A program made the position numbers and the translations under genes. Below the pieces are notes generated by a model. It did no database searches. It saw nothing but the letters and a program-made list of their open reading frames with translations, and was not told the origin of the DNA. A stretch of DNA of 64,000 nucleotides from Planctomycetota bacterium (GTDB lineage Bacteria; Planctomycetota; B15-G4; JADJEK01): NCBI GenBank assembly GCA_044225365.1, contig JBGAIQ010000002.1, positions 116,451 through 180,450 of the forward strand. The letters run 5' to 3'. Shown piece after piece: positions 1 through 64,000 of the stretch. How positions within the stretch are numbered: the stretch's first letter is position 1; the number at the start of each line of letters is the position of its first letter.

Positions 1-55
1 TCGTCCGAACGATTCGATTCTCCGTCTTGGTCCATGGAGTGCACTTCGTTTCGGT

Positions 56-3000
56 TCAGTCGATGTAGAGGAACTCGTTCAGATTCATGATCGTGAGCGC
101 GAGCGCGGCCATGGCGTGCTGTGCGCTGTCCACGCGCGGGAGCGCCGCCTCGATCGTCGTTTTGCCGGAGGACATTGCGAGTCGCTCGAGCGTGATCCCA
201 CTGCCGTAGGTCTTGATCCCGACGCGTCCGCTCCGCGTGGCCGGCGTTCCGCCGTCGTTTCCCTCGAGGGAGATCGGAGGCTGACCTTCCTGCGAGATCA
301 CGGCGTGCACCTTGGCGCCCGCGAGACTCACGACGAGCTCGACCGGAACGAGTGTGCGGATCGCCGCCGCTCGTCGCGCGAGTTCCGTCGCGACGCCGTT
401 GTCGTGCGACAGCAGTATGAGGGCGCCCGGCGAACTCGCGCTCGGCGGTTCGATGCGGACCTCGATCCCGGCAGCGACGTCGCCGTCCACCTTGCCGCGT
501 ACGAGCAACCCGCAGTACGGCGAGTCCTCGTGCATTTCGAAACGGGCGGCGACCTCGCCGTCGACGAGTTCGTGATCCTTCCACAGCGCGCACGGACCTT
601 CGAGGCGATCGACCTCGTACGTCACGTTGTAGTCGTTGCCGAATCGGCCCTTCAGCACTTCGAACGTGTCGGCCGGTGCGCGCAGGATGCGATCGCCCGC
701 GAGGATCGCGAGGAATCCGCGTTCGAGCCGCGGGGGGACGAGTGACTCGATCACGGTCGATGGCGCGCGCGTCGCGACGGCCGCCGTCTCACGCTCCACG
801 AAAGCTCGCGCCGCGGTGAGTTCGCTTGGAGTCGGCTTGCGCGAGAGAGCCCGTTCGAAGACGAGTTCGATCGCGCGGGACGTGTCGCCCTTCGCATCGG
901 CGAGCACGCGGGAGGCGAACGCTTCGGACTGGCGGCCCGCGAAGTCGCCATTCAAGAGTTGCAGCGCTTGCGTCGGGACGGTCGTCACCGCGCGTCGTCC
1001 TTCGGGGAGCGCGGAGTTCGGACAGTCGAAGGTCTCGAGCAGGGGCGTGAGCAGGTTGCGCTTCACGAACGCGTAGAGCGAGCGGCGCTGCGTCTCCGCC
1101 GCGGGCGAGATCCTCATTCCTTCGCCCGGCCGCGACAGTCCGGCGAGCGCTTCGCGGGGCAAGGGCTCGAAGAAGCTCGGGCCGCCGCGAGTCGTCACGA
1201 GACTGCCGCTCGCCGCGAGGATCGAATCGCGCAGCGTCTCCGCCTCGAGGCGATGGCGATTCTGGCGCCACAGCAGTTGATTGCCGGGATCGACGAGGCT
1301 CGCTCGCTTCGCGACGGCATCGTCGACGGTCGAATCCTGACGATACGTGGACGAGAGCAGGATCTCGCGATGCAGCCACTTCAGGCTCTCACCGTGCTTC
1401 ACGAACTCGCTCGCGAGATGATCGAGGAGTTCGGGATTCGTGGGGGGCGCGCCGGCCTTGCCGAAGTCGTTCGGCGTCGGGACGATTCCCTCGCCGAAAT
1501 GATGCTGCCACACGCGATTCACGATCACGCGGGCGGTGAGCGGATTCGAGGAGTTCGCGATCCACTCGGCGAGCACGCGGCGGCGACCGCTCGATTCGGC
1601 GTGCGCGGAGCGGGTGATCTTGGAGGGCATCGCCGCGTCGTCGCTCGGCGCGAGCGCCCGCGGGAAGTGCGGCGCGACCTCTTCAGCGGGTGACGAGGCC
1701 TGGCCGCGAACGAGCAGATGCGTGACGGGCGGGGGAGTCGTGTTCTCGCGGGCGCAGAGCGCCCAGTCGAGATGACCCTGGAACGACTCGCGAATCGTGA
1801 GCCGCTCGCGTTGGAGGCCGAGCAATTGGATCGCGCGAGGATGGTCCTTCGAATCGAGGAGATTGAGCGCGCGCTGTTCGTCGATGCCGCTCTTGACCGC
1901 ATCGATGATCTCGCGCTGTTTCGCGTTGCGGTCCTTCTCCGGGGTGTCCCACGCGTCCTTCAATCGCTTCGCCGTCTTCGCCCGCTCCTCGATCACGAGC
2001 GTCCGCGCTCGTTCGACGAGGTCGGCGGCCTCGCTCTCGATCGCTTTCTTGCGCTCCTCGCGTTCGGCATTCCACTTCTTCATCGCCGCGGGATCGGAGC
2101 TCAGCATCGCGAGCGTCGGCGAGTCGGGCGCGAATTTGCCATCGTCGTAGCGCCGGAGGTTGCGGAGGAACGCGAGCAGTCCGTAGTAGTCGGTCTGCGG
2201 GATCGGATCGAACTTGTGATCGTGACAACGCGCGCATCCGATCGTCGTCCCGAGGAAGCCTTCGCCGATCGTGCGCACCATGTCGTCGAGTTCGTCGAAC
2301 TCGGCTTGGTCCATGTCGTCCGGCTCGCTGTCCCACGGGCCAAGGCGGTAGATCCCGGTCGCCACGATCGACTCTTTCGTCACCGCGTCGAGTTCGTCGC
2401 CCGCGAGCTGCTCGAGCACGAAGCGATCCCACGGCTTGTCCTGATTGAACGAGTCGACGACGTAGTCGCGATACCGCCAGGCGAAGGGCTTCTCCTGATC
2501 GCGTTCGTACCCCGAGGTCTCGGCATACCGCACCACGTCGAGCCAATGCCGCGCCCAGCGCTCGCCGTACTCCGGTCGCGAGAGGAGATCGTCGACGAGG
2601 CGCGCGTAGGCGTCGGGCGCCGGATCCAGAACGAAGCGATCGATCTCCTCTGCCGAGGGCGGCAGACCGATGAGGTCGAAGTAGACGCGACGCGCGAGCG
2701 TCGCCTTTGCCGCCGGCTCTGCCAGCATGAGCCCCTTCGCTTCGAGCTTGGCGAGGACGAAGGCGTCGAGCGGCTTCACGACGCGATCTTCGGCCTTCAC
2801 GGTTGGAACGGCCGGCGCCACGACCGGGCGGTATGCCCACCATTCGCGGCCCTTCGCGATGTCGATCTCCGATTCGCTCGACGTGTTGGATGCGGTGTTC
2901 GAAGCGAGTGCCGTCGGCCACGGTGCGCCCAGTTCGATCCATTGTTCGATCACTGCGATCTCGTCGGCCGCGAGCTGCTGCTTCGGCGGCATCTCGAGCG

Positions 3001-3325
3001 ACTCGTCGGTCCACTTCAGCGCCTTCACGAGCAGGCTCTTCGCCGGTTCGAACGGGACGACGACCGCTCCGGAATCGCCACCCTTCTTCAGAGAATCGGC
3101 ATCGGCGAATCGCAATCCGCCCTTCGGCCGCGCGACGTTCGGGCCGTGACACTTGAAGCAATGCGTGTCGAGGAGTGGGAGCACGCTCTTCGTGAACAAG
3201 GCTTCGCCGGTGTCGTCCGTCGCGCGCGGGCCGCAAAGCGCGACCGATGCAACGCCCCCCGCGGCGAGAGCGAATGTCGAGAGGGCGCTCCGCGCGATGG
3301 CGGACCGAATCGAACGAGGGGGCAT
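56..3325 (-). CDS. Planctomycete-type PSCyt/PSD1 (DUF1549/DUF1553) cytochrome-c-domain protein
   Basis: There is a 1,130-aa ORF. Trimmed to the Met at 3325 it gives MPPRS followed by a hydrophobic signal peptide. A CFKCHGP motif (CxxCH heme-binding site) lies near the N-terminus. The length and composition match the family that is abundant in Planctomycetes. Confidence 0.8.
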   Translation of the reverse strand: MPPRSIRSAIARSALSTFALAAGGVASVALCGPRATDDTGEALFTKSVLPLLDTHCFKCHGPNVARPKGGLRFADADSLKKGGDSGAVVVPFEPAKSLLVKALKWTDESLEMPPKQQLAADEIAVIEQWIELGAPWPTALASNTASNTSSESEIDIAKGREWWAYRPVVAPAVPTVKAEDRVVKPLDAFVLAKLEAKGLMLAEPAAKATLARRVYFDLIGLPPSAEEIDRFVLDPAPDAYARLVDDLLSRPEYGERWARHWLDVVRYAETSGYERDQEKPFAWRYRDYVVDSFNQDKPWDRFVLEQLAGDELDAVTKESIVATGIYRLGPWDSEPDDMDQAEFDELDDMVRTIGEGFLGTTIGCARCHDHKFDPIPQTDYYGLLAFLRNLRRYDDGKFAPDSPTLAMLSSDPAAMKKWNAEREERKKAIESEAADLVERARTLVIEERAKTAKRLKDAWDTPEKDRNAKQREIIDAVKSGIDEQRALNLLDSKDHPRAIQLLGLQRERLTIRESFQGHLDWALCARENTTPPPVTHLLVRGQASSPAEEVAPHFPRALAPSDDAAMPSKITRSAHAESSGRRRVLAEWIANSSNPLTARVIVNRVWQHHFGEGIVPTPNDFGKAGAPPTNPELLDHLASEFVKHGESLKWLHREILLSSTYRQDSTVDDAVAKRASLVDPGNQLLWRQNRHRLEAETLRDSILAASGSLVTTRGGPSFFEPLPREALAGLSRPGEGMRISPAAETQRRSLYAFVKRNLLTPLLETFDCPNSALPEGRRAVTTVPTQALQLLNGDFAGRQSEAFASRVLADAKGDTSRAIELVFERALSRKPTPSELTAARAFVERETAAVATRAPSTVIESLVPPRLERGFLAILAGDRILRAPADTFEVLKGRFGNDYNVTYEVDRLEGPCALWKDHELVDGEVAARFEMHEDSPYCGLLVRGKVDGDVAAGIEVRIEPPSASSPGALILLSHDNGVATELARRAAAIRTLVPVELVVSLAGAKVHAVISQEGQPPISLEGNDGGTPATRSGRVGIKTYGSGITLERLAMSSGKTTIEAALPRVDSAQHAMAALALTIMNLNEFLYID

Positions 3326-3474
3326 GGATGGGAGCTTCACGAGTAAGGCGATGATAACTCGCGCCGCAATCTCCGGCAAAACCGCCCGGTCAGGATCCGT
3401 GGAGAAATCGAGCGAGCCGGTAGACTCCGTGGTCTCTCTCGACCGCATTTCGTGCGGGCGAACCGCCCGAGCCG

Positions 3475-4761
3475 ATGACCGTCACCCGACCCTTGACCCT
3501 GCCCACGCTTCCACCCTCGCTTCCATCCTCTTCGCTTCGAGTGGCGCTCCACCGAGCGTTCTTCCTCGCGAGTTTGGTCGTTGCGTGCGGAGGATGCGAG
3601 CGCTCGCAGGAGGAGTGGTACTCCGACCTTCGCGCGGACGATGCCTACGATCGACGCCTCGCCGTCGTCGCGCTCGCCCAGGGCGGGGCGCTCGGCGTGC
3701 GCGAAGCCGCGGGCGTGCTCGCGGCGAAGCGCGATCACGACAAGTTGGTCGCCATCTCAGCGGGGCGAGAGTGTCGCGACTACGCCCGCCGCGAGGCCTC
3801 CGTCTTCGTGAACGTCGTCCTCGCGACGGATGCCGAACTCGAAGGACGCGCGATCCCGGCGCGCGCGATCCGACTCGACGCTGCGGAGATCGTGATCGAG
3901 GAAGGGACGAAGACGGAATCGCAGGCGCTCTACGAAGCGATCGTCCGCAAGCCGCCGATCCTCGGCGCGGAGATCTTGGAGATCGCATCGAACACCTTCG
4001 CGCGGATGGGTCGACGCAGCCTTCTCGTGCTCGAACAGGCGATCGCTGCGCAACGTCCCGTAGAGCAGTTGCTCGTGTTCCGAGTGCTCGCGAGTTCACT
4101 GGGGCTCGATGACGCCGCGGAACAGCAAGCCGCTCTCGACTTCGTGAAGGCGCACGAGATCGCCTCGCAGTTCCCCAAGCTCTTCATCGCGCAGTCGTTC
4201 GCGAATCCCTCGCTCGCGAGCACGATCGGCATCGAGGCCTGCGGCGAATACGCGGTCGCGGTGCGGCCGGGTTACGTCGCGCGACTCGTCTCCGACTTCG
4301 CGAGCGGCGGGCCCGGGGGAAGCGACGTCTCGTTACGAGCGGGGGAATCGCTCGCGAGGCTCGGACCGCTCGCGGCGGCCTGCATCGCACCGCTGCTCGA
4401 GGACTCGAATCCGGCGATCGTGCGCGCCGCGATCCGCACCTTCGCTCGTCTCGAATCGGGGCCGGCGCGACTCGCCGCACTCGCCTCGCTCGACCCGCGC
4501 GCCGAGTCGGACAAGGAGGCCTTCCGCAGTCTGGCATCGGCGATGAAGGAAGCGGACGTCGACGAACTCTTGAAACTCAGCGGGGACCGCAACGCCGAGT
4601 CGAGGATGCGCGCCGCGATGATCTTCGCATCGCTCGCAATGGGAGCATTCGGCGGACGGCTCGAAGTCGCGATCGACCGGCTGGCGCATGATCCGAATGG
4701 CGAGGTCGCCGCGATCGCCCACACGGCGCCGAAGCGAGATCGCAGCAATGGCGGGAAGTGA
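3475..4761 (+). CDS. HEAT/armadillo-type repeat lipoprotein (hypothetical)
   Basis: The ORF has an ATG at 3475. A hydrophobic stretch ends in VVACGGC, which is lipobox-like. The rest consists of alpha-helical repeats rich in A, L and R. The third codon position is strongly GC-biased. Confidence 0.65.
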   Translation: MTVTRPLTLPTLPPSLPSSSLRVALHRAFFLASLVVACGGCERSQEEWYSDLRADDAYDRRLAVVALAQGGALGVREAAGVLAAKRDHDKLVAISAGRECRDYARREASVFVNVVLATDAELEGRAIPARAIRLDAAEIVIEEGTKTESQALYEAIVRKPPILGAEILEIASNTFARMGRRSLLVLEQAIAAQRPVEQLLVFRVLASSLGLDDAAEQQAALDFVKAHEIASQFPKLFIAQSFANPSLASTIGIEACGEYAVAVRPGYVARLVSDFASGGPGGSDVSLRAGESLARLGPLAAACIAPLLEDSNPAIVRAAIRTFARLESGPARLAALASLDPRAESDKEAFRSLASAMKEADVDELLKLSGDRNAESRMRAAMIFASLAMGAFGGRLEVAIDRLAHDPNGEVAAIAHTAPKRDRSNGGK

Positions 4762-4771
4762 ACGACCGCAC

Positions 4772-4879
4772 GGACCGCCGGGCCGGACCGGCATGGATAT
4801 GCGGACCGCCGGGCTCCGCCCGGCATCTTCTTGAAGGCGCCAGGCCCGTCTCCTTGGACCGCCGGGCTCTGCCCGGCAT
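4772..4879. repeat. Three tandem copies of a 23-24-bp mini-palindrome (GGACCGCCGGGC-N3-GCCCGGCAT) immediately after the stop codon
   Basis: Copies lie at 4772-4794, 4803-4826 and 4856-4879. Each contains the GCCGGGC/GCCCGGC inverted repeat. Confidence 0.7.
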
Positions 4880-4999
4880 CTCATGAAGTCTACGGGCCCA
4901 AGCCCCGGCGCTTCGTTCTCCGCAACGAGCCCAATGGGATCGATAGGAATAAGGTCGCTCTGCGTGCCGGTATTTGTCTCTTCTACACGTTGGTCTTGC

Positions 5000-5494
5000 T
5001 CAAGAGATCCACCACATGTGGTCCTCGGTCACGATCCAAACTCCACTCCGTCGCTCGACCGTATACGTGTTTCCCGATGCGCTCAACCCGCCCTCGAAAT
5101 ATCCGCCCTCGACCTCGACCTTGTCGTCACCGATCCATTTGATTTCTCCCACGTTGAAAGACAGGCCCTTTGCGCCATCTATCTTGTGATGAATGCGAGT
5201 GTCGAGGGGGGACTGCGCGCCTGCGGAGCCCGGCAACACACGCGGCGAGATGTCTTTGAATCTCGCGAGAAACTGCGGGGTCGGGTCTACCTTACCGCCG
5301 TCGATCGAGATGAAGTAGTATCGCACTTTATTCTGCGCCGCAGATGCGTTGTGCTCGAATTCGTAGCGGAAGACTGCTTCGCGGACGTCATCGACCTCGG
5401 CGCGTCGCCGTTCTTCCTGTCGCGCCTCCGGACTCATGCATGCGAACGCAAGGAAAGCGCAGGCCAGAAACGCGACAGCAGCGCGAACGGACAT
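5000..5494 (-). CDS. Small lipoprotein (hypothetical), within the lower-GC island
   Basis: The ATG at 5494 begins MSVRAAVAFLACAFLAFACMS, a signal peptide with a lipobox. The product is 164 aa. Local GC is clearly lower than in flanking DNA. Confidence 0.5.
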   Translation of the reverse strand: MSVRAAVAFLACAFLAFACMSPEARQEERRRAEVDDVREAVFRYEFEHNASAAQNKVRYYFISIDGGKVDPTPQFLARFKDISPRVLPGSAGAQSPLDTRIHHKIDGAKGLSFNVGEIKWIGDDKVEVEGGYFEGGLSASGNTYTVERRSGVWIVTEDHMWWIS

Positions 5495-6133
5495 GAGAGA
5501 TCCTTTCGATTGAGCGCACGGCGAACGCGGAGACAGAGAAGCGACTGAACGCGCTAAGGGTGTTACGTGGTCGCGGCCAAGACGGGTTCCAAGCGTTGAG
5601 CATCCTACCTCCCGTCCATCGTATTCTTCCGGCCGAGCACTGTGCTCCCCTCGGAGAAAGAGATGCGCCTTCGGGGCCGAGGCGGCGAGAAGGACGAGAT
5701 CGGCGACGTCGGTGCCGAGGATATCGACTGCGTGCCGGCGTCGGTGATCGTGCGCGAGTACGTGCGACCGCCGTACGCGAGCCGGATCGCCCCCCTCGAT
5801 CGCCCCGATTCGGCTGGGGGGCTGGGGGGCGACCGCGTAGACCATCCTCAGGGCGGCTCGCAACCGCTAGTAACCAACAGGGGACTGTTCGGATCCCATC
5901 CGACTCGGGGTGGGGCGGGCGTGACCACGAGCAGGGTGGATTCGCGTGATGGGCGTGGCCCGGCGGTACGCCGGGAACAGTCGCTCGAGCCGATGTTCGC
6001 CGTTGCTTCGATCCCGTCTCGCCTGATAAAAGCACAGTCCGAATGTGACTCCGCAATGAACTCGGCCTGCAAAATTCCCGCATTTGTGGCGGATGTCGAG
6101 CTTCTCTTTTCGAGCACCCGTAGGCAGCCGCCC

Positions 6134-7606
6134 ATGAACAACCGCGTCGTTCGCAGTTCGGTCTTCATCGCGTTCTTCACGACCGCCTTCGGTTCGTCTA
6201 TCGGCGTTGCTCCATCCGCCCACGCCCAGTCGATGAAAACTCGCGTTGGCAACATCGAACTCGAACGGGGTGTCCCAACCGAACAAAGCGCGCATGAGCT
6301 GTTCGACAGCATGGATTTCCAGCGTGCCTGCCAGGCGTATCTTTGGGCGCTGCCCGCTGTCGGGTTCGAGTATGTACTCCGTGAACAAAGGAATGAGCTC
6401 GGCGCAAGAAACGGGGACGTCGTCGTTTGCAAGGGCTACCGAGACGTGAGTCGGTTCCTCACGCCGAATGTCACCACGCCTTATATCATCGGCTTCATGG
6501 ATCTGGCGGAAAGCGGACCGATGATGCTGCAAGTTCCCGAAGGTGCGATCGCCGGATCGGCGATGGACTTCTGGCAGCGCCCAATCACCGACTTCGGCAT
6601 GACGGGTCCGGATCAGGGCAAAGGAGGGCTGTATCTCCTGGTCGGGCCGGGGCAGTCGCTGCCTTCGCAGTTGCCCCCGGCGGCAATCGTCGTTCGATCG
6701 CCGACGTTCGGCGTTGGCTTCTTCTACCGCGCGCTCGACACCGATCCGGCGAAGGCCGAAGCGATGGAAAAGGCCATCCGCACCTACCCGTGGTCGCAGC
6801 GTGACAATCCGCGCGAGACACAACACCTCAAGCCCAACGCGCCGCAGACAGCGACCTTGCCTCGTGGTATGGAGTACTGGGAACAGTTGGCTGCCGTGAT
6901 CAACCGCGAACCCGTGGATGACCGTGATCGGTTCTTCGTGGCGATGCTCAGACCGTTGGGTATCGAACGCGGAAAGGAATTCAAGCCAGACGAGCGGCAG
7001 CGCCAATTATTGAAGGAAGGTGCTCAGGTTGGCGAGTTGATGGCGATGGCGAATTCCTTCGACAAGCGATTCCCTGGTTCGCGGTATCAACCGAATGCTC
7101 ACTGGGATTACGTCATCATGGCGGATCCGGCGCAGGACCTTCCGGACTACAGCCAGCTCGATGAGCGCGGGGCCTACTTCTACGAAGCTGTTGCCCTGTC
7201 GAAGGGGATGGTCACGAAGACACCAGGGGTCGGTCAGGCTTATCTAGGAAGTTATCGCGACAAGAACGGGCACGCCTTCGATGGAGGACTGTCCTACCGG
7301 CTCCGCGTGCCACCGCATCCGCCCGCCAAGCAGTTCTGGTCGGTGACGGTCTATGACACGCAGACGCGCGGCATCATTCAGAACACGCAACAGATCGCGG
7401 ATCGTTCTTCCCGGCAGGATCTGGTCACGAATGCGGATGGATCCGTAGATATATACTTTGGGCCAACGGCGCCCGCGGGCCTCGAAAAGAACTGGATTCC
7501 CACCGTTCCCGGCGGATCGTGGTTCGCCTACTTTCGTCTCTACGCCCCGTTGGAGCCGTATTTCGACCGAACCTGGCCGCTTCCGGACATCGAACTCGTG
7601 AAATGA
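6134..7606 (+). CDS. Secreted DUF1254/DUF1214-family protein (hypothetical)
   Basis: The ATG at 6134 begins MNNRVVRSSVFIAFFTTAFGSSIGVAPSAHAQ, a signal peptide. The C-terminal half carries an FWSVTVYD-type motif that I recall as typical of DUF1214. This assignment is from memory, not a search. Confidence 0.6.
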   Translation: MNNRVVRSSVFIAFFTTAFGSSIGVAPSAHAQSMKTRVGNIELERGVPTEQSAHELFDSMDFQRACQAYLWALPAVGFEYVLREQRNELGARNGDVVVCKGYRDVSRFLTPNVTTPYIIGFMDLAESGPMMLQVPEGAIAGSAMDFWQRPITDFGMTGPDQGKGGLYLLVGPGQSLPSQLPPAAIVVRSPTFGVGFFYRALDTDPAKAEAMEKAIRTYPWSQRDNPRETQHLKPNAPQTATLPRGMEYWEQLAAVINREPVDDRDRFFVAMLRPLGIERGKEFKPDERQRQLLKEGAQVGELMAMANSFDKRFPGSRYQPNAHWDYVIMADPAQDLPDYSQLDERGAYFYEAVALSKGMVTKTPGVGQAYLGSYRDKNGHAFDGGLSYRLRVPPHPPAKQFWSVTVYDTQTRGIIQNTQQIADRSSRQDLVTNADGSVDIYFGPTAPAGLEKNWIPTVPGGSWFAYFRLYAPLEPYFDRTWPLPDIELVK

Positions 7607-7631
7607 CACCCGTATTATTCTCATACAAACC

Positions 7632-8948
7632 ATGAAGACTATCTACCTCCGATTCGTTGCCGCATTCGCGTTGATCCTGACGGCGTTTCCTGCGGCCCGC
7701 GCGCAGGTTCCTGACAAGCAGACCTTGACCGACGCCTACGTCTATTTGCTCGGCCGCGCCATCGCCATCCGGCAGGAGCAGACGGACCTCAAGGAGCCGG
7801 GCATCGACTACAACGTCATCAAGTACAACCCAGCGGGGTCCGCGGATTTCGTGAACCCGAATCTCGACGTCGCCTACCTCGAAGCGTGGATCGCCGTCGA
7901 CGACAACACGCCGGCGGTGCTCGAGGTGCCGGAAGTGAAGGGGCGCTATTACACGGCGCAGATTCTCGACGAGTGGGGCGAGGTCATCACGAACATCAAC
8001 GAGCGCAATTATCCGACGCATCCGTTCGGTAGGTTTGCATTCGTCGCGCCCGGCTCCACGGCAACCGTCCCTTCGGACGCCGCCCGCATCGAATTGCACT
8101 CGCGCAAGGCCAAGTTGCTCGGGCGAGTGGAGCTGAAGACGGACCCTACCGGCGCGATGGCCTTGCAGAAGCAGTTCAAACTCACACCCCTCGGCAAGCC
8201 GGTCATCCAGCCCGCCGCTCCGATGGCGTCGTTCGGGAACGAGAAACTGATTGGGGTGGAGCTGTTCGACAACGTCGATGCAGTGTTGGCCAGCGCGCTG
8301 GATGTGTCGCCGATCGCAGCTCAGATGCAGGCCAAGGCACGAGACATCGGCCGGCAAGTCAAGGATGCTGGGAAGCGCCAGGCGATCGACAAGATGATCA
8401 AGGATGACGTAGTCCCTCAGTTCCTCCGGTACGCCGTCACGAAATCGGGTGCGTTCCAGAACAACTGGCTCGCGACACTAGGCACAGGCAACTATGGCGC
8501 CGACTACTGGAAGCGCAGTTCGGCGAACCTGGTCGGACTCTGGGCGAACGCCAACGACGAAGTGATCTACTTCGTCGCCACGCGGGATGCCGACGGTCAA
8601 CCGCTCAATGGCGCGAACGACTATGTGCTCGAGTTCTCTCCCGCGAACCGGCCAGACGCCGTGGTGAATGCCTACTGGTCGGTGATCCTCGTGGATGTGC
8701 CCGACTACCGGGTCGTGAAGAATCCGCTGAACCGTTTCAACTTCAACAGCGATTCAGGCCTGAAGAGCGAGGCCGACGGTTCGCTGAAGATCCTCTTTTC
8801 TTCGAAGCCGAATTCGGCTGTGCCGGAATCCAACTGGTTGCCGTCCGCGCCCGCCAAGGGATTCTCCCTCACGCTGCGAACCTACGTCCCCAAAGACCTC
8901 GTCAAGCGTGGTGAGTGGTTCCCCCCGGCAATCAAACGGCTGAACTGA
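7632..8948 (+). CDS. Secreted DUF1254/DUF1214-family protein (paralogue of 6134..7606)
   Basis: The ATG at 7632 begins with signal peptide MKTIYLRFVAAFALILTAFPAARAQ. It has the same overall architecture as the preceding gene, including a YWSVILVD motif, and sits in tandem with it. Confidence 0.6.
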   Translation: MKTIYLRFVAAFALILTAFPAARAQVPDKQTLTDAYVYLLGRAIAIRQEQTDLKEPGIDYNVIKYNPAGSADFVNPNLDVAYLEAWIAVDDNTPAVLEVPEVKGRYYTAQILDEWGEVITNINERNYPTHPFGRFAFVAPGSTATVPSDAARIELHSRKAKLLGRVELKTDPTGAMALQKQFKLTPLGKPVIQPAAPMASFGNEKLIGVELFDNVDAVLASALDVSPIAAQMQAKARDIGRQVKDAGKRQAIDKMIKDDVVPQFLRYAVTKSGAFQNNWLATLGTGNYGADYWKRSSANLVGLWANANDEVIYFVATRDADGQPLNGANDYVLEFSPANRPDAVVNAYWSVILVDVPDYRVVKNPLNRFNFNSDSGLKSEADGSLKILFSSKPNSAVPESNWLPSAPAKGFSLTLRTYVPKDLVKRGEWFPPAIKRLN

Positions 8949-9085
8949 GGGGCGTGAACGCCGCGTCAATGCGGAAGGACTGGAACGCGTTACCCAGCCG
9001 TGCGCCACGACGCTGGGCGCTCTTCGGCATCCGTCACGCCGAGGATAGTCGCTTCGGATCGATGTCGGACTCGACGTCATAAGAC

Positions 9086-9370
9086 CTACGCAGTCGATGG
9101 ATTTCCCGAAACGGTGACTTTCACGGTGGTCGCTCCGCGTAGTGCCTTCGTCCCTCCCCGGGGCGACATGCTTTCCACCCCGTGCGGCGTGAGTATCGCG
9201 ATGTCGGTCTCGTGGCCGATCCGGAATAGGACGTCGCGGAAGTAGATCTTCGGATCGAGCCCGACCGCTGGCCAGTTCATTCGACTCGCGGCGAACGGTC
9301 GAAGCCCGCACTCGGCGCGGTTGTTATCGAACCCGGTCCGACCGTCGTCGAGGAAGGTCTGTAGCGCCGC
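9086..9370 (-). pseudogene. IS66-family transposase C-terminal remnant
   Basis: The minus-strand translation reads FLDDGRTGFDNNRAECGLRPFAASRMNWPAVGLDPKIYFRDVLFRIGHETDIAILTPHG. This matches the conserved IS66 TnpC C-terminus (FLDDGR.xxDNNxAER...R.N..F.GS...LDPxxYLRDVLxRI...I..LLPW). It is only about 95 codons long and is followed by unrelated sequence. Confidence 0.55.
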
Positions 9371-9451
9371 GCATTGATTCCGTCTGTAGCGGCGGGAAAG
9401 ACCCTTTACTGCTGGTGCCCTGGAGCGGGCACGAGACCGATCCCGAGAAAG

Positions 9452-9893
9452 GACGCGCGATCCCGGCGCGCGCGATCCGACTCGACGCTGCGGAGATCGT
9501 CATCGAGGAAGGGACGAAGACGGATTCGCAGGCGCTCTACGAAGCGATCGTCCGCAAGCCGCCGATCCTCGGCGCGGAGACCTTGGAGATCGCATCGAAC
9601 ACCTTCGCTCGGATGGGTCGACGCAGTCCTCTCGTGCTCGAACAGGCGCTCGCCGCGCAGCGCCCTGTGGAGCAGTTGCTCGTCTTCCGAGTGCTCGCGA
9701 GTTCGCTGGGGCTCGATGACGCCGCGGAACAGCAAGCCGCTCGATGATCTTCGCGTCGCTCGCCGTGGGAGCGTTCGGAGGACGGCTCGAAGTCGCGATC
9801 GACCGGCTGGCACACGATCCGAACCCGGAGGTCGCCGCGATCGCCCACACGGCGCCGAAGCGAGATCGCAGCAACGGCGGGAAGTGAACGACC
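9452..9893 (+). pseudogene. Truncated, internally deleted duplicate of the HEAT-repeat lipoprotein gene (3475..4761)
   Basis: 9452-9740 is about 95 % identical to 3843-4130. 9742-9893 is near-identical to 4615-4764. The N-terminal 368 bp and an internal 484 bp are missing, and the reading frame switches at the junction. The identical post-stop sequence (CGACCGCACGGACCGCCGGGCCGGACCGGCAT) follows both copies. Confidence 0.75.
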
Positions 9894-9958
9894 GCACGGA
9901 CCGCCGGGCCGGACCGGCATCTTACTAATGATGCCGGGCGGAGCCCGGCGGTCCGAGA
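9892..9958. repeat. Long inverted repeat (about 24-bp stem, 9-nt loop) built from two copies of the GGACCGCCGGGC...GGCAT mini-palindrome
   Basis: GGACCGCCGGGCCGGACCGGCAT, then CTTACTAAT, then GATGCCGGGCGGAGCCCGGCGGTCC. The second arm is the reverse complement of the repeat at 4803-4826. Confidence 0.65.
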
Positions 9959-9965
9959 GGAGCGC

Positions 9966-11582
9966 TCAGCGCTTTTCGAGCCAGGGGCGGATGAAGTTCG
10001 CGAGGGCCTCGCCCACGATCTCGTTGCCGCGGCGGTTGAGGTGGGTATCGCGCAGGGAGTAGACGTGATGTTTGCCGTCGGGGGGTGACTTCGGGGGAGG
10101 CGCGCTTCGCAACAACGGGAGGAGGTCGAGGTAGGGGATGTTCGCCGCGTCGAAGAACTCTTTGAGCAAGCGTTGGGGCCGATCGCGATCGAGCGCGAAT
10201 CCAGCGGCGCTCTTCTCGACCGAGTTCCACAAGTCGTCCTCGACCTGGAATTCGTCCGGGATGATCACGCAGACGAGGGGGATTCGCCCGGCTCCCTGCT
10301 GCATCGCCCGCAGGGCGGCGAACATGGCGTCGGGAGGGGGCGAGTCGACTCGACATGCGCCGAGCGCGCGAATCACTTCGGTATTCAGGAAACGGCCGGG
10401 CGTCATCGTCTCCCGTTCGAGCGCGGGGTCGTCGAGCCACGGGAAGTGGCGGGCGAGTGCAACGGGATCGTTCGAATCACCCGCCGGAATCGCATGCTCG
10501 CCCGCGATCTCACCCGCGGCACGACCGAGCTCTCCCGACTCGGCATCGGCGATCCACAGCCGGCGCGGCACCTGGTAGAGCAGAAGATTCTCGGTGTCGA
10601 GCCAGTCGCCGCCGAACGACGAACCCGCGAATCGCCCCGCGGCGTCGAGGAAGTCGTTACCGACGAACAGCGACACGACGATGAGGTCGGGAGCGAGAGC
10701 GGAGACGTCGGATTGCAGCAGGTCGGCGTATTCGAACGGTCCGATGCCGGGCAGTCCGACGTTGCACACCTCGGCGCCGGTCTCTCGCTCGCACACGGTT
10801 CCGAAATGGAAGTAGTGCGGCACGATCCCGACGACGAACGAATCGCCGATCAGCGCGACGCGGGGCTTGTCCGCCGCACCCTTCTGCCGCGGCTGCCATT
10901 CGTCGTCGTAGAACCCGCCCGAGTTGCAACGGAAACCGAAGCGATTCGTCCCCGGCGCATAGCGGGCCGCCGCGACGGCGTCGCTCACGCTTCCCGAGGC
11001 GCGTGAGAAGATCGGCGACGGCTTCCAATGCGCGAAGATGCGCAGCGTGATCTCGCAGCAGAGGGCGAGCAGGCAGATCTGGAACAGGGCGAACCCGAAG
11101 CCGCTCCGAAGTCGTCGCGGCAGGGTCCGCTCGAGCCATGGCGAAAGGAGTCGCCACGAAACGAAGGCGAGCGATGCCGTCGCCAGGATCAAGAGCCCTT
11201 CCATGCGCCGATACGGTTGGACGAGCACGATCCCGGCGATCGACGACCCGATGCAGCAGACGAACGCCGCGCGCAGCAGCCCGCCGATGGATGTTGAGAC
11301 GGTCCCGCGCACGCGCCGCATTGCGACCCCGCCCGCCGCGATGCCCGCAGCCAGGATTGCGAGGAGCGCGACGTATCGCAGGTCGTAGATCGCGTACATC
11401 GGCAGTCGCCGCTGGAGCAGGTGTACCGTGACGTACACCAGATCCGCGAGCGCCGCAACGAGAAGGGCCGTCTCGGCCCAGTGCGCGAGCGAACGCGTGC
11501 CGCGCTCCCTCGGCGCGAGGGAATCGCTCACGTCATCGCTTTCTCGTTTCATCGCGGAAGGCTGCATCGCACTCGACATCAT
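9966..11582 (-). CDS. Membrane-anchored SGNH/GDSL-type hydrolase (AlgX/AlgJ-like architecture)
   Basis: The N-terminal third has several hydrophobic helices. The C-terminal domain has ALIGDSFVVG (GDS(L) block I) and RDTHLNRRGNEIV (the DxxH block). Confidence 0.65.
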   Translation of the reverse strand: MMSSAMQPSAMKRESDDVSDSLAPRERGTRSLAHWAETALLVAALADLVYVTVHLLQRRLPMYAIYDLRYVALLAILAAGIAAGGVAMRRVRGTVSTSIGGLLRAAFVCCIGSSIAGIVLVQPYRRMEGLLILATASLAFVSWRLLSPWLERTLPRRLRSGFGFALFQICLLALCCEITLRIFAHWKPSPIFSRASGSVSDAVAAARYAPGTNRFGFRCNSGGFYDDEWQPRQKGAADKPRVALIGDSFVVGIVPHYFHFGTVCERETGAEVCNVGLPGIGPFEYADLLQSDVSALAPDLIVVSLFVGNDFLDAAGRFAGSSFGGDWLDTENLLLYQVPRRLWIADAESGELGRAAGEIAGEHAIPAGDSNDPVALARHFPWLDDPALERETMTPGRFLNTEVIRALGACRVDSPPPDAMFAALRAMQQGAGRIPLVCVIIPDEFQVEDDLWNSVEKSAAGFALDRDRPQRLLKEFFDAANIPYLDLLPLLRSAPPPKSPPDGKHHVYSLRDTHLNRRGNEIVGEALANFIRPWLEKR

Positions 11583-11662
11583 GGCCGCAACGGTGCGATG
11601 GGTCGAAATGAAAAACGGGCGGCGTCCGGAATCGCGCGCGCTCGCGCGTCCCTCGGTAGATT

Positions 11663-12355
11663 GTGCGCGTGCCCGGCGAGACTCACCCCCGTCATCACTA
11701 CGGCCTGCTGCATCGGTTCCGTTATCGGCACCGCCTGCTGCTCGCGGTGCTGATCGGGTTCTTCCTCACGCTCCCGGCGATCGAGAACGGTTGGGTGCCG
11801 TCGTACGTCGGCTCTCTGCTCTTCACGTTCGTCGTCGTCCCGAGCGTCATCGCCACGGGGCGGAACGCGAGGCTCATCGGAGTGGGGCTGCTACTCGCCT
11901 CGCCCTCGGTCGTCGTGCTCGCTCTCGTGTTCTTCGGGATCGTTCCGCGCAATGCGACCTCGGAGGCGGTGCACGCGGGATCGATGGCGGCGGTGTTGCT
12001 CTTCGCCGTCGTCGCGATGGGCCGGCATCTGTTCGTCACGACGGCGGTGAACGAGGAGACGCTCGCGGCGTCGATCGGCGTCTACGTCCTCATCGGCTAC
12101 CTGTTCGCGAGCCTCTACGAGTTCCACTACCATGTGATCGGCGGAACGCTGAGCGGGATGCCGGGGCCGCTCAGCATGTCGCAGTTCGTGTACTTCAGCT
12201 TCACGACGCTCACAACCGTCGGCTTCGGCGAGTTGATCCCGGCGACGCCCTTCGCGCGCGCGCTCGCCAACATCGAAGGGGTCGCGGGGCAGGTCTTCCT
12301 CGTCGTCCTCGTCGCGCGGCTCGTCGGACGTTCGATGCTCGAACGTGATGGATGA
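11663..12355 (+). CDS. Ion-channel protein of the two-TM potassium-channel pore family (Ion_trans_2)
   Basis: The start is a GTG. There are hydrophobic helices and a pore-type signature FTTLTTVGFGE, which is related to the K+ selectivity filter TxGYG. Confidence 0.65.
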   Translation: MRVPGETHPRHHYGLLHRFRYRHRLLLAVLIGFFLTLPAIENGWVPSYVGSLLFTFVVVPSVIATGRNARLIGVGLLLASPSVVVLALVFFGIVPRNATSEAVHAGSMAAVLLFAVVAMGRHLFVTTAVNEETLAASIGVYVLIGYLFASLYEFHYHVIGGTLSGMPGPLSMSQFVYFSFTTLTTVGFGELIPATPFARALANIEGVAGQVFLVVLVARLVGRSMLERDG

Positions 12356-12426
12356 GGCCGCCGACGGCTCGTTTTGGCCGGCGAACCTGTTAATCTGCCG
12401 AGTTCCACCCCGAGGAATCCGAGCGC

Positions 12427-14115
12427 ATGGGCGTCAGCACTTCCGACATCATCTTCCAGCTCCAGAAGGTCACCAAGTCCGTCGGCACGCGAACCTTGTT
12501 CGAGGACGCGTCGCTGTCGTTCCTGAAGGGCGCGCGCATCGGCGTCATCGGGCCGAACGGCATGGGCAAGTCGACGCTCCTCAAGATCATGGCGGGAGTC
12601 GACAAGGAGTACTACGGCGAGGTGTTCCTCGCTCCCGGCACCAAGGTCGGCTACGTGCCGCAGGAGCCGAAACTCGATCCCGCCCTCACCGTGATGGGCA
12701 ACGTCGAGCAGGGCGTGAAGCCGATCCGCGACATGATCAAGAAGTACGAGGAGATCAGCGCGAAGCTCGGCGAGGAGATGCCCGAGGAGCAGATGAACGA
12801 CCTCATCGAGAAGATGGGGCGATTGCAGGAGGAGATCGACGCGAAGGACGCGTGGGAGCTCGACCGGCACATCGAACAGGCGATGCACGCCCTGCGCCTG
12901 CCGCCGCCCGATTCCGCCGTCACGCATCTCTCGGGCGGCGAGAAGCGTCGCGTCGCGCTGTGCCGCACGCTCCTCGAACATCCGGATCTGCTGCTGCTCG
13001 ACGAACCGACGAACCATCTCGACGCCGACACGGTGCTCTGGCTCGAGCGCCATCTGCAGGATTACCAGGGCACGATCGTCCTCGTCACGCACGACCGCTA
13101 CTTCCTCGACAACGTCGTGGGCTGGATGCTCGAGGTCGATCGCGGTGAGTTGCGCCCCTACGAAGGCAACTACTCGAGCTACCTGGCGCAGCGTGAGGAA
13201 TACTATCGCCAGCGGCAGAAGGCCGACGACGAGCGCGCGAAGCTGATCAACCGCGAGCTCGAGTGGATCCGACAGAATCCGAAGGGCCGCGGCACCAAGA
13301 GCAAGTCGCGCATCGCGCGGTACGAAGAACTCGTCTCGCAGCACAGCAAGACGATCAAGGACGAGCTCACGCTCCACATCGGCTTCACGAAGCGCCTTGG
13401 CGACAAGGTGATGGTCGTGAAGGACGTCTCGAAGAAGTACGGCGACCGCGTCGTCTTCAAGGGCCTCGACTTCGAGCTGCCCGCCGGCGCGATCCTCGGC
13501 GTCGTCGGCCCGAACGGCACCGGCAAGACGACGCTCATGCGCATGATCGTGGGCCAAGATTCAACGGCGAAGCCCGACACGGGCGCGATCGAGATCGGCG
13601 CCACGGTCGATCTCTGCTACCTCGATCAGAGCCGCGAAGCACTGAAGGACGACGTCTCGGTCTACGACGAGATCACGGGCGGCAAGGACATCATGAAGGT
13701 CGCGGGCAACGACGTGAACGGCCGCGCCTACGTCTCACGCTTCAACTTCCGCGGCTCCGACCAGCAGAAGAAGATGCGCGACTGCTCGGGCGGCGAGCGC
13801 AATCGAGTGCAGATGGCGAAGATGCTGGCCCGCGGCGGCAACCTCATCCTGCTCGACGAACCGACGAACGACCTCGATCTCACGACGCTGCGCCATCTCG
13901 AGGAAGCGCTCCTCGAATTCCCCGGCAACTGCATCGTCGTCACGCACGACCGCTGGTTCCTCGACCGCATCGCGACGCACATCCTCGCCTTCGAGGGCGA
14001 CGGGACCGTGTACTTCCATCCCGGCAACTTCGAGAGCTGGCGCGAGTACCGCATCTCGCTCGGCCTGAAGACCGACGAGCCGGTGGGCGCGCATCGCCGC
14101 TTCAGCGGGTCCTGA
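12427..14115 (+). CDS. ettA: ABC-F ATPase EttA (energy-dependent translational throttle)
   Basis: The 562-aa product has two ABC cassettes: Walker A GPNGMGKST and GPNGTGKTT, and signature motifs LSGGEKRRVAL and CSGGERNRVQMA. The length and N-terminus (MGVSTSDIIFQLQKVTKSVG) are typical of EttA/YjjK. Confidence 0.9.
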   Translation: MGVSTSDIIFQLQKVTKSVGTRTLFEDASLSFLKGARIGVIGPNGMGKSTLLKIMAGVDKEYYGEVFLAPGTKVGYVPQEPKLDPALTVMGNVEQGVKPIRDMIKKYEEISAKLGEEMPEEQMNDLIEKMGRLQEEIDAKDAWELDRHIEQAMHALRLPPPDSAVTHLSGGEKRRVALCRTLLEHPDLLLLDEPTNHLDADTVLWLERHLQDYQGTIVLVTHDRYFLDNVVGWMLEVDRGELRPYEGNYSSYLAQREEYYRQRQKADDERAKLINRELEWIRQNPKGRGTKSKSRIARYEELVSQHSKTIKDELTLHIGFTKRLGDKVMVVKDVSKKYGDRVVFKGLDFELPAGAILGVVGPNGTGKTTLMRMIVGQDSTAKPDTGAIEIGATVDLCYLDQSREALKDDVSVYDEITGGKDIMKVAGNDVNGRAYVSRFNFRGSDQQKKMRDCSGGERNRVQMAKMLARGGNLILLDEPTNDLDLTTLRHLEEALLEFPGNCIVVTHDRWFLDRIATHILAFEGDGTVYFHPGNFESWREYRISLGLKTDEPVGAHRRFSGS

Positions 14116-14124
14116 CGGACTGCC

Positions 14125-14703
14125 TCAAGACGTCTTGCGAAGCTTGCTCGCTCGCGGCCGCGCGACCGGCTTGCGAGGAGTCGGCTCGCGTTTCGTTGCG
14201 GGCTTCGGCTTCGTCCGGGGGTTTGCCTTGCCGATCGCGGCGGTCATCGAGAGGACTCGCTTGCCGGCCCGTTTGCTCACGGGCGGCAGGATCGCGAGCA
14301 CGTAGGACTGCAGCGACGACGGGACCTGGGCCGCCGGCGGACCGAGCGGGGTGCGATTCTCGAACAGGATCTCGGGGATGACGGCGCGCGCGAGGCGGCG
14401 CTTCACGCGGTAGATCACGTCGCCGTCGACGATCATCGCGAAGGGCAGGAGCACGAGCGGGGTCGTGGCGAACGACTGCGTGGTCTTGAACGCGCCCACG
14501 GCGACGACGACGGAGCGCTGCGCGATCTCGATCGTGAACTCGTCGCCGTTCGCGGACGGCACGCCGTGCACGTCGATGGTCGCCACGGCGAGGAAGCGTC
14601 CGGCTTCGTCGCGGCGGATGAGGAACGCTGGCCAGAGCTGGACTCGGCCTGGCGATGGTTCAGGATTCGTCTCGACAAGGATCGCGGGCGTGCGATCAAG
14701 CAT
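14125..14703 (-). CDS. Hypothetical protein (192 aa) with a basic Pro/Lys-rich C-terminal tail
   Basis: The ATG at 14703 begins MLDRT. It is the only ORF in the 14116-14937 gap. This is the 3' portion of the 611-aa antisense ORF in the track; the rest of that ORF overlaps the thioredoxin gene and is rejected. Confidence 0.4.
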   Translation of the reverse strand: MLDRTPAILVETNPEPSPGRVQLWPAFLIRRDEAGRFLAVATIDVHGVPSANGDEFTIEIAQRSVVVAVGAFKTTQSFATTPLVLLPFAMIVDGDVIYRVKRRLARAVIPEILFENRTPLGPPAAQVPSSLQSYVLAILPPVSKRAGKRVLSMTAAIGKANPRTKPKPATKREPTPRKPVARPRASKLRKTS

Positions 14704-14937
14704 TCGAACTTCCTTCACGGGCGTGTGCGGCGGCGCGACGCCGTGCGCTGGCGCGTGGCGATGCTGGAACGTTCGGCGTATCCTGGACCCACTCGATGAG
14801 GCTTTCGTGAGATTCATCGAGCAGTGGCCGAGGAATCGCGGAACGCATCGGTGCACGGCTCGTAAACACGCGCCCGACCTTCGGCACGGTCCGATTCCGT
14901 TCTTACGTCCCCGGGATTTCGAGGAGATCCACCCGTT

Positions 14938-15912
14938 ATGCGCACCACCCTTCGCAAACTCTCGATCGCCGCCATCGCGGCAACCTTGCTCGCCGGGTCG
15001 GCCCTGGCCGGCGACTCCTGGCTCACGAGCTACAAGGACGCGCTCGCCAAGTCGAAGGAAACGAAATTGCCGGTGATGGCGGACTTCACCGGGAGCGACT
15101 GGTGCCACTGGTGCATCTCGCTGAAGAAGGAAGTCTTCGACACCGACGAGTTCAAGAAGTGGGCCGCGGACCACGTGATCCTGCTCGAACTGGACTTCCC
15201 GCAGGGCAAGAAGCTGAGCAAGGAGCTCACGAAGCAGAACGAAGACCTGAAGGCGAAATTCAACATCGAGGGCTTTCCGACGCTCGTCTTCCTGAACGGC
15301 GACGGCAAGGAACTCGGTCGCGGCGGCTACGTCGAAGGCGGTCCCAAGCCGTGGATCGAGGCGGCGGAGAAAGCCATGAAGGGCGAGCCGAAGGACGCCG
15401 CGAAGGCGCCCGAGGCGAAGGCCGGCGAGGACAAGGGCCCGTGGATCGAGAGCTGGGACGATGCCGTCAAGCGCTCGAAGAAGGAAGGCAAGATGATCCT
15501 TGCCGACTTCACGGGCAGCGACTGGTGCCCCTGGTGCATCAAGCTCCACGACGAGGTGTTCAACACGCCAGAGTTCAAATCGTGGGCGAGCGCCAACGTC
15601 GTGCTGCTGCTCCTCGACTTCCCGCATCACGAACAGGCCGATTCGATCAAGAAGCAGAACGAGAAACTGCAATCGAAGTACGGGATCCAGGGCTTCCCGA
15701 CCGTCCTCTTCCTCGACGCCGCGGGCAAGAAGAAGGGACAGATGGGTTATGAAGCGGGCGGTCCGAAGCCGTGGATCGAGAAGGCCGCGAAGATCGCAGG
15801 CAACAAGAAGCCGGCGCCGGCTCCCAAAGACGCGCCCGCGAAGGATTCGAAGGACGGCGAGAAGACCGACCCGAAGGCGGGCGGCACCGATCAGAAGCCC
15901 ACGAAGAACTGA
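14938..15912 (+). CDS. Secreted tandem thioredoxin-like (Thioredoxin_7/DUF255-like) protein with two CxxC motifs
   Basis: The signal peptide is MRTTLRKLSIAAIAATLLAGSALA. There are two repeats of LPVMADFTGSDWCHWC / MILADFTGSDWCPWC, each followed by a thioredoxin-fold helix. The C-terminus is rich in K, P and A. Confidence 0.8.
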   Translation: MRTTLRKLSIAAIAATLLAGSALAGDSWLTSYKDALAKSKETKLPVMADFTGSDWCHWCISLKKEVFDTDEFKKWAADHVILLELDFPQGKKLSKELTKQNEDLKAKFNIEGFPTLVFLNGDGKELGRGGYVEGGPKPWIEAAEKAMKGEPKDAAKAPEAKAGEDKGPWIESWDDAVKRSKKEGKMILADFTGSDWCPWCIKLHDEVFNTPEFKSWASANVVLLLLDFPHHEQADSIKKQNEKLQSKYGIQGFPTVLFLDAAGKKKGQMGYEAGGPKPWIEKAAKIAGNKKPAPAPKDAPAKDSKDGEKTDPKAGGTDQKPTKN

Positions 15913-16073
15913 TCCCGTCGGGAAACCCACGGTTTCGTGAACACGCGCTCGACTCGCCATCGCGGGTCGGGCGCGTCGTCGTTCACGGGCAACGATTGGC
16001 GGCGGCGCTTGCGATGTGGTGAGATCGCCGCCATTCGGCGGCCGATTCGCCAGCCAAGAAGAGACGACGCACC

Positions 16074-17969
16074 ATGCCCGAACTCTCCTACACCGACCGT
16101 TTGAACCACGACTACGAGCGCGTCCACACGGCGAAGGAAGACGCCTTCTGGACGGCCTACATGGGCCTCGCCGACGATGCGTCGGCCGCTCGCGCGGAGC
16201 TGGTGAAGAAGGAGCAGGAGTTGAAGGCGTTCCTCGCCGATCCCAACCGCCTCCGCACGACGCGCGATGAGCTCTCCCGGGTCGATCGCGCGCAGCATGT
16301 GGGGCATGACTCGCACTCGAAGGGCGTTCCGACCGCCGCCGAGATCGTGAGCCTGAAGGGCTGGGTTCGCACCTTCGAGGCGCACGTGATCGAGAGCGAG
16401 GAGGCGCGCGGACTCTCCGAACGACTCGTCGAGATGGAGGGCGCGCTCGCCAAGGAGCGCGGCAAGTTGAAGCTCGGGTACGACGATCCCCAGAAGGGCT
16501 TCGTGGCCGCGAACACCGTGAAGCTCGCCAACCTCGTCGCCAACGATCCCGACGAACGCATTCGGAGATCGGCGTGGGAGGGTATGCGTTCGATCGAACC
16601 GCACGTGCTCGGGGCCGGGTTCATCGAACTCGTGAAGGCGCGAAATCGCTTCGGCCGGATGCAGGGCGGCGAGGACTTCTACGACGCCACGGTGCGCCGC
16701 GTCGAGGGGCTCTCGAAGGCCGAGATCTTCGCGCTGCTCGACGAACTCGAAGCGAAGACGCGAGAGCGCGGCAAGCAGGCGATCGACGAGCTGTCGCGCA
16801 CCGTCGCGAGTTCGAGCGTGAAGGTCACGCCGTGGAACGTGCGTTACCTCGTCTCCGGCGACGTGAGCAAGGAGCAGGATCCGTACTTCGTGTTCTCCGA
16901 GGCCGTCGCGCGCTGGGGGAGGAGCTTCGCCGCGCTCGGCATCCAGTACCGAGGTGCGCGCCTCGTCCTCGATCTCGTCGACCGCAAGGGCAAGTACGAG
17001 AACGGATTCATGCACGGCCCGAAGCCGGCCTGGCGCGATCATGGCGTCTTCCGCCCGGCGCGCATCCAGTTCACGGCGAACGCGATCCCGGGGCTCGTCG
17101 GCGCGGGCAAGCGCGCGACCGAGACGCTCTTCCATGAAGGCGGTCACGCCGCGCACTTCGCGAACATGGACATGCCGGCGCCGTGCTTCTCGCAGGAGTT
17201 CGCTCCTTCGTCGGTCGCCTTCGCCGAGACGCAGAGCATGTTTCTCGACAGCCTGCTCTCCGACGCCGACTGGCAGGCGCGTTACGCCCGCACGCGTCAG
17301 GGAGCGCCGATGCCGACCGAGCTCGTGATGCGCGGCATTCGCGAGAGCCAGCCGTTCGCCGCCTGGAACCTGCGCGCGATGCTCGCGGTGTGCTACGGCG
17401 AGAAGGCGATCTACGAGATCCCGGAGTCTGAGCTCACGATGGATCGCGTGCTGAAGGAGCTGCGCGACGTCGAGCGTCGCATGCTCTTCCTCGAGGGTTC
17501 GCCGCGCCCGATCCTCGCCGTGCCGCACCTGCTCGCGGGCGAGAGCAGCGCTTACTACCACGGCTACGTGCTCGCGGAGATGGCCGTCGCTCACACGCGT
17601 CACTACTTCAAGGAGCGCGACGGACATCTCGTCGACAACGAGAAGATCGGTCCCGACCTTCGCACTCACTACTGGACCGACGGCAACGCGATGCGCTTCA
17701 CCGATTTCGTCGCGCGGCTCACCAAGAAGCCGCTCTCGGCGGAGGCCCTCGCCTTCGACGTGAACCGCGACGCGGAGACGGCGTCGAGTGACGCCCGCGC
17801 CGCGATCGCGCGGTTGCAAGAGATCGCGCCTTTCACGGGCAAGGTCGATCTCGACGCGTCGATCCGCATCGCGCACGGCAACGAGACGATCGCGGAGGAT
17901 CCCGATTTCGAGAAGCTCAGTCGTGAATTCGCGGGCTGGATCGAGAAGCTCGAGGCGAACAAATCGTGA
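16074..17969 (+). CDS. M3-family zinc oligoendopeptidase (PepF/thimet-like)
   Basis: FHEGGHAAHF is the HExxH zinc motif. FAETQSMFLD, about 30 residues downstream, matches the M3 FAEvPSQ third-ligand block. At 631 aa the length is typical. Confidence 0.75.
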   Translation: MPELSYTDRLNHDYERVHTAKEDAFWTAYMGLADDASAARAELVKKEQELKAFLADPNRLRTTRDELSRVDRAQHVGHDSHSKGVPTAAEIVSLKGWVRTFEAHVIESEEARGLSERLVEMEGALAKERGKLKLGYDDPQKGFVAANTVKLANLVANDPDERIRRSAWEGMRSIEPHVLGAGFIELVKARNRFGRMQGGEDFYDATVRRVEGLSKAEIFALLDELEAKTRERGKQAIDELSRTVASSSVKVTPWNVRYLVSGDVSKEQDPYFVFSEAVARWGRSFAALGIQYRGARLVLDLVDRKGKYENGFMHGPKPAWRDHGVFRPARIQFTANAIPGLVGAGKRATETLFHEGGHAAHFANMDMPAPCFSQEFAPSSVAFAETQSMFLDSLLSDADWQARYARTRQGAPMPTELVMRGIRESQPFAAWNLRAMLAVCYGEKAIYEIPESELTMDRVLKELRDVERRMLFLEGSPRPILAVPHLLAGESSAYYHGYVLAEMAVAHTRHYFKERDGHLVDNEKIGPDLRTHYWTDGNAMRFTDFVARLTKKPLSAEALAFDVNRDAETASSDARAAIARLQEIAPFTGKVDLDASIRIAHGNETIAEDPDFEKLSREFAGWIEKLEANKS

Positions 17970-19483
17970 GTGAGCAGATCCGTCCCGCGGCCACCGTGAT
18001 CGTCACCCGCGGAAGCGGCGAGGACTTCGAGGTCTATCTCGTCGATCGCAATCCGAAGCTGCGCTGGTTCCCCGGCATGAGCGCCTTTCCAGGCGGCGTC
18101 GTGTCGAAGCTCGATGGTCGGGGTCCGCATGGCGAGCGCGCTTGCGCCGTGCGCGAGTTGTTCGAGGAGACCGGGATCCTGCTCGGCGCGCCGAGCGACG
18201 TCGCCGCGAGCGAACTCGAATCCGTACGCCGCGCGCTGCTCGCGGCGGAGAAGAGCGATCAGCGCTGCAGCGAATACGACGCGCTCGTTTCGCGATGCGA
18301 GGAACCCGCGCTCGTCGAACTGTGCCGCATCGTCACGCCGCCGATCGCGCCCGTGCGATTCGATACCGTGTTCTATCGCGTCGAACTGCCTCGCGGACAA
18401 GCGCCTTCGATCTGGCAGGGCGAGCTCGTCGGCGGCGCTTTCGTGAAACCGAAAGAAGCTCTCGCGCGCTGGGTGAAGGGCGAGATGCGGCTCGCGCCGC
18501 CCGTGCTCATCCTGCTCGAGGTGTTCGTCGCGGTCGGCGAGAGCGAGTTCCCGCTCGCGGTGAAGGAGCTGACCGAAGGATTCTCCGAAGGCCTGTTGCC
18601 GCCCGTGCGGTTCTCACCGGGCATCGTGCTCGCGAGCCTCCGGACGCCGACGCTCCCGCCCGCGACGACGACCAACACGTACATCGTCGGCAACGAGCGC
18701 GTCTTCGTCATCGATCCCGGCACTCCCGAACCCGCCGAGATGGATCGCCTCCTCGCTCTACTCGCCGAGATGGAGGAGGCCGGCCGCGAGATCGGCGGCA
18801 TCCTGCTGACGCATCATCATCCCGATCACATCGGCGGGCTTTCGATGCTCGCGCGGGAGTTGCGCGTTCCCGTGTACGCGCACGCGGAGACTCACTCGCG
18901 GATCCCCGTCGGTCTCGACAAGAAGGACCGCTTCGAGCGGGTCACGCTCGACGATGGCGCGACGATCGATCTCGGGATCGCGCCGGACGGTACGACGGGC
19001 TGGACGCTGACCGCGCTCTTCACCCCCGGCCACGCGCGCGGGCATCTCGTATTCCACGAGAATCGCTACGGCGCGGCGATCGTCGGCGACATGATCTCGA
19101 CCGTGTCGACGATCGTGATCGATCCGCCCGAGGGCCACCTCGCGACGTACCTCGCGAGCCTGCGGCGACTCTTGGACCTGCCCCTCGGCGTGCTCTACCC
19201 CGCGCACGGGCCGCCAGTCTTCTTCGGCAAGAAGGTCGTCGACCACTACCTCGCGCACCGCAAGGAACGCGAAGACAAGCTGAAGTCCGCGCTCGCGAGC
19301 GCATCGAAAACCGGTCTCGTCGATCCCTCCGCGATCCTGCCCGTCGTCTACTCCGACGTCGATCCTGCGATCCTGCCCATCGCCGCGCGCTCGCTCCAGG
19401 CCGGCCTCGACAAGCTCGTCGAGGAGGGCGAAGTGCGAGTCCGGGACGGGCGCTACGAATGGGCGGGCGCCCCTTCGGTGTGA
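17966..19483 (+). CDS. Fusion protein with an N-terminal NUDIX hydrolase and a C-terminal MBL-fold metallo-hydrolase
   Basis: The NUDIX box is GERACAVRELFEETGI. The MBL motif is LLTHHHPDHIGG, followed by downstream His/Asp ligands. There is a 4-bp overlap with the upstream gene. Confidence 0.8.
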   Translation: MSEQIRPAATVIVTRGSGEDFEVYLVDRNPKLRWFPGMSAFPGGVVSKLDGRGPHGERACAVRELFEETGILLGAPSDVAASELESVRRALLAAEKSDQRCSEYDALVSRCEEPALVELCRIVTPPIAPVRFDTVFYRVELPRGQAPSIWQGELVGGAFVKPKEALARWVKGEMRLAPPVLILLEVFVAVGESEFPLAVKELTEGFSEGLLPPVRFSPGIVLASLRTPTLPPATTTNTYIVGNERVFVIDPGTPEPAEMDRLLALLAEMEEAGREIGGILLTHHHPDHIGGLSMLARELRVPVYAHAETHSRIPVGLDKKDRFERVTLDDGATIDLGIAPDGTTGWTLTALFTPGHARGHLVFHENRYGAAIVGDMISTVSTIVIDPPEGHLATYLASLRRLLDLPLGVLYPAHGPPVFFGKKVVDHYLAHRKEREDKLKSALASASKTGLVDPSAILPVVYSDVDPAILPIAARSLQAGLDKLVEEGEVRVRDGRYEWAGAPSV

Positions 19484-19498
19484 GTCGCCCGCCGTCGT

Positions 19499-20077
19499 TC
19501 AGAACAGTCCGCCGAGCTTCTTGAACATGCCGCCGATCTTCTTGCCGAGGTGGATCGCGTCATTGCCGAGGTTGGTGGCGAGGTGCTTCAGCGTCTTTCC
19601 CATCGAGCGGCCCGCGGTCTTGAACACGTTTCCGATGCCCGACGCGCCGCGCCGCAGGAAACCGAGGGCACCTTCCACGCCGGAACGGATGTGACGGCCG
19701 AGGAAGTCGACGACCGTCCGCTTCAGGGCGCCAAGGACCTGTCCACCCGCGAACTTCACGGCGTGTCCAAGCGCCATTCCGAGGCGCAGGAGGTTGCTTC
19801 CGGCGGCCTTTGCGGTCGAGATCACGTCACCGACGATTCGTCCCGCGAAACCGGGTTGGCTCGCGGCGGCGGCGATCGTGGGCTCGGCCGTGAGCGCGGG
19901 CACGTCGAAGACCACCGCGTCGAACGGGCTTCCCGGGCCACGGAGTCGACTCGCGAGATCGGAAGCGATCCCGCCTGCGGCGGAATCGAGAGCCAGCGAG
20001 GACGCTCTTGAGCCGAGCGCGGTAGCGGAGGTCGCGAGGGTTCTCGAGGCGAGTTCGGGGCGGATCGAGAGGTTCAT
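19499..20077 (-). CDS. Hypothetical Gly/Ala-rich protein with a lysine-rich amphipathic C-terminus (KKIGGMFKKLGGLF)
   Basis: The ATG at 20077 begins MNLS. The third codon position is very GC-rich, consistent with genuine coding. It is convergent with the NUDIX-MBL gene. Confidence 0.5.
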   Translation of the reverse strand: MNLSIRPELASRTLATSATALGSRASSLALDSAAGGIASDLASRLRGPGSPFDAVVFDVPALTAEPTIAAAASQPGFAGRIVGDVISTAKAAGSNLLRLGMALGHAVKFAGGQVLGALKRTVVDFLGRHIRSGVEGALGFLRRGASGIGNVFKTAGRSMGKTLKHLATNLGNDAIHLGKKIGGMFKKLGGLF

Positions 20078-20264
20078 GGGACGAGTCCTTGGGATGGGGG
20101 ATGCGTGCGTCTTGTCTTCGCAGACCCGAGTCGGAGTCTTTCGGGATCTCCGACACGAAATCCCGTCGACCGGCACGATCATGGTCGAAGATCGAGCGCA
20201 TCCATCCTCGGACTCGGCGGTTCATGTTCGGGCCACAGATCCACGTCGCCCCAGGAGAGCCTCC

Positions 20265-21189
20265 ATGAAGCTCCCATCGTCGGTCCTCGCATTCGTCCTC
20301 GTCGCCCTGCCGCTTGCGCTTCCTGCCCTTTCGCAGGATGCCAAGCGCGAAGAAGCGAAGGACCCACGAACCGAGTTCTTCGCCGTCTGTCGCAGTCTCG
20401 CGGAGGCGAAGAGCTACACCGCGAAGGTGACGATCGAAGGGGAGGGGCTGCGCGCGCGAGAACAGCGACCACCGAGCCCTGCTCTTCGAATCGAGATGCA
20501 GGCCGGGCGGCCTCTCGTCGTGACGCTCGAAGGCAAGAAGCTCTCCGCGACGCTCTGGACACAGGGAGACGTCCACGTCGTGCGCGATCCGAGCGGCGAG
20601 GTGCATCCGTTGCCGTTCTTCGGCAAGAACGGTCCGGGAAGGGCCGGGGGCCGGTTGCCCCGCAGTCCGAAGCCACCTCGTGCGCAGGAGGGCTCACCTC
20701 CGACTTCGGCCGGAGAGGGTGCGCCCAACGGCTTCCTGGCGGGCAGACCGCCGCGCCCGGAGGGCGACGAACGTCCGGGCAAGCGCGGGCCTGCGGGAGC
20801 GCTCGTCGCGCGGCTCGCGCAGAACGTTCCCGTGCTCGCGCCGCACGCGCTCCTCGCCGGGATCGACGCCAAGGTCGATTCCGTCGAGAAGAAGGTCGCT
20901 GCCGACGGCTCGATCTCGTTCGTCGCGCGGTTCTCGTCCGAGGCCGCGAAGAGTCTCCTGCCGATGCCGCTCCCGCCCCGCATGGCGGAGGATGCGAAGA
21001 TCGGCGCGACCCTCGAGGTCCAAATCGATGCGGCGACGGGCTCGCCGACGCGGATCGTCCTCGTTCGAGCGTTCGAGGGGGCCGAGAGTGCGAACGAGCG
21101 CTCGATCACGGCGACGTTCGAGCTGTCCAAGGTTGGGGGCGACGAGCGTCGAACTCCCGGCCGATGTCATGAAGTACTTCGCGATATAG
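20265..21189 (+). CDS. Secreted hypothetical protein, probably frameshifted near its 3' end
   Basis: The ATG at 20265 begins MKLPSSVLAFVLVALPLALPALSQ, a signal peptide. This frame runs on to 21386, deep into cdd. Shifting one base at the G5 run (21135-21139) gives a C-terminus ...VELPADVMKYFAI* ending at 21189, 16 bp before the cdd stop. Confidence 0.45.
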
Positions 21190-21204
21190 ATTCTGCGGGC
21201 GTGA

Positions 21205-21594
21205 TCAGCGAGCGAGCGCGTCGGGGCCGAAGGACTCGGGAAGAAGCGCAGCGAGCGATGTCGTCGTGTACTGCCCCGTCGCGGTCGCGAGGTGGATCGC
21301 GACGTCCGTACCGAACTCCCGAATCACCTGACGACAGGCGCCGCACGGCGACGCGCCCGACTCGGTCGCGACGGCGACTGCCGTGACTCGGCGCTGTCCG
21401 CGCGCGACGGCGGCGAAGATCGCATTGCGCTCGGCGCAGATGGTGAGCCCGTAGGAGGCATTCTCGACGTTGCATCCCGTGGTGATCGTTCCATCGTCGG
21501 TCAGCACGGCCGCTCCGACCATGAAGTGAGAATAAGGGGCGTAGGCGAACGGGCGAGCGGCGATCGCGGAAGCGACGAGTCGAGCGGTGTCCAT
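21205..21594 (-). CDS. cdd: Cytidine deaminase
   Basis: The 129-aa product has CAERNAI and PCGACRQ zinc-binding motifs. Confidence 0.85.
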   Translation of the reverse strand: MDTARLVASAIAARPFAYAPYSHFMVGAAVLTDDGTITTGCNVENASYGLTICAERNAIFAAVARGQRRVTAVAVATESGASPCGACRQVIREFGTDVAIHLATATGQYTTTSLAALLPESFGPDALAR

Positions 21595-21934
21595 TGCCGA
21601 ATCGTAGCGGGTGGAATCGCGCGCGACCGGCGTTCGTCGCTCTCGAGTTACCGATTCGCGACGGCGTTACGGGATCGTTCGTCCCGCGGTCGTTTCTTGG
21701 GTGTCACGTCGAAACGGCGCAGGAGGCCTCCTTCGCGCCCGGATCCGGATTCCGTCCAGTTACTTTCATTGCAAGATCGATTAGAGTCTCGCGCGAAGAG
21801 TTGACCGAGGCGGCGTCCGAAGGAGTCGGATCCGCAATTGCTGCTGAGTCTGGTAGCGAACCGATTCACGGCTCGATCGATCCCCCGCAGATCCGAGCCT
21901 CGCGATCGACGAAACCGATCGCGCATCCACGCGA

Positions 21935-24145
21935 ATGCGTGAAAGTTTGGAGGGCGCCTTGGACGCGAAGCGATGGGCATCGATCTCGACGGCGGCGTGT
22001 CTCGCACTCCTGACGGCGGAAGCCTACGCGCGGCAGTGCCCGGCGATGCCGCCGCCGCCAGACACCGGCGGGGCGGGCGGACCGACGACCGGCGGGGGTG
22101 GACCTTCCAGACCGACGACCGGCGGCGGAGGCCCCGCGACGACGGGCGGTGGTTCGGGAGGTCCGACGACCGGCGGCGGTGGAAGTGGTCCTTCGACCGG
22201 TGGCGGGGGTGGGAAGACCCCGGCGACCGGAGGAGGCACGCCTCCGCAGAATCCCGGCCCTTCCGACACGCAGGGTCCACCGACGACGGGTGGCAACGGG
22301 CCGGGGCCGATCGGCGGCGGGGGACCGGCGCCGAGCAGCCCGAGCGGAGGGCCCGCTGGCGGAGGTCCGAGCACCGGGCCGACAGGCGGCGGCCCGCGAC
22401 CGGGATCCGGTCCGCAGGGGCCGACCGGCGGACCGCAACTGCCGAAGGGCGGCGCAGCGGGACTCACCGGTAAGCGCAACAAGAACACGGTCACGCTCGA
22501 CCGCTGGGATCTCTGGTGGGATCTCAACTGCGAGGGCTTCCTCGCCGCCCGCTCCGCCACCGCACCGCAGACCGCGCGCGAGCGTGGTTTCCTGGATGGC
22601 GTCGGCTTCTCCACGCAGCCTGCGGTGAACACGCGTCCGACGCGTTCGGTCGTCGTGGAGGAACTCGTTCCGGCGCTGCGCGTCGCGCTGAAGGATCGGA
22701 ACAACTACGTTCGGGCGGCGGCGGCGACCGCGCTCGGGCGTATCGCACCCACGGAACTTCGGGACGAATCGATCGAATCGCTCTCCGACGCGCTCCATAG
22801 CGAGGACGCGACGGTTCGCGATTCGGCGCTCCTCGCGATCGGATTGCTCGGTGATCGCAGCGTCGTGCGGACTCTGTGGCAGGTGATGAACGACACGCTC
22901 GAAGCGCGGGCGCTCATGAATTCGGCGGGCGGCGTTCAGGACAAGGAGCGTGCATTCGCGATCCTCGGCCTCGGCCTGCTCGGTGGTCGGGAAGCGGCCA
23001 CGCAGTTCGAGAAGCTGCTTGCGCGCAGCGCGACCAAGGACGTCGAGGTCGCGGGCGCGGCCGTGCTCGCCCTCGGGATGCTCGGTGCCGAGGCACAGGA
23101 CTTCGTTCCGAGGCTCGGCGAGATGCTCTGCGATCGATCGCTCGATCGAAGGCTGCGCGCCCAGATCCCCGTCACGCTCGCCCGCATCGGTGAACCTGCG
23201 CTGCCGGTCCTTCCGTACCTCCTCCAACTCTCCCGGGATCAGAAGGAGGACGCGCTCGTTCGGAGTTCGTGCGTGATCGGACTCGGCCGGCTCGCGGCGA
23301 CCTACGATGCAGAGATCCTCGCCGTGCTTCGCGACCTCGCTCACGAGGATCGCGACCCGATCGTTCGGCACTACGCATTGCTCGGACTTGCGCAGATCGG
23401 CGCGAGAGCGACTGATTCGACGCCGAAGGATGTGCTCGGCGGGATCGCCCGCTACCTGACCCAGGAACTCGAGAAGCCGCGCAACACGCTCGACCAGCCG
23501 TGGGCAGCGCTCGCGTGCGGCATCTTCGCCGGTTCGCTGAAGACGGTGTCGACGAGCGGCGCATTGCGACAGAACCTGGTCGAGGAGATGCGATCGACGT
23601 TTCGTTCGATCAGCAATCCGTCGACGAGCGGCGCGTTGGCCATCGGCCTCGGCCTCGCCGCGGCGAAGGACAGCACCGAGGACGTACGGGCGCGCTTCGC
23701 GAAAGAGAGCGACGATTCCCTGCGGGGTCATTTCGCGCTCGCTCTCGGACTCCTCGGCGACGACGCGTCGATCGAATCGCTGCGCAACTGTCTGAAGGAC
23801 GAGGGACGCCCGGAGCTGCGTGAATCGGCTGCGCGCGCGCTCGCACTGCTCCACGATTCGGAATCGCTCGACTCGCTGCTCTCTCGCCTCGAAGGGACGC
23901 CGACGGCGGTCGAGGCTCGCTCGCTCGCCCGCGCCGTCGCTCGGCTGAAGGACCCGGGCGCGGCGACCCGCCTCGCACGTCTCGCGGCCGATCCGAAGCG
24001 CGACTCGAGCGTGCGTTCGGCCTGCTGCGAGGCGATCGGTCTCCTCGCCGAGCGGACCGAGATTCCGTATACGGCACGCCTCACGGGCGACCTGAACGTC
24101 CATTCGGGCCTGAACGCTGCCGCGGACTTGATCGCGAAGCTGTAG
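21935..24145 (+). CDS. Secreted protein with a Gly/Thr/Pro-rich low-complexity N-terminal region followed by HEAT (PBS-lyase-like) repeats
   Basis: There is a signal peptide, then TTGGGG/PTTGGG repeats for about 130 aa. After that come repeated ...VR..A..ALG.IG... HEAT-like units extending to the C-terminus. Confidence 0.65.
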   Translation: MRESLEGALDAKRWASISTAACLALLTAEAYARQCPAMPPPPDTGGAGGPTTGGGGPSRPTTGGGGPATTGGGSGGPTTGGGGSGPSTGGGGGKTPATGGGTPPQNPGPSDTQGPPTTGGNGPGPIGGGGPAPSSPSGGPAGGGPSTGPTGGGPRPGSGPQGPTGGPQLPKGGAAGLTGKRNKNTVTLDRWDLWWDLNCEGFLAARSATAPQTARERGFLDGVGFSTQPAVNTRPTRSVVVEELVPALRVALKDRNNYVRAAAATALGRIAPTELRDESIESLSDALHSEDATVRDSALLAIGLLGDRSVVRTLWQVMNDTLEARALMNSAGGVQDKERAFAILGLGLLGGREAATQFEKLLARSATKDVEVAGAAVLALGMLGAEAQDFVPRLGEMLCDRSLDRRLRAQIPVTLARIGEPALPVLPYLLQLSRDQKEDALVRSSCVIGLGRLAATYDAEILAVLRDLAHEDRDPIVRHYALLGLAQIGARATDSTPKDVLGGIARYLTQELEKPRNTLDQPWAALACGIFAGSLKTVSTSGALRQNLVEEMRSTFRSISNPSTSGALAIGLGLAAAKDSTEDVRARFAKESDDSLRGHFALALGLLGDDASIESLRNCLKDEGRPELRESAARALALLHDSESLDSLLSRLEGTPTAVEARSLARAVARLKDPGAATRLARLAADPKRDSSVRSACCEAIGLLAERTEIPYTARLTGDLNVHSGLNAAADLIAKL
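22060..22450 (+). repeat. Imperfect coding tandem repeat (CCGACGACCGGCGGCGG... units) encoding the Gly-rich linker
   Basis: Direct reading of the nucleotide and protein sequence. Confidence 0.6.
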
Positions 24146-24228
24146 CCCTCGAGTCCGAACTTCGACCTTCGAATCGCCGCGGCTTCGTATCCCGAACCGA
24201 CGCCGCGGCGTTCTTGCAGAGGGTCGCT

Positions 24229-24543
24229 TCAGCGCACGATCTCGAATCCGAATCCACCGACGAGAGGTTCGTCGGACACTTCGATCGACGACACGTGGGA
24301 GAGAGCTGGTCCCCGGCGACACGCTTCTTCGAAGAGCGCGAGCACTTCGAAGGGTCCCTCGGCAACCGCTTCGACCGAGCCGTCGACGCGATTGCGGACG
24401 AATCCCACGAGTCCGAATGCCGCCGCCTTCGAGCGCGTCCACGCGCGATACCCGACGCCTTGAACGCGTCCGCGAATCAGGAAACGCCGGCGCACATGGG
24501 CGCGGATCGGTTCGGGTCCGTGGTCCGAGGAGTTGAATTCCAT
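24229..24543 (-). CDS. acyP: Acylphosphatase
   Basis: The Met at 24543 begins a 104-aa product. It has the GRVQGVGYR and GLVGFVRNRVDGSVE acylphosphatase signatures. Confidence 0.8.
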   Translation of the reverse strand: MEFNSSDHGPEPIRAHVRRRFLIRGRVQGVGYRAWTRSKAAAFGLVGFVRNRVDGSVEAVAEGPFEVLALFEEACRRGPALSHVSSIEVSDEPLVGGFGFEIVR

Positions 24544-24580
24544 CGCGTTGCTCCTTGTCGTCGGCGTATCTTGCCAGGAC

Positions 24581-25222
24581 ATGCCTCGATCGCCGAGCGA
24601 CACGACGAAGATCGCATTGCGACCGCTCGCGAAGGACTTCTTCGCGCGGCCGACGCTCGTGGTCGCTCCGCAATTGCTCGGCAAGATCCTCGCCACGTCC
24701 GTGCGAGGAGTCTTGACGGCCGGGCGGATCGTGGAGGTCGAGGCCTATCTCGACGAACGCGATCTCGCGAGTCACGCGGCGAAGGGTCACACGAAGCGCA
24801 ACGCGCTGATGTTCGGTCCGCCCGGTCACGCCTACGTGTATCTGATCTACGGGATGCATCACTGCGTGAACGCAGTGACCGAGGAGGCCGGTGTCGCGGG
24901 CGCGGTCCTGATCCGGGCGATCGAGCCCCTCTGCGGTGAGCGAGTCATGGCGCGCCGCCGCGCGAGGAGCGACCGACGAGAGCTCGCATCGGGTCCCGGC
25001 AAGTTGTGTCAGGCGCTGGCGATCGATCGGACGATGAACGGCGAGTCCTTGTGGGGTCCCCGCCTGTTCATCTGCGAAGGGGATTCGATCGAGGAAGGTA
25101 GGATCGTCGCGACGCCGCGAATCGGTGTCGACTACTCCGGGGTGTGGGCGAGCGAGCCGTTTCGATTCGTCGTGCGCGACGATCCCTATGCCTCGAAACG
25201 TCTGACCTCGAAGTCGAGGTGA
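24581..25222 (+). CDS. mpg: DNA-3-methyladenine glycosylase (Mpg/AAG family)
   Basis: Matching blocks include RPTLVVAPQLLGKIL, GRIVEVEAYLDE, ASHA.KG.T.RN..MFGPPGHAYVY.IYGMHHC.N and LIRAIEP. Confidence 0.8.
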   Translation: MPRSPSDTTKIALRPLAKDFFARPTLVVAPQLLGKILATSVRGVLTAGRIVEVEAYLDERDLASHAAKGHTKRNALMFGPPGHAYVYLIYGMHHCVNAVTEEAGVAGAVLIRAIEPLCGERVMARRRARSDRRELASGPGKLCQALAIDRTMNGESLWGPRLFICEGDSIEEGRIVATPRIGVDYSGVWASEPFRFVVRDDPYASKRLTSKSR

Positions 25223-25262
25223 CGGACCTGCATGGCAGGTTGCTCGATCACCGATATACTCC

Positions 25263-28200
25263 TTGCTCCGAATCGCCTTCGTCCCACACTCCAGGTGCCG
25301 GTCCCGTCGAATGTCCGTCGAATCGCTTTCACGCCCGGCGCGAATCAGGGAGGAATGCGTAGCGCGAATGCGAAGCGCGTTTTCGAGCTTCGCGTTCACC
25401 GCCCTCTTCGTCGCCGTCTCGATCGTGGTACTGCGGGCGGAAGCCGCGGACTTCTGGCTCTCCTCGTTCAAGAATCGGGTGGTATCGACGCCGACCGTCG
25501 ACGGGATCGACATCGGCGCTCGCACGGCGCTGTTCACGAGCTCCGTCGCCCTCTTCGTCGGCGCGTTCGTGCTCGTGCTCGCGCTCCTCGAACTCGGGCG
25601 AAGGGCTGTTTCCGATTCGATCTGGCGCGCGATCGAAGCGCTCTCGATCGCGGGATCGAGTCTGTGGCTCGCGCATGCCTACGCCATCGACACCGAGCCG
25701 ACGATCGTCCTCGTCATCGCGGTGCAGCTTGCCATCCTCTCGATCGGCCTCTTCGACCAATGGGTCCTGCGCCGCGGGGCGCATCCGGACACTGCGGCGT
25801 ACCTCGCGACTCTCGGTATCGCGGCCGCCGGCGTCGTGATCCTCGTCACCGACCTGGTCGACTTCGTGGCGCGACGCGACGTGCCGTGGGCGCAGTGGCA
25901 CATCGGCGTCGCCATGGTCGCACTCCACGTCTTGGTTCGTGCCTTCTCGTGGCGCCGCGACGCCGAGCGAGGATTGCGCGCCCTGAACGCCGTTGGCGGC
26001 GGCCTCCTCCTCTTCGCTTCGATCCCGTTCATCTCGTTCCTGCGGGACGAGATCTACCTCACGTTGAACAATCATGGCGTGCTGACGGTCGAGCCGCGAA
26101 CGGTCGAATACGTCCTGATCGGCTTTCTCGCGCTGTTCGTCGTCGTGAGGATCTTTCGTGACCTGCGGAGGCAGGATCCGCCGAGTCTCACCGCGAGAGT
26201 GGGTCGATTCGGCCTACCGCTCTTCCTGTTCGGTATCGCGTCCATCGCCTACTACTTCCCGCTCCATCCGCTTCCCGACAAGTTGTTCGAAGCGGCGAAT
26301 CCTGGGTTGTTCGTCCAGCAGTTCTTCGACTTCGGTCGGATCCCTTACCTCGAGACGTTCAACGCTCACGGTTTCAGCGACAGCTTCTGGAGCTTCGTGT
26401 TCCCATTGCTGCAGGGCAACCGGGACGAGGTCACCGGCTTCTACGAGTTCCTGAATCGCGCGATCGGCGCGGTCCTCGTCTACTGGCTACTGCGACGCGC
26501 CACCGGCAACCCGTATCTCGCCTGCTTCGCCGTGTTGTTCGCGCCGTTCTACGTCGACGTCTTCCCGGTGTATTGCGAGCTCGCGATCGCGTCCCTCTTC
26601 GTCCTCGAGCGCGTGCTCGCCAAGCCCTCGGCGATTCGCATCGCGGCGTTCGCGATGTACACGGTCGGCGTGTTCCACTGGCGACTCGACATGGGCGCAG
26701 CGAACCTCATCGCATCCGCGGGAGTGGTCGCGGTGACCTGGCTCACTTCGTCGCGCTCGCGTCCGCGATGGCGCGATCTCCTCGTCGGTGGCACCGCGTG
26801 CGGGTTCGTCTACGGCGTCGTGTTCCTCGGACTCGCGTGGTATCGCGGGGTCGATCCGCTCCACGTCGTCCAATCCCTGCAGCACATCGTTTCGTCGAGT
26901 CAGGGCTTCGGGCAGGCGGTCGCGAGGGAATTCGGGCCGGACGTGCGCTGGCATCTCTTCGTGCTGCCGATCGCCGTTCTCTCGATCGCCGCGATCTCGA
27001 TCTTCCTGCGCGCGACGACCCAATCCCCGACTCGCGAGCGAGCGTTCCTCATGCTCTTCCTCGCCTACGGTGCGTTCTACTACTTCGCGAACTTCCAGCG
27101 CGGACTCGTGCGTCACACCTGGATCGAGCCGGGGAACGTGTACGTCCTTTCGTTCGGATTCGTCGTTCTCGCGCTGTCGCCATATCTGCGGGCGAGCGGA
27201 TCGGAGCGCTCTCGGTGGATCGCGTTCCTCGGAATCGCAACGGTCCTGGCCGGCAGTTTCGGACTCCAGGGTCCGATCCCGGCGAGCGCAGCGAAATACA
27301 AGAACCTCTGGCAGAAGACGATCGCTCATCGGATCGAGTGGCCGCACGTCCAGTTCGCGCCGTTCCTGATCGACCGCAGCCCGAGTTCCCCCTCGCTCGA
27401 GAAGCACCACTACGGCGCGGCGCGACGATTCATCGCGTCCAATCTCACCCCGGATCAGACGTTCCTCGATCTCACGATGTCGCCGATGCTCTACGTGGTG
27501 CTGCATCGCCGCTCGCCGCACTATCTCAACCACCTGTATCTCGCCCACGACGAGTGGCTGCAGAAGAACGAGATCCCCGAGTTCGAGGAGAACGACGTAC
27601 CAGTCGTCTTCACCTGGATGGAGGAAGACCTCGCGAAGTTCGACGGGGAGGTCGCGAACCAGCACAACTTCGGAGACACGGTCCACAACAGCGTTCGGCA
27701 GTGGGTGTTCCACGAGTGGCTGAACCGGCATTACGAGCCGTGGTGCGTCGTTCAACGCTGGCAGGTGTGGCGACGCAAGAACTGGCTTGCGCCGACGCAT
27801 CCTTTCGGCGTCGACGCTGCCGAACTCGCGAAGGCGCAGCCGACGACGCGGGGTGGTGGCGTGTCGCTGCGTTCCGTGGACGGCACGAAGCCGGTCGCTC
27901 CGCTCGAACCGGGAACGGTGACGTACCTGGAGATCGACGGGAACGCGACGAAGGCTGCGCAGATCGACGTGACGCTCACGTTCGACGACGCCGCGGGCCA
28001 GCGCGGCGAATTGCGCCGTCGACTCGATGTGACTCCGGGAAGCGCGCCGCGATATTGGACCTTGCCCTTCGACCTCGAGGCGAAGTCTCTGCATTCCGTG
28101 GACGTCACGAGTGCGAGTGGATTCGAATTCTCTTCCGTCGAGCTGGAGACCGTCGTCGCGCTCGATTACTCGACGGTCCTCGATCGAGCCCGATTGCGCA

Positions 28201-28613
28201 TCTGTCCGACGCTCGGCAATGCGGCCTGGCTGTGGGCAACGGGCGACGACCGCAAGGCGATCACGCGTCCCGTGCTCCGCGAATTGCGCAAGCAACAATC
28301 CCCGGCGCAATCTCAGAACGCGGTTCGTTACTTCTTCGATCCGCTCGACGATCCGCTCGAATCCTGCTACGTCGCACTCCGCATCCGTCGATCGACGCCG
28401 AACGCTCAGATCGCAGGAGTGGTGTGGGGGATCGACGATCGGGCGATCGGTCGGATGAACTTCCAGACTGTCGGCGATGGCCCCCAGGACTACCTCGTTC
28501 GCGTGAGCAGCCAGTTCAGTTGGTCGCGAAGGCGCTGCAACTGGATCTCCGTCGTCACGACGGGCGAGAACGAGATCGAAGTCCTCGATGCCAAGATCCT
28601 CAAGGGCGACTGA
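25263..28613 (+). CDS. Large polytopic membrane protein (about 1,116 aa) with a C-terminal soluble domain. It is a possible GT-C-type glycosyltransferase.
   Basis: The N-terminal two-thirds contain many hydrophobic helices. The C-terminal roughly 400 aa are hydrophilic. It is the first gene of a glycan-type operon. The start is uncertain; alternatives are at 25311 and 25368. Confidence 0.65.
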   Translation: MLRIAFVPHSRCRSRRMSVESLSRPARIREECVARMRSAFSSFAFTALFVAVSIVVLRAEAADFWLSSFKNRVVSTPTVDGIDIGARTALFTSSVALFVGAFVLVLALLELGRRAVSDSIWRAIEALSIAGSSLWLAHAYAIDTEPTIVLVIAVQLAILSIGLFDQWVLRRGAHPDTAAYLATLGIAAAGVVILVTDLVDFVARRDVPWAQWHIGVAMVALHVLVRAFSWRRDAERGLRALNAVGGGLLLFASIPFISFLRDEIYLTLNNHGVLTVEPRTVEYVLIGFLALFVVVRIFRDLRRQDPPSLTARVGRFGLPLFLFGIASIAYYFPLHPLPDKLFEAANPGLFVQQFFDFGRIPYLETFNAHGFSDSFWSFVFPLLQGNRDEVTGFYEFLNRAIGAVLVYWLLRRATGNPYLACFAVLFAPFYVDVFPVYCELAIASLFVLERVLAKPSAIRIAAFAMYTVGVFHWRLDMGAANLIASAGVVAVTWLTSSRSRPRWRDLLVGGTACGFVYGVVFLGLAWYRGVDPLHVVQSLQHIVSSSQGFGQAVAREFGPDVRWHLFVLPIAVLSIAAISIFLRATTQSPTRERAFLMLFLAYGAFYYFANFQRGLVRHTWIEPGNVYVLSFGFVVLALSPYLRASGSERSRWIAFLGIATVLAGSFGLQGPIPASAAKYKNLWQKTIAHRIEWPHVQFAPFLIDRSPSSPSLEKHHYGAARRFIASNLTPDQTFLDLTMSPMLYVVLHRRSPHYLNHLYLAHDEWLQKNEIPEFEENDVPVVFTWMEEDLAKFDGEVANQHNFGDTVHNSVRQWVFHEWLNRHYEPWCVVQRWQVWRRKNWLAPTHPFGVDAAELAKAQPTTRGGGVSLRSVDGTKPVAPLEPGTVTYLEIDGNATKAAQIDVTLTFDDAAGQRGELRRRLDVTPGSAPRYWTLPFDLEAKSLHSVDVTSASGFEFSSVELETVVALDYSTVLDRARLRICPTLGNAAWLWATGDDRKAITRPVLRELRKQQSPAQSQNAVRYFFDPLDDPLESCYVALRIRRSTPNAQIAGVVWGIDDRAIGRMNFQTVGDGPQDYLVRVSSQFSWSRRRCNWISVVTTGENEIEVLDAKILKGD

Positions 28614-28646
28614 CGAACCGACCGATCCAACTCCCCGATCCAACGT

Positions 28647-29807
28647 ATGGGTATGCCCGAATCTCCTCCAGAGACGATCGAACTCGACTGCGCCGTCGTC
28701 GGTGGAGGCATGTTCGGCTGTTGGCTCGCCCTCTATCTCGCGCGGCGTTTCTCCGCGAAGGTCGTCGTCGTCGAGCGCGAATCGGAACTGCTCCGACGGG
28801 CGTCGTTTCGCAACCAGGCTCGCGTTCACAACGGATACCACTACCCGCGCAGCATCCTCACGGGCTTGCGATCGCGCGTGAACTCGGAGCGATTCCTGCG
28901 CGAGTACTCGGAGTGCGTCGACACCACGTTCGCGAAGTACTACGCGGTGGGTCGCGTGCGGTCGAACGTCACCGCGGCGCAGTTCGAGCGCTTCTGCGAG
29001 CGCATCGGCGCGCCGATCGAGCCCGCCGAGCCCCACGTGACCGACTGGTTCGACCCCGATCTCATCGAGAAGGTCTGGCGAGTCTCCGAGTGGGCGTTCG
29101 ACGCCGATGCGATCGCCACCCGCATGGTGCGCGACCTCGAGGTGGCGCGGGTTCCCGTGTGGTACCGGCACGAAGCATTGACCGTGACGCAGCCGGAAGG
29201 AGGCCGCGGTCTGCGGGTCGAAGTTCGCGACCTCCCGAACGACACGCGCCGCGTCGTCACCGCGCGATTCGTCTTCAACGCGACGTATTCGAACCTCAAT
29301 GGGCTGCTCACGCGATCGGAGGTCGAGAAGATCCCCTTGAAGCAGGAGGTCGCCGAGATCGCGCTCGTGAAGACGCCCCCGGAGTTCGAACGCGTGGGCG
29401 TCACGGTGATGTGCGGCCCGTTCTTCTCCTTCATGCCCTTTCCTGCGCGTCGGCTGCACTCCTTCTCGCACGTGCGCTACACCCCGCATCGCTCCTGGTA
29501 CGATCGCGACGTTCTCTTCGACAATCAGGACTATTACCGAGGCATGGCAGAGACGTCGTCGTGGCCGCAGATGCAAAAGGACTCGCAGAGGTACATGCCG
29601 GCGATCGCTGATTTCCTCCATTGCGAGTCGTTGTTCGAGCTGAAGACCGTGCTCCCGCAGAGCGAGGGCGACGACAGCCGGCCGATCCTGTTCCGTCGCC
29701 ACCCTACGCCGAAGGGCCTCGTCTCCGTTCTCGGCGGCAAGATCGACAACGTCTACGACCTCGAGCGAGAGGTCGATGCGTTGTTCGAGGAAGGGGCGCG
29801 AGCGTGA
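28647..29807 (+). CDS. FAD-dependent oxidoreductase
   Basis: The N-terminal Rossmann dinucleotide motif is AVVGGGMFGCWLALYLA (GxGxxG). Confidence 0.7.
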   Translation: MGMPESPPETIELDCAVVGGGMFGCWLALYLARRFSAKVVVVERESELLRRASFRNQARVHNGYHYPRSILTGLRSRVNSERFLREYSECVDTTFAKYYAVGRVRSNVTAAQFERFCERIGAPIEPAEPHVTDWFDPDLIEKVWRVSEWAFDADAIATRMVRDLEVARVPVWYRHEALTVTQPEGGRGLRVEVRDLPNDTRRVVTARFVFNATYSNLNGLLTRSEVEKIPLKQEVAEIALVKTPPEFERVGVTVMCGPFFSFMPFPARRLHSFSHVRYTPHRSWYDRDVLFDNQDYYRGMAETSSWPQMQKDSQRYMPAIADFLHCESLFELKTVLPQSEGDDSRPILFRRHPTPKGLVSVLGGKIDNVYDLEREVDALFEEGARA

Positions 29808-30790
29808 CCTCTTCGAGCTACTTCGTCTCCGTCGTGGTCCCTTTGCAGGACGATGCGGATCTGCTCGCGAAGTTCGTCGACGATCTGTCGCGTGTGCTCC
29901 GCGAGCACTGGGTCAACTACGAAGTCGTGCTGGTCGACGACGGGTCGCGCGATTCCACGCGCGAGGTCGTCACGACGTTGCTCTCGCGCCACGAGTGCCT
30001 GCGGTACCTGCGGCTCTCGCGTCGATTCGGCCCCGAGCTCGCGATCCTCGCGGGAACCGATGGAGTGATCGGAGACGTCGTCGTCGTGCTCGAGCCCGAG
30101 AGCGATCCGCCCGAGCTCCTGCCGCGGTTCGTCGAGGCCGCGCGCTCCACGGGCGGCATCGTCTTCGGTGTGCGCAAGAAGCGACTCGAGCAGGGCGCTC
30201 TGTATCGCATGTGCCGATTGTTCTTCGTGAGGATCGTCGCGCGGATGTTCGACTTCGATCTGCCGGACGAGGCGTCGCTCTACATGGCGTTCACGCGGCA
30301 GGCGCTCAACGCGATCATGCAGATCAAGGACAAGGCGCGCGCGCTGCGGATCTTCAGCGTCGTCGTCGGCTTCCCCCGGCAGCGCATCGAATACGATCCC
30401 TTGCCGCGGAGAACTCCGCTCCGGCGGAAATCGGTCGCCGAGGGTGTCGATCGCGGCGTGTCGCTCATCGTCACGAACTCGACGCGACCTTTGCGCTACG
30501 TCGCGGTGCTCGGTCTGTTCGCGAGCTTCTTGAACCTGCTGTACCTCGTCTACGTGTTCCTCGTCTTCCTGTTCAAGGAGCATCGCGCGGAGGGGTGGGT
30601 GACCACCTCGGTCGCGATCTCCGGGATGTTCTTCGTCGTGTTCCTGATCCTCACGGTGTTCGCGGAGTACTTCGGCCGATTGCTCGAGGAGACGCGCGAT
30701 CGGCCGCTCTACTTCGTGGCCGAGGAGAGGAGCAGTTCGGTCGTGATCGCGGATGCGACGCGCCGCAACGTGGTGAGTGAGTCGACGTGA
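29804..30790 (+). CDS. GT2 glycosyltransferase of the polyprenyl-phosphate sugar synthase type (GtrB/ArnC/DPM-like)
   Basis: The GTG start overlaps the previous stop (GTGA). There is a VVPLQDDADLL...VVLVDDGSRDST GT-A fold with a DxD-type block, and two C-terminal TM helices. Confidence 0.7.
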   Translation: MTSSSYFVSVVVPLQDDADLLAKFVDDLSRVLREHWVNYEVVLVDDGSRDSTREVVTTLLSRHECLRYLRLSRRFGPELAILAGTDGVIGDVVVVLEPESDPPELLPRFVEAARSTGGIVFGVRKKRLEQGALYRMCRLFFVRIVARMFDFDLPDEASLYMAFTRQALNAIMQIKDKARALRIFSVVVGFPRQRIEYDPLPRRTPLRRKSVAEGVDRGVSLIVTNSTRPLRYVAVLGLFASFLNLLYLVYVFLVFLFKEHRAEGWVTTSVAISGMFFVVFLILTVFAEYFGRLLEETRDRPLYFVAEERSSSVVIADATRRNVVSEST

Positions 30791-31614
30791 GCGCGCCAGG
30801 AACTCCGTATCGCGTCGCGAATCCGCAATGGCAGGTTCCCGCGTTCTCCGCGCTCGAACTGCGTGAGAAGCGTGCGCGCTACTGCGTCTGCATCCCGGTG
30901 ATCAACGAGGGCGAGCGCATCCATGCACAGCTCCTACGCATGAAGCCGTACGTCGAGGGGCTCGACGTCCTGATCGCCGACGGCGGCAGCTCGGACGGAT
31001 CGCTCGACGAGACCTACCTGCGATCGACGATCGTGAGGACCCTGCTCACGAAGACCGGCCCGGGCAAGCTGTCGGCACAGATGCGGATGGCAATCGCCTA
31101 CGGACTGGAGCAGGGCTACGAGGGCCTGATCTTCGTCGACGGCAACAACAAGGACGATCCGGCGGCGCTCCCGAGCTTCGCGAAGCTGCTCGACGAGGGG
31201 ATGGACCACATCCAGGGCTCGCGCTACGTCCCGGGCGGCAAGGCGATCAACACTCCGCCGAGTCGTCACTACGGCGTCAAACTGCTTCACTCGCCGCTCA
31301 TCTCGCTCGCGTCGGGCTTCCACTACACCGACACGACGAACGGCTTTCGCGGCTACAGCCGGCGGTTCCTGCTCGATCCACGAGTCCAGCCCCTTCGCGA
31401 CTGCTTCGTCGCCTACGAACTCCATTACTACCTGGCGATTCGCGCGGCGCGCCTGCGCTTCAAGGTGTGCGAGACGCCGGTGACTCGCGAGTACCCGCCG
31501 CGTGGGCCGCAGAGCCAGGTTCCGACGAAGATCAGTCCGATCCGCGGCAATCTGCGCGTGCTGCGCACGCTGTTCCACGCGGCTTTCGTCGGCTTCGACC
31601 CAAAGGACGGATGA
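30787..31614 (+). CDS. GT2-family glycosyltransferase (soluble)
   Basis: The GTG start overlaps the previous stop. GT-A fold blocks include CVCIPVINEGERI, ADGGSSDGS and FVDGNNKDDP. Confidence 0.65.
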   Translation: MSAPGTPYRVANPQWQVPAFSALELREKRARYCVCIPVINEGERIHAQLLRMKPYVEGLDVLIADGGSSDGSLDETYLRSTIVRTLLTKTGPGKLSAQMRMAIAYGLEQGYEGLIFVDGNNKDDPAALPSFAKLLDEGMDHIQGSRYVPGGKAINTPPSRHYGVKLLHSPLISLASGFHYTDTTNGFRGYSRRFLLDPRVQPLRDCFVAYELHYYLAIRAARLRFKVCETPVTREYPPRGPQSQVPTKISPIRGNLRVLRTLFHAAFVGFDPKDG

Positions 31615-32387
31615 TGCGACGGGCATTGATCGGACACACTGGTTTCGTCGGCGGCAACCTGAAGGCCCAGGGCGAGTACACGGACTTCTACAACTCGAAG
31701 AACATCGGCGAGATCGCGGGTCAGAGCTTCGATCTCGTCGTGAGTGCGGGCGCACCCGCCGCGAAGTGGATCGCGAACAAGGAGCCGGAGGCCGACCGCA
31801 AGAGCATCGCGATGCTCACGAACGCGCTCGCAACGGTGCGCGCCAAGCGTTTCGTGCTCATCTCCACGATCGACGTCTATCCGCGACCGATCGAAGTGGA
31901 CGAGGACACGAAGCTCTCGCGCGAGACCGGACAGCCCTACGGCAAGCACCGACTCGAGCTCGAGGACTTCGTGCGCTCGCGCTTTCCGAACGCGCTCATC
32001 ATCCGCCTCCCCGGCCTGTTCGGCCCAGGTCTCAAGAAGAACGCGATCTACGACTTCCTGCACGACAATCGCCTCGACCTCATCCATCAGGACGGCGTCT
32101 TCCAGTTCTACGACCTCACGCGGATCGGCGCCGATGTCGAGCGCTGTCTCCACGCGGGCGTCGAGCTCGTCAACTTCGCGACGGAGCCGGTCGCGGTGCG
32201 CGACGTCGCGCGCGTCGCATTCGGTCGCACCTTCGAGAATCAGTTGCCGCCGCCCGCGCCGCGCTACGACTACTGGACCCTTCACGCGAAGCTGTGGAAT
32301 CGATCCGGGCACTATCTCGCCTCGCGCGACGAAGTGCTCGCGGCGATCGAGAAGTTCGTGGCGAACGAGAAGAAGGGCGCGCAATGA
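31611..32387 (+). CDS. NAD-dependent epimerase/dehydratase-family protein (atypical SDR)
   Basis: There is an ATGA overlap with the previous gene. The N-terminus is ALIGHTGFVGGNL, a Rossmann GxxGxxG-like motif. At about 258 aa the length is typical. Confidence 0.65.
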   Translation: MMRRALIGHTGFVGGNLKAQGEYTDFYNSKNIGEIAGQSFDLVVSAGAPAAKWIANKEPEADRKSIAMLTNALATVRAKRFVLISTIDVYPRPIEVDEDTKLSRETGQPYGKHRLELEDFVRSRFPNALIIRLPGLFGPGLKKNAIYDFLHDNRLDLIHQDGVFQFYDLTRIGADVERCLHAGVELVNFATEPVAVRDVARVAFGRTFENQLPPPAPRYDYWTLHAKLWNRSGHYLASRDEVLAAIEKFVANEKKGAQ

Positions 32388-33211
32388 GGATCGCGATCTC
32401 CGCGATCGCGTGGCGTCCGGACGAAGACGTCGCGGTCCGCGATCTGCTCGTCTCGAAGGGCGTCGATGCGATCGAGGCCGCCCCCTCGAAGATCGGTGTG
32501 AAACCGACCGAACTCACGACGGAGCAACTGCACCGCTACCGAGACTTCTGGCTGGAGAAGGGCGTCGAGATCGTTGCGATGCAGGCCCTCCTGTTCGGTC
32601 GCGGCGAACTCCTGTTGTTCGGTGACGACGCGCCGCGCGAAGAACTCTTCACCTACCTCTCCAAGATCGTGCGGCTCGGCGGAACCCTCGGCGCGAAGGC
32701 GCTCGTGTTCGGGTCGCCCGGCAATCGCAAGCGCGGCGCGGTCTCCGACGAACGCGCCCTCGAGATCGCGATTCCGTTCTTTCGCCGCGTGGGCGACGTC
32801 GCCGTTGCCACGAACACCTGCCTCTGCATCGAGCCGAATCCGCCCGAGTACGGATGCGACTGGATCACGAGCGTCGCGCAGGCGCGCGAGCTCGTCGATC
32901 GCGTCGGGCATGCGGGATTCGGGCTGCACCTCGACGCCGCCGCGATCGAGATGGCACACGAGGACGAATCCGCGATCCTCGGCAATCGCGGTAGGATCCG
33001 CCATTTCCACGCCAGTGAACCGCAGCTCGCGCCGGTGCGCGCGGGAACCGCGATTCCGCACGCCCGCTACGCCGCGGCATTGAGAAGCGTGGGGGACGTC
33101 CGGGTCGTATCGATCGAGATGCGTCAGGTCGAGGCGACGGGGAGCAATCTCGCATCCCTCGCGACGGCGATCGATTTCGTCAAGGCGACCTACGGCGGCG
33201 TTCGGGACTGA
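32384..33211 (+). CDS. Sugar-phosphate isomerase/epimerase (xylose-isomerase-like TIM barrel)
   Basis: There is an ATGA overlap with the previous gene. The composition and motifs (CIEPNP, HLD, IEM) are typical of the AP endonuclease 2 / xylose isomerase-like family. Confidence 0.6.
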   Translation: MRIAISAIAWRPDEDVAVRDLLVSKGVDAIEAAPSKIGVKPTELTTEQLHRYRDFWLEKGVEIVAMQALLFGRGELLLFGDDAPREELFTYLSKIVRLGGTLGAKALVFGSPGNRKRGAVSDERALEIAIPFFRRVGDVAVATNTCLCIEPNPPEYGCDWITSVAQARELVDRVGHAGFGLHLDAAAIEMAHEDESAILGNRGRIRHFHASEPQLAPVRAGTAIPHARYAAALRSVGDVRVVSIEMRQVEATGSNLASLATAIDFVKATYGGVRD

Positions 33212-33272
33212 ACCTGTCCGATTGCCGTCGCAACGATTTTCGGGCACACTCGATCGTCGATCGGAGTCCCGC

Positions 33273-35207
33273 ATGCTCTGGCACACGCAAAGGCGCGTGG
33301 GCTTTCTCGCGCTCCTCTGCGCGATGCCCCTTGGCCCTCTTCTCGCTCAGGTTTCCGAACCGCATCCGGTGCGGGCGCCGTTCGTCCTCGAAACGACGTC
33401 GATCGCCGACGAGCAATACGTCGTCGCGAGTGCGTCGGAGACGTCGATCGTCGCCTACCGCGAGGCATTCCTCTCGAGCCGCATCCTCGCGAAGCGCTCC
33501 GACGGGCGAGGCCTGCCCACGACGTGGATCGGCGCGGAGGTCGTGAGCAGCAATGACACGACGCCGCGCGAACTGCATCGGGACTCGCTGCATGTCGTCG
33601 GTGATCTCGGCTTCTGCGTGTGGCTCGAGGACGAAGGCTCGGACGATCACACGCGCCTGCATTCCAACCGACTCATCGCGTCGTCGTGGCAGACGCCGAC
33701 GCGGGTCAACGATTCGCTCGTACCGCAGAACCACGACATCGTCGATTTCGCTTGCGCCGCGCGCACCGGGCCGAACGGCAAGGTCTACGTCGCGATCGTC
33801 TTCACCACGGCCGACATCGTGACGGGCGCGGAGGCGATGTTCGGAGTGATCTCGGCGGACAACGGGCAGACCTTCAATGCGCCGTTCCCGCTCGCCAGCG
33901 CGGGCGCGATACCGGGAGGCAACGCCAAGCGCGTCGGCGGCCTCGCGGTCGATCTGAAGGGTGGCGAACTACACGTGGCGTGGACCGACGATCGCAACGA
34001 CGTGGGACATCGCGTCGAGGTCTTCTATCGCCGCGCGCTGCTCGACTACTTCGGCAATCCGATCTTCCTCGCGCCGCTCGGCACCGGATTCACCGACGTG
34101 AAGATCAGCGCGGTCGACGACGTCGTCGGGGATCCGATCCTCGCCGTCGACGACGATCCCTATTCGCTCGATGGATTCGGCAAGCACGTGGGAATCGCGT
34201 GGCGCGAACTCGACAAGGGCGTGGGCCTTCCGACGCTGAGGTTGCGCGCATCGCACGATTCGGGAACGAACTTCCTCCCCGAGCACGTCGTCGCGCACAC
34301 TTCGACGGCGGGCGACGCGGTGGCCGACTTCGACTTCGAGATCCTCGGCGGCCGCTACGTCGTCACGTTCGAGGACAATGCGGTCGACGTCGGTGGATTC
34401 AACGTCTTCGTGTTTCCCGTCGGCGTCGAGCAGGTCTGGCGCGCGATCTCGGAGGACGGCACCGATTTCTCGAGCGCGGGAGAGGGGATCGTGACGATGG
34501 TCTCCGCGTTCAGCGAGCCGACGGCCCACGGCAAGAGCCCGTCGCTCGCGCGCGCGGCCGGCGTCGTCGATGCGGGGATCCTCGCGTTCCTCGAGGAGGG
34601 CTCACAAGGAGCCGAGGTTCGCACCGCGTTCAGCGATCAACTGGACGGCGGCGCGTTCCACATCGACGACGAGCCCGTGGTCTCGAAGGCTCAGAGCGGC
34701 GCGATCCCGCGCGAACTGAAGCGCCCGCGCGTGGCGTACAACCCGCGTTACTCGAACTACCTGGTCGCGTGGCAGCAGGAGGTCACTCCCGACAGCGGGA
34801 TCTTCCAGTTGATGCTCGGCGGCTACCGGCCACAGACGGCGCTCGCGGTGGGTTGGAACGTCGGCTCCACGGAACTGCATTTCGAGCTGCACCACGTGCC
34901 GTTCAACGACTCGTTCGCCTTCGTGTTGATCTCGGGGGCGACGACCGAGAATCCCGCGCTCGGCTTCTTCCTGCCCGACGGCCGCCGTACGGGCTTGATG
35001 CAGGACATCTTTCAGCAGGTCGGCCTCTCGAACTTCGTGTTGTTCCTGGCGCGGAACGATCCGGTGATCGAGGGCGCAGCGACGTTGTCGATTCCCTTGC
35101 CTCCAGGCTTCGTAACGCCCGGGATTCCATTATCCTATTGTGGAGTCACCTGGGGGATCGGCGGTGCTCTGCACGTGGTGACCGATTTCGTGAAGGCACA
35201 GTCCTAG
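33273..35207 (+). CDS. Secreted BNR/Asp-box repeat protein (sialidase-like beta-propeller, hypothetical)
   Basis: The ATG at 33273 begins MLWHTQRRVGFLALLCAMPLGPLLAQV, a signal peptide. Asp-box-like motifs SADNGQTF and SHDSGTNF are present. Confidence 0.55.
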   Translation: MLWHTQRRVGFLALLCAMPLGPLLAQVSEPHPVRAPFVLETTSIADEQYVVASASETSIVAYREAFLSSRILAKRSDGRGLPTTWIGAEVVSSNDTTPRELHRDSLHVVGDLGFCVWLEDEGSDDHTRLHSNRLIASSWQTPTRVNDSLVPQNHDIVDFACAARTGPNGKVYVAIVFTTADIVTGAEAMFGVISADNGQTFNAPFPLASAGAIPGGNAKRVGGLAVDLKGGELHVAWTDDRNDVGHRVEVFYRRALLDYFGNPIFLAPLGTGFTDVKISAVDDVVGDPILAVDDDPYSLDGFGKHVGIAWRELDKGVGLPTLRLRASHDSGTNFLPEHVVAHTSTAGDAVADFDFEILGGRYVVTFEDNAVDVGGFNVFVFPVGVEQVWRAISEDGTDFSSAGEGIVTMVSAFSEPTAHGKSPSLARAAGVVDAGILAFLEEGSQGAEVRTAFSDQLDGGAFHIDDEPVVSKAQSGAIPRELKRPRVAYNPRYSNYLVAWQQEVTPDSGIFQLMLGGYRPQTALAVGWNVGSTELHFELHHVPFNDSFAFVLISGATTENPALGFFLPDGRRTGLMQDIFQQVGLSNFVLFLARNDPVIEGAATLSIPLPPGFVTPGIPLSYCGVTWGIGGALHVVTDFVKAQS

Positions 35208-35274
35208 CGGGCTGCGCCAAGTCCGATCGAGGATCCGTTCCACGACCTGCCGGTGGTGGAACGAGAGGAGATGA

Positions 35275-37929
35275 ATGGTGTTGACGCCGAATCGAACGAG
35301 TCGCGAACTCCGTTCTCCGCGCATCGTCGTCGCAATGGTCGCGATGACGATGGCCATGAGCGCTACGGCCTTCGCGCAGTCGACGCAATATCCCACATGG
35401 CGAATCGCGGGCATTGTGCCCGGCGGGCGCTTCGGCTACGCGGTCGCGAACGTCGGGGATCTCGACGGCGACCTCGTCGACGACCTGCTCGTGGGTGCGC
35501 CGACGGGCGCGACCGAGAGTCCGGACTCTCCGCCCGCGCCGATCGCGCCCGGCAATGCCGTCGTCCTCTCCGGCAAGACGGGCGCGACGATCTTCACCTT
35601 GCAGGGCGCGGGCGTCGGGGGGGATCTGTTCGGCTACGCGGTCGCCAATCTCGGCGATACGAATCTCGATGGCGTGAACGACTTCGGAGTCGGCGCGGCC
35701 CGCCAGAGTTCACAGTTCAATCCGGCGGCCGGCAGCCTCAGCGTCTACTCGGGTGCGACCGGGGCGCTGCGCTACCGCATCTTCGGCGATGGACCGAACG
35801 ACTACTTCGGCACCGCGGTCGCAGGACTCGGCGACATCAATCTCGACGGGATCGTCGACTTCGTCGTAGGCGCTCCGTTCGCCGATCCGAATCAGAAGGT
35901 GAACAGCGGCCGGATCAAGGTCTGTGTCGGTTCGACGGGCGGCACGTTGAAGACCGTGAATGGCCAATTCGCGGGCGACCTGTTCGGCACCGCGATCGCG
36001 GCAACCTCGGACTTCACGAACGATTTGAACGACGACTTCGTGGTGGGTGCGCCACTCGCGATGGATCTCGCCTCGAGTCAGCGGCTCGGTCGCGTCTCGT
36101 TCTATGAGGGTGGTGGCACGTTCTTCGCCAAGGTGAACGGGCTGTCCCAGGGCGATCGCTTCGGCCGCTCGGTGAGTTCGATCCCGGACTTCGATGGCGA
36201 CGGCAAGAACGACGTCGTGGTCGGCGCGATCGGCGCCGATGGCGCGGTCGTCGATACTGGAGCGGTGACGATCGTCTCGACGAAGCAGCTCACGCCGGTG
36301 CTCTTCACGAAGTTCGGTGCGCAGTCGAACGCGTCGTACGGCATCGCCCAGCGCGGCGTCGCGGATCTCAATCAGGACAACGTGCCCGACCTCCTCGTCA
36401 CGGACGTCACGGGTCGCCTGCAGATCGTCTCGGGTACCGGCACGCAACTCGGCGTTCTCACCGGGCCGGGCGGATTCGGGCGGTCGATCACGATCGGCGG
36501 CGATGCGAGCGGAGACGGCGTGGCGGATCTCGTCCTCGGCTCGCCGACGGCGAGCAGCGGCGGAATCGACCAGGCGGGCACGCTCGAGTCGATTCCGGGT
36601 CCGACGTTGATCGGTTCCGCCGCGATCGACGACGCGTCCCCGCTGAACTTCTCGATCGCGCTCGGGACGTCGGTTGCTCCCGTGGTGCGCAAGCTGATCG
36701 ACACGGGTTTCTCCGCAGTCGACTTCGATGTCGTCGTTCCGCAGAACGCGCCCTGGCTCGTCGTGAATCCCAAGAGCGGTGCGCTGTCGGGATTCGCTGA
36801 TACGGCGAATCTGACCTTCGCGCTCGACCTCGGCAAACTCCCGTACGCGACGACGAACACGACGGTGAACATCGTCAATCACGTCTCGGGCAAGACGATG
36901 GTCAGCCTGCTCGTGAACGTCGCGCCCACCTCGGCCGGCGCGAACTCGAAGGTGGACGCATCGCCCGCGAGCCTCTATGCGGTGGCTCCGTTCTCCGCAG
37001 CACCACCCGCGCCCGCGGTGATCGAGGTGTCGAATGCCGGCAATCCCGCATTGCTCCTCGCGGGGACGGTCCACATCGAACCGCCGAGCGCCACGTGGCT
37101 CGTTCCACAGACGACGGCGTTCGAGATCGCCGCGAACGAGGATTCCGAATTCATCGAGGTCGACTACGCCACGTCGGGCCTCGCGCCGGGCACGTATCAG
37201 GCGAGCGTCGTCGTCGCGAATGCGTTCGACTCCAACGATGCGGTGTCGATCCCCGTGACGGTGGTGGTGGGGGCGTCTCTCTTCGTGCCGGGCGATCGCC
37301 TGAAGGGCACGCTCGCCGACGCATCGGATCGCGATGAAGCGGTCTTCCTCGGCTTTGCGGGTCTCGCCGTCGAGTTCATCGGCGGACCGAAGAACTCGGG
37401 TGCAGCACCGCATCTCTCGCTCATCGATCCCGATGGACTCACGGTCGATGCCTGGTCGCCCGCGAATTCGAAGGCGAAGAAGGGCTTCCTGCTCGCGAAG
37501 TCGGGCCCATTCACGCTTCGCGTCGAATCGGAGAATGGGAGCGTCGGCGCCTTCGACATCAAGACCAAGCGCGACGGATTGCCGGCGAGCGCGAAGAGCT
37601 TCAAGAAGACGGTGACGGTCGATTCGTCGCAGCCACTCGATCTTCCGCTCGCCGCGCTTCCGAACTGTGAACTGACCGCGAAGATCACGTCGACGACGCT
37701 GCCGATCGGGCAACTCGCGTTCGCGTTGAAGGCGCCGAGCGGGGCATCGTTCGACGTCACGCAATACGACGCGCTCGGAACCAAGTCGTATTCGCTCGTG
37801 AAAGTGCCCCTAGCTGTCGCGGGAACCTGGCACGTCGTCGTGAACGGCCTGGCCCCTGGGGCCAAGCTGAAGCTCGACTTCGGTCTGAAACAGCCGAAGG
37901 TCGGGAAATCGACGCTCACCATCGACTGA
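35275..37929 (+). CDS. Secreted FG-GAP repeat protein (integrin-alpha-type beta-propeller)
   Basis: There is an SD-like GAGAGGAG before the ATG at 35275 and a signal peptide. FGYAVANxGDLDGDxxDDxxVGAP and related FG-GAP units are repeated at least 5 times. Confidence 0.75.
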   Translation: MVLTPNRTSRELRSPRIVVAMVAMTMAMSATAFAQSTQYPTWRIAGIVPGGRFGYAVANVGDLDGDLVDDLLVGAPTGATESPDSPPAPIAPGNAVVLSGKTGATIFTLQGAGVGGDLFGYAVANLGDTNLDGVNDFGVGAARQSSQFNPAAGSLSVYSGATGALRYRIFGDGPNDYFGTAVAGLGDINLDGIVDFVVGAPFADPNQKVNSGRIKVCVGSTGGTLKTVNGQFAGDLFGTAIAATSDFTNDLNDDFVVGAPLAMDLASSQRLGRVSFYEGGGTFFAKVNGLSQGDRFGRSVSSIPDFDGDGKNDVVVGAIGADGAVVDTGAVTIVSTKQLTPVLFTKFGAQSNASYGIAQRGVADLNQDNVPDLLVTDVTGRLQIVSGTGTQLGVLTGPGGFGRSITIGGDASGDGVADLVLGSPTASSGGIDQAGTLESIPGPTLIGSAAIDDASPLNFSIALGTSVAPVVRKLIDTGFSAVDFDVVVPQNAPWLVVNPKSGALSGFADTANLTFALDLGKLPYATTNTTVNIVNHVSGKTMVSLLVNVAPTSAGANSKVDASPASLYAVAPFSAAPPAPAVIEVSNAGNPALLLAGTVHIEPPSATWLVPQTTAFEIAANEDSEFIEVDYATSGLAPGTYQASVVVANAFDSNDAVSIPVTVVVGASLFVPGDRLKGTLADASDRDEAVFLGFAGLAVEFIGGPKNSGAAPHLSLIDPDGLTVDAWSPANSKAKKGFLLAKSGPFTLRVESENGSVGAFDIKTKRDGLPASAKSFKKTVTVDSSQPLDLPLAALPNCELTAKITSTTLPIGQLAFALKAPSGASFDVTQYDALGTKSYSLVKVPLAVAGTWHVVVNGLAPGAKLKLDFGLKQPKVGKSTLTID

Positions 37930-38101
37930 TCGTTCGGACGCCGCGCGAAACGAAATCCCGGCGTTGGCGGATACAACGTTCGTCATCGCCGCTAAGGTGA
38001 AGCAACGCCCCGTCCCGACCTGCGCGGGCGCGTCCTCTCCCCGCCGCATCGACGCATGCGCCCTCACGCATCGTCGGGGCGCACAGTCCATCGCCGCCGC
38101 C

Positions 38102-39340
38102 ATGATCCTGCAGCTCCTGAAGCCGCTTTTCGGACTCTTCGTTGCCGCGACGCCGAGCCTTGCGCCGAATCATCTGCTCGTGACTTCGTTCACGAGCGGA
38201 AGCCTGCTCGACATCGCTCCCGGAAACACCATCTCCGGTTCGTTCGATCTCGCCGCGCTCGGAATCGCGCCGATGGGCGTCGCTGTCGGCCCGAACGGCA
38301 AGGTCTACGTCTCGGACAACAACGGCAATCGCGTGGTCGTACTCGACGCGAGCGGCGCGATCGTCTCCGAGATCGGCGCCGGCTCGGGTCTCGTCACTCC
38401 CCGCGGTCTCGCGTTCGGACCCGATGGCGAGTTGTACGTCAGCACTGCCGCGGGGATCCCGCTCTACGTGTTCAACGCGGCGGGCGAGAAGGTCGCGGAG
38501 TACGGGAAGTCCGAAGGCGTGCTGCGAGCCGAGGGACTCGAGGTGGGCATCGATGGCCACATCTTCGTCGCGTCGCAGCGCGATGACGACATCTACGAGT
38601 TCGACAGTTCGGGAGTGCTCGTTCGTCAGATCGGCAAGGACGCGGGCCTCGACGATCCGATCGGGATCGCCTTTGGCCGCGACGGGCTGATGTACGTGGC
38701 GTCCGAGAATCACAACGAGATCGTGGTGTTCGGACCGAGCGGCGATGTGGTGGGGAGCTTCGGTAAGGCCGAAGGAGTGGAGATGCCGATCGGACTCACG
38801 ATCGGCCCCGACAATCGCGTGTACGTCGCGTGTTTCGACCAGAATCTGGTTCACGTCTTCGACGTGAACGGCGCGGTCGCGACGAGTCACACGACGATCG
38901 TGGTTCCCGGCAATCCGGCGTTCCTCGCATTCGTACCGTTCCGACTTCCCATCGAGCTCGACGGCGATCTCGCGTTCACGGGAGCGTTCGAGAAGCACCA
39001 CATCGAAACGGCGACGCTCGTCTACTCGCCGGGCGTCGGCCCGGCTTCGATCGTATTGAAGGACGTCGATACCTCGACGGATCTCGCCACCACGTTCAGC
39101 GCGATTCAGCTCGTCTTCCACGGTCAGCACGCGTCGGTCGATGCGACGACGACGAAGCGTCTCTTCATGGGCACGCAGATTCCTCGCCTCGCGATGAATC
39201 GGGGCGCGGCCTCGCTCTCCCTGCGCGTGACGACGCAGCAAGGGGACTTCGGTTTCCCGACCGTGAAGAAGGTCGAAGGCACGCTCGAGCGCGCGCGCGC
39301 CGGGACGATCTTCCGGGGCGATATCCGGCTCAAGGGATGA
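38102..39340 (+). CDS. NHL-repeat beta-propeller protein (secreted)
   Basis: The ATG at 38102 begins MILQLLKPLFGLFVAATPSLA. NHL-like units are repeated: GVAVGPNGKVYVSDNNGNRVVVLD, PRGLAFGPDGELYVS, PIGIAFGRDGLMYVA and PIGLTIGPDNRVYVA. Confidence 0.7.
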   Translation: MILQLLKPLFGLFVAATPSLAPNHLLVTSFTSGSLLDIAPGNTISGSFDLAALGIAPMGVAVGPNGKVYVSDNNGNRVVVLDASGAIVSEIGAGSGLVTPRGLAFGPDGELYVSTAAGIPLYVFNAAGEKVAEYGKSEGVLRAEGLEVGIDGHIFVASQRDDDIYEFDSSGVLVRQIGKDAGLDDPIGIAFGRDGLMYVASENHNEIVVFGPSGDVVGSFGKAEGVEMPIGLTIGPDNRVYVACFDQNLVHVFDVNGAVATSHTTIVVPGNPAFLAFVPFRLPIELDGDLAFTGAFEKHHIETATLVYSPGVGPASIVLKDVDTSTDLATTFSAIQLVFHGQHASVDATTTKRLFMGTQIPRLAMNRGAASLSLRVTTQQGDFGFPTVKKVEGTLERARAGTIFRGDIRLKG

Positions 39341-39400
39341 GCGCCGTTTCGGCGTCCCGCGATATCGAAGCCGCGGGCGCCTTGCTACGCTGTCCCGCCG

Positions 39401-40333
39401 ATGATCCTGACCGTCACGCTCAACCCGTGTCTGCATAAGTTCGTCAAGTTCCGTGGCGCGCTCGAGGGAAGGCTCGTGTTGCGGCCCGTCGAAACGGCCT
39501 TTCAGGGCGGGGGCAAGGGCATCAACGCGGCGCGCATCGTGTCGCGATTCCAAGGCGATGTAACGGCGCTCACGTTTGCGGGCGGCGCCATCGGCGATCT
39601 CTTCGAACAGGTCGTCCGGGCCGAGGGAATCCGACTCGAGGTCGTCCGCGTGCGCCGTCCGATGCGAATGAGCACGATGGTCTTCGGCATCGATTGCGAG
39701 CAGTTCCGCGAGTTCCTCGAGGCCGGTTCGCCCGTCGACGACGAGGAATGCGATCGCATGCGCGAACGCTTCGACGCCCTGGTCGAGAGTGCGTCGATCG
39801 TCACATTGAATGGTTCCGTACCCGATCCGCGCCTCGATTCGTTCTTCGCGGACGCGACACGCAGGGCGACGGCGCTCGGCAAGCGCGTCCTCGTCGATAC
39901 CTATGGTCTCGCCGCCCCGAGAGCGGCGGGCGCGAAGCCCTTCTTCCTCAAGGCCAACCTCGACGAGATCCACGACTCGTTCGCGATCGCGGTGAACAGC
40001 GATGCCGCGGTCGACGAATTCGCGAAGCGGCAGCTCGCGGCGGGCGTCGAGAACCTCCTCATTACGAACGGCGAGGAGCCGGCCCGCCTCTACACGAAGT
40101 CCGGCGCGTATCGCGTGATCCCGCCGCGCGTGAAGGAGATCAATCCGGTCGGCAGCGGCGACGCGATGCTCGGTATCCTCGCGCTCGAGCTGGACCGCGG
40201 GATGAGCGTTCTCGCGGCCGTGAAGCGCGCGACGGCCGCGGGCTCGGCGAATGCCGAGAAACTCGAGATCTGCGCATTCAGTTCGGCTCGTCTCGACGAG
40301 CTCGAGCGATCGGTCGAGATCAAGCCCGCGTGA
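39401..40333 (+). CDS. PfkB-family carbohydrate kinase (1-phosphofructokinase / tagatose-6-P kinase-like)
   Basis: It has the GGKGINAA and NPVGSGDAM PfkB signatures. The 310-aa length and MILTVTLNP N-terminus are typical of FruK/LacC. Confidence 0.75.
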   Translation: MILTVTLNPCLHKFVKFRGALEGRLVLRPVETAFQGGGKGINAARIVSRFQGDVTALTFAGGAIGDLFEQVVRAEGIRLEVVRVRRPMRMSTMVFGIDCEQFREFLEAGSPVDDEECDRMRERFDALVESASIVTLNGSVPDPRLDSFFADATRRATALGKRVLVDTYGLAAPRAAGAKPFFLKANLDEIHDSFAIAVNSDAAVDEFAKRQLAAGVENLLITNGEEPARLYTKSGAYRVIPPRVKEINPVGSGDAMLGILALELDRGMSVLAAVKRATAAGSANAEKLEICAFSSARLDELERSVEIKPA

Positions 40334-40686
40334 GCCAATCGACGAACGGGCCGCACGGCGAACCACGTCCGATCGTGAAGCGCGCGGGCGAAGTCGAGGC
40401 GCGACCAGCTCGTCGTCCCCTCATGCGATTCCGGAAGCTCCTGTCGGAAGAAGAGAGCGGGCAGCAGAACTGGATCCTGTCGGAGGCCGAGGAAGGTGCG
40501 TTCGTCGAGGATCATCCCGTCGCGCGCAGCGAAGCCTTCTACGTCCTCGAGGGCGAGATCGACGTCTTCGGTCCCGGTTGGCGCGAGCTCGTTCGCAAGG
40601 GTGACTTCATCTACTTCGCGGCCGGTGCATCCCATGGGATGCGGGTGATTCGCGGTCCGGCGCGATATCTCGTCGTCTTCGCCTGA
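40330..40686 (+). CDS. Cupin-domain protein
   Basis: A GTG start overlaps the pfkB stop. The N-terminus ...PIVKRAGEVEA is a typical first cupin strand. The motif-2-like block is GDFIYFAAGASHGM. A shorter ATG start at 40423 is possible. Confidence 0.55.
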   Translation: MSQSTNGPHGEPRPIVKRAGEVEARPARRPLMRFRKLLSEEESGQQNWILSEAEEGAFVEDHPVARSEAFYVLEGEIDVFGPGWRELVRKGDFIYFAAGASHGMRVIRGPARYLVVFA

Positions 40687-42231
40687 TCAGGGAAACACCC
40701 CTTCGAAGGTCTCGCCCCGGCGATCCTTCGAAGGCAGCGTTCCCGTGATGCGTTGATAGACCTCGTAGGCGTCGTCGCGGTAACACAGGTTCCACCCCGG
40801 AAGGTCCTTCATCTTCGAAGACACCGGGCGTTCGACGGAGACGAGCACGCAGTCCGCGTGGTGAGCGTCGAGCGAACTCGCGAACCCACCCTCGGCGGCG
40901 AAGAACTTCTGATGCTCCTCGACGACATCGGGCGGGTAGGCGACTTCGTAGCGGGAGTCGAGACTCACTTTGACCTGTGGATGGAGTTTCCACGAGACGT
41001 ACGACCCGTCGCCGAACGCGGTCCACAGATTGCCCGAGAACCCGTTCTCCTTCAGGTACTCGACGGGTCCCACCGGGTAGATCTCGTCGGAACGGTCGAT
41101 CGAGAACGCGGGAACGCGCAATTCCCAGAAGCGGCGCACGACGGCCTGCGCCAGCATGGGCACGATCACGATCACCGAGAAGTAGGCGATGAGGAATCTG
41201 CGGCGCGCGACGATGCGCTCGATCGCATCGCAGAATGGAGTGGCGGAGAGCCAGGACGGAAGATGCGCGAACGTCGCGACGGCGAACAGCGGTACGAAAC
41301 GCTGATGCGCCACTGCCTCGGCGAGGAAGAACACGACGATCGGGAGGCCTGGGAGTCGCGAGAGCCCGCGTTGCGCGATGGCGTAGCCGATCGGCACGAG
41401 CGCGATCGCGAAGCTCACGAGAGGCGCCGAGATCTCGCTGTAGAGCGGATCCCACTCGGTGATGAGATCGCGAGGCATCGAGAGCGCGCGCCACAAGTAC
41501 GCGTAGTAGTGAGTTCCCCACGGACCGATCGCGATCAGGGCGAGGAACATTGCGGCGACCAGCAGGAGGTGTCGGAACGGCCTTCGGCGCGCGGCGCACT
41601 CGAGCGCATGCAGTGCGAGGAGCGGAAAGACGATGACGAAACCGCCGTGGCAGTTCTGCCACAAGAGTTGGAAGAGCGCGGCCGGCAGGATCCAGCGGCG
41701 ACCTCCTTCTCGATCGTCGCGCAGGAAGGAGAGGAAGAGTGCGAGACCGACGAGGGTGAAGAGATGCGCGCGCACGGTCGCGTAGGCGAACCAAGTGAGT
41801 ACGACGAAGAGCGGCGAGAGGGCCGCGATCACGTAGGGATGACCGCCGTTGTGTCGCGCGACTCGCACACCGAGGATGGCGAGCAACGCGACGAGCAGGA
41901 ACTTCACGAGCACGACCCCGCTGCTGCCGAGGACACCGACCGCGCCGTACACGATCGCGCCGAATCCCCATTCATGATGGACGACGGGGTCGTAGGTCGG
42001 TGTGAACGCGAAGGGATCCTTCGTCGGGAACGAGTGAGTCGCGAGGACTTCGCGCCACAGGGAGAGTTCGTGGAACAGGTCGACGTCGATCGCGCCGCTG
42101 CTCGATCCCGCGAAGAGCATCGCGAGGCACGCGACCGCGACGAATCCCAGCGTGCGGCGATCGAGTGTTCGATCCGGAGCGAACTGGGGATCGACGGGAG
42201 CGGTCATTTCCGATGGCCATGGATCCGGCAT
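40687..42231 (-). CDS. Polytopic membrane protein with a C-terminal soluble domain. It is hypothetical and possibly a GT-C-type glycosyltransferase.
   Basis: There are roughly 12 hydrophobic helices followed by about 130 hydrophilic residues. The start is uncertain: ATG at 42252 or 42231. Confidence 0.55.
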   Translation of the reverse strand: MPDPWPSEMTAPVDPQFAPDRTLDRRTLGFVAVACLAMLFAGSSSGAIDVDLFHELSLWREVLATHSFPTKDPFAFTPTYDPVVHHEWGFGAIVYGAVGVLGSSGVVLVKFLLVALLAILGVRVARHNGGHPYVIAALSPLFVVLTWFAYATVRAHLFTLVGLALFLSFLRDDREGGRRWILPAALFQLLWQNCHGGFVIVFPLLALHALECAARRRPFRHLLLVAAMFLALIAIGPWGTHYYAYLWRALSMPRDLITEWDPLYSEISAPLVSFAIALVPIGYAIAQRGLSRLPGLPIVVFFLAEAVAHQRFVPLFAVATFAHLPSWLSATPFCDAIERIVARRRFLIAYFSVIVIVPMLAQAVVRRFWELRVPAFSIDRSDEIYPVGPVEYLKENGFSGNLWTAFGDGSYVSWKLHPQVKVSLDSRYEVAYPPDVVEEHQKFFAAEGGFASSLDAHHADCVLVSVERPVSSKMKDLPGWNLCYRDDAYEVYQRITGTLPSKDRRGETFEGVFP

Positions 42232-42352
42232 CGCAACGCATTCTGATCGCACGAGATCTCGAATGCGAGATCTCCGTGGAGTCGAACTCGATCGGGCTTC
42301 TTCCCGCGCCGAGGATTCGGCATGATTCGCGCATTCGATTCGGAGGCGTCCC

Positions 42353-43126
42353 GTGAAGCAACTCGCACTCGCCTGGCTCTGTTCATTCGCGATCGCCTGC
42401 GCGTCGAACCCTTCGGGAGAGCGGACTCCCGATCCTGGCGCGGAGGGAGAGCTGATGGGTCGTCTCGTGGACGTCCGATTCGAGGTCGAAGGAGCGCCTC
42501 GTCGCGCAGCGCTCTACGTTCCTGCCGGGTACGAAGCGAGCGATTCGCGTTGGCCACTCATCGTCTTCCTGCACGGTTTGGGCGAGCGAGGCGATGACGC
42601 TCGCGCGCAGACGACCGTCGGGATCTACTCGGCGATCAAGGCGCATCCCGAGCGGTTTCCGTGCCTCGTGCTCATGCCTCAATGCCCGCTCGATCGGGTG
42701 TGGGTGACTCTGTCCGCATCCTGGGCGAACGGAATTCCGGACGCAGAAGACCACATCGAGGCAGCGCTCGCGGCCACGCTCGCGCAGTACCGGGTCGATC
42801 CGTCGCGCATCGCACTCACGGGACTCTCGATGGGCGGATTCGGAACGCTCGTCTACGGGGCGAAGCACGTCGATCGTTATCGCGCGCTCGTTGCCGTATG
42901 CGGCGGCGGCCGCGCGGAGGACGCTGCGGCGCTCGCGACGCGCCCGCTTTGGCTGCTGCACGGCGACGCCGACCCGATCGTTCCGCCGCAGTCGTCGCAG
43001 GACATGCATGACTCCGTGAAGGCGGCGGGCGGCGACGTCACCCTCACCTTCTTTCCAGGGGTCGGCCACAACTCCTGGGATCGCGCGTACGAGAAGCCCG
43101 AGGTCATCGCCTTCCTGCTGCGCTGA
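42353..43126 (+). CDS. Alpha/beta-hydrolase-fold esterase (lipoprotein)
   Basis: The start is GTG. The lipobox is LAWLCSFAIACAS. There is a GLSMGG nucleophile elbow, plus Asp/His (LLHGDADP ... GVGHNSW) blocks typical of the phospholipase/carboxylesterase family. Confidence 0.75.
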   Translation: MKQLALAWLCSFAIACASNPSGERTPDPGAEGELMGRLVDVRFEVEGAPRRAALYVPAGYEASDSRWPLIVFLHGLGERGDDARAQTTVGIYSAIKAHPERFPCLVLMPQCPLDRVWVTLSASWANGIPDAEDHIEAALAATLAQYRVDPSRIALTGLSMGGFGTLVYGAKHVDRYRALVAVCGGGRAEDAAALATRPLWLLHGDADPIVPPQSSQDMHDSVKAAGGDVTLTFFPGVGHNSWDRAYEKPEVIAFLLR

Positions 43127-43144
43127 TACGGGACTCGCCTCCCT

Positions 43145-44011
43145 TCACGGGACTCGTACGGGTCGGACGCCGTTCATCGCGAGCCATGGGTCGAGACGGC
43201 GAGCGAGGAGGGCGAGGCGTGCGCTCGGCACCGCCGGGTAGAGGTGATGCTCGAGGTGATAGGTCAGCTCGAGGAAGAGGTGCGGGACGATCCGCCCGCG
43301 AAGTGTTCGAGTCTGGGTGAGGCTCGTCGATCCGTAACCGTGATGCGGCAGGTGGACCGTGAACGCGGGATAGATCCACGACCCGACGAGCACGAGCGTC
43401 GCATAGACGACCATCGCGGCGTCGTGGATCCAGAAGCCCACGACCGGAAACAGGATCGCGAACGCGGCTTCGGCGAGCAGGAACGCGCGCTCCCGTCGAT
43501 TCGACCTCGATCGCTGCCAAGCCCAGCACCACAAGCGCGGCAGGAAGAAGGGGCCGTGCAGCAGCGCGCGGAGGAACGACCATCGCGCGGGGTCGCCCTC
43601 GGGATCGTCCGGTCCGGGGAAGGTGCGATGATGACGCAGGTGCGAGATGCGATAGGCGTGCCCACTCTCGAGCAGCAATGCGCCGACCACGAAGAGCAGG
43701 ATGTCGGTGGTCGTGCGGCCGATTCCGAACGACGCATGGACGAGGTCGTGGGTCACCGTGACGACCGACACGAACAGGAAGAACACGCAGCACATCGCGA
43801 GGAAGACATGACCGCACGCAAGGGCCATGAGCGTCGCCGCGCAGCAGACCGCTGGGCAGAGCAGTGCGATGAGCCGCTCTCGTCGGTGAAGAGTGAGGAG
43901 ATCGGTCCCGAGCGAGTCAAGGCCAGGGGGGCGCGGGGGCGAGGGCGGTGCCCCGTGTCGCGGGGACGAAGCGGAGCGAGGTCTCGTACGGTCGACGATG
44001 ACGGACGCCAT
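43145..44011 (-). CDS. Membrane fatty-acid-desaturase-family protein (FA_desaturase / CrtW-like di-iron enzyme)
   Basis: It has three His boxes: HDLVH, HLRHH and LEHHLYP. There are hydrophobic helices. The 5' end overlaps the upstream gene by about 95 bp, so the true start is probably internal, for example the ATG at 43828. Confidence 0.65.
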   Translation of the reverse strand: MASVIVDRTRPRSASSPRHGAPPSPPRPPGLDSLGTDLLTLHRRERLIALLCPAVCCAATLMALACGHVFLAMCCVFFLFVSVVTVTHDLVHASFGIGRTTTDILLFVVGALLLESGHAYRISHLRHHRTFPGPDDPEGDPARWSFLRALLHGPFFLPRLWCWAWQRSRSNRRERAFLLAEAAFAILFPVVGFWIHDAAMVVYATLVLVGSWIYPAFTVHLPHHGYGSTSLTQTRTLRGRIVPHLFLELTYHLEHHLYPAVPSARLALLARRLDPWLAMNGVRPVRVP

Positions 44012-45521
44012 GGCGCGCTACCTCCTCGATCATGTCGGCAGCCACGAAACGACTCGCTGCGATGCATGCGACCGTGCCGAGTCCCGGCCAGGTGCCGTCG
44101 CCCACGAGGCGGACGCCGCGGATTCCGAGGTCGTGGGGGACCGCGCGTTGATTCGCGTTCGCGAGCGAGGCGCGAGTTCCCCCGACGGCCCCGTCGATCC
44201 GGCCCGTGAAGCGCTCGTATGTCTTCGGTGTCGCGACCTCATGGACGAGCGGCGCGTCGCCGAGTCGCGGCCAGACCCGGCGCGCAATCGAAAGTAGTGC
44301 ATCTCCCGCCGCTCTCTTCTTCGCCGCGTAGTCCGCGTCCGCGACGTCCTTCCACGGGGCGAGTTCGCAATGGGTCGAGAGAACGACGGCTCGGTGGCCG
44401 GCGGGGGCACTCTCGATGTCCCCGCGTCGCGACGCCGAGACGAACATGTTGTTGCCGTCGCCGAAGGGCGCGTCGTAGTCGACGAGGATCTGATGATGAT
44501 CGATCTCGCCGTAATCGCCTCCGGAGAGCTCTCGATCGTCGACCCCCAGGTACACGGCGATGGCACCCCCGCGCGCAGCGGTGTCACGGCGGAGGTATGG
44601 GATCAGCGCCGATCCGAGTTCGTAGGGACCGATGCGAGCCGCGAGTTCGAGCGGAATCGCGACCACCACGCGACGGGCGCAGAGCGTCGCCTTCGACGTC
44701 GTCACGAGGAAAGCGTCCCTCCCCGCCGCGCGATCGAATCGCAGCACGTCGGTCGCGAGTCGCAGGTCGCCGCCTTGACGCCGGAAGTGAGACGCGACAC
44801 GACGCCAGAATCCGCCCATTCCGCCGAGCGATCGCGAGAGACCGGCGTGGCGCAATGTGACGCCGAGTGCCGCGTTCACGAGGGGTGCGGTCTCGATGCG
44901 CGCGTGGACCGTGTCCTCCACGAGCATTCCGAGGAGTCCTCGCAAGGGGGTATCGTCCTCGAGCGAGTGGTCGGCGAGCAGGTCCATGAGCGTGCGCCAC
45001 AAGTGCCGGATCATCGGGAGTCGGACGAGCCCGAGCGCCCGAATCGCCTTCAAGCCGTCGAAGAGCGATCCGATCGGCAACCGCGCTCCGCGGCGAGTCG
45101 CGCGCCAGAACGCGGCCGAGATCGAATCGAGGGCCGCGAAGAACCTGCGATGCGAGCCGGTGTCGCCGATGGCCGCGCGTTCACGACGCCATTTCGCATC
45201 GTCTCGCCATAGGCGGATCCTCCGGTCGGGCAGCCACGCGTCGTAGGCGGGGACCGTTTCGAGTGGGAGATCGTGGAGGCCGATCGCCGCGAGCCACTCT
45301 GCGCCAACTCCGCCTGGTTCGAAGTCGACGAGGGTCGTCGCGCCGCAATCGAAGGAGAAGCCGTTTCGGCGGAACGAACCCGCGCATCCACCGAGCCGTG
45401 AGTGCTTCTCGAGGACGACGACGGAGAGTCCCGCCGCGGCGAGTCGCGTCGCCGTCGCCATTCCCGCGATGCCGGCGCCGATCACGGCGACATCGAAGTG
45501 CGACTTGCGGCCATCGCTCAA
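43917..45521 (-). CDS. Phytoene-desaturase-family FAD/NAD(P)-binding oxidoreductase (CrtI/CrtD-like)
   Basis: The N-terminal motif FDVAVIGAGIAGMATATRLAAAGLSVVVLEKHSRLGG is a Rossmann fold of the amine-oxidase/CrtI family. The proposed start is the TTG at 45521, preceded by GGGAGG (SD). The longer ATG at 45578 would overlap the regulator gene. Confidence 0.7.
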   Translation of the reverse strand: MSDGRKSHFDVAVIGAGIAGMATATRLAAAGLSVVVLEKHSRLGGCAGSFRRNGFSFDCGATTLVDFEPGGVGAEWLAAIGLHDLPLETVPAYDAWLPDRRIRLWRDDAKWRRERAAIGDTGSHRRFFAALDSISAAFWRATRRGARLPIGSLFDGLKAIRALGLVRLPMIRHLWRTLMDLLADHSLEDDTPLRGLLGMLVEDTVHARIETAPLVNAALGVTLRHAGLSRSLGGMGGFWRRVASHFRRQGGDLRLATDVLRFDRAAGRDAFLVTTSKATLCARRVVVAIPLELAARIGPYELGSALIPYLRRDTAARGGAIAVYLGVDDRELSGGDYGEIDHHQILVDYDAPFGDGNNMFVSASRRGDIESAPAGHRAVVLSTHCELAPWKDVADADYAAKKRAAGDALLSIARRVWPRLGDAPLVHEVATPKTYERFTGRIDGAVGGTRASLANANQRAVPHDLGIRGVRLVGDGTWPGLGTVACIAASRFVAADMIEEVARHGVRHRRPYETSLRFVPATRGTALAPAPPWP

Positions 45522-45543
45522 GTAGCACCTCCCATTCCCTGGT

Positions 45544-46083
45544 TCACGACTTGCTCTTCCGACTGCGTCGCTTCGCATTCGCGACGAGCGCCTTGAGACC
45601 GAGCTTCTGCACGAGTCCTCCCTTCAGGAAGGACTCCGCCATCGACTCGGCGAGAGAGACGACCCCCTCGATCGCCGCCAGCCGGTCGTGGAATTCACGA
45701 GCCTCTTCCGATCGCTCGCCTTCGAGCCGCGGGATCCACTCGCGCAGGCGCTCGAGCATCGGATCCCACTCGCGGCGCTTGCGAGCGCGGACGATGTTGC
45801 GCATGACCTTCTCGAGGTCGGTCTCGGGTCGATACGCGATGGCACGCGAGCTCTCGGCGCGAGCGGCGTCGATGAGGCCCCAGTCCGCGAGTTCTCGACA
45901 CGCCATCGACACGCCACCGCGCGACAATCCCACGCCCTCCATGATCTCGTCGGCGGTCACGGCTTCCTTGCGCGAGATCAAGTACCCGTACACGCGGGCC
46001 GTCGTGGGCGAGACGCCCCAGAACGGCCCAAGCTGTCCCCAGAGTTCGATGAAGGCGAGGCGAGTTTCTTCGAGGTTCGTCAT
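45544..46083 (-). CDS. Winged-helix transcriptional regulator (MarR/GbsR-like)
   Basis: The 179-aa product has a central helix-turn-helix-like segment (ADEIMEGVGLSRGGVSMACRELADWGLI) and a basic C-terminal tail. Confidence 0.6.
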   Translation of the reverse strand: MTNLEETRLAFIELWGQLGPFWGVSPTTARVYGYLISRKEAVTADEIMEGVGLSRGGVSMACRELADWGLIDAARAESSRAIAYRPETDLEKVMRNIVRARKRREWDPMLERLREWIPRLEGERSEEAREFHDRLAAIEGVVSLAESMAESFLKGGLVQKLGLKALVANAKRRSRKSKS

Positions 46084-46194
46084 GTCGGAACTCTACATCG
46101 ACCGTTCTGAATTTTCAATAAAACATGAAAGTAGAAAAACGATCGAGCCGAAGTCGGCCTCGTCCTCATGCGCAGTCGCGCCGCCCGCTTCTGC

Positions 46195-46440
46195 GATCAC
46201 GCGTGCTCTTGTCGGGACCGATCCGGAGTTCTCCACGGAGGTTCACGGAGGTAAGAGGAGGCCCACGGAGGCCAGGAGGTATGAAAGGGGGCGGTCTCGG
46301 CGGTCCTGACGAATGCGGGCGCCAACGAGATCGCGTCGGGTTCGGCGGACGGCCCCTTTTGAACTTCTGCTCTTCTCCGACCTCCGTGGTCCTCCTCTGA
46401 CCTCCGTGGTCCTCCGTGTGAAATGAACGACTCCGTCCAC
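46195..46440. repeat. Solo copy, in inverted orientation, of the 250-275-bp palindrome-rich repeat family that forms the array at 59885-60745
   Basis: CGGGACCGATCCGGAGTTCTCCACGGAGGTTCACGGAGGTAAGAGGAGGCCCACGGAGG is the reverse complement of CCTCCGTGGTCCTCCTCTTACCTCCGTGAACCTCCGTGGCAAACTCCGGATCGGTCCC from the array. It also contains GACCTCCGTGGTCCTCCTCTGACCTCCGTGG. Confidence 0.7.
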
Positions 46441-46510
46441 ACGGACAGCCGCCCATTGCCCCTTGCATCAGCGCCTGCGGTCGTTTGGATTACGCGCGGA
46501 GGCAGCTTTC

Positions 46511-47917
<1,407 letters not shown>

Positions 47918-47946
47918 GTCCAACAGGTTGGACGCGAGGCTTGCCG

Positions 47947-48180
47947 ATGTGGAGAACCGTCTCGATCACCGGAATGCTCCTGCTGGTCGTTGCCTACCTG
48001 GCGAACCAGCGGGGTATCTGGACGGCGGACAGCCGCAAGTATTTGTGGGCCAACGCCGCGGGTGCCGCCCTGCTCACCGCCTATTCGGCGACGATCGGGG
48101 AGTGGGTCTTCGTGGTGCTCGAGGGGTTTTGGTGCTTCGCCGCCTTTTCGGGGCTGGCGCGGCGATCGAAAGTTGGGTGA
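47947..48180 (+). CDS. Small membrane protein (77 aa, two predicted TM helices)
   Basis: The ATG at 47947 begins MWRTVSITGMLLLVVAYLANQ. The third codon position is GC-rich. It is not separately listed in the ORF track because it is fused to a wrong-frame ORF through fumC. Confidence 0.4.
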   Translation: MWRTVSITGMLLLVVAYLANQRGIWTADSRKYLWANAAGAALLTAYSATIGEWVFVVLEGFWCFAAFSGLARRSKVG

Positions 48181-48249
48181 AATACCCGGTAACGGGCAGT
48201 GTGCCTCGTGCGTAGCATTGCTCTTTTCGTGGACGTCCGAAGGAGAAAT

Positions 48250-49170
48250 ATGAGACCGCTCTCGTACCTGGCGGGACTCTCGGCACTGGTGATCACGGGC
48301 CTCGCGCTCGCGGCGCCGCCGAAGCCGAAGATCAAGCCTACGGTGGAGTTCGCCCACACGTGGGAAGCCGCCGTCGCCGAAGCGAAGATGCTGAACCTTC
48401 CGCTCGTGGTGCACAATCACGGGTTCTACTGAGGCCCGTGCTGGGGCATGCATTCTGCCGTGATGCAGAATGACGATTACATCAAGTTCGCGAACGACAA
48501 CACGGTCGAGGTCCTGGCCCTTGGCAGCCTCGACACCGCCGTACAGAAGAACGAAAAGGCCGATCAGGCCAAGATCGCGCGCTACAAGGCGACCGTCAAC
48601 GGCAAGGAAGTCGAGCTGATGGTCGAGTGGCCGAATCTCACGTACGAGGAGATCATCGCCCTCAACCAGAGTCCGGCAGGCCAGTACAACAAGTCCGGAG
48701 GCATCCCCTACACGTCGATCGTGAATCCGTGGGATCTGAAGGAGATGTGGAAGCAGCTCGGCGGAACCGGCGCCTCCACGATCATCGCCGCGGCGACCGA
48801 CGCCAAGAAGCAGCTCGAGAAGGAGCACGGCAAGGGTCTCTCCCGCAAGGATCTTCGCGCGTACAACAAGGCGGACGCCGAAGCGACCAAGCTCACGAAC
48901 GACGGTGAGTTCAGCAAGGCGATCCAGGCCTACGATCCATTCAGCAAGTCCTCGGCGCAATGGCCTCAGAACATGAAGACCCGCCTCGATGCTGCGCGCA
49001 ACGCGGTCATCGAAGCGGCGACTTCCAAGCTCGAAGAGATCGAGTCGAAGGCCGGCACCGATCCGGTCGGCGCCAAGAAGGATCTCGACAAGCTGATGTT
49101 GAAGCTCGGCAAGACCGGGCTCGAGCCCAAGGCGAAGGAACTCGCCCAGAAGCTCGCGACGGGCGGCTGA
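48250..49170 (+). CDS. Candidate selenoprotein: a secreted thioredoxin-fold (Thioredoxin_7-like) protein with a U-G-P-C redox motif and an in-frame TGA at 48430..48432
   Basis: The track ORFs 48199..48432 and 48448..49170 are in the same frame, separated only by a TGA. AGGAGA (SD) precedes the ATG at 48250, which is followed by signal peptide MRPLSYLAGLSALVITGLALAA. The read-through translation is ...LPLVVHNHGFY-U-GPCWGMHSAVMQNDDYIKFANDNTVEVLAL.... This aligns with LPVMADFTGSDWCHWC...KKEVFDTDEFKKWAADHVILLEL of the CxxC paralogue at 14938..15912, with Sec in place of the first Cys. Confidence 0.55.
48451..48472 (+). promoter_or_regulatory. bSECIS-like hairpin downstream of the in-frame UGA
   Basis: CATTCTGC-CGTGAT-GCAGAATG is a perfect 8-bp stem with a 6-nt loop containing GU. 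The stem begins 19 nt and the loop 27 nt after the UGA. This falls within the 16-37-nt window described for bacterial SECIS elements. Confidence 0.45.
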
Positions 49171-49209
49171 CGACTCGAGTTCGACTCGATCGAGGCGCCT
49201 CCTCGCCAG

Positions 49210-49255
49210 CGACACGACCCGACGTGCGACAACGCACGTCGGGTCGTGTCGTTCC
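49210..49255 (+). terminator. Strong GC-rich hairpin (19-bp perfect stem, ACAA loop) 40 nt after the stop at 49170. It is terminator-like.
   Basis: The left arm is CGACACGACCCGACGTGCG, the loop is ACAA, the right arm is CGCACGTCGGGTCGTGTCG, and it is followed by TTCC. There is no U-tract, which is common in high-GC genomes. Confidence 0.5.
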
Positions 49256-49635
49256 ATGCGCGGGACACGGAGAGCGAAATCGAACCACGAACCGGCGCGA
49301 AGCAAGAACTCTGCCCGGAAAAGTCCTTTGTTCATCGTCGATTTTTTGGCTACGTGCCCGGACATTCCACCGTAACCAGTGCGCCGATCATTGAAGTTGC
49401 GTTACGAGCGACGACAGTGAGAGGTAGAGATGCAGCGAGCCGGATGCGGTCGTGCGGCGGAAACCCGAACGCTGGCGATCACGGAAGACTCGCTGTTCCT
49501 GGAAGGACGGGCCAGCGGGCGCGAGCTCGGTGGCCCTTTTCCGTTGCAGGTGCGTCGTCGCGAGTGTCGCAGCGATTCGGCTCGGCGCGATTCGACGGCT
49601 TTCATCCCGATCCGCGTTCGAATACGCTGCAGGGA

Positions 49636-50367
49636 ATGGTGACCTTTGCCCTGATCACGCTCCTCGTCACGTTCCTAGGCGGATGCCTGCCGCTCGTGAA
49701 GGACTGGAGCCATCGGCAACTCCACGCCGTACTCGCGCTCGCGACGGGCGTCTTCCTCGGCGCCGTATTCCTCCACTTACTCCCCGAGATCAGCGCGAAC
49801 GAGAGCGGCCAGCGGGCGATCTCGCCGCGCACCTTGTGGTTGCTGACGTTGGTCTCGACGCTCGCCGTGTACCTGCTCGAAGCGCTCGTCTTCCGGTCGC
49901 ACGACCACGACGAGGCGCACCGCCATCGGGCGGTCGGATACTCGGCGCTCGTCGGGCTCTCCGTCCATTCGTTCACCGAGGGCATTGCGTTCTGCGTGTT
50001 CGCAGCGGACGTGCGCAGCGCGACGCCGTTCTTCCTCTCGACCCTCGGCCACAAGCTGCTCGACGGCTTCTCGCTCGCGTCGGTGTTTCGACTCGGGGAC
50101 ATGGGCCGGAAACAGGTGATCTTCTGGATGATCGCGTTCGCATCGCTCACACCGGTCGGCATGCTGCTGGGAGAGCGACTCCTTCCCTGCCTCTCACCGA
50201 CGGCGTTTGCCGTCGTGTCGGCGCTCGCCGCCGGTACATTCCTGTTCGTGAGCCTCTGTGAACTGCTGCCGGAAGTCTTCCATCACCGCGAGGACAGCCT
50301 CGTCAAGGTCGGTCTTCTGCTGCTCGGTATCGGCTCCTTCATGGCCCTGCACGAGGTGAGCGGATGA
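49636..50367 (+). CDS. ZIP-family divalent metal transporter (ZupT-like)
   Basis: The ATG at 49636 begins a 243-aa product with 8 hydrophobic helices. A His-rich loop (HDHDEAHRH) is present. HSFTEGIA and HKLLDGF match ZIP metal-binding helices. Confidence 0.75.
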   Translation: MVTFALITLLVTFLGGCLPLVKDWSHRQLHAVLALATGVFLGAVFLHLLPEISANESGQRAISPRTLWLLTLVSTLAVYLLEALVFRSHDHDEAHRHRAVGYSALVGLSVHSFTEGIAFCVFAADVRSATPFFLSTLGHKLLDGFSLASVFRLGDMGRKQVIFWMIAFASLTPVGMLLGERLLPCLSPTAFAVVSALAAGTFLFVSLCELLPEVFHHREDSLVKVGLLLLGIGSFMALHEVSG

Positions 50368-52538
50368 TCCAGTTCTTCCAGGACTGGGGCAGCGCGGTGA
50401 TCTCGATGATCCTGGAAGCGGGACCTTTCCTGCTGCTCGGACTCTTCGTCGCCGGCCTGCTGAAGGCATTGCTGCCAGCCGCGGCGATCACGAAGCACCT
50501 CGGTGGGAACGACCTTCGCTCGGTCGCTCTCGCGACCCTGATCGGCGCGCCGCTGCCCCTCTGTTCGTGCTCGGTGATCCCGACGGCGGTCGAGCTCCGC
50601 AAGAAGGGCGCGAGCAAGGGCGCCACGACCGCATTCCTCATCTCCACGCCGGAGACGGGGGTCGACTCGATCGGTGTCACGTGGGCGCTGATCGATCCGC
50701 TGATGACGCTCGCGCGGCCACTCGCGGCGATCGTGACCGCGTTCGGTGCCGGCGCGATCGTGAACTTCCTCGAACGCCGCGGGTGGCTGAAGGACGTGTC
50801 GACGGATTCCGTGGCTCCGGCGTCGGATTGTTGCGACGACACGGCGAGCTGCGCGGCGCCCGTCCTCGACGAGCATGGCCACGGCGACGCCCACGGACAC
50901 GACCACGGTCACGACCATGAGCACGCGCGCGCGGAGACGGCTGCGCCGGCGCGGCGCTCGGTGCTCGGCGTGCTTCGCGAAGCCGTCGGCTATGGCCTCG
51001 GTCCGCTGCTCGAGGACCTGACCCCGTGGTTCGTCCTCGGATTCCTGCTCTCCGGACTCATCACGGTCCTCGTGCCGGAGAACTTCTTCGGCGACGTGAT
51101 CCCTCCGGGCCTTTGGGCGATGCTGCTGATGCTCGCTCTCTCGGTGCCGATGTACATCTGCGCGAGCGCGAGCACTCCGGTGGCGGCCGCGCTGATGGCG
51201 AAAGGGCTCGATCCGGGCGCCGCACTCGTCTTCATGCTGGCGGGCCCCGCCACGAACATCGCGACGATCCTCGTCGTCGGTCGCTTCCTCGGATGGCGCT
51301 CGCTCGCCGCCTATCTCGCTTCGATCGTCGCCGGATCGCTGCTGTTCGGGACGTTGCTCGATTTCGCCTACAAGGTCTTCTCGATCGATGTCACGATCCG
51401 GAGCCAGGCGACGGAATCGTCGCAGTTCTCGTACTTCACGATCGCGTGCGGTGTGGTGCTCGTGCTCGGCGTGCTCCGACACGCCTGGCGGACGTCGCTC
51501 CTCTTCACGTTCGAGAGCTGGCTCGCCCGGATCGGTCTCGTTCCTTCTCGAAGCTTCGCTCGCAGCCTCTTCGTCGGTGCGGTCGTCGTCGTTTGGGGCT
51601 CCACGAGCTACTCGGTCGTGCTCCCTGGGCAGACTGGATTCGTCCTGCGCTGGGGTCGCGTCGTGGATCGCCTGGAAGGTCCCGCGACCGTTTGGCACCT
51701 GCCGTATCCGATCAGCCGCTTCGAGGCCGTTTCGACCTCTTCGATCGAGCGCGGAAAGGTCGGCCTCGAGGAGGGGAGCGCCGCGCCGCCGCCGCTGTCG
51801 GCGACGGGGGAGTTCGAGCCGCAGACCGATGACGTCGAATGCGTGACGAGCGACGAGAAGCTGCTGATCGTCACCTACGCGATCCACTACCGGATCGTCG
51901 ACCCGTACGTCGCGCGCTTCCAGGTGCAGGACCTGAAGCGGGTCGTCGAGACCTGTGCGGCGTCGTCGCTCCGGCGCATGGTCGCGCATCATTCGATGGA
52001 TGAACATCTCGTCGATCGACGCGAGCCGCTCGAACTCGAAGCCAAGGGTTACCTCTCCGAGCAGCTCGAAAAGATCGGTTGCGGCGTCGAGGTCCTGGCG
52101 GTGACGTTCGAGTACATGCACGCTCCGCCGCAGGTGCACTATGCGTATCGCGACGTCGCGAGCTCGCTCGAGGACAAGGAGACGTCGATCAAGAACGGCG
52201 TCACTTACAAGCTCGAGCAGATGGCGCAGGCGCGCGCGGACGCCGAGCAGATCGAGCAGAAGGCGCTGGGTGATGGCGCACTCGCGCGTGCCGAGGCGAC
52301 TCGAGTCGTCGCGGGGTTCGAGGCTCTCGCGCCGCTCCATCAGCAGTACGGATCGACCTTCGCTTCGATGCTCGTGATCGAGTCGTGGAAGAAGTCGATC
52401 AAGAACCTGAACGGGGTCGTTCCGCTCGCGCCGAACGTGGCAGTGACGATCGTTCAAAAAGGCTCTGGCGCATCTGCCGCCGTGCAGAGCGATGGCGACG
52501 GCAAGGGGTCCGCGACGCCCTCCGGAAAGGACGACTGA
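50364..52538 (+). CDS. Fusion of a DUF318-type permease (SO_0444-like metal transporter with CSC and His-rich motifs) to a C-terminal SPFH/HflK domain
   Basis: There is an ATGA overlap with the ZIP gene. The N-terminal roughly 400 aa form a permease with LPLCSCSVIP, CCDD and the HGHGDAHGHDHGHDHEH loop. The C-terminal roughly 320 aa have a Band-7/HflK-like fold (VLPGQTGFVLRWGRVV...). Confidence 0.7.
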   Translation: MIQFFQDWGSAVISMILEAGPFLLLGLFVAGLLKALLPAAAITKHLGGNDLRSVALATLIGAPLPLCSCSVIPTAVELRKKGASKGATTAFLISTPETGVDSIGVTWALIDPLMTLARPLAAIVTAFGAGAIVNFLERRGWLKDVSTDSVAPASDCCDDTASCAAPVLDEHGHGDAHGHDHGHDHEHARAETAAPARRSVLGVLREAVGYGLGPLLEDLTPWFVLGFLLSGLITVLVPENFFGDVIPPGLWAMLLMLALSVPMYICASASTPVAAALMAKGLDPGAALVFMLAGPATNIATILVVGRFLGWRSLAAYLASIVAGSLLFGTLLDFAYKVFSIDVTIRSQATESSQFSYFTIACGVVLVLGVLRHAWRTSLLFTFESWLARIGLVPSRSFARSLFVGAVVVVWGSTSYSVVLPGQTGFVLRWGRVVDRLEGPATVWHLPYPISRFEAVSTSSIERGKVGLEEGSAAPPPLSATGEFEPQTDDVECVTSDEKLLIVTYAIHYRIVDPYVARFQVQDLKRVVETCAASSLRRMVAHHSMDEHLVDRREPLELEAKGYLSEQLEKIGCGVEVLAVTFEYMHAPPQVHYAYRDVASSLEDKETSIKNGVTYKLEQMAQARADAEQIEQKALGDGALARAEATRVVAGFEALAPLHQQYGSTFASMLVIESWKKSIKNLNGVVPLAPNVAVTIVQKGSGASAAVQSDGDGKGSATPSGKDD

Positions 52539-53440
52539 TGAAGAGATTCATGCAATGGATCGGCATCCTCGCCGCGATTACGGCGCTGCTCGCTGTTTCG
52601 ACCTTCCAGGTCGGCGAGGGCGAAGTGGCGATCGTGATGCGCTTCGGCGAGGTCCGACCCGAACCCGCGGGACCGGGGCTCCACTTCAAGCTCCCGACGC
52701 CGATCGACACGGTGATGCGCGTCGACACGCGAACCCACATCCTCGATCCCAAGTCCGAGGAGTACCTGACGAAGGACAAGAAGAACATCGTCGTCGACGC
52801 CTTCATGGCATGGCGCGTCTCGAACGTGCAGCAGTACGCGCTGACGTTCCGCTCGTCGCTCGAGGCCGAGACCCGGCTCAATGACGTGCTGCGTTCGGTG
52901 CTGAACGATGTTCTGCCGTCCCAGGAGTTCGCGGCTCTCATCTCTACGAAGGAGGGCGGGCCGTCGCTGAAAGACGTGAACGACGATCTCACGAAGCGCA
53001 CGCACGATCGTGCGATCGACCGTTTCGGTATCGACGTCAAACTCGCCGCGATCAAACGCATCAACTTCCCGGGTCAGAACAAGAATTCGGTGTACTCGCG
53101 GATGGAGGCGGATCGCAAGTCGCTCGCCCGCGGCTTCCGCTCGGAAGGCGAAGAGCAATACACGAAGATCCAATCGCAGACCGACCGCGAGGCCGCGGAG
53201 CTGCGTTCCGACGCGATGCGCAAAGCCGCGACGATCAAGGCGGAGACCGACGCCGAGGTGAAGCGCACTTACGCCGAGGCCGCGGCGAAGGACCCGGAGT
53301 TGTGGAATCTGCTCCAGCAGCTCGACCTCGGCGCAGCGGCCTTCGGCGACAAGACGACGATCGTGCTGCCGAGCGATTCGCCACTGCTCCTCCCGTTCGA
53401 AGCGCCCAAGGCGTCGAAACCCGGCAAGACGGGAGACTGA
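52538..53440 (+). CDS. hflC: HflC-like SPFH protein (FtsH protease modulator)
   Basis: There is an ATGA overlap with the previous gene. It has one N-terminal TM helix, then VGEGEVAIVMRFGEV...LHFKLP, which is typical of HflC, and a coiled-coil C-terminus. Confidence 0.75.
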   Translation: MKRFMQWIGILAAITALLAVSTFQVGEGEVAIVMRFGEVRPEPAGPGLHFKLPTPIDTVMRVDTRTHILDPKSEEYLTKDKKNIVVDAFMAWRVSNVQQYALTFRSSLEAETRLNDVLRSVLNDVLPSQEFAALISTKEGGPSLKDVNDDLTKRTHDRAIDRFGIDVKLAAIKRINFPGQNKNSVYSRMEADRKSLARGFRSEGEEQYTKIQSQTDREAAELRSDAMRKAATIKAETDAEVKRTYAEAAAKDPELWNLLQQLDLGAAAFGDKTTIVLPSDSPLLLPFEAPKASKPGKTGD

Positions 53441-53444
53441 GCCG

Positions 53445-54434
53445 ATGGCGGAGCAGAACGTGGTCGAAAGAACGAATACGGGCGCGGCCATCCTCCGAGG
53501 AGTGACGATGCTGTTCGCGCTGGCGTTCGGCTCCGCCGCGTTGTGGTCCTCGACCTATGTCGTGAAGCCGAACGAAGCCGGCGTGATCCTCGCGTTCGGC
53601 AAGGTCACGAGTGTCGCCCCGCCCGGCATGCACATGACGCTGCCGTGGCCGTTCGGCGACATGATCCGAGTGAACACGAGTTCCGTCGACCGCATCTCCG
53701 TCGGATTCAGGATCCTCGACCGCGAGAGGGGTCTGCAGCCGACCGAAGACATGGTGCAGTGGCTGACCGGCGACACCAACATCGTCGAGCTGCAGGCCGT
53801 CGTGCTCTACACGATCCAGGACCCGAGGAAGTTCCTGTTCGAGATCAGCGATTCCGGCGAAGAGGGGTGGCTGCCGCTTCCCGAGCCGCAGCGCACCGTC
53901 GTGCGTCGCGCGGCCGACGCGGTGCTCACTCGTCGCATCGCGAGGATGTCGATCGACGAACTGCTCCTCGAAGGCAAGGTGGAGCTGCAGACCTCCGCGG
54001 TCGACGAGATCCAGTCGATGCTCGACATGCTCGACGCCGGCATCCACGTCTCCGCGGTGCAGATCCAATCCGTCGCTCCGCCGAAGATCGTGATCGAGAC
54101 GTTCAACGACGTGCAGAGCGCTCGCTCCGATCGCGAGCGCCGCATCTCCGAGGCCGACGGCTACAAGCTCGACACGATCCCGAAAGCGCGCGGCATCGCG
54201 AACTCGCTCGAGCAGGAAGCCGAGACCTATCGCACCGAGCAACTGAATCGCGCGAAGGGCGTGCTCGCGAACTTCGACAAGCTGCGCGACGAGGTGAGCC
54301 GCAATCGCGACGTCGTCATGCGCCAGCTCTGGATCGACACGATGCAGAAGATCCTGAAGAAGGCGCGGATCATCCAGGTGCCCGCGGGCGCGCCGCAATC
54401 GCCGGCACAGCGCCTGTTCATCGAGGCGTCCTGA
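53445..54434 (+). CDS. hflK: HflK-like SPFH protein
   Basis: It has one TM helix, then VVKPNEAGVILAFGKV..PG.H...PWP, the HflK-type N-terminus of the SPFH domain. Confidence 0.7.
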   Translation: MAEQNVVERTNTGAAILRGVTMLFALAFGSAALWSSTYVVKPNEAGVILAFGKVTSVAPPGMHMTLPWPFGDMIRVNTSSVDRISVGFRILDRERGLQPTEDMVQWLTGDTNIVELQAVVLYTIQDPRKFLFEISDSGEEGWLPLPEPQRTVVRRAADAVLTRRIARMSIDELLLEGKVELQTSAVDEIQSMLDMLDAGIHVSAVQIQSVAPPKIVIETFNDVQSARSDRERRISEADGYKLDTIPKARGIANSLEQEAETYRTEQLNRAKGVLANFDKLRDEVSRNRDVVMRQLWIDTMQKILKKARIIQVPAGAPQSPAQRLFIEAS

Positions 54435-54441
54435 TCCTGCT

Positions 54442-54816
54442 CTACGGCGTCCGCGTCTTGCGTGGCAGAAGGACGAAGTGCCAGAGTCCGAACGCCACGT
54501 CGACCGCTCCGAACAGGTAGAAGAACGGCGCGACCTCGCCGAGCGCGGCGCTCCCGATCACGTAAGCGCCGCCGAGCAGCCGCAGGAAGATCGCTCCGCC
54601 GACGACGCGCAGGTGACGTTCGAGATCGAGCGCGGGCAATGCGTAGAAGACCGAGAGGCCGATCAGGAAGATGCCCTGCATCCGCGCGTAGAACGGTTCG
54701 CTCGGGAACGGGATCGGCAACACGTGCGACAGGGGTCGCAAGGCGAACACGATCGAGAGACCGAGGAGCGCGTCGTAGATCGCGCCGACGAGCATCGAGA
54801 AACCAAGCTTGGTCAT
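54442..54816 (-). CDS. Small hydrophobic membrane protein (hypothetical)
   Basis: The 124-aa product has about 4 TM helices and a GC-rich third codon position. Confidence 0.45.
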   Translation of the reverse strand: MTKLGFSMLVGAIYDALLGLSIVFALRPLSHVLPIPFPSEPFYARMQGIFLIGLSVFYALPALDLERHLRVVGGAIFLRLLGGAYVIGSAALGEVAPFFYLFGAVDVAFGLWHFVLLPRKTRTP

Positions 54817-54928
54817 GCCGAATCTCAGGGACGGTTCATGATCGAGTCGAAGCCGCGGTCGCGCCGGGATTGAGCGCTCGGCACGAACAAGTTACCCTGG
54901 TCCCTTCGTTTCTGCTCGGGAGCAAAGC

Positions 54929-55864
54929 ATGTCGGACGCGCGCAACGTGATCATCATCGGTTCGGGTCCCGCGGGCTACACGGCGGGGATCTACGCCGCT
55001 CGCGCCAATTTGAAGCCGCTGATGTTCGAAGGCATCCAGGCCGGCGGGCAGCTCATGATCACGAACGACGTGGAGAACTACCCGGGGTTCCCCGAGGGCA
55101 TCAAGGGCCCCGAGTTGATGGACCTGTTCAAGAAACAGGCCGTTCGATTCGGCACCGAGACGATGACGCAGAACGTCGAGGTCGTCGACTTCAGCAAGCG
55201 ACCGTTCAAGGTGACGTCCGAGGGCAAGGACTACTTCGGCCACACGATCATCGTGGCGACCGGAGCGACGGCGAAGCTCATCGGTCTCGAATCCGAACGC
55301 CAGCTCATGGGCTCGGGCGTATCCGCGTGCGCGACGTGCGATGGCTTCTTCTTCAAGAACAAGGATGTCTGCATCGTCGGCGGTGGCGATACCGCGATGG
55401 AGGAAGCGACGTTCCTCACCCGCTACGCGAGCAAGGTGCACGTCATCCATCGGCGCGACACATTGCGCGCCTCGAAGATCATGCAGCAGCGCGCGAAGGA
55501 CAACCCCAAGATCGACTTCATCTGGGACACCGAAGTGATCGAAGTCCTCGATCCCAAGAAGAAGCAGATCGAGGCGCTGCGCCTCAAGAACCTCAAGACC
55601 GGCGTCGAGACCGTGCGTCCGACGCAGGGCTTGTTCGTCGCGATCGGTCACCAGCCGAACACCGAGATCTTCAAGGGTCAGCTCGAGCTCAACGACGTCG
55701 GATACGTGATCGTGAAGAAGGGAACGATGACGAGCAAGGACGGCATCTTCGCCGCGGGCGACGTCGCCGACCCCGTGTGGCGCCAGGCCGTCACGGCCGC
55801 GGGCACGGGCTGCGCTGCCGCGATCGACGCGGAGCGTTGGCTCGAGGCGCACGGCAGCCACTAG
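54929..55864 (+). CDS. trxB: Thioredoxin-disulfide reductase
   Basis: Signatures present are GSGPAGYTA (FAD), CATCDG (redox-active CxxC) and GGGDTAME (NADPH). Confidence 0.9.
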   Translation: MSDARNVIIIGSGPAGYTAGIYAARANLKPLMFEGIQAGGQLMITNDVENYPGFPEGIKGPELMDLFKKQAVRFGTETMTQNVEVVDFSKRPFKVTSEGKDYFGHTIIVATGATAKLIGLESERQLMGSGVSACATCDGFFFKNKDVCIVGGGDTAMEEATFLTRYASKVHVIHRRDTLRASKIMQQRAKDNPKIDFIWDTEVIEVLDPKKKQIEALRLKNLKTGVETVRPTQGLFVAIGHQPNTEIFKGQLELNDVGYVIVKKGTMTSKDGIFAAGDVADPVWRQAVTAAGTGCAAAIDAERWLEAHGSH

Positions 55865-57012
55865 TCGTTCGGCGTTCGCGCGAGGCGTAGTGCTTTCTTG
55901 CCGAGGGCGGAGAAGCCGAGGCCGTCGAGCGCGAAGGCCTCGACGAAGACGATTCCTTCTGGATCGGGTTCGGCGGCGATCCGACGGTCGGGTTCGTTCA
56001 CCGTGGCCGTGGAACCTCGCGAAGGCTTCGTCCGGCGTCGAAGCCGCGCGCGAAAGACCTCGATCGCGATCTGGTGATGCGTAATCGCGTGCTTCGCCGC
56101 ACCAAGCCGTTCGAAGTCCACGACGACGAGACCGAGACGTTGCGCGAGGTTCGACAGCGCGACGGTCGCATCGCTGTCTTCAGCGAGCTCGACCGCGGGA
56201 AGATCGTGGAGGCCGGCCATCCGCGTTCCCGGCGCCCGGCGTACCACCGCGATGCGGGAATCGTCGACGATCACGCATGATGCGAGTCGCACCGGGATCG
56301 TCGCGCGCCGTTTCTTCGGCAACGGAAAGCGCTCGACGACGCGGTGCTCGAACGCTTGGCACTCCTTCGCGACGGGGCAAGAACCACAGCGCGGAGTGGC
56401 CGGCGTGCACACGACGGCTCCGAGCTCCATCAGCGCCTGATTGAAATCCCCCGGAGCCATCGCAGGAACGAGCGCGTCGGCGATTCGCCACAGCGCCTGC
56501 TCCGTGTCCTTCGAGCGCAGATCCCCGCCGATGCGGAAGAGCCGCGAGAGGACGCGCGCGACGTTGCCGTCGACGAGCGGCGTGCGTTCGGAGAAGGCGA
56601 TGCTCGCGACGGCGCCCGCGGTGTAGCGGCCGATCCCTGGTAGTTCGCGCAGCGCCTGCGCCGTTCTTGGGAAGTTCCCTCCGTGCTCGTTCACGACGGC
56701 CTCCGCCGCGGCCTTGAGGAATCGCGCTCGGCGGTAGTAGCCGAGTCCGGCCCAGTGGGCGAGGACGTCGTCCGCGGCGGCGGCGGCGAGTGCTTGCGGA
56801 GTGGGGAAGCGTTGGACGAAGCGTTCGAAGTACGGGATCACCGTCTCGACGCGCGTCTGCTGCAGCATCACCTCGGACACGAGGATTCGATAGGGGTCCT
56901 TCGTCCGGCGCCACGGCAGATCACGGCGCTCCTTCGCGAACCACGCGAGCAGCGCGTGGCGGATGCGAGCGAGGGTTGCGGCGGGAGGGGTGGATTCGGG
57001 AACGGGAGACAT
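55861..57012 (-). CDS. mutY: A/G-specific adenine DNA glycosylase
   Basis: There is a helix-hairpin-helix/GPD block (LPGIGRYTAGAVASIAF), an Fe-S cluster loop C-x6-C-x2-C-x5-C (CTPATPRCGSCPVAKEC) and a C-terminal NUDIX-like domain. Confidence 0.85.
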   Translation of the reverse strand: MSPVPESTPPAATLARIRHALLAWFAKERRDLPWRRTKDPYRILVSEVMLQQTRVETVIPYFERFVQRFPTPQALAAAAADDVLAHWAGLGYYRRARFLKAAAEAVVNEHGGNFPRTAQALRELPGIGRYTAGAVASIAFSERTPLVDGNVARVLSRLFRIGGDLRSKDTEQALWRIADALVPAMAPGDFNQALMELGAVVCTPATPRCGSCPVAKECQAFEHRVVERFPLPKKRRATIPVRLASCVIVDDSRIAVVRRAPGTRMAGLHDLPAVELAEDSDATVALSNLAQRLGLVVVDFERLGAAKHAITHHQIAIEVFRARLRRRTKPSRGSTATVNEPDRRIAAEPDPEGIVFVEAFALDGLGFSALGKKALRLARTPND

Positions 57013-57610
57013 CGCCGCAGACTACGCGAAACGCGTACAGTACGGCAGTAGAGGCCCGCGCCGGCGATGGATTGCCAACGGGACTTGGGGCGTCAGTGAT
57101 CCGAGAGCGCGGTGGCGGCGTTCGCCGTCCGTTCGGCGCGGCACATCGAGAACACGAAGGCCCCGACGAAGAGCAGGGCGAGTGCGAGTGCGATCGTCAT
57201 CACCCAGGAATGGTGCTGCAGATGCACCGGCCAGTTCTCGGGTACGCGAGGAGGGAGCTCATCTCCGACGGCACGATCCTGGGGGGAATGGGGGTCGTCT
57301 ATGGCTGGTGGATCACCGTGCCGCCGGAGCTGAGTCAATTCATGATTCGACATTGCCAGGCCGCCGTGGGAATCGGGGGAACCTGAATGCTCGGATCACA
57401 CCCGCCGAAGGTGAAATCCTCGATGAACACAGATCAGAGATACGTGAAAGGCTTCTTCTTCGAGAGTCGCGCCAGCGCGCGTCACCGAATGTCGACTTTG
57501 AGGCGTCATTGTACCGCAATGTTCCATCGCTTTGAAGTGAATCTGACGCCTCGGCCGCCGACGCAACGACCGTCCCGAGTGTTCCATGCAAATCGATGAA
57601 CGGCCAGTAA

Positions 57611-57638
57611 TGGACCCGGGGGCCTGCAGTCCTATAAT
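57611..57638 (+). promoter_or_regulatory. Possible sigma-70-like promoter (TGGACC-N16-TATAAT) about 90 bp upstream of lptF
   Basis: TATAAT lies at 57633-57638. A weak -35-like hexamer sits 16 nt upstream. Confidence 0.25.
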
Positions 57639-57727
57639 CTCACGTTTTTGGTCGGGTCCCTTGGAGATGTGCGTGCACTACGCCCTTGGGCGACTTCTGG
57701 ATTTCCTCGAACCCCTGGGGTGAAGCG

Positions 57728-58822
57728 ATGCCGATCTTCCACCGCCAGATCTTGAAGGAACTCTTCATCAATGCCTTGATCACGTTCAGCGTGATCACCG
57801 GCATCTTCATCATCGCGGGTTCGCTCTCCGTCCTGCACAAGTCGAATCTGCTGACGTTCTCTGTGTTCCTGCGCGGCGTGTACTTCTTCGTCGGGACGAA
57901 CCTCGACAAGATCCTGCCGATGACCGTGCTCGTGGCGACCGTCGTCTCGTTCGGGCGGCTGTCGGCCGACAACGAGCTCAACGCCATCCGCCACTGCGGC
58001 ATCAGCCTCTACAACATCTTCGCCCCGGGCCTCATGTTCGGGCTGCTCATGTCGGGAATCGTGCTCTACGTCAACGATCGCATCGCGCCCGCGATGGAGT
58101 TGAACAGCAAGTCGATGCTCGAGAAGAGCATGTCGGAGACGATCGAGGCCGCCCTCGAACAGGGAACGGGACGGATCCCGATCTCCGACAAGATCTGCCT
58201 GCTCTTCGATGCCGCGGATCCGGCGGCGCACGAGTTCGAGCACATTCGCCTGAAGTTCTACGGCGAGGCGACGGACGACAAGCCGGCCACCATCAAGAAC
58301 GAGATCGTCGCGCAGCGAGGCAAGCTCGCGGTCGATGCGGAGAACAGTCTGCTCCTGCTCACGCTCGTCGGGATCGAAAGCCTCTCCGGGAGTTCGGCCG
58401 GTGCGACGTTCGGCAGCGTGCAGAACTTCTCGTGGCCCTTGCCCGACGAGGCGATCAACAAGCGCCCGCGCCACCAGACCCTCGCCGAGTTGATCGCTGC
58501 CACGAGTCGGAAGGCCTATCGTGGAGATCCTCGTGCGCGCGAGATCCGCGGTGAGTACCATCGGCGCATCTCGGGTTCTCTCGCCTGCGTTCTGTTCGCG
58601 CTCCTCGGTATGCCCCTCGCCATCATCTTCCGTCACGGCAATCGAATGGTCGCGTTCTTGATCGCCTTCCTCATCGCGATCGCGGTCTACTATCCGACAT
58701 TCATCCTGGGTGAACTCCTCTCGAAGTCGACGGACATCAATCCCATTCTCGCCATGTGGTCGGGTTCGATCGTGCTGCTCGTTCTCGGCAGCTCGCTCAC
58801 GACCGTCGTACTTCGGAGGTAG
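57728..58822 (+). CDS. lptF: LptF/LptG-family (YjgP/YjgQ) LPS export permease
   Basis: The ATG at 57728 begins MPIFHRQILKELF. It has the 6-TM topology with a large periplasmic loop characteristic of the family. Confidence 0.75.
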   Translation: MPIFHRQILKELFINALITFSVITGIFIIAGSLSVLHKSNLLTFSVFLRGVYFFVGTNLDKILPMTVLVATVVSFGRLSADNELNAIRHCGISLYNIFAPGLMFGLLMSGIVLYVNDRIAPAMELNSKSMLEKSMSETIEAALEQGTGRIPISDKICLLFDAADPAAHEFEHIRLKFYGEATDDKPATIKNEIVAQRGKLAVDAENSLLLLTLVGIESLSGSSAGATFGSVQNFSWPLPDEAINKRPRHQTLAELIAATSRKAYRGDPRAREIRGEYHRRISGSLACVLFALLGMPLAIIFRHGNRMVAFLIAFLIAIAVYYPTFILGELLSKSTDINPILAMWSGSIVLLVLGSSLTTVVLRR

Positions 58823-58828
58823 TCGCTA

Positions 58829-59884
58829 GTGGGGAAACTCGACCGTTACGTCGCCAGCCACTTCCTGTCGTCGTACGGGGTGTGCCTTCTCTTCTTCCTC
58901 GGGATGTTCGTGCTGATCGATCTGTTCAGCAAGAGTGACGACCTGTTCGAGAACGCGCGAGAGATCGCGAAGATGGGCCACTCGATGGGCCCGCTCGTGC
59001 TCAAGTTCTACGCGCTGATGCTCCCCTTCATCTTCCTGCAGGTCGCGCCCTTCGTCACGGTGATGGCGGCGATCTTCGCCATCACTCGATTGCGTCGAAC
59101 CAACGAGATGATCCCGATGGTCGTGGCGGGGCGCTCGCTGTATCGCGTGCTGTTGCCGATCTTCTGCTTCTCGATCGTGCTCGCGGTGGGAATGGGATTG
59201 ATCCAGCAGTACATCGCGCCGGGCCTCGCCGATCAGCGCGAGAAGCTGAAGGATCTGTTGTTCAAGGCGAAGACCGAGCGGATCGTGAACGGCGAGTTCA
59301 AGGTCGGTCCCGCGGAGTGGATCTCGGTCCGCGGCTACGACGTCGACAAGCGCACGATGTCCTACTTCGACTTCACGAACATCCGTTCGGCGGAGGCGTC
59401 GACGGTGGGTCACAATGCGACATGGGACTCCTCTCGCCAGCGGTTCGTGTATCACGTCGAAGTGCCCGATGCCTCGGGCAAGCTCGTCAAGCAGGAGCGC
59501 ATGCTGTCGGCGGCGCTCGATCCGTCGATCCTCGAATCCCAGGATCGCGGTCCCTACGACCTGTCGTTCTCGCAGGCGCAGTACCTGTTCGAGAAGACGG
59601 AGCAGGCGCGCTGGAAGGTGCTGCTGCACTATCACATCACGTTCCCACTCTCGAACCTGCTGTTGTTGCTGCTCGCGTTGCCGTTCGTCTTGAAGCCGGG
59701 CGCTCGCTCGCTGCTGCTCGGAATGGTGATCGCGATCCTGATCTGCGGCGCCTACTTCGCGTTCGACGCGACGATGCGCAACATGGGCGAGAAGGGGAAC
59801 CTCCACCCGGTTCTCGCGGCGTGGTTCGGGGTGATCTTCTTCGGCTCCCTCGGCGTCGTCCTCGCGGATGGCGTGAAGACCTGA
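58829..59884 (+). CDS. lptG: LptF/LptG-family (YjgP/YjgQ) LPS export permease
   Basis: The GTG start begins MGKLDRYVASHFLSSY. It has the same family architecture as the preceding gene and sits in tandem with it. Confidence 0.75.
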   Translation: MGKLDRYVASHFLSSYGVCLLFFLGMFVLIDLFSKSDDLFENAREIAKMGHSMGPLVLKFYALMLPFIFLQVAPFVTVMAAIFAITRLRRTNEMIPMVVAGRSLYRVLLPIFCFSIVLAVGMGLIQQYIAPGLADQREKLKDLLFKAKTERIVNGEFKVGPAEWISVRGYDVDKRTMSYFDFTNIRSAEASTVGHNATWDSSRQRFVYHVEVPDASGKLVKQERMLSAALDPSILESQDRGPYDLSFSQAQYLFEKTEQARWKVLLHYHITFPLSNLLLLLLALPFVLKPGARSLLLGMVIAILICGAYFAFDATMRNMGEKGNLHPVLAAWFGVIFFGSLGVVLADGVKT

Positions 59885-60745
59885 GGGCGATCTCCTTGGC
59901 GCCCACATTCGTGAGGACCGCCGAGCCGGCCCCCGACCGCATCCGTGAACGCAGAAGCATGCGTCGTGGCTGTCCGTGACGGCGAAGTCGATCGTTTCAC
60001 ACGGAGGGCCACGGAGGTCAGAGGAGGGCCACGGAGGTCGGAGAAGAACGGATCTTTCAAAGGGGGCCGTCCGCCGCCCGCGCTGCGATCTCCTTCGCGC
60101 CCGCCTTCGTGAGGACCGCCGAGCCGGCCCCCTTTCCTACTTCCTGACCTCCGTGAACCTCCGTGGCAAACTCCGGATCGATCCCCGCCAGTGCGTGCGG
60201 GAATGCGCAAGCGAGCGTTCCGGCTGTCCGTGACGGCGAAGTCGATCGTTTCACACGGAGGGCCACGGAGGTCAGAGGAGGGCCACGGAGGTCGGAGAAG
60301 AGCAGAAGTTCAAAAGGGGCCGTCCGCTTCTCGCGACGCGATCTCCTTCGCGCCCGACTTCGTGAGGACCGCCGAGCCGGCCCCTTTTCCTACTTCCTGA
60401 CCTCCGTGGTCCGCCTCTTACCTCCGTGAACCTCCGTGGCAAACTCCGGATCGGTCCCCGCCAGTCCGTGCGGGAATGCGCAAACGAGCGTTCCGGCTGT
60501 CCGTGTGGACGAAGTCGATCGTTTCACACGGAGGGCCACGGAGGTCAGAGGAGGGCCACGGAGGTCGGAGAAGAACGGATCTTTCAAAGGGGCCGTCCGC
60601 CGCCCGCGCCGTGATCTCCTTCGCGCCCGCGTTCGTGAGGACCGCCGAGCCGGCCCCCTTTCCTACTTCCTGACCTCCGTGGTCCTCCTCTTACCTCCGT
60701 GAACCTCCGTGGCAAACTCCGGATCGGTCCCTGCGGATGCGCACG
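59885..60745. repeat. Tandem array (about 3.3 copies) of a 250-275-bp unit rich in internal inverted repeats
   Basis: The block CCGTG(ACGGC/TGGAC)GAAGTCGATCGTTTCACACGGAGGGCCACGGAGGTCAGAGGAGGGCCACGGAGGTCGGAGAAG recurs at about 59973, 60222 and 60497. The block GATCTCCTTCGCGCCCGCCTTCGTGAGGACCGCCGAGCCGGCCCCCTTTCCTACTTCCTGACCTCCGTG recurs at about 59888, 60088, 60340 and 60613. Units differ by a 21-bp indel. They are internally self-complementary (CACGGAGGTCAG pairs with CTGACCTCCGTG). Confidence 0.8.
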
Positions 60746-60811
60746 CGAATGCAGAAGCAGGCGTCGCGCAGCGGAGAAGAGAGGGTCGTTCGCTAGAAGA
60801 GCTTGCCGCGA

Positions 60812-62497
60812 TCAGGAACTCGAAGCGCGCGTCCGGTAGCGGTCGGGGTTGTCGAGGGCGTCGGAGATCAGGGCGCGCAGGCGCGCGATGTCCTGGCTGT
60901 CGAGTGCGGAGACCAGCTCGCCGCCGTGGCGCGCCGCGATGGGCGCGAAGTCGTCCGGGTTCACCCGGTCCTTCTTGTTGAACAGGAGCAACGTCGGCTT
61001 CTCGAGGAGATCGAGGTCGGCGAGCGTGCGACGCACTGCATCGAGGTGTTCGACCACCGCGGGATTGGCCGCGTCGGCGACGTGGACGAGAACGTCCGCC
61101 TCGGAGAGACCTTCGAGCGTCGCGCGGAACGCGTTCACCAGATCGCGTGGAAGATCGCGGATGAAGCCCACCGTATCGGTCAGTACCACGTGGTCGGTCC
61201 GATCCGGGATGTACATCTGGCGCGCGGTCGGATCGAGCGTCGCGAAGAGCTTGTCCTCCGCGATCACGTGCGCGCCGGTGAGGCAGTTGAACAGCGTCGA
61301 CTTGCCGGCGTTGGTGTAGCCGACGAGCGACACGACTCGCGTGTTCGCGCGCTCGCGCTGCTTGCGTTGCTCATGGCGTCGCTTGGAGAGCTGCTCGATC
61401 CGCTTCTCGAGTTCGGAAATGCGATCGCGGATGTGACGCCGCGTCATCGCTGCCGCCGTCTCACCGCCACCGACCATCGCGCCGATGCCGCCGCCACCGA
61501 TGCGCGATCGCGTGCCGCGCTCGAGTGAGACGCGAGGCATGTCGTACTTGAGCCGTGCGAGCTCGACTTGCATCTTGCCGTCGGTCGACTGCGCGCGCTG
61601 CCCGAAGATGTCGAGGATCAACGCGGTGCGATCGACGATCTTCAATCGCAGGTTGCTCTCCAGATTACGGGCCTGGACCGGCGACAGCTCGCGATCGAAT
61701 ACGATGATGTCGGCGTTGGCGCGAATGGCGTGGAGTTCGACTTCCTCGACCTTGCCCGAGGTCAGGTACGAAGCGGGATCGATGCGTCGCAACTTCACGG
61801 GGAGGCGTTCGACGACCGCGCAACCGGCCGAACGCGTCAGCTCCGAGATCTCCGCGATCGCATCCTCCATGTTGATCCCGGGGCCGTCCTCGAGGGCGAC
61901 GACCATCGCCCGCGTCTTGCCTTTGACGTCGCGAACCTTGGGCGCGCGCTCCGCGAACTCGCGTTCGAGCAGTGCGATCGCCTGCGCGAAGTCCTGCGGC
62001 ACGTTCTCGAGTCGGATGTCCTCCGATTCCTCGTACGTCTGTCCCGATGGATTGGGCGGCATCAGCTTGGCGATTCGCACCATCTTGCAGGTGCTGTTGC
62101 CGAGCGCGCGGACTTCGACGAGGGAATCGAGTCGGAAGTGCTGGAGGTCGGCGAGGTCGTTCTTGTTGATCGAGTGATCCTTCGTCCCGCGAACTTCGTC
62201 GATGACCGTCTCGACGAGACGGATCCCGCAGAGGCGACCCGACGCGCGACGCGTCGGTGGGGGCTGCGGCACCTCGAGGTGGGTCGCGCTCCCGAGGATG
62301 ACGTGCTCGACCTCACCCGCGCGATTCACGTAGAGGCCGATGCGTCGATTGAGCTTCACCGAGAGCGCCGCGAGCTCGTGGGCGAGGTCGGTGCTGATGT
62401 ACTGTTCGCGGGGGATCCGGCGTTCCGCGAGACGCTCCAGGTGTTCGATCTCGCTCTTCTTCAGTCCTAGCGTCTTGCCGTAGATCTCAGTCTTCAT
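60812..62497 (-). CDS. hflX: GTPase HflX with an N-terminal extension of about 190 aa
   Basis: The G-domain blocks are GYTNAGKSTLFN, DTVGFI and NKKD. They are preceded by the HflX N-terminal domain (IVFDRELSPVQARNLE). Confidence 0.85.
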   Translation of the reverse strand: MKTEIYGKTLGLKKSEIEHLERLAERRIPREQYISTDLAHELAALSVKLNRRIGLYVNRAGEVEHVILGSATHLEVPQPPPTRRASGRLCGIRLVETVIDEVRGTKDHSINKNDLADLQHFRLDSLVEVRALGNSTCKMVRIAKLMPPNPSGQTYEESEDIRLENVPQDFAQAIALLEREFAERAPKVRDVKGKTRAMVVALEDGPGINMEDAIAEISELTRSAGCAVVERLPVKLRRIDPASYLTSGKVEEVELHAIRANADIIVFDRELSPVQARNLESNLRLKIVDRTALILDIFGQRAQSTDGKMQVELARLKYDMPRVSLERGTRSRIGGGGIGAMVGGGETAAAMTRRHIRDRISELEKRIEQLSKRRHEQRKQRERANTRVVSLVGYTNAGKSTLFNCLTGAHVIAEDKLFATLDPTARQMYIPDRTDHVVLTDTVGFIRDLPRDLVNAFRATLEGLSEADVLVHVADAANPAVVEHLDAVRRTLADLDLLEKPTLLLFNKKDRVNPDDFAPIAARHGGELVSALDSQDIARLRALISDALDNPDRYRTRASSS

Positions 62498-62593
62498 CGC
62501 GCCTCGAAAGCAGCCTCCGCGGGTACGACCATCACTCTACTACTGTGGAGCAGATGCTTCCTGCGAATCCCCGCTCGCGAATTCAGGGCGTCG

Positions 62594-63910
62594 TCAAGGC
62601 GTCGGGCGTTCGAGGCTGCGAATCGAGCTCTCGAGGGCCGTGCGCCAGGTGGCGAACGCATCGTCCGGGCAAGACGCCGCCGCATAGAGGACCCCCGTGT
62701 CCTGGAGAATCGCGAATCGCAGTTCATGCATCGCGACCGGGCCCACGGAATACGCCACGCGATACAGATATTGCTTGGCCGTGCCGGGGACGAGCGAGGC
62801 GGACTCGACGCGGACGTTCATCGCGCCCGACGCCGCGATCTCGCGTTCGATCGCGGCGCGATAGCGCTCGGCCGGACCGACGAGCGGTGCCTCGGGGGGC
62901 ATGTCCATCACGCCCGCGACGATGCGCATTCCGCTGCCGGCGGCGAGCGGCTCGAACACGAGACGATCGTTTCCAGAGTCGATGCGCTTCCAATCCTCGG
63001 GAACGCGGAGCGCGATCGAGCCATTGCTCGACTTCACCGGCGGCGCGAGGGCGAACTGCATCTTCCGAACGGTGGTGCGGAACGTCGCGATCGATGCTGC
63101 GAACACGTCACCGAGCGTCGCGAATTCGCTCTTCAACGCTGTGGCCGCGATCTCGAACGAACGGGTCCGCCCGAAGACGATCGTTCGCTCGCTGCGGATC
63201 ACGCCGCGCGCCGTCGTCTGCTCGATCGCATATCTCGCCGCGAGTTCGCCGCCGTAGCTCGTCGCGGAGACCTCGCCCGCCGCGACGTAGTCCTCGCCCG
63301 AGAGCGCCTTGAGCACGGCTGCGCGTCGCGTGTTCGCTCGCTCGATCGCGGCCTGATCGTTCGCGGGTCGCGAGACGTTCTCCTCGGCGAGGGTCACCGC
63401 CAACCGCGACGCCGGCGGCCGCACGTTGACCTCGTGGTACGCGACGAGATAGCTGCCCGGGCCGTCCTTCTCGAACAGCGCGGGCGGACGGATCGTGAAT
63501 CCGGCGTCGGCGTCGTCGTACGGCTCGTCGAGTTCGGGCCGCAAGCGGCGATCGACGACTCCGACGCTCTGGAAGCAGCGGAGGATCGCGGCCTTCATCG
63601 AATCGAAGCGTGATTTCTCACAGTGATGAATGAGTGCGAATCGCCGCCGTTCGGTCTCGCAGACGAGGACGTCGATGACCGCATCGCCCCGCACGAACCC
63701 GAGGTGGATCGCGGGCAACCCGGCTTGGAATGGCTCGTCGGCGGTGAGCGTGGTGAGCGGGACTTCCGCCATGAGTCGATCGCGCAGGTTCTTCGCGGCG
63801 ACGTCGAGCGGGAGGTCGAGGTCCTGTCCCATCACCTCGAAGCCGAGCTTCGCCTTCACTCCCAGGTGCCATTGCGGCGTGAACGTGACATCTCCCGATG
63901 GCCGCGGCAA
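62594..63910 (-). CDS. Hypothetical protein (438 aa)
   Basis: This is a long ORF with a GC-rich third codon position. I recognise no motifs in it. The true start may lie beyond 63910. Confidence 0.45.
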   Translation of the reverse strand: MPRPSGDVTFTPQWHLGVKAKLGFEVMGQDLDLPLDVAAKNLRDRLMAEVPLTTLTADEPFQAGLPAIHLGFVRGDAVIDVLVCETERRRFALIHHCEKSRFDSMKAAILRCFQSVGVVDRRLRPELDEPYDDADAGFTIRPPALFEKDGPGSYLVAYHEVNVRPPASRLAVTLAEENVSRPANDQAAIERANTRRAAVLKALSGEDYVAAGEVSATSYGGELAARYAIEQTTARGVIRSERTIVFGRTRSFEIAATALKSEFATLGDVFAASIATFRTTVRKMQFALAPPVKSSNGSIALRVPEDWKRIDSGNDRLVFEPLAAGSGMRIVAGVMDMPPEAPLVGPAERYRAAIEREIAASGAMNVRVESASLVPGTAKQYLYRVAYSVGPVAMHELRFAILQDTGVLYAAASCPDDAFATWRTALESSIRSLERPTP

Positions 63911-64000
63911 TGCGGTCTCGGAAACCCCACCGTAGAGCGCTGGAAGATCGATCTCGATTCCGAGTTCGGGGCTCGAGAGCGTCTTGCCGGGCTGCGAGGG

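Follow-up and report, generated by a model that had tools for sequence, protein, structure and literature searches.

In the window, by which we mean the whole 64-kb stretch of DNA that was analysed, an intact gene for a HEAT-like lipoprotein (copy A) is separated from a truncated second version of its 3' part (copy B) by 4654 bp of DNA (4795-9448, referred to as the island). Copy B is followed by a gene for an SGNH/AlgX-like hydrolase on the opposite strand. The features of the locus are as follows.

3475..4761, plus strand: copy A, intact HEAT-like lipoprotein gene, 428 aa (open reading frame with host-like GC3 of 0.81; weak HEAT_2 match)
3842..4135, plus strand: repeat block 1 of copy A (95% identity with 9449-9742)
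4616..4794, plus strand: repeat block 2 of copy A (93% identity with 9742-9920), covering the stop codon and the 33 nt behind it, with the left hairpin arm at 4771-4794
4802-4827 and 4855-4880, plus strand: two further direct copies of a GC-rich hairpin motif at the left edge of the island (motif limited to the two island borders)
5000..5494, minus strand: small lipoprotein gene, 164 aa, lipobox LAFAC (translation, GC3 0.70; origin uncertain)
5603..5794, plus strand: N-terminal zinc-finger remnant of an IS66 transposase (TnpC), cysteines lost (PF13005 zf-IS66 at 5681-5779, E=0.0019)
6118..8959, plus strand: two-gene cassette spread horizontally (82-86% nucleotide identity to ~15 loci, confined to these coordinates)
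6134-7606, plus strand: DUF_A, predicted secreted DUF1254+DUF1214 protein, 490 aa (Pfam PF06863 and PF06742)
7632-8948, plus strand: DUF_B, predicted secreted DUF1254+DUF1214 protein, 438 aa (Pfam PF06863 and PF06742)
9164..9424, minus strand: C-terminal remnant of an IS66 transposase (TnpC) with a 22-residue internal deletion (PF03050 at ~9200-9330, E=8e-8; the open frame continues to ~9089)
9425..9448, no strand: putative illegitimate joint between the truncated IS66 and the 5'-shortened copy B (last IS66 match at 9424, homology to copy A from 9449)
9449..9887, plus strand: copy B, probable displaced 3' part of the HEAT gene, pseudogene (5'-truncated; 481-nt frameshifting internal deletion at 9742)
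9897..9955, no strand: putative ancestral terminator hairpin common to the convergent HEAT and SGNH genes (-55.5 kcal/mol, z=-6.8)
9966..11582, minus strand: SGNH/AlgX-like hydrolase gene, conserved partner of the HEAT gene (Pfam ALGX)

The two gene ends and the terminator hairpin

Copies A and B share two blocks, 3842-4135 with 9449-9742 (294 nt, 14 differences) and 4616-4794 with 9742-9920 (179 nt, 12 differences), with no difference in the 33 nt that follow the stop codon. The initial annotation had recognized this post-stop identity and had placed the repeats at 3843-4130 and 4615-4800 against 9452-9740 and 9742-9925; both observations stand, with the limits refined as given here. No third copy of the repeat was found within the 64-kb window. 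In copy B, 367 nt are missing from the start of the gene (3475-3841) and a further 481 nt internally (4136-4616), where a 1-nt overlap at 9742 joins the two blocks and the reading frame is shifted; both losses had been seen before, at sizes of 368 and 484 bp that needed correction. The duplicated segment measures 473 nt at present and ~953 nt when the internal deletion is restored. On the left, the homology begins abruptly at 9449, the sequence upstream of which is unlike that upstream of 3842, and on the right it stops at 4794, which corresponds to the loop of the hairpin.

Among the 26 differences between the copies, 19 are synonymous and 7 non-synonymous (dS 0.19, dN 0.022, omega 0.12, P=7e-7), and the HEAT gene of copy A is by all appearances under purifying selection. 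Divergence is concentrated in 4002-4701, at 10% versus 1.6% outside (16 of 2000 permutations reach as much), giving a bimodal pattern in which the central 219 nt hold 22 differences and the outer 253 nt only 4 (2 synonymous and 2 non-synonymous). Because the differences are mostly synonymous and clustered, they are allelic, between two functional alleles, rather than the result of decay. The decay of the duplicate that had been proposed earlier therefore describes the two deletions but not the point differences. Their synonymous bias and their concentration in 4002-4701 further indicate that a diverged functional allele contributed sequence. A hand count of third-position GC, as a guide to which copy came in, gave G or C in copy B at 11 of 16 GC-changing third-position differences, which is not significant.

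The hairpin at 9897-9955 folds better than all of 200 shuffled sequences, and the region after copy A, which retains the left arm only, folds no better than its shuffles (z=-1.4). Copy B is at the ancestral position, because the terminator hairpin shared by the convergent genes is kept there. The GC-rich motif of this hairpin, GGACCGCCGGGC-N3-GCCCGGCAT, occurs five times in the 64 kb, always at the island borders, with no further copies in the window and no exact match among metagenome contigs. At the left edge, the copy at 4802-4827 repeats the right hairpin arm (9930-9955) in inverted orientation over 26 nt without a mismatch, and it lies 7 nt inside the island. Insertion at the 3' end of the gene, as suggested by the initial annotation, is thus supported, and the site falls within the loop of the terminator hairpin.

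Composition and content of the island

Over ~4800-9200, the GC content drops from 0.65-0.70 to 0.57-0.63. In 1-kb windows, the island holds the lowest GC of the whole window (0.584, against a mean of 0.651 and an sd of 0.022), and it is also the strongest tetranucleotide outlier, with z up to 3.8. The lower GC between the copies had been noticed by eye, and the compositional comparison proposed for 4762-9451 does set the island apart from its flanks. From left to right, the island consists of the two extra hairpin motifs, the small lipoprotein gene, the N-terminal IS66 remnant, the DUF1254/DUF1214 cassette and the inverted C-terminal IS66 remnant. Given that the island is compositionally distinct and that the cassette proteins have relatives at 83-90% amino-acid identity in MAGs from four other phyla, while the best relatives of the host flanking genes reach at most 51%, the sequence supports reading the DNA between the copies as an acquired patchwork, in line with the cargo island proposed originally. 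No integrase or other recombinase was found when all ORFs of 60 aa or more in 4795-9448 were compared with Pfam, the window contains no tRNA or tmRNA, and Rfam gave no matches.

The two tandem secreted paralogues had been recognized correctly, and PF06863 and PF06742 score above the gathering threshold in both, although the first gene starts at 6134 rather than 5642. The proteins are VPA0735-like (homologue in PDB 2P3Y/3VB9, E=2e-111). A search for the taxonomic affinity of the cargo, also proposed at the outset, located relatives of the cassette in other phyla: at 82-86% nucleotide identity, it recurs in MAGs labelled Verrucomicrobiota, Acidobacteriota, Gammaproteobacteria and Nitrospirota, and on these grounds it behaves as a unit exchanged among at least five phyla. 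The cassette, with a GC of 0.60, is equal in GC and GC3 to the donor-type ~60%-GC loci, and no amelioration of its composition toward the host was seen. In these ~60%-GC loci the cassette matches its own flanks and adjoins a Reg_prop/Y_Y_Y sensor kinase. Judged from its sequence, the cassette is clearly of foreign origin. Its neighbours in other genomes are sensor kinases, response regulators and housekeeping genes; neither shared flanks nor mobile-element genes were found beside it there, the common part being 6118-8959 only. We rejected the sharp edges of this common part as proof of a defined mobile unit, since non-coding flanks cannot be aligned at such divergence.

The small lipoprotein listed among the cargo is a real gene, but it lies on the minus strand, overlapped by a plus-strand ORF without a coding signature. 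That ORF (orf221, 4883-5548) was rejected as a gene: its GC3 is 0.60, it belongs to no family and it overlaps the well-supported minus-strand gene. The small lipoprotein has 1519 homologues at E<1e-3, the best at 58% identity, and matches no Pfam or NCBIfam family; NCBIfam returned no family for any of five proteins.

Where the initial annotation had one IS66 C-terminal remnant at the island edge (9086-9370), that fragment is real and runs on the minus strand from 9424 to 9164, but a second, inverted fragment at 5603-5794 had been missed. The latter matches residues 93-156 of a Frigoriglobus TnpC (E=7.6e-5), and all six of its tblastn matches fall on IS66-family or putative transposase genes. 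The minus-strand remnant matches residues 425-533 of the 535-residue Acinetobacter TnpC (E=1e-9) and residues 404-451 of the Frigoriglobus protein (E=6e-6); the two Frigoriglobus stretches are the sole significant matches of that TnpC to the window in tblastn, and the TnpA and TnpB proteins of Acinetobacter and Frigoriglobus gave nothing significant against the window. The left fragment has lost sequence at both of its ends, and the outer part of the right one is replaced by copy B at 9449. No inverted repeat pairs the two fragments in a self-comparison of the window, and reading 8949-9088 by eye revealed no clear GTAAGCG-type IS end; the outer ends of the fragments are deleted. With two short, heavily degraded internal fragments and no tnpA or tnpB, a composite transposon or an active IS66 was rejected, and the fragments cannot be an active element. 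The IS66 pieces are probably fossils that helped to assemble or mobilise the cassette before insertion.

Ancestral arrangement and origin of the duplication

HEAT-SGNH pairing was seen in four other loci (L001, L003, L006 and L009). In L001 and L009, the two genes are convergent and adjacent, 57-63 nt apart, with hairpins, and the HEAT homologue beside SGNH in L001 is full-length (25% identity, E=3e-14). In L003 and L006/L007, the pairs are tandemly duplicated and co-directional, with identities of 61% between HEAT genes and 57-67% between SGNH genes. The ancestral locus was, as these comparisons clearly indicate, a convergent adjacency of the HEAT and SGNH genes. The empty site that the initial annotation had suggested looking for was therefore found, in distant relatives only (SGNH identity ~40%), because the host lineage is isolated and its HEAT protein has no word-indexed homologue. 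All proteins looked up are singleton clusters; neither the HEAT protein nor P0001 has an exact-sequence record; a genome-contig scan with the HEAT protein gave no relative and a word-indexed protein search no hit; and the closest SGNH relative (51% identical) comes from a 2-kb contig that carries no convergent HEAT gene. The collections searched contained neither a close relative nor a donor with both the allele and the cargo, and the sister allele was not observed.

We give about an even chance to an insertion of the island by homologous recombination that displaced the resident 3' end downstream (3'-end displacement). That recombination rather than transposition produced the duplication is supported: a direct duplication flanks the insert with its upstream copy intact, and the 9448/9449 junction is not a transposase-made end because it is sharp, lacks homology and abuts an internally truncated IS66. 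Of the IS- or recombination-mediated insertion considered initially, the recombination part is thus retained and transposition is not, the junction abutting a broken IS66 and the outer junctions not being IS ends. The order of events that we infer, together with the crossover and the sister-lineage donor in it, would start from the convergent pair with one common terminator hairpin. The incoming DNA, probably from a sister lineage, would have borne its own HEAT 3' part, from ~3842 to the hairpin loop. It could have entered as a circularised fragment through a single crossover within the ~950-bp homology, or as a linear fragment through homologous recombination at one end and illegitimate joining at the other. 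Either route would keep an intact gene upstream and shift the resident 3' part to the downstream side of the insert, with the IS66/copy B joint at 9425-9448 as the non-homologous (illegitimate) junction, and the 481-bp frameshifting deletion in copy B would have come later. Against 3'-end displacement, the sharp 9448/9449 junction shows no microhomology that reaches 3 nt, where the 3-10 bp typical of HFIR joints might be expected, nothing encoded in the 4.65 kb explains circularisation or transfer, and the hairpin-motif copies at the left edge are left unexplained.

The patchy divergence also fits a younger duplication in situ, with the ~1.6% of the outer parts as its baseline, after which homologous recombination with a relative ~10% apart replaced ~700 bp in the middle of one copy. 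Such a duplication might come from reintegration of an element with a captured gene end of the same lineage, or from a replication or template-switch error at insertion. Imported tracts a few hundred bp long are commonplace in bacteria, and the bimodal divergence (outer 4/253 nt, central 22/219 nt) would follow directly. We consider this course of events unlikely, although it deserves to be kept in mind, since it requires one extra event and a tract that straddles exactly the part later deleted in copy B; most of its steps are common with 3'-end displacement, and the two are hard to separate from one genome. The tandem HEAT-SGNH pairs in L003 and L006/L007 raise another alternative, in which old tandem paralogues under long selection were later separated by foreign DNA and IS66, with deletion of SGNH-A and of the 5' part of copy B. 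Synonymous-biased divergence would be expected if both copies were functional, yet the pairs in the relatives are co-directional and old, whereas the present genes converge and their copies share 95% identity, with outer parts that differ by just 1.6%. The homology past copy A, moreover, ends in the hairpin loop and not in the 3' end of an SGNH gene, of which no second trace is present, and near-identical direct repeats 5 kb apart are unstable, making this history improbable.

It is also rather improbable, to a slightly greater degree, that the hairpin motif was a recombination target and not merely a terminator, with the island or an earlier version of it inserted by a hairpin-targeting enzyme or a structure-dependent process. 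The source, an NCBI assembly with a 275-kb contig, may be a MAG, so that alleles of two co-occurring strains, 5% apart, might have been stitched into one contig, and strain variants would be expected to differ in this allele-like, synonymous-biased way. However, copy A, the island and copy B form one uninterrupted and unique sequence, and neither the 9448/9449 nor the 9742 junction has a long k-mer in common with copy A. A mis-join in the assembly graph would not create these junctions, which are therefore present in real molecules, and we regard an artefact as very unlikely. Least probable of all is site-specific integration that used the 3' end of the target gene as attachment site and later lost its integrase. 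DNA of foreign composition bracketed by direct repeats of a gene 3' end, with hairpin-motif copies at both borders, has that appearance, and the initial annotation had drawn the parallel to integrative elements. The parallel fails on the absence of any integrase, excisionase or recombinase domain from every ORF, with all 4654 bp otherwise accounted for, on the lack of a tRNA or tmRNA, on a ~953-bp repeat far longer than known att sites, and on a right end that is an internally broken IS66 and not the end of an element.

Comparison with known systems

In experiments in E. coli, single crossovers of recircularised fragments gave target-gene duplications of 109-950 bp (Amarir-Bouhram et al. 2011, PMC3240628). 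The present locus resembles such Campbell-type single crossovers or HFIR in its direct duplication around the insert (~953 bp here) and in having one junction without homology. Classic HFIR, for which PMC3240628 cites de Vries & Wackernagel 2002 as well as Prudhomme et al. 2002, produces a deletion, usually with 3-10 bp of microhomology, whereas here there is a duplication, no microhomology was found and the donor molecule was not observed. A 3'-end (C-terminal) displacement is known from rhs, CDI and T6SS effector-immunity loci (Kirchberger et al. 2017, PMC5361080, and Jackson et al. 2009 as cited there); at rhs loci and in T6SS effector-immunity arrays, modules that arrive push the resident 3' ends aside (PMC5361080). 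Shared with these systems are a homology anchor in a conserved upstream gene that stays intact, a resident 3' portion left downstream as an orphan, and the lack of an integrase. The displaced tips there are toxin or immunity variants in an adaptive and repeated process, in contrast to the single event here, which involves a near-identical allele of an ordinary lipoprotein and unrelated cargo.

In common with IS66-family insertion sequences and IS-flanked composite transposons, two inverted TnpC fragments bracket the cargo, and the IS end of the C-terminal fragment faces it. Unlike in such elements, only ~64 and ~110 residues are left of a transposase of ~520-535 residues, tnpA and tnpB are missing and the zinc-finger cysteines are lost; nor are there recognisable terminal repeats or 8-bp target duplications, and the outer junctions are not IS ends. 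Islands that target tRNA genes or gene 3' ends likewise place foreign DNA at the 3' end of a gene between direct repeats of that end, but the locus has no integrase and no tRNA, and its repeat exceeds an att site in length by an order of magnitude and shows allele-like divergence.

The locus is a fresh example of a known process, with an ordinary but well preserved footprint. It offers a clean natural case, from a very poorly sampled planctomycete-like lineage, of foreign DNA fixed without dedicated integration machinery, in which the homology of a resident gene would have done the work and the displaced gene end is the scar. A solved structure exists for VPA0735, and the Reg_prop/Y_Y_Y sensor kinase that adjoins the cassette in what appear to be its home genomes may hint at the function of the DUF1254/DUF1214 pair. 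The conserved pairing of the gene for the HEAT-like lipoprotein with that for the SGNH/AlgX-like hydrolase suggests joint action of the two products. Neither the spread of the cassette nor the HEAT-SGNH pairing alters the present understanding of gene transfer, and both may prove more useful than the scar itself.

The duplicated 3' end of the HEAT-like gene

Self-comparison of the window revealed two collinear direct repeats, one of 294 nt with 95% identity (3842-4135 and 9449-9742) and one of 179 nt with 93% identity (4616-4794 and 9742-9920), with no third copy in the 64 kb. They correspond to an intact HEAT-like lipoprotein gene (copy A) and a duplicate of its 3' part (copy B), from which the gene's first 367 nt and an internal 481 nt are missing. 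Copy B is a pseudogene, because its two blocks share 1 nt at 9742, where the frame shifts. Beyond the stop codon, the next 33 nt show no difference between the copies. The 4654 bp between them (4795-9448, the island) have a GC content of 0.57-0.63 versus 0.65-0.70 in the flanks, include the lowest value of the window (0.584 in 1-kb windows; mean 0.651, sd 0.022), and form its top tetranucleotide outlier (z=2.7-3.8 in 2-kb windows). The repeats and the composition thus bear out the initial annotation, in which a duplicated HEAT gene end surrounds a lower-GC stretch.

Features of the locus (window coordinates; for relatives, coordinates of the respective locus)
3475-4761, + strand: copy A, intact 428-codon ORF
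4771, 4802, 4855 (+), 9897 (+) and 9943 (-): copies of the hairpin motif
5000-5494, - strand: small lipoprotein, 164 residues, sequence MSVRAAVAFLACAFLAFAC..., GC3 0.70
5603-5794, + strand: second IS66 fragment, zf-IS66 domain, E=0.0019
6134-7606, + strand: DUF_A, first DUF1254/DUF1214 gene, ATG at 6134
7632-8948, + strand: DUF_B, second DUF1254/DUF1214 gene
9424 to 9164, - strand: IS66 C-terminal remnant, PF03050, E=8e-8
9449-9887, + strand: copy B
9897-9955: stable hairpin between the stops of copy B and SGNH, -55.5 kcal/mol, z=-6.8
9966-11582, - strand: SGNH/AlgX-like hydrolase gene (SGNH)
L001 1591-4473; L003 728-6639; L006 9469-14092; L009 700-3366: HEAT-SGNH pair in relatives

The loci of distant relatives show that the HEAT-like and SGNH/AlgX-like genes are a conserved pair. 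In L001 the two genes are convergent with a gap of 57 nt, and the gene next to SGNH encodes a protein that aligns end to end with the window HEAT protein (25% identity, E=3e-14). The corresponding convergent gene in L009 encodes a protein sharing 39% identity with that of L001. This pairing suggests a functional partnership, apparently undescribed. In the window, the stop of copy B is 78 nt from that of SGNH and the stable hairpin lies between them, while downstream of copy A the left arm alone remains and folds no better than shuffled sequences. Because the full hairpin follows copy B and only its left arm follows copy A, copy B, the hairpin and SGNH represent the undisturbed ancestral arrangement.

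The left edge of the island (4794/4795) falls within the hairpin loop. The motif GGACCGCCGGGC-N3-GCCCGGCAT, counted together with a variant, occurs five times in the window, every time at an island border, and 4802-4827 forms a perfect 26-nt inverted pair with 9930-9955. No exact match was found in metagenome contigs. A lineage-specific terminator or a REP-like element, borne on DNA of the same or a sister genome, may account for the motif; that it served as a recombination site is doubtful.

Other repeats lie elsewhere in the window. A non-coding unit of ~273 nt is repeated ~3.5 times in tandem at 59887-60768 (85-95% identity), in the intergenic region ahead of the gene at 60812-62497, and has an inverted copy 13.7 kb off at 46154-46451 (83-85% complementary). 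These units contain the short motif 'CCTCCGTGG' and have no match in Rfam. An internal repeat at 15079-15791 (420-423-nt period, 72-86% identity), within the ORF 14866-15912, looks by eye like a tandem-duplicated thioredoxin-like domain.

Gene content and foreign origin of the island

From the gene content initially annotated, the DUF gene pair and the IS66 C-terminal remnant were retained, and the claim of a single IS66 remnant was not. An ORF at 4883-5548 and a DUF_A start at 5642 were dropped. The plus-strand ORF was rejected as a gene (GC3 0.60, coding signature absent). In the representative library, 1519 proteins are homologous to the small lipoprotein at 5000-5494 (E below 1e-3; best 58% identity), a large family without a Pfam or NCBIfam model. 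DUF_A begins at 6134, the ATG with which its signal peptide starts, and is only 25-29% identical to DUF_B, so the two are old paralogues.

The right-hand IS66 remnant aligns with residues 425-533 of the 535-residue Acinetobacter TnpC, with a 22-residue internal deletion. The left-hand fragment (5603-5794) has lost the zinc-finger cysteines, and all six of its weak tblastn matches among plasmids are IS66-family or putative transposase genes. A TnpC query from the planctomycete Frigoriglobus gave exactly two significant matches in the whole window, residues 93-156 at 5603-5794 (+, E=7.6e-5) and residues 404-451 at 9403-9260 (-, E=6e-6), and tblastn with Acinetobacter and Frigoriglobus queries found no trace of tnpA or tnpB there. 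Lying on opposite strands at either side, the two fragments are therefore inverted, degraded remnants that bracket the DUF gene pair. They are probably a legacy of the assembly or carriage of this cassette before the insertion event, and may derive either from two separate copies or from a single copy split through inversion.

The host belongs to an extremely isolated lineage: the closest non-self relative of SGNH has 51% identity, the HEAT-like protein has no homologue in a word-indexed protein search or a genome contig scan, and the three window proteins looked up were singleton clusters. The self-matches of HEAT-A (3475-4761) and DUF_A are absent from the protein collection while SGNH, DUF_B and ABC-F of the same assembly are present; the two genes may be uncalled or flagged as pseudogenes in the source annotation.

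The cargo between the HEAT copies is foreign. DUF_A has many relatives with 84-88% identity. In species-representative genomes, cassette relatives at 82-90% come from MAGs labelled Steroidobacteraceae, Nitrospira, Verrucomicrobiaceae/Brevifollis and Thermoanaerobaculia, and Planctomycetota (Phycisphaerae) homologues reach 40-47% at most. MAG taxonomy of short contigs may mislead, but two of the cassette loci lie on contigs of 256 kb (L020) and 678 kb (L022). At the DNA level, 6118-8959 matches ~15 loci at 82-86% identity, and none of the surrounding window sequence matches them. Such sharp edges are no proof that a discrete mobile unit exists, because non-coding flanks would be unalignable at 85% coding identity. 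The composition of the window cassette (GC 0.602; GC3 0.72 and 0.82) is that found in the ~60%-GC loci L013, L015, L020, L022 and L023, where the flanks match the cassette; GC3 is 0.87-0.91 in the Thermoanaerobaculia loci and 0.76-0.92 in host genes of the window. In a Steroidobacteraceae MAG (L018, 6001-8416), the cassette has a GC of 0.616 versus 0.69 in its flanks, which suggests a recent acquisition there too. The foreign cassette and the outlier composition agree with the earlier proposal of an island acquired at the 3' end of the HEAT gene.

Origin of the duplication

Copies A and B differ at 26 positions, 20 of them third codon positions. With 19 synonymous and 7 non-synonymous changes (dS=0.19, dN=0.022, omega=0.12, Nei-Gojobori), the synonymous excess (P=7e-7) bears the signature of a pair of functional alleles that diverged under purifying selection, not of a decaying pseudogene. 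This bias contradicts the initial view of the differences as decay of the duplicate; copy B shows true decay only in its two deletions. Most differences (22 of 26) fall in 4002-4701, where 219 nt remain, split between the two sides of the deletion, and 10.0% of these differ; the outer 253 nt contain only four (1.6%). A scan statistic as high was reached in only 16 of 2000 permutations, indicating a mosaic history. Two histories would produce it: incoming and resident alleles that were themselves mosaic, or a young duplication whose centre was later overwritten by a homologous import from a ~10%-divergent relative. On either account, a diverged functional allele supplied part of the sequence.

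At the right end of the island, an internally broken IS66 gene meets an internally broken HEAT gene within 24 nt (9425-9448); this stretch is not homologous to what precedes 3842 and is therefore an illegitimate joint rather than a transposase-made end. The island is flanked by a direct duplication of a ~950-bp gene segment, and the upstream gene is intact. [quoted passage not shown] When this design was tried by conjugation in E. coli, single crossovers had given 109-950-bp duplications of the target gene in most recombinants, and genuine HFIR was seldom seen (PMC3240628). Orphan 3' ends at rhs loci and in T6SS effector-immunity arrays are natural parallels (PMC5361080). The flanking repeat and the illegitimate joint uphold the claim of duplication through recombination, and we favour 3'-end displacement, to which we give about an even chance.

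A young in-situ duplication followed by homologous import would also produce the mosaic, and we regard it as unlikely. Tandem duplication of the HEAT-SGNH pair does occur in L003 and L006/L007, where the pairs are co-directional and the duplicates are old, as indicated by 61% identity between HEAT copies and 57-67% between SGNH copies; that copies A and B are old tandem paralogues with insertion and deletion afterwards is improbable. An assembly chimera is very improbable. No integrase was found among island ORFs by Pfam, and no tRNA or other RNA feature by tRNA and Rfam searches, so the analogy with integrative elements drawn initially fails and an integrase-type island is the least probable of these alternatives. 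With 3'-end displacement favoured, the locus is a new and well-preserved case of a known process.

Neighbours and possible function of the cassette

DUF_A is homologous to VPA0735 (PDB 2P3Y/3VB9), deposited as an uncharacterised/hypothetical protein, and a search of one literature collection for the names DUF1254 and DUF1214 together found no paper. In four loci, which have ~60% GC and are mostly labelled Verrucomicrobiaceae (L013 346-8660, L020 950-8825, L022 6001-12245 and L023 5968-12351), the pair lies beside a Reg_prop/Y_Y_Y/PAS hybrid histidine kinase and LuxR-type response regulators, with no mobile-element genes nearby. In the window, the DUF pair arrived without this kinase. The kinase neighbourhood is a possible lead on what VPA0735-like proteins do.

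Follow-up and report, generated by a model that had tools for sequence, protein, structure and literature searches.

The short G+C-rich hairpins at positions 4772 to 4879 are most probably REP elements, short palindromic DNAs spread between genes by a domesticated transposase, RAYT. The family to which we assign them is built of a GGAC(C) tag, a 7-bp stem GCCGGGC/GCCCGGC, a loop of 3 to 4 nt and an A(T) tail. The REP/REPIN-type reading rests on what this family does elsewhere: it recurs at many loci as inverted doublets, mostly intergenic and without target-site duplications, and it flanks RAYT genes. The claim of the earlier note that these are REP-like extragenic palindromes of a dispersed family is borne out on both scales, since an inverted doublet lies 5 kb away and the core flanks RAYT genes in other genomes.

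Five hairpin units at two loci

Three hairpin copies had been described at 4772-4879 in the window (the whole 64-kb stretch of DNA analysed), and all three are real (Table 1). The canonical unit is the 24-mer GGACCGCCGGGC-TCY-GCCCGGCAT, found at 4803-4826 and 4856-4879. With Y in the loop it has three exact matches in the window versus 0.01 expected from shuffles, the third being copy 5. Copies 4 and 5, which were absent from the earlier list, form a second locus at 9898-9954, so that the motif is not unique to the first one; in total the window holds five units at two loci about 5 kb apart. GGACC stands directly 5' of the stem in all five. In copies 2, 3 and 5 the stem is a perfect 7-bp G+C helix closed by a 3-nt loop (-15.2 kcal/mol; z -2.3 to -3.0 for folding against shuffles), and the hairpin of copy 3 lies within a further 7-bp stem, GGCCCGT/ACGGGCC. 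In copies 1 and 4 the helix is GCCGG/CCGGC, only 5 bp long, and encloses a loop of 6 nt (-11 kcal/mol, z -1.1). The GCCGGGC/GCCCGGC folding attributed to every copy of the triplet holds for copies 2 and 3 but not for copy 1, for which the consensus of the earlier note is wrong because this copy is one C shorter. The hairpins do lie 3' of a stop codon, but not immediately: copy 1 starts after a gap of 10 nt from the TGA (4759-4761) that ends the ORF at 3475-4761.

Table 1. Features of the window discussed in the text
Feature	Position	Strand	Description
Upstream gene	3475-4761	+	Weakly HEAT-like; 3' end adjoins the REP cluster
REP copy 1	4772-4794	+	GGACCGCCGGGCCGGACCGGCAT, 23-nt variant; GGACC tag, 5-bp stem, 6-nt loop
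REP copy 2	4803-4826	+	GGACCGCCGGGCTCCGCCCGGCAT, canonical: GGACC tag, GCCGGGC-TCC-GCCCGGC, then AT
REP copy 3	4856-4879	+	GGACCGCCGGGCTCTGCCCGGCAT, canonical unit, TCT loop
Downstream gene, 164 aa	5000-5494	-	Convergent; gene call on Logan contig L102, 198-692(-)
Pseudogene	9445-9887	+	Copy of the 3' part of gene 3475-4761 with frameshift and internal deletion
REP copy 4	9898-9920	+	Identical to copy 1; left arm of doublet
REP copy 5	9931-9954	-	Identical to copy 2; right arm of doublet
REPIN-like doublet	9898-9954	.	GGACC tags outward, 10-nt spacer
SGNH/AlgX-like gene	9966-11582	-	Convergent; stop codon 11 nt beyond doublet
273-bp tandem units	59885-60770		One further inverted copy at 46154-46451

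The two loci are built on different plans. Copies 4 and 5 make up an intact REPIN-type doublet, and its 57 nt fold as one long hairpin (-47.7 kcal/mol versus -23.7 for shuffles, z -7.7). The triplet at 4772-4879 is direct, with all units on the + strand and spacers of 8 and 29 nt, and the 146-nt region around it folds no better than shuffles (z -0.76). Tests of the triplet for tandem duplication of a larger unit gave no significant signal, the spacers being unrelated (p 0.2-0.6), and tests for decayed inverted partners of its units gave nothing significant either. A triplet of direct singlets is atypical for REPs. Speculatively, its simplest origin would be successive insertions beside a unit already there.

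REPs, palindromes of 20-40 bp, typically number more than 100 per genome; the 64 kb covered here contain the five units above. The Logan contig L102 has the first base of copy 2 as its own first base. Branching of an assembly graph at a repeat would give such a start, which we take as a weak hint of further copies.

The same core in public genomes and metagenomes

GTDB genomes were scanned with a loose pattern, N{3,6}CCGGCAT. Most matches were due to chance, at about 85 unrelated single sites in G+C-rich genomes. About 15, however, had the form GGACCGCCGGGC-N4-GCCCGGCAT, several of them with an inverted partner 10-47 nt downstream. This core with a 4-nt loop is present in MAGs labelled Planctomycetota (L013), Verrucomicrobiota (L034), Hyphomonadaceae (L024) and Alphaproteobacteria (L022, L056, L095 and L099), as well as in the 4.4-Mb genome OW818686.1 (L039). 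A metagenome contig similar to L013 (L189) carries it too. The phylum labels of the MAG loci are those of the record titles, and Pfam scans of L013, L189 and L034 returned no phylum-diagnostic domains. A metagenome scan allowing loops of 3-5 nt yielded at least 120 contigs. Altogether more than 50 distinct public loci carry the core with a 4-nt loop, nearly always as tag-outward inverted doublets, and single samples (e.g., Ga0105048 and Ga0193752) yield many different loci. The exact 3-nt-loop form had no match in the metagenome scan and, as a REP, was found nowhere outside the window in the genomes and metagenomes scanned. The only other 3-nt-loop matches found (L202 and L224) are one and the same phage gene and lie inside its coding sequence; we rejected them as coincidental.

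Of the 50 adjacent pairs among the matches listed, 46 are inverted and have their tags outward, four are direct and none is tag-inward. The spacers of these doublets measure 16-89 nt among the matches listed, and many include one or two small hairpins of their own. The earlier note had spoken of a REP/BIME-like family; the term BIME does not suit the triplet, which is direct, as BIMEs alternate in orientation. Direct, head-to-tail pairs are also rare in published REP families (PMC3733652). We compiled 52 doublets from the metagenome contigs among the matches listed and from the seven genome loci with the family, and 51 of them have distinct flanks and spacers. Sites of the family are mostly extragenic: 69% of 98 (among the matches listed) are intergenic, versus 15% at random placement, and by the orientation of the bordering genes 22 intervals are convergent (enriched), 28 co-directional and eight divergent (depleted), again among the matches listed.

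An alignment of 114 sequences shows GGA to be invariant and CC to be at least 90% conserved, a conservation that the search pattern in part imposes. The stem is kept by compensatory changes (GCCAGGC/GCCTGGC and GCCGGCC/GGCCGGC), with 99.5% of cells paired. The covariation that supports the stem is real but slight, amounting to two pairs and four cells. A full-text search of a collection of papers found none on this sequence family or its motif.

The family flanks RAYT genes

We screened all retrieved DNA for RAYTs by motif and by tblastn. Four loci (L121, L147, L167 and L191) contain an ORF of about 180 aa, each bracketed by elements in inverted orientation; in L167 the brackets are two complete doublets. 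The ORF reads MGDFxSINWRSRGYLPHFDA ... PNHVHVV ... YVExNPVxAGL and includes HUH (HVH) and YVxxNP motifs. P0041 in OW818686.1 (L225-L227) adds a fifth case, independent of these four; here the gene occupies 3001-3573 with abutting units at 2968-2990(+) and 3544-3566(-); the doublet L039 lies in the same genome, 2.2 Mb from this RAYT locus. The loci had been picked only for carrying the repeat, and five RAYT genes among them are far above chance.

With Pfam, the family RAYT scores above the gathering threshold of Y1_Tnp (E 1e-8); it reaches 82.4 and 79.2 bits with the NCBIfam model for REP-associated tyrosine transposases (NF047646, cut-off 80), versus just 17 bits with the NCBIfam IS200 model (cut-off 55). 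Its sole PDB match is E. coli TnpA_REP (4ER8, E 1.4e-5). Homologues number in the thousands, named "REP element-mobilizing transposase RayT" at JGI and, at NCBI, coming from Hyphomonadaceae and Reyranella. RAYTs are typically single-copy (PMC5581495), and the 64-kb window itself has no RAYT gene.

Neighboring genes, a segmental duplication and the terminator reading

The gene at 3475-4761 has HEAT_2 and HEAT matches below the Pfam cut-offs and coding-like G+C content at codon positions 1/2/3 (0.71/0.51/0.81); a search of 5.8 billion proteins returned zero homologues at E <= 1e-5. The convergent gene at 5000-5494 has no Pfam match, and its stop codon lies 120 nt past copy 3. A segmental duplication connects the first locus with the second: 3842-4135 and 9449-9742 are 95% identical, and 4616-4794 and 9742-9920 (179 nt) are 93% identical. 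The pseudogene that this duplication left at 9445-9887 carries copy 4 at its end. The final 23 nt of the duplicated 179-nt segment are copy 1 and copy 4, and the duplication stops exactly at their last base. Since the duplication joins copies 1 and 4, they count as a single event, and only copies 2, 3 and 5 are separate placements. The coincidence of the duplication endpoint with the REP end suggests REP-associated rearrangement, which is known for enterobacterial REPs.

The G+C content of the window is about 65%, and a neighboring protein of 1130 aa has PSCyt1, PSCyt2 and PSD1 domains; its best named homologues are in Planctomycetota MAGs, at 52% identity or less. These features point to a PVC bacterium, most likely a planctomycete, as the source of the window.

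The placement of the units admits a plainer explanation, in which they are ordinary gene-end hairpins, intrinsic or bidirectional terminators whose likeness comes from local duplication and which do not move or form a family. Indeed, both window loci fall between convergent genes, copy 2 is followed by ATCTTCTTGA and flagged terminator-like, and copies 1 and 4 are linked by segmental duplication. Copy 2, however, is the only one of the five units with such a T-rich tail, and terminator-like sites in the region are not above shuffles (5 found versus 6.2 expected). For termination, the conserved, non-palindromic GGACC tag and the AT tail would be superfluous. Moreover, copy 5 has the very sequence of copy 2 although the duplication does not include it, the inter-copy spacers are unrelated, and in other genomes the same tagged hairpin flanks RAYT genes. 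We consider the terminator reading improbable, if the best placed of the four alternatives weighed here, all of which are less well supported than the REP reading. A terminator or RNA-stabilizing role is compatible with REP identity and is no substitute for it.

Do the window units belong to the RAYT-linked family?

The window units and the family are identical at 20 of 20 specified positions (the tag, both stem halves and the A); one loop base differs, the loop being 3 nt long in the window versus 4 nt in the family. A covariance model built from non-window members only retrieved copy 3 (34.2 bits, E 1.3e-6), copy 5 (33.6 bits, E 1.7e-6), copy 2 (33.4 bits, E 2e-6) and copy 4 (19.9 bits, E 0.006) and found no further degenerate copies in the window. 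Since the motif of the window served to fish out the public copies, part of the sequence agreement between the two is circular. Independent support for membership comes from the tag-outward architecture, the genomic position and the RAYT-linked nature of the family that was fished. By sequence and architecture, we assign the window hairpins to this dispersed REP family.

If the resemblance were a coincidental convergence of G+C-rich palindromes, the window repeat would be private and unrelated to the RAYT family. The many unrelated single matches to the loose pattern, the difference in loop length and the chance occurrence of the 3-nt-loop form in a coding sequence are all in keeping with such a coincidence. 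It would nevertheless have to account for identity at every specified position, the unpaired tag included, for a window doublet that is likewise tag-outward and for the same type of location, between convergent genes. In addition, the 4-nt-loop family is carried by a MAG labelled Planctomycetota (L013) and by contig L189. We regard coincidence as very unlikely.

Less likely readings: MITE and structured RNA

The family doublets are about 100 nt long, with 24-nt inverted ends and variable interiors. This is also the form of a MITE, whose terminal inverted repeats would be the 24-nt units and whose mover would be a DDE transposase. However, a target-site duplication (direct flank repeat of at least 3 bp) is found in 0 of 52 doublets. 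The flanks tend to be inverted rather than direct, lengthening the inverted repeat by at least 3 complementary bp in 11 of the 52 versus 4.8% of controls. The sole gene found between inverted units is the Y1/HUH RAYT, not a DDE transposase, and the window has singlets and direct arrays. MITEs are thus a highly improbable explanation.

Just as improbable is a structured regulatory RNA (a small RNA or 3'-UTR element) to which the units would belong and which would be kept for RNA function and not for DNA spread. In its favor, the hairpins are stable as RNA in folding and the family sits preferentially downstream of genes. Against it, Rfam searches of the window and of 15 related loci gave nothing at gathering score, neither spacers nor flanks are related from one locus to the next, both orientations occur beside unrelated genes, and covariation is minimal.

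The large 273-bp repeats

The earlier note had placed the hairpins in one family of different sizes together with the large repeats at 59885-60745 and 46195-46440, in whose 250-275-bp units the core was said to be embedded. The stretch is present, as GGACCGCCGAGCCGGCCC at 59915, 60113, 60366 and 60639 in the large units and as GGACCGCCGAGA at 46295-46306(-), but its only counterpart among the hairpins is the variant copy 1, with 16 of 18 nt in common, and it comes without the REP hairpin, without the CCGGCAT end and without an inverted partner. With the family covariance model these sites score 10.6-11 bits (E about 1), versus 33-34 for copies 2, 3 and 5, and the 4-bp version of the hairpin in the large repeat has z 0.0 against shuffles. 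The window is expected to contain 0.48 matches with up to three mismatches, and the four matches in the tandem array at 59885-60770 represent one event because they are copies of one repeat unit; for both reasons the match is suggestive at most.

The 16/18 stretch sits in a different palindrome of about 200 nt, each arm of which has three CACGGAGG words, and these words occur 24 times in the window versus 3 expected. At an E-value threshold, Rfam searches of the large repeat yielded nothing but miRNA models of a generic long-hairpin type, with scores well short of the cut-offs, and no copy of the large unit was found in any retrieved public locus. We therefore dropped the 273-bp repeats as members of the family on the strength of the partial match, the score, the hairpin and the different palindrome. 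It is possible that the large repeat holds a captured or degenerate tag.

Proposed mechanism and significance

How the REP copies may have spread can be modelled on TnpA_REP of E. coli (PMC3479197) and the REPINs of Pseudomonas (PMC3116915, PMC3337134). A unit or an inverted pair would fold into a hairpin on single-stranded DNA, and a single-copy HUH/Y1 RAYT would recognize the hairpin foot and the 5' tag, cut and rejoin. Copies would thereby be dispersed into intergenic DNA without target-site duplications, with the inverted pair as the replicative unit and singlets as its remnants. This genome presumably has a RAYT of its own, which would have moved the window copies. Copies would come to rest in the 3'-UTRs of convergent genes, where, once transcribed, the hairpins would most likely stop 3' exonucleases, read-through transcription or both; REPs at gene ends are known to be transcribed and to act as RNA hairpins (PMC3733652).

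A bolder proposal is that one REP-RAYT system, with an identical 20-nt core of tag and stem, is shared by Alphaproteobacteria, in which its RAYT was found, and the PVC group (this planctomycete, L013 and L034) and has moved horizontally across phyla, and that here the REP may drive or transduce local duplications. We hold this to be possible but rather doubtful. The prevailing view is that REPIN-RAYT systems are vertically inherited (bioRxiv 10.1101/2022.05.22.493013). If cross-phylum sharing were true, the family would offer a clean case for horizontal REPIN-RAYT movement and for tag reading by RAYTs.

A REP-type repeat is an ordinary class of element, and REPs and RAYT transposases are well known in Gammaproteobacteria; what appears to be new is this GGAC(C) sequence family. 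For PVC REPs and RAYTs we found documentation in one comparative survey only (PMC3733652). The tag of the present family fits neither superfamily surveyed there; the family is tied to its transposase, and its core is common to groups as far apart as Alphaproteobacteria and Planctomycetota. For annotation the gain is smaller, in that the hairpins flag the ends of genes, probable assembly breakpoints and a segmental-duplication junction.

Comparison with known systems

Di Nocera et al. (2013, PMC3733652) described REP superfamilies tagged GTAG and CGTC, present in Alphaproteobacteria and the PVC group. In these, most dimers are inverted and few are head-to-tail, the 20-100 bp between the units of a dimer in some cases contain small stem-loops, and convergent or unidirectional ORF intervals are preferred. 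The family described here resembles both superfamilies in size, stem-loop plan, one-end tag, short tail, inverted dimers and intergenic preference. Unlike theirs, its tag, GGAC(C) (GGTCC on the other strand), fits neither consensus, and a "GGAC" tag is absent from that survey. Its stems are pure G+C, whereas CGTC stems typically have A-T pairs, and it flanks a tyrosine transposase gene, which CGTC repeats do not.

The REPINs of Pseudomonas fluorescens SBW25 consist of two inverted REPs with a short spacer that form one long hairpin, singlets being read as remnants, and the SBW25 RAYT is single-copy and flanked by repeats (Bertels and Rainey 2011, PMC3116915; PMC3337134). The window doublet at 9898-9954 and the predominance of inverted pairs in the family follow the same plan. 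Sequence, tag and host phyla differ from those of SBW25, the family spacers are very variable in length (10-89 nt) and often contain small hairpins, and mobility of the family is putative.

With IS200/IS605 elements the family has in common a Y1/HUH transposase and the lack of target-site duplication. The Y1/HUH transposase of IS200/IS605 acts on subterminal DNA hairpins. Unlike these insertion sequences, the repeats are far shorter and gene-free, and the transposase itself is poorly described by the IS200 model, as its score above indicates.

A further reference point is the REP system of E. coli. There the tag is GTAG, not GGAC(C), and the 24-nt unit found here is shorter, with its 3- to 4-nt loop. 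The array at 4772-4879 is direct and not alternating, unlike E. coli BIMEs, and has no BIME linker motifs; unlike the E. coli system, too, the units are seen here in a stretch of DNA with no RAYT. In both systems, nevertheless, the element is a short, imperfect palindrome with a G+C stem and an unpaired, conserved 5' tag, extragenic and at gene ends, and the E. coli stem, GCCGGAT.../...ATCCGGC, resembles GCCGGGC/GCCCGGC. As in E. coli, the Y1/HUH transposase of the family is flanked by inverted units, and it is TnpA_REP that this RAYT matches.

Partial duplication of an orphan gene up to a REP unit

The 428-aa open reading frame (ORF) at 3475-4761 has coding-like codon-position G+C, and its only Pfam matches, all to HEAT, fall below threshold. 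A search of 5.8 billion proteins found no homologue at E <= 1e-5, and the ORF is therefore an orphan gene. Nonetheless, it has a pseudogene copy nearby. The 3' part of the gene lies in a segmental duplication (3842-4794 vs 9449-9920), in which the copy carries an internal deletion of ~480 bp and a frameshift. The end of the duplicated segment coincides to the base with that of a REP unit, which suggests a REP-associated rearrangement. The two REP loci of the window are separated by a paralogous pair of DUF1254/DUF1214 genes (see table).

A short-read contig from a public metagenome, L102, has the first base of REP copy 2 as its own first base, and it ends 30 nt inside the duplicated segment. 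Both ends fit the pattern expected from assembly graph branching at repeats, assuming k = 31. The pattern hints that the 30-mer starting at 4803 is present elsewhere in metagenome SRR28480385.

Features of the window and of the fetched loci
Feature	Position	Context
L102, Logan SRR28480385 contig	window 4803-9478 (match)	
DUF1254/DUF1214 genes, two adjacent paralogues	window 5642-7606; 7632-8948	
Hairpin GCCGGGC-GTCG-GCCCGGC, perfect, without GGACC tag	window 39028-39045	within predicted coding region
273-bp unit, single inverted copy	window 46154-46451	13.7 kb from tandem array
273-bp unit, ~3.2 tandem copies	window 59885-60770	between convergent genes
REP family members	L013 3265-3373; 5772-5831	locus labelled PVC
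3-nt-loop form GGACCGCCGGGCTCTGCCCGGC	L202 3208-3229; L224 1342-1363	within 90-aa phage or prophage ORF

Look-alike hairpins and the large repeat

The hairpin form with a 3-nt loop, GGACCGCCGGGCTCTGCCCGGC, lies in a phage or prophage ORF that reads …HLAGQSPAVQGAV…, and the two loci that hold it are identical around it; it was rejected as a REP, being a coincidental match within coding sequence. The untagged hairpin in the window scores 14.5 bits (E 0.13) against the covariance model of the family and is probably due to chance.

Each 273-bp unit of the large repeat is made up of an imperfect palindrome of ~200 nt, with three CACGGAGG words per arm at offsets 0, 10 and 30; this word occurs 24 times in the window vs 3 expected. 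The repeat has no Rfam family and contains no long ORF, and the unit has no match in any fetched locus.

Family members in other genomes

In three loci (L121, L147 and L191), the reading frame of the REP-associated tyrosine transposase extends into the downstream REP, so that the protein ends in ...AGQAPGGP, a C-terminus encoded by the repeat itself. In the PVC-labelled loci L013, L189 and L034, the GGACC tag of the family members is extended by CCCTG on its 5' side, and those in L013 and L189 also carry a compensatory stem variant, GCCAGGC/GCCTGGC. The alphaproteobacterial members are flanked by CCG, CTG or TCT, and the PVC members may form a subfamily separate from them.

Follow-up and report, generated by a model that had tools for sequence, protein, structure and literature searches.

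The DNA analyzed here, hereafter the window, is a planctomycetal stretch of 64,000 nucleotides (65% GC). Its plus strand carries at 14938..15912 (stop codon included) a coding sequence for a tandem DsbH-like thioredoxin-fold protein of 324 aa, referred to below as the tandem protein. The 324 codons begin with ATG, with a GGAG approximately 12 nt upstream, and end with TGA. GC3 was 0.89 and GC2 was 0.42, the same pattern as in the window's other real genes. The gene was identified by the open reading frame list, the GC3 value, Pfam, and 3591 homologues. A protein of identical sequence is present in a public collection (P0001), and an identical copy was found on an independent 5-kb assembly contig, where it has the same neighbours.

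The product opens with a putative Sec-type signal peptide (14938..15009, plus strand, aa 1-24) with likely cleavage after ALA. Read by eye, the N-terminus MRTTLRKLSIAAIAATLLAGSALA, followed by GD behind the cleavage point, combines a basic n-region with a hydrophobic core of 17 residues and an A-x-A site. A hydrophobic N-terminal segment was present in 23 of 23 aligned homologues, and residues 1-25 had pLDDT values below 50 in the AF2 model. This N-terminus has the look of a canonical Sec signal peptide, and the protein is probably exported.

Two DsbH-like thioredoxin-fold domains follow on the same strand. Domain 1 (15010..15381, aa 25-148) contains the active-site CHWC at 15103..15114 (C56-C59, invariant in 23 homologues) and a GFPT loop with the conserved Pro114 (15277..15279), P114 and T115 both being invariant. 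The alignment to the solved structure of Chlamydia pneumoniae DsbH (2ju5) suggests that Pro114 occupies the cis-Pro position of thioredoxin folds. A charged, low-complexity interdomain linker (15382..15435, plus strand, aa 149-166), which varies in length among homologues and has pLDDT <50 for residues 154-166, leads into domain 2 (15436..15807, aa 167-290). The active site is here CPWC at 15526..15537 (C197-C200), with W196, C197, W199, and C200 invariant, and the second GFPT loop holds the conserved Pro254 (15697..15699), invariant together with T255. The protein ends in a disordered tail rich in Lys, Pro, and Ala (15808..15909, plus strand, aa 291-324; pLDDT approximately 50-56). The tails of the homologues are Lys-rich and of variable length.

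Repeats, fold, and likeness to DsbH

When the two repeats were compared (approximately aa 25-148 vs. 167-290), they were 53% identical with 74% positives over 118 aa (E = 3e-46). Each contains an extended active-site motif, DFTGSDWCHWC at aa 49-59 and DFTGSDWCPWC at aa 190-200, and each also has a cis-Pro loop. The original prediction had described a secreted, thioredoxin-like CxxC protein of tandem domains that has, besides a signal peptide, two internal repeats containing DFTGSDWC(H/P)WC. The repeat comparison bears out these repeats, and the overall description agrees with Pfam, the repeats, and the AF2 model, the signal peptide being read by eye.

Three Pfam models matched the tandem protein, each over two stretches: Thioredoxin_2 (PF13098, E = 7e-29, 100.6 bits), Thioredoxin_7 (PF13899, E = 2e-27, 95.7 bits), and Thioredox_DsbH (PF03190, E = 4e-15). 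The first two exceeded their gathering threshold of 27 bits, and PF13098 was the best Pfam match. The DsbH equivalog NF043050 was the best NCBIfam model of the entire protein (253 bits) and likewise of the single domains (126 bits for domain 1 and 132 bits for domain 2). The whole protein passes the equivalog cut-off of 190 bits because the two domain scores add up; each domain alone stays below it.

The closest solved structure by sequence was 2ju5. It was matched by a single sequence (phmmer, aa 25-148, E = 8.6e-29) and by a 23-sequence profile, which also matched over domain 2 (E = 2.3e-39), with the FTGSDWCxWC motif and the GFP loop in common. In the AF2 model of the tandem protein, which used the same 23-sequence alignment, the two thioredoxin folds had pLDDT values above 90, and the signal peptide, the linker, and the tail were disordered. 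Foldseek ranked 2ju5 first (E = 6.3e-14, target-normalised TM 0.80, rmsd 2.6 Å, 38% identity), followed by 3f9u, an exported cytochrome c biogenesis-related protein, and then by DsbD-gamma. Two-domain matches to fragments of ERp72, PDI, and QSOX had rmsd values of 11-18 Å and superpose domain by domain only. Each repeat of the tandem protein is a DsbH-type thioredoxin fold.

The likeness to DsbH extends to a DFPxxxxxxxxxxxxN insert between beta2 and alpha3, in addition to FTGSDWCxWC and the G-F-P loop. Each domain of the tandem protein is 36-38% identical to DsbH at a TM of 0.80, and the FTGSDWCxWC motif and the proline loop align to the same 2ju5 residues. The hosts of DsbH, Chlamydia pneumoniae and C. 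trachomatis, belong to the PVC superphylum, as does the host of the tandem protein. Chlamydial DsbH is a single domain of approximately 150-170 aa, whereas the tandem protein comprises two full domains and a disordered basic tail within 324 aa. The CxxC dipeptide is MW in chlamydial DsbH, HW and PW in the tandem protein, and GW in the consensus of the two-domain family, and the redox potential could therefore differ. Because the per-domain scores fall below 190 bits and identity is only about 36-38%, functional equivalence with DsbH would be an extrapolation. The DsbD gamma and ScsB-type C-terminal domains (2fwe, 1uc7, 1vrs) are a further likeness, in the Thioredoxin_7-like subgroup (E approximately 4e-4 to 3e-7, TM approximately 0.65). 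They have a periplasmic reductive role of the kind that we propose for the tandem protein. They differ from the tandem protein in being anchored to a domain that transports electrons across the membrane; the tandem protein is soluble and has no transmembrane domain.

Distribution and genomic setting

A search of 5.8 billion proteins with the tandem protein yielded 3591 matches. The best 120 of these 3591 were mostly two-domain proteins of 270-320 aa from Planctomycetes MAGs, with 45-59% identity, and were named either 'thioredoxin family protein' or, by JGI, 'protein disulfide-isomerase'. The two-domain 'thioredoxin family protein' of Planctomycetota and Verrucomicrobiota MAGs (P0022, P0025, P0061) shares architecture and invariant residues with the tandem protein, aligns to 80-90% of the length with 45-59% identity, and differs only in linker and tail length and in the CxxC dipeptide. 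Judged by these alignments, the tandem protein belongs to this two-domain family, and it is an ordinary member of an abundant kind that is already annotated. In the literature examined we found no experimental study of its two-domain members.

The peptide pattern DFTGSDWC gave at least 600 matches in GTDB representative genomes. Among the matches listed, two-domain proteins occurred in Planctomycetota, Verrucomicrobiota (including Akkermansia), Lentisphaeria, Cloacimonadota, and Bacteroidota, and single-domain proteins occurred in many more genomes than two-domain ones. Both CxxC motifs and both proline loops were invariant in 23 of 23 aligned two-domain homologues. The CxxC dipeptide in these 23 proteins was always xW in domain 2 and more variable in domain 1. 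Other layouts are also present: relatives of approximately 400 aa have one CxxC domain on either side of a middle region that lacks CxxC, and a minority of the family (P0094, P0032) is fused to a TlpA/ResA/redoxin-like WCGPC domain. The a-b-a'-like and the TlpA-fused relatives, together with the JGI names, tell against a DsbH-like reductase in that they fit an isomerase or a relay equally well.

In an NJ tree of the separated domains, domains 1 and 2 formed no clean clades. Identity between domains 1 and 2 of the same protein (59%) was slightly higher than identity between domains 1 of different proteins (55%). Repeated duplication, gene conversion, or saturation would all be compatible with this tree and these identities.

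Upstream of the tandem gene lies an ABC-F ATPase gene (12427-14115), and the gene is adjoined by a divergent ORF of 192 aa on the minus strand (14125-14703) with no Pfam match. An M3 peptidase gene follows downstream (16074-17969), and PSCyt1/PSCyt2/PSD1 are encoded at 56-3448. These PSCyt/PSD1 genes, and also the taxonomy of the homologues, indicate Planctomycetota. No DsbD/CcdA/ScsB, DsbJ-like, peroxiredoxin, or Ccm gene adjoins the tandem gene or was present among the window ORFs scanned, which were those outside 4883-7606, 19499-24145, and 57686-63910. None of these partner genes was found beside six homologues of the tandem protein, nor was any cytochrome-maturation, peroxiredoxin, or Msr gene found next to the tandem gene or these six homologues. 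The dsbH-dsbJ genomic link of Chlamydia (PMC4217174) was not seen at the tandem gene. Across the six sampled homologue contexts there were no conserved gene neighbours, and the neighbourhoods differed from one another. With neither conserved partners nor a conserved neighbourhood, the tandem gene gives the impression of a housekeeping gene that stands alone. In the whole window, no tRNA-Sec and no annotated RNA were detected by ARAGORN and by Rfam at gathering thresholds, and a promoter and terminator scan around the tandem gene was uninformative.

Comparison with the UGPC selenoprotein of the window

The gene at 48250..49170 (plus strand) encodes an exported UGPC selenoprotein of 306 aa when UGA is read through. 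It is a remote relative of the tandem gene and a separate unit. Its in-frame TGA at 48430..48432, read as selenocysteine, is TGA in 4 of 4 aligned loci, and the ~300-aa orthologues have Cys at this column. A candidate bacterial SECIS, an 8-bp hairpin with loop CGUGAU, is located at 48451..48472 on the same strand, 21 nt after the UGA. The read-through product has a signal peptide followed by ...HNHGFY-U-GPCWGMH.... In three distant loci (L084, L085, L086) an in-frame stop lies at the same position behind a conserved N-terminal region bearing a signal peptide, and the frame is kept on both sides. The TGA and the next ~45 nt, including the hairpin, are almost invariant even at synonymous sites, in proteins that are approximately 47-63% identical. 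The MFE z-scores of the candidate SECIS hairpins were not significant (z = -0.3 to -0.7; -0.7 for 48451..48472), and the case for a SECIS is thus made by nucleotide conservation and not by fold energy. With the UGA and the downstream RNA conserved in distant homologues, nucleotide-level comparison identifies 48250..49170 as a genuine selenoprotein gene. The original prediction had called it a candidate selenoprotein, and the TGA, the frame, and the downstream nucleotides kept in L084, L085, and L086 support this.

A search with the UGPC family gave 112 matches, none of which had a precomputed Pfam domain. In one group the products are ~236 aa long and begin directly behind the UGA; the three that were checked (P0124, P0205, P0217) were Sec forms that gene callers had truncated. 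The second group consists of full-length proteins of ~300 aa, and 15 of the 15 that were aligned have Cys at the Sec position, mostly as HGFYCGPCWGMH. These CGPC proteins (e.g. P0129, P0141) have 38-50% full-length identity to the window selenoprotein, and these orthologues in its own family are its true Cys counterparts. No Pfam or NCBIfam model reached threshold for the UGPC family (Thioredoxin_7, E = 0.018), and its sequence profile found nothing significant in the PDB, the best thioredoxin match having E = 0.17. Its thioredoxin fold is seen via predicted structure only. Modelled with AF2 (pLDDT 90), a Cys orthologue comprises a thioredoxin fold with an insertion (approximately 35-170) and a helical C-terminal domain (173-295). 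The best PDB matches of this model in Foldseek were 3f9u, DsbH 2ju5 (E = 7.5e-5, TM 0.61), and DsbD-gamma. On these predicted coordinates, the N-terminal domain of the selenoprotein is a thioredoxin fold of the DsbH/DsbD-gamma type.

The original prediction further held that the block around the CxxC of the tandem protein aligns residue-for-residue with the UGPC region of 48250..49170, and that the two are a Sec/Cys paralogue pair. The alignment is indeed colinear, but 'residue-for-residue' overstates it: there is one gap and ~23-26% identity over ~55-80 residues, with E = 0.013 in the single BLASTP comparison of the two proteins. The similarity is not confined to the motif, and the folds are of the same type. 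hhalign of the two families gave a probability of 93% (E = 2.9e-7) for 55 columns that span strand 1, the CxxC helix, and strand 2, and in both BLASTP and hhalign C56 and C197 align with the U/C position of the selenoprotein. Further features in common are the signal peptide, the DsbH/DsbD-gamma-type fold, and the place of the redox motif, where helix 1 begins. The motifs themselves differ, DFTGSDWCxWC in the tandem protein vs. HxHGFY(U/C)GPCWGMH in the selenoprotein. So do the architectures, with two thioredoxin domains in the former and, in the latter, one thioredoxin domain, its fold enlarged by an insertion, together with ~120 aa of helical C-terminal domain.

The scan of metagenomes for FTGSDW-TGA-x-W-C identified 14 contigs. 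Twelve of these form one group encoding ~340-aa proteins that combine a signal peptide and the motif DFTGSDW-U-(S/G)WC with the GFPT loop and a helical domain at the C-terminus; in this group the frame stays conserved on both sides of the TGA, which is followed at a distance of 21-22 nt by a hairpin of 7-8 bp (loop CGUGUU). A single-domain Sec form from contig L092 shares 54% identity with domain 2 of the tandem protein; as a single instance with an ambiguous hairpin, this form is to be taken with caution. Another (L094) is an incomplete contig in which DFTGTDW-U-SWC is followed by a reading frame that runs off the contig end. The DFTGSDW-U-xWC proteins of other metagenomes are the true Sec counterparts of the DsbH-like domain. 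In a recent review of the prokaryotic selenoproteome (PMC13188914), the selenoproteins assigned to PF13098 already include a UxxC family named 'thiol:disulfide interchange protein'. PF13098 is likewise the best Pfam match of the tandem protein, which has Cys at both of its active sites.

We consider it very improbable that the tandem protein is the Cys paralogue of 48250..49170 in a Sec/Cys pair with the same job, and as a specific pair the proposal is largely refuted. The shared signal peptide, the redox motif at the same place in the fold, the hhalign match with Cys on Sec, and the DsbH and DsbD-gamma matches of the selenoprotein-family model do speak for it. Against a pair stand the ~23% identity and marginal BLASTP value, the Thioredoxin_7 score below threshold for the selenoprotein, homology that ends after 55 columns, and the unlike architectures. 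Each side moreover has nearer counterparts of its own, CGPC orthologues at 38-50% identity for the selenoprotein and Sec forms at up to 54% for the DsbH-like domain, and the genes lie 32 kb apart among unrelated neighbours. What stands of the paired reading is membership in the same thioredoxin subgroup, with Cys aligned to Sec. The tandem protein is a remote cousin of the window selenoprotein within one thioredoxin-fold subgroup and not its Cys twin.

Function of the tandem protein

According to two articles that cite Mac et al. 2008 (PMC4217174, PMC5193440), chlamydial DsbH is a periplasmic oxidoreductase that acts in the reducing direction, isomerises disulfides only weakly, and resembles thioredoxin and DsbD-gamma in structure. 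By analogy, the tandem protein is probably an exported (periplasmic) thiol-disulfide oxidoreductase, most likely a DsbH-like reductase. Two DsbH-type domains on a flexible linker would be exported by the Sec-type signal peptide, each with a complete active site made up of DFTGSDWCxWC and a G(F/Y)PT proline loop. As in Chlamydia DsbH, each CxxC would attack disulfides or other oxidised cysteines of envelope proteins and become oxidised itself. Its re-reduction would fall to an electron transporter in the membrane (DsbD/ScsB/CcdA type), presumably encoded elsewhere in the genome; that no DsbD/CcdA-type gene was found among the window ORFs scanned or beside the six homologues counts against this reading. 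The two CxxC modules may work independently or cooperate.

An isomerase of the PDI/DsbC kind, or an oxidase, in which the two domains jointly shuffle or form disulfides on one substrate, is in our view unlikely. Two catalytic domains on a flexible linker do resemble PDI a-a', ERp72, PDI, and QSOX are among the Foldseek matches, the ~400-aa relatives are laid out like PDI a-b-a', JGI labels relatives 'protein disulfide-isomerase', and both active sites are invariably kept. However, the nearest characterised relative, DsbH, is described in PMC4217174 as reducing and only weakly isomerising. The two-domain PDI matches have rmsd values of 11-18 Å and superpose only as single domains, and in the AF2 model the 324-aa form has neither a dimerisation domain nor a substrate-binding b-type domain, a b-like region being seen only in the ~400-aa relatives. 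Still less probable is that the protein, instead of being a general reductase, shuttles electrons exclusively to a single envelope enzyme system, such as a periplasmic peroxiredoxin, methionine sulfoxide reductase, or the maturation of cytochrome c. Such a role would fit the TlpA/ResA/redoxin-like WCGPC fusions P0094 and P0032, the rank of 3f9u as second-best monomer fold match, and a genome rich in planctomycete cytochrome-domain proteins such as those at 56-3448. It is opposed by the minority status of the TlpA-like fusions and by the lack of any cytochrome-maturation, peroxiredoxin, or Msr gene beside the tandem gene or its six homologues. We retain the DsbH-like reductase, the role of its nearest characterised relative, as the preferred reading.

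Taken alone, the tandem gene is a routine envelope redox gene that matters little. As to Sec and Cys forms in the window, the UGPC selenoprotein pairs with the CGPC orthologues of a so far unmodelled family and not with the tandem gene. DsbH-type domains are widespread across the PVC group and beyond and are often duplicated; a 2016 article (PMC5193440) states that they had not been reported outside chlamydiae. The Sec forms of DsbH-like domains could be used to compare Sec with Cys within one periplasmic reductase scaffold. On a broader and rather improbable view, the modular DsbH-like proteins (two-domain, CxxC-b-like-CxxC, and TlpA-like fusions) would be the PVC counterpart of PDI/DsbC, a shared envelope system for opening or reshuffling the disulfides that cross-link cysteine-rich, proteinaceous envelopes, both in Planctomycetes and in Chlamydia, with lineages switching the attacking residue between Cys and Sec.

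The UGPC selenoprotein and its locus

The gene at 48250-49170 of the window is well supported as a selenoprotein gene, with its in-frame TGA at 48430-48432 and a hairpin at 48451-48472. Homologues were located on three other contigs (L084 2803-3711, L085 2779-3705, and L086 2767-3681), and the family shares the motif HxHGFY(U/C)GPCWGMH. Its members consist of an insertion-bearing thioredoxin fold followed by a helical C-terminal domain, and no Pfam or NCBIfam model matched the family at threshold. In those Sec forms that were checked, gene callers had shortened the protein to approximately 236 aa. The selenoprotein on contig L084 is 63% identical to that of the window, and in both loci fumarase C is followed by a small CBU_0592-like ORF and then by the selenoprotein gene (46463-47917, the small ORF, and 48250 in the window; the corresponding span is 924-3711 in L084).

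Other genes of the window

A 311-aa pyridine nucleotide-disulfide oxidoreductase is encoded on the plus strand (54929-55864), matching thioredoxin reductase in size and type. The gene adjoins three SPFH/Band 7 genes and a fusion of an ArsP-type permease with a Band 7 domain (50364-54434). A 192-aa ORF on the minus strand (14125-14703) is oriented divergently to the DsbH-like gene and was called as a gene on the independent contig L001 as well (156-734). Its C-terminus is basic and rich in Lys, Pro, and Arg, and a Pfam match was not found for it.

Sec forms and larger relatives of the DsbH-like protein

Sec-containing DsbH-like proteins with the motif DFTGSDW-U-xWC are present in metagenomes, on contigs L087 (559-1581), L091, L093, and L094, on 8 further contigs, and on L092 (7750-8397). 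One group of these proteins is approximately 340 aa long and carries an additional helical C-terminal domain; here a hairpin follows the UGA 21-22 nt downstream. The L092 form is a single domain and shares 54% identity with the window protein's domain 2. Among larger relatives, P0057 and P0105 (about 400 aa) consist of a CxxC domain, a CxxC-less middle region, and a second CxxC domain, a layout resembling the a-b-a' arrangement of PDI, and in P0094 and P0032 (459-490 aa) a TlpA/redoxin-like WCGPC domain is fused to the tandem DsbH pair.

The C-terminal tail and the history of the repeats

The window protein ends in a Lys/Pro/Ala-rich tail (15808-15909). Nearly all two-domain homologues in the alignment of 23 sequences have a disordered, Lys-rich C-terminal tail of variable length (e.g. 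KSKKKKK), for which a role in envelope or membrane association is our guess. When the domains of this alignment were separated, the two repeats within one protein shared a mean identity of 59%, compared with 55% for domain 1 between different proteins, and domains 1 and 2 did not form clean clades. This higher likeness within proteins, together with the absence of clean clades, suggests that the repeats may have been shaped by repeated duplication or by gene conversion between them.

Follow-up and report, generated by a model that had tools for sequence, protein, structure and literature searches.

The stretch of DNA analysed here (the window; 64,000 nucleotides of a Planctomycetota contig) contains two open reading frames, 48199–48432 and 48448–49170, that share a common frame and are separated by a single stop, the TGA at 48430–48432. 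This arrangement, described in an earlier note made from the letters of the window, was confirmed in the sequence and its translation: reading across the TGA gives ...VVHNHGFY*GPCWGMH.... Taken as one gene, the locus has the following features.

48240–48245, forward strand: Shine-Dalgarno-like AAGGAG, read from the sequence, 4 nt 5′ of ATG 48250.
48250–49170, forward strand: single putative selenoprotein CDS, 306 codons plus a terminal TGA, with codon 61 as the predicted Sec codon, from the translation.
48250–48315, forward strand: predicted Sec-type signal peptide MRPLSYLAGLSALVITGLALAA with an ALA-A cleavage-like site, from the sequence.
48430–48432, forward strand: in-frame UGA, predicted to encode selenocysteine (U61); at this column 65–66 homologue clusters hold Cys, and 18 further genes, taken from independent assemblies, hold TGA.
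48430–48441, forward strand: predicted U-G-P-C redox motif, placed at the N-terminal end of helix 1 of the thioredoxin fold.
48451–48472, forward strand: bSECIS-like hairpin with an 8-bp stem (CAUUCUGC/GCAGAAUG) and the 6-nt loop CGUGAU, in which position 2 is G and the next base U; –9.5 kcal/mol.
48706–48708, forward strand: codon of Pro153 in G-I-P-Y-T, a predicted cis-proline loop; alignments A1, A3, and A4 show no variation at this column.
48772–49167 (start approximate), forward strand: C-terminal all-helical domain of TPR/alpha-solenoid-like appearance.
49208–49253, forward strand: perfect 21-bp hairpin 38 nt 3′ of the stop codon, a possible terminator lacking a U-tract.

Judging from the sequence, the gene likely starts at ATG 48250 rather than GTG 48199. 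Full-length Cys homologues align with the product of 48250–49170 over 89–99%, and the tblastn matches in loci L001–L008 cross the stop. A basic and hydrophobic segment similar to the predicted signal peptide opens all full-length homologues and all upstream fragments, and has low pLDDT in the structural model of a Cys homologue. Along the product, the signal peptide is followed by HGFY-U-GPC-WGMH, the thioredoxin fold, and the C-terminal helical domain. Beyond the gene, the 95-nt segment carrying the hairpin at 49208–49253 folded with –57.6 kcal/mol (z = –5.9), and a consensus terminator scan did not call this hairpin.

A homologue search returned 112 clusters in two length classes. Full-length proteins make up 65–66 of them and carry Cys at the UGA column within the motif HxHGF[YF]-C-[GP]P-C (HGFYCGPCWGMH), with CGPC in 44 clusters and CPPC in 21. 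The other class (46 clusters) consists of proteins called at 226–243 aa (~235 aa) that start just past the motif. Every short-class gene whose DNA was read has an in-frame TGA at the column (19/19: the window gene, L001 (3981), L003–L006, L008, L010, L011, both L012 copies, L013, L014, L016, both L017 copies, and L018–L020), so that the variants UGPC, UPPC, and UPGC of the putative Sec forms stand against CGPC and CPPC of the Cys forms. All 19 keep the upstream frame, with a signal peptide and ...TWEAAVxEAKLLNVPIVVHSHGFY, and all loci conserve ...EAKLLNVPIVVHSHGFY upstream and GPCWGMH... downstream, with synonymous variation. The 18 genes other than that of the window come from different assemblies, share only 36–67% protein identity, and have both flanks intact. 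The UGA thus aligns with Cys in homologues, as the earlier note had proposed in placing it at the first Cys of a thioredoxin CxxC; the note had also asked whether orthologues genuinely terminate at this position without downstream conservation, and the orthologues show the opposite. Among the best 150 matches of a profile search against 1.84 billion 50%-identity representatives, 49 were truncated and 12 were canonical full-length forms, and seven separate N-terminal fragments stopped exactly at ...HSHGF[YFK]. As far as sampled, the family was found only in Planctomycetota; a metagenome scan yielded two loci only.

The hairpin 3′ of the UGA is an inverted repeat, CATTCTGC (48451–48458) and GCAGAATG (48465–48472) around the loop CGTGAT (48459–48464). 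Counted from the TGA, the stem begins at the 19th nucleotide, as the earlier note had stated for a perfect 8-bp hairpin, and the loop begins at 26 nt. Published bSECIS constraints comprise a loop of 3–9 nt with G in the first two loop positions, a stem of 4–16 bp, a spacing of 16–37 nt from the UGA, and ΔG ≤ –7.5 kcal/mol (PMC13188914); the window hairpin falls within all four constraints of this consensus model, in agreement with the bacterial SECIS geometry claimed for it. Taken alone, it is not beyond chance: its fold z-score is –1.1, and a model-compliant hairpin lies 3′ of 4.1% of codon positions in window genes. Its significance comes from its conservation in orthologues. This hairpin (class A) is nucleotide-identical in 12/12 lineages, and codons +7 to +12 read CAT TCT GCC GTG [A/T]TG CAG in all of them. 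In window genes TCT accounts for 3.5% of Ser codons and CAT for 34% of His codons, and His elsewhere in the same gene is encoded by CAC in 10–11 of the 12 class A lineages. One Cys form that also encodes HSAVM does so with CAC AGC GCC GTC ATG and lacks the hairpin. The six core pairs of class A are invariant, which leaves no covariation to be seen. A small GGCC...GGGG hairpin immediately 3′ of the UGA was discarded as evidence, since codons for Gly, Pro, and Trp, as in the G-P-C-W-G motif, complement one another by nature. Rfam returned nothing for the whole window at the gathering threshold or for 48380–48540 at E ≤ 10; to our knowledge, it holds no generic bacterial SECIS model.

In seven other genes a different hairpin (class B), GCAC[G/C]-G[GU][UG]C-[C/G]GUGC, occupies nearly the same place, with its loop starting 22 nt after the UGA. 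Pairing is 100% at the five core pairs, one of which is G:C in five genes and C:G in two. This is the only compensatory pair in the seven sequences, and the observed covariation score was reached by 14 of 500 shuffles. The fdhF SECIS of E. coli has the same GGUC at its apex as class B; the fdhF sequence was checked in 5,419 E. coli genomes. The hairpins of this family share with the fdhF element a stem-loop form, a place inside the ORF close to the 3′ side of the UGA, and a small apical loop near whose start G precedes U/G. Class A in the window differs from fdhF in its loop (CGUGAU) and its spacing (26 nt vs. 18), no bulged U was identified in the window hairpin, and its binding by SelB is a prediction. 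A foldable hairpin is thus conserved among TGA forms in two alternative designs, and neither design is present in the four Cys-form genes read.

The fold was examined in the AlphaFold model mdecde8aa39f0 (pLDDT 93.7), which is that of a Cys homologue (P0009) with 50% identity to the window protein and not of the window protein itself. The model places a strand at residues 49–55 and then a helix at 59–69 that begins at the CGPC motif, and it has predicted thioredoxin topology, with a central β-sheet and flanking helices. The CxxC/UxxC motif would accordingly sit at the N-terminus of helix 1. The predicted cis-Pro loop contains the invariant Pro153, whose G-I-P-Y-T resembles the cis-Pro motif G-I-P-T known from thioredoxin of E. 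coli. Best Foldseek matches were 3f9u, DsbH (2ju5), and DsbD-gamma (E 2e-6 to 1e-3). This high-confidence model and the fold searches bear out the earlier description of a thioredoxin-fold protein with U at the first CxxC position. The closest folds are those of the group comprising DsbH (a periplasmic reducing oxidoreductase of Chlamydia pneumoniae, 2ju5), DsbD-gamma, and Thioredoxin_7 (3f9u, 1uc7, 1vrs), at only 12–18% identity to the window family; unlike that family, DsbH has CMWC, no Sec, and no helical domain. CnoX/YbbN (3qou, 3qdn) shares the order of an N-terminal thioredoxin fold and a helical-repeat domain, and its Foldseek alignment spans the whole length. However, the TM-score is only 0.27–0.29, CnoX is cytoplasmic with SxxC, and there is no evidence of common descent between the two helical domains.

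Family models gave little purchase on this protein. Pfam Thioredoxin_7 (PF13899) scored 15.6 bits (E = 0.018), below its gathering threshold of 27 bits, and the precomputed Pfam field is empty ("-") for all 112 homologues. The DsbH model NF043050 (cut-off 190 bits) matched neither the window protein nor three homologues at E ≤ 10, and none of the curated NCBIfam selenoprotein families (e.g., NF047660 HUIPC thioredoxin-like, NF045500 GOS_C, NF040730 SaoT, and NF041199 Trx7/PDZ) matched. The sole NCBIfam match was to the DsbD-like part of TsoB (NF045694), which scored 13–17 bits where the cut-off is 805. UxxC thioredoxin-fold selenoproteins are the commonest kind. Those tabulated include thioredoxin (PF00085), thiol:disulfide interchange protein (PF13098), and DsbA-like, DsbG-like, and thiol-disulfide isomerase-like proteins (PMC13188914). 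The window family resembles them in having Sec first in the CxxC, abundant Cys homologues, a bSECIS hairpin within the CDS just 3′ of the UGA, and truncation by gene callers; it differs in being missed by their models and in adding a helical C-terminal domain of ~130 aa. The window gene is judged a genuine and apparently uncatalogued member of this known class.

A second gene of the window, 14938–15912, had been put forward as a Cys-containing paralogue. Its CxxC does align in register, but it is a remote relative only (BLASTP E = 0.015, 23% identity), a two-domain DsbH-like reductase (NF043050, 253 bits), and the true Cys counterparts are orthologues in other genomes; the weak argument from a Cys homologue in the same genome is superseded by the orthologue evidence. 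No selA, selB, selD, or tRNA-Sec gene was found in the 64-kb window or the fetched flanks: ARAGORN reported neither tRNA nor tRNA-Sec across the window and 20 loci, and Pfam scans of ~30 window ORFs gave no SelA, SelB, or SelD. Complete selA/selB/selD sets are documented in Planctomycetes (PMC4807772). The closest syntenic relative, L013, carries both this family's gene and a TIGR01926 AhpD-like gene split at C-F-Y-TGA, which belongs to a catalogued CxxU selenoprotein family (PMC13188914); no such AhpD-like gene was found in the window (tblastn E > 4). The gene order fumC, CBU_0592, selenoprotein gene, ZIP, SO_0444-like is kept only in the closest relatives, L013 and L014. Across the family the neighbourhood is not conserved and gives no functional clue, so no partner could be identified.

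A scan of the window for in-frame TGAs with coding-like flanks returned only 48430, the gene junctions 39338 and 43124, and 3759. As sites of a second selenoprotein, 39338 and 43124 were rejected as ordinary gene junctions and 3759 as antisense; the same-frame junctions at 28611 (TGA) and 58820 (TAG) are likewise ordinary gene ends. Reassignment of UGA (genetic codes 4 and 25) is ruled out, because TGA ends 30 of the 35 window genes. With TGA making up ~86% of ordinary stops in the window, the constancy of TGA at the column is by itself weakly informative.

Were the TGA a real stop, the locus would yield two products, an exported peptide of ~60 aa and, from ATG 48448, a cytoplasmic protein of 240 aa, the latter started by independent initiation or by termination-reinitiation, with the hairpin serving translational coupling. 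Gene callers in every source do split the gene in this way, as the earlier note had anticipated in warning that standard annotation would miss the redox centre, and ATG 48448 lies only five codons past the stop. Such a split, however, would part strand 1 of the thioredoxin fold from its active-site helix and leave the signal peptide on the small fragment alone. Sequence inspection found no Shine-Dalgarno-like motif 5′ of 48448 comparable to that of ATG 48250, and the Met at +6 is not conserved in Sec forms (GAH in L006, GQH in L016, SLH in L017, SQH in L018), so that callers resort to GTG or later starts. The 65–66 Cys clusters, moreover, are continuous proteins, and we regard a real stop, by either route of initiation, as very unlikely. 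Still less credible, to the point of being extremely improbable, is a pseudogene formed by a nonsense change of a Cys codon (TGC or TGT to TGA), or a mistake in assembly or sequencing. A single base separates TGC from TGA and the source is uncultured or unknown, yet the gene recurs unchanged in a Logan assembly made independently (L009, a 6-kb contig and the only other record found with this sequence), the same TGA stands in 18 more genes that have diverged to 36–67% identity with intact conserved flanks and synonymous variation, and truncated forms outnumber full-length forms among the best 150 matches of 50%-identity representatives.

The UGA might instead be read through without Sec, by near-cognate Cys or Trp or at a low level after loss of the Sec machinery, with the hairpin acting as a stimulator of pausing or read-through. 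The machinery was not seen in the window or fetched flanks, and the UPPC variants place C after the UGA, a leaky context. Against this, the hairpin fits the SelB-type model, in that its small apical loop opens with G then U/G and is correctly spaced from the UGA, and class B has the same GGUC loop as fdhF. The column is Cys in homologues and corresponds to the nucleophilic first CxxC position, a classic Sec site, and on the related contig L013 another gene belongs to a selenoprotein family already catalogued. Read-through without Sec is therefore unlikely in our assessment.

We favour, with a probability of roughly 0.88, the reading of 48250–49170 as one gene with a UGA-encoded Sec, whose product is an exported thioredoxin-fold reductase with a helical domain. 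On this selenoprotein reading, UGA codon 61 would be recoded as selenocysteine during translation, with the ribosome stalling at this codon and the hairpin at 48451–48472 bringing SelB-GTP-Sec-tRNASec to it. Recruitment of the SelB complex by a stem-loop at the UGA is the standard bacterial bSECIS mechanism. The predicted Sec-type signal peptide would direct the product to the periplasm. Its N-terminal half would adopt a thioredoxin fold of the Thioredoxin_7/DsbH/DsbD-gamma type, in which U61 of the U-G-P-C centre may attack and C64 resolve, cycling between selenol/thiol and selenenylsulfide, and the TPR-like C-terminal helical domain may be a module that binds a substrate or partner. Because fold neighbours are the only guide to function, we infer by analogy with them that the activity is most likely that of a periplasmic disulfide (or sulfenate/peroxide-linked) reductase, the reducing direction being presumed on the same grounds.

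In public records the Sec forms appear as truncated ~230-aa hypothetical proteins (e.g., MSR75686.1), sometimes with a separate ~60-aa ORF, and their redox centre is therefore invisible in annotation; there is no Pfam or NCBIfam model to rescue them. Sec forms are carried by the MAGs SIAO01, CAZOLL01, CAMDTN01, JBLINQ01, CADEGH01, and CAZBOK01. The sequences suggest that Sec decoding occurs in many Planctomycetota MAGs, and they would add a predicted exported, envelope-located selenoprotein to a phylum with a little-described selenoproteome. The known picture of bacterial Sec decoding is unchanged by this family. A broader joint claim is that it constitutes an uncatalogued, Planctomycetota-restricted family of exported selenoproteins with DsbH/Thioredoxin_7-like and TPR-like domains, in which Sec is the majority and possibly ancestral state, with at least ~7 Sec/Cys interchanges and a swap between two unrelated bSECIS designs. 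We would give this claim in its entirety an even chance; if true, the family would be a natural system for bSECIS turnover and would contain the first selenium-dependent DsbH-like periplasmic reductase. The two alternative hairpins illustrate how a SECIS can be exchanged in evolution. A SECIS within the coding region also constrains the protein sequence, forcing rare codons and narrowing the peptide repertoire: residue +12 is Q in 34/34 Sec forms and is variable in Cys forms.

On inspection of the sequence, the ORFs 48199-48432 and 48448-49170, which the earlier note had joined into one selenoprotein gene, lie in a single frame with the TGA at 48430-48432 as the sole intervening stop. Reading through this codon gives the product MRPLSYLAGLSALVITGLALAAPPKPK...LPLVVHNHGFY-*-GPCWGMHSAVMQNDDYIKF.... 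The frame of the first ORF was as claimed. The gene most likely starts at the ATG at 48250, which has AAGGAG 4 bases upstream, rather than at the more distant GTG at 48199, so that the stop is codon 61 of 306. UGA keeps its usual role as a stop in this Planctomycetota genome (65% G+C in the window), since 30 of 35 ordinary window genes (86%) end in TGA.

With the read-through protein as query and Cys in place of U, a homologue search found 112 clusters, which fall into two length classes. The long class (65-66 clusters, 287-341 aa) aligns from the signal peptide on and carries HxHGF[YF]-C-[GP]P-C-WGMH, with 44 CGPC and 21 CPPC active sites. The short class (46 clusters, 226-243 aa) starts right behind this motif, for example with MHSAVMQN or VLQNKKY. 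We examined the DNA of 19 distinct short-class genes from GTDB species representatives and JGI, ENA and Logan assemblies, numbered by locus: the window gene (identical in L009), L001 at 3981, L003, L004, L005, L006, L008, L010, L011, both L012 copies, L013, L014 (identical in L015), L016, both L017 copies, L018, L019 and L020. In all 19 a TGA occupies the very column where the long class has Cys, and the conserved frame ahead of it encodes a signal peptide and ...TWEAAVxEAKLLNVPIVVHSHGFY. Orthologues carry either Cys (the 65-66 long-class clusters) or a TGA at the active-site column, with conserved flanks, as the selenoprotein proposal had anticipated. The exclusive use of TGA as the stop says little, because TGA makes up 86% of window stops; it is the position of the TGA and its conserved flanks that are decisive.

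When 1.84 billion representatives at 50% identity were searched exhaustively with a profile, 287 relatives came up. Among the best 150 of these were 49 truncated forms (at least 200 aa) vs. 12 canonical full-length Cys forms, indicating that the TGA form is the commoner at the level of sequence diversity, and 7 separate N-terminal fragments ending exactly at ...HSHGF[YFK]. Fitch parsimony on a rough NJ tree gave at least seven Sec/Cys switches within the family. On the MAG contig L001, a Sec copy (3981) and a Cys copy (4961) stand in tandem.

The inverted repeat CATTCTGC / CGTGAT / GCAGAATG noted earlier is present at 48451-48472. In the bSECIS consensus model (PMC13188914) the upper stem has 4-16 bp and the apical loop 3-9 nt, a G occurs within the first two bases of the loop, mostly with G or U after it, the UGA-to-loop spacing is 16-37 nt and the free energy is <= -7.5 kcal/mol. 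With an 8-bp stem, the loop C-G-U-G-A-U, 26-nt spacing and -9.5 kcal/mol, the window hairpin agrees with 4 of 4 published constraints. Taken alone it is unremarkable (z = -1.1 against shuffles), and 4.1% of codon positions in window genes precede a model-fitting perfect-stem hairpin of <= -7.5 kcal/mol.

The hairpin is conserved in the TGA orthologues, in two designs. Class A occurs in 12 lineages with protein identity down to about 40%, and its core UUCUGC-CGUG[A/U]U-GCAGAA is kept base for base; codons +7 to +12 after the UGA read CAT TCT GCC GTG [A/T]TG CAG in 12 of 12. Elsewhere in these genes His is CAC and Ser is AGC, and in the window TCT accounts for 3.5% of Ser codons and CAT for 34% of His codons. 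The Cys-form gene L021, which encodes the same peptide HSAVM, uses CAC AGC GCC GTC ATG and has no hairpin, and a model-compliant hairpin was likewise absent from three other Cys-form genes searched. Class B, GCAC[G/C]-G[G/U][U/G]C-[C/G]GUGC, is found in 7 further TGA genes at nearly the same site, its loop 22 nt past the UGA and its five core pairs intact in 7 of 7. The loop most often found in class B, GGUC, also caps the E. coli fdhF SECIS (the fdhF sequence used was confirmed against fdhF in 5,419 E. coli genomes). One class-B pair is compensatory, G:C in 5 genes vs. C:G in 2, and with the switch the peptide changes too, G-S giving way to R-A or R-S. Tandem Sec-form copies on the metagenomic contigs L012 (8867-10687) and L017 (8880-10696), UPPC followed by UGPC or UPPC, have a class-B hairpin in each copy.

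Class A lacks covariation because it is invariant, and the score of the single covarying pair in class B was matched by 14 of 500 shuffles. The case for the hairpin thus rests on a conservation limited to TGA forms and on one hairpin having been swapped for another, not on covariation statistics. Octapeptides over the hairpin region comprise 10 variants in 34 Sec forms vs. 32 variants in 65 Cys forms. All 34 Sec forms have Gln at residue +12 (CAG, 48466-48468 in the window); most Cys forms have a third cysteine there (VMCN). This may reflect the CAG that the hairpin requires, or else a trade-off in function between Sec and the extra Cys.

The window protein had a sub-threshold Pfam match to Thioredoxin_7 (15.6 bits vs. 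a cut-off of 27) and nothing else; with NCBIfam (June 2026) the highest scores were 13-17 bits, against the DsbD-like portion of TsoB, and the curated selenoprotein models that PMC13188914 lists gave no match. We modelled the structure of P0009, a full-length Cys homologue 50% identical to the window protein, from an 81-sequence alignment (pLDDT 93.7, pTM 0.85; signal peptide disordered). The thioredoxin fold read from the motif in the earlier note is borne out by residues 30-165 of the model, where CGPC opens the helix after the first long strand; residues 168-294 form an all-helical domain. Pro153 in G-I-P-Y-T is invariant in the family alignments and presumably corresponds to the cis-Pro loop of thioredoxins, which share the dipeptide of GPC. 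The best Foldseek matches (E 2e-6 to 3e-4) were 3f9u, an exported cytochrome c biogenesis-related DsbD-C-like domain, DsbH (2ju5) and DsbD-gamma. DsbH is a reducing periplasmic oxidoreductase resembling thioredoxin and DsbD-gamma (PMC5193440). The gene at 14938-15912 (+), put forward as a Cys-containing paralogue, is kin at the superfamily level and nothing closer; it encodes a two-domain DsbH-like disulfide reductase (NF043050, 253 bits in two stretches; Thioredoxin_7 and Thioredoxin_2).

One conserved frame crosses the UGA, which falls on the nucleophilic residue of a thioredoxin-fold CxxC, and in the family the UGA is followed by a conserved, TGA-form-specific stem-loop fitting the bSECIS model. 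Two separate genes, or termination and reinitiation at the TGA, would split the domain between strand 1 and the active-site helix and part the signal peptide from the protein body; no ribosome-binding site precedes 48448 and the +6 Met varies among Sec forms, making this arrangement very improbable. A pseudogene or assembly error is slightly less probable still, given the identical sequence in an independent assembly and 18 more intact TGA genes. Read-through of UGA without selenium is the least improbable of these alternatives, if still unlikely, as it leaves unexplained a SelB-type hairpin confined to TGA forms.

The selenoprotein interpretation of this predicted Sec-UGA gene is very probably correct, and the feature is real. 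New bacterial selenoproteins have been recognized by Sec/Cys pairs with conserved flanks, TGA homologues elsewhere, Cys homologues and a downstream bSECIS-like structure (PMC12013277), all of which are found for the window gene. UxxC thioredoxin-fold proteins are the largest bacterial selenoprotein class (PMC13188914), so the kind is well known; the family itself is outside every Pfam and NCBIfam model, and GenBank labels its members hypothetical (MBI4880254.1, Cys form; MSR75686.1, truncated Sec form). What adds interest is that the family has two SECIS designs that can replace each other, that Sec forms predominate in it and that its predicted location is the envelope.

In the proposed mechanism, SelB-GTP-Sec-tRNASec would bind the hairpin and Sec would be inserted at codon 61. 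The product would be exported via the Sec pathway, with the signal peptide cut near ALA/A, and may act as a periplasmic reductase in which U61 and C64 cycle between selenol/thiol and selenenylsulfide. Its re-reduction would probably depend on a DsbD/CcdA-type membrane electron transporter, and the helical domain may bind substrates or partners. Neither sel genes nor tRNA-Sec were found in the 64-kb window or the flanks examined, and outside the window the gene sequence occurs on one 6 kb contig only; full selA/selB/selD sets have been documented in some Planctomycetes (PMC4807772). The closest syntenic relative, L013, has a second TGA-split gene at 2964-3515 (-), encoding a TIGR01926 AhpD-like 'peroxidase-related enzyme' (150 bits vs. 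a cut-off of 81.8; ...NGCFY-TGA-LQSHLADL..., called as 81-aa and 72-aa ORFs). TIGR01926 AhpD-like proteins with C-F-Y-U are catalogued as a family of CxxU selenoproteins (PMC13188914); no counterpart of the L013 gene is present in the window.

Other features of the window are as follows.

56-3481, PSCyt1/PSCyt2/PSD1 gene (domain match)
49208-49253 (+), inverted repeat after the selenoprotein gene, perfect 21 bp with a 4-nt loop, 38 nt past the stop codon
49636-50367, ZIP transporter, ahead of the SO_0444-family gene
50364-52538 (+), SO_0444-family Cu/Zn efflux transporter fused to an HflK/Band_7-like C-terminal half (NF033936, 392 bits vs. a cut-off of 300)
52538-54434, HflC-like and HflK-like genes, behind the SO_0444-family gene
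54842-55864 (+), thioredoxin-disulfide reductase (TIGR01292, 401 bits), about 5.7 kb downstream of the selenoprotein gene

The 49208-49253 repeat folds at -57.6 kcal/mol (z = -5.9), lacks a U-tract and may be a terminator or repeat element. The SO_0444-family gene, two genes downstream of the selenoprotein gene, is a Cys form (LPLCSCS) of a family with listed UxC selenoprotein members (PMC13188914). The thioredoxin-disulfide reductase gene is also present in the syntenic locus L014; the enzyme resides in the cytoplasm, which makes a direct connection with the exported selenoprotein unlikely. On L017, a contig with Sec forms, a molybdopterin oxidoreductase occupies 1-2321 (Molybdop_Fe4S4, Molybdopterin and Molydop_binding domains). 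An AhpC-TSA/Redoxin (peroxiredoxin) gene at 4104-4622 lies directly behind the family gene in L021, a neighbour not seen at other family loci, which could hint at a partner of the family protein.
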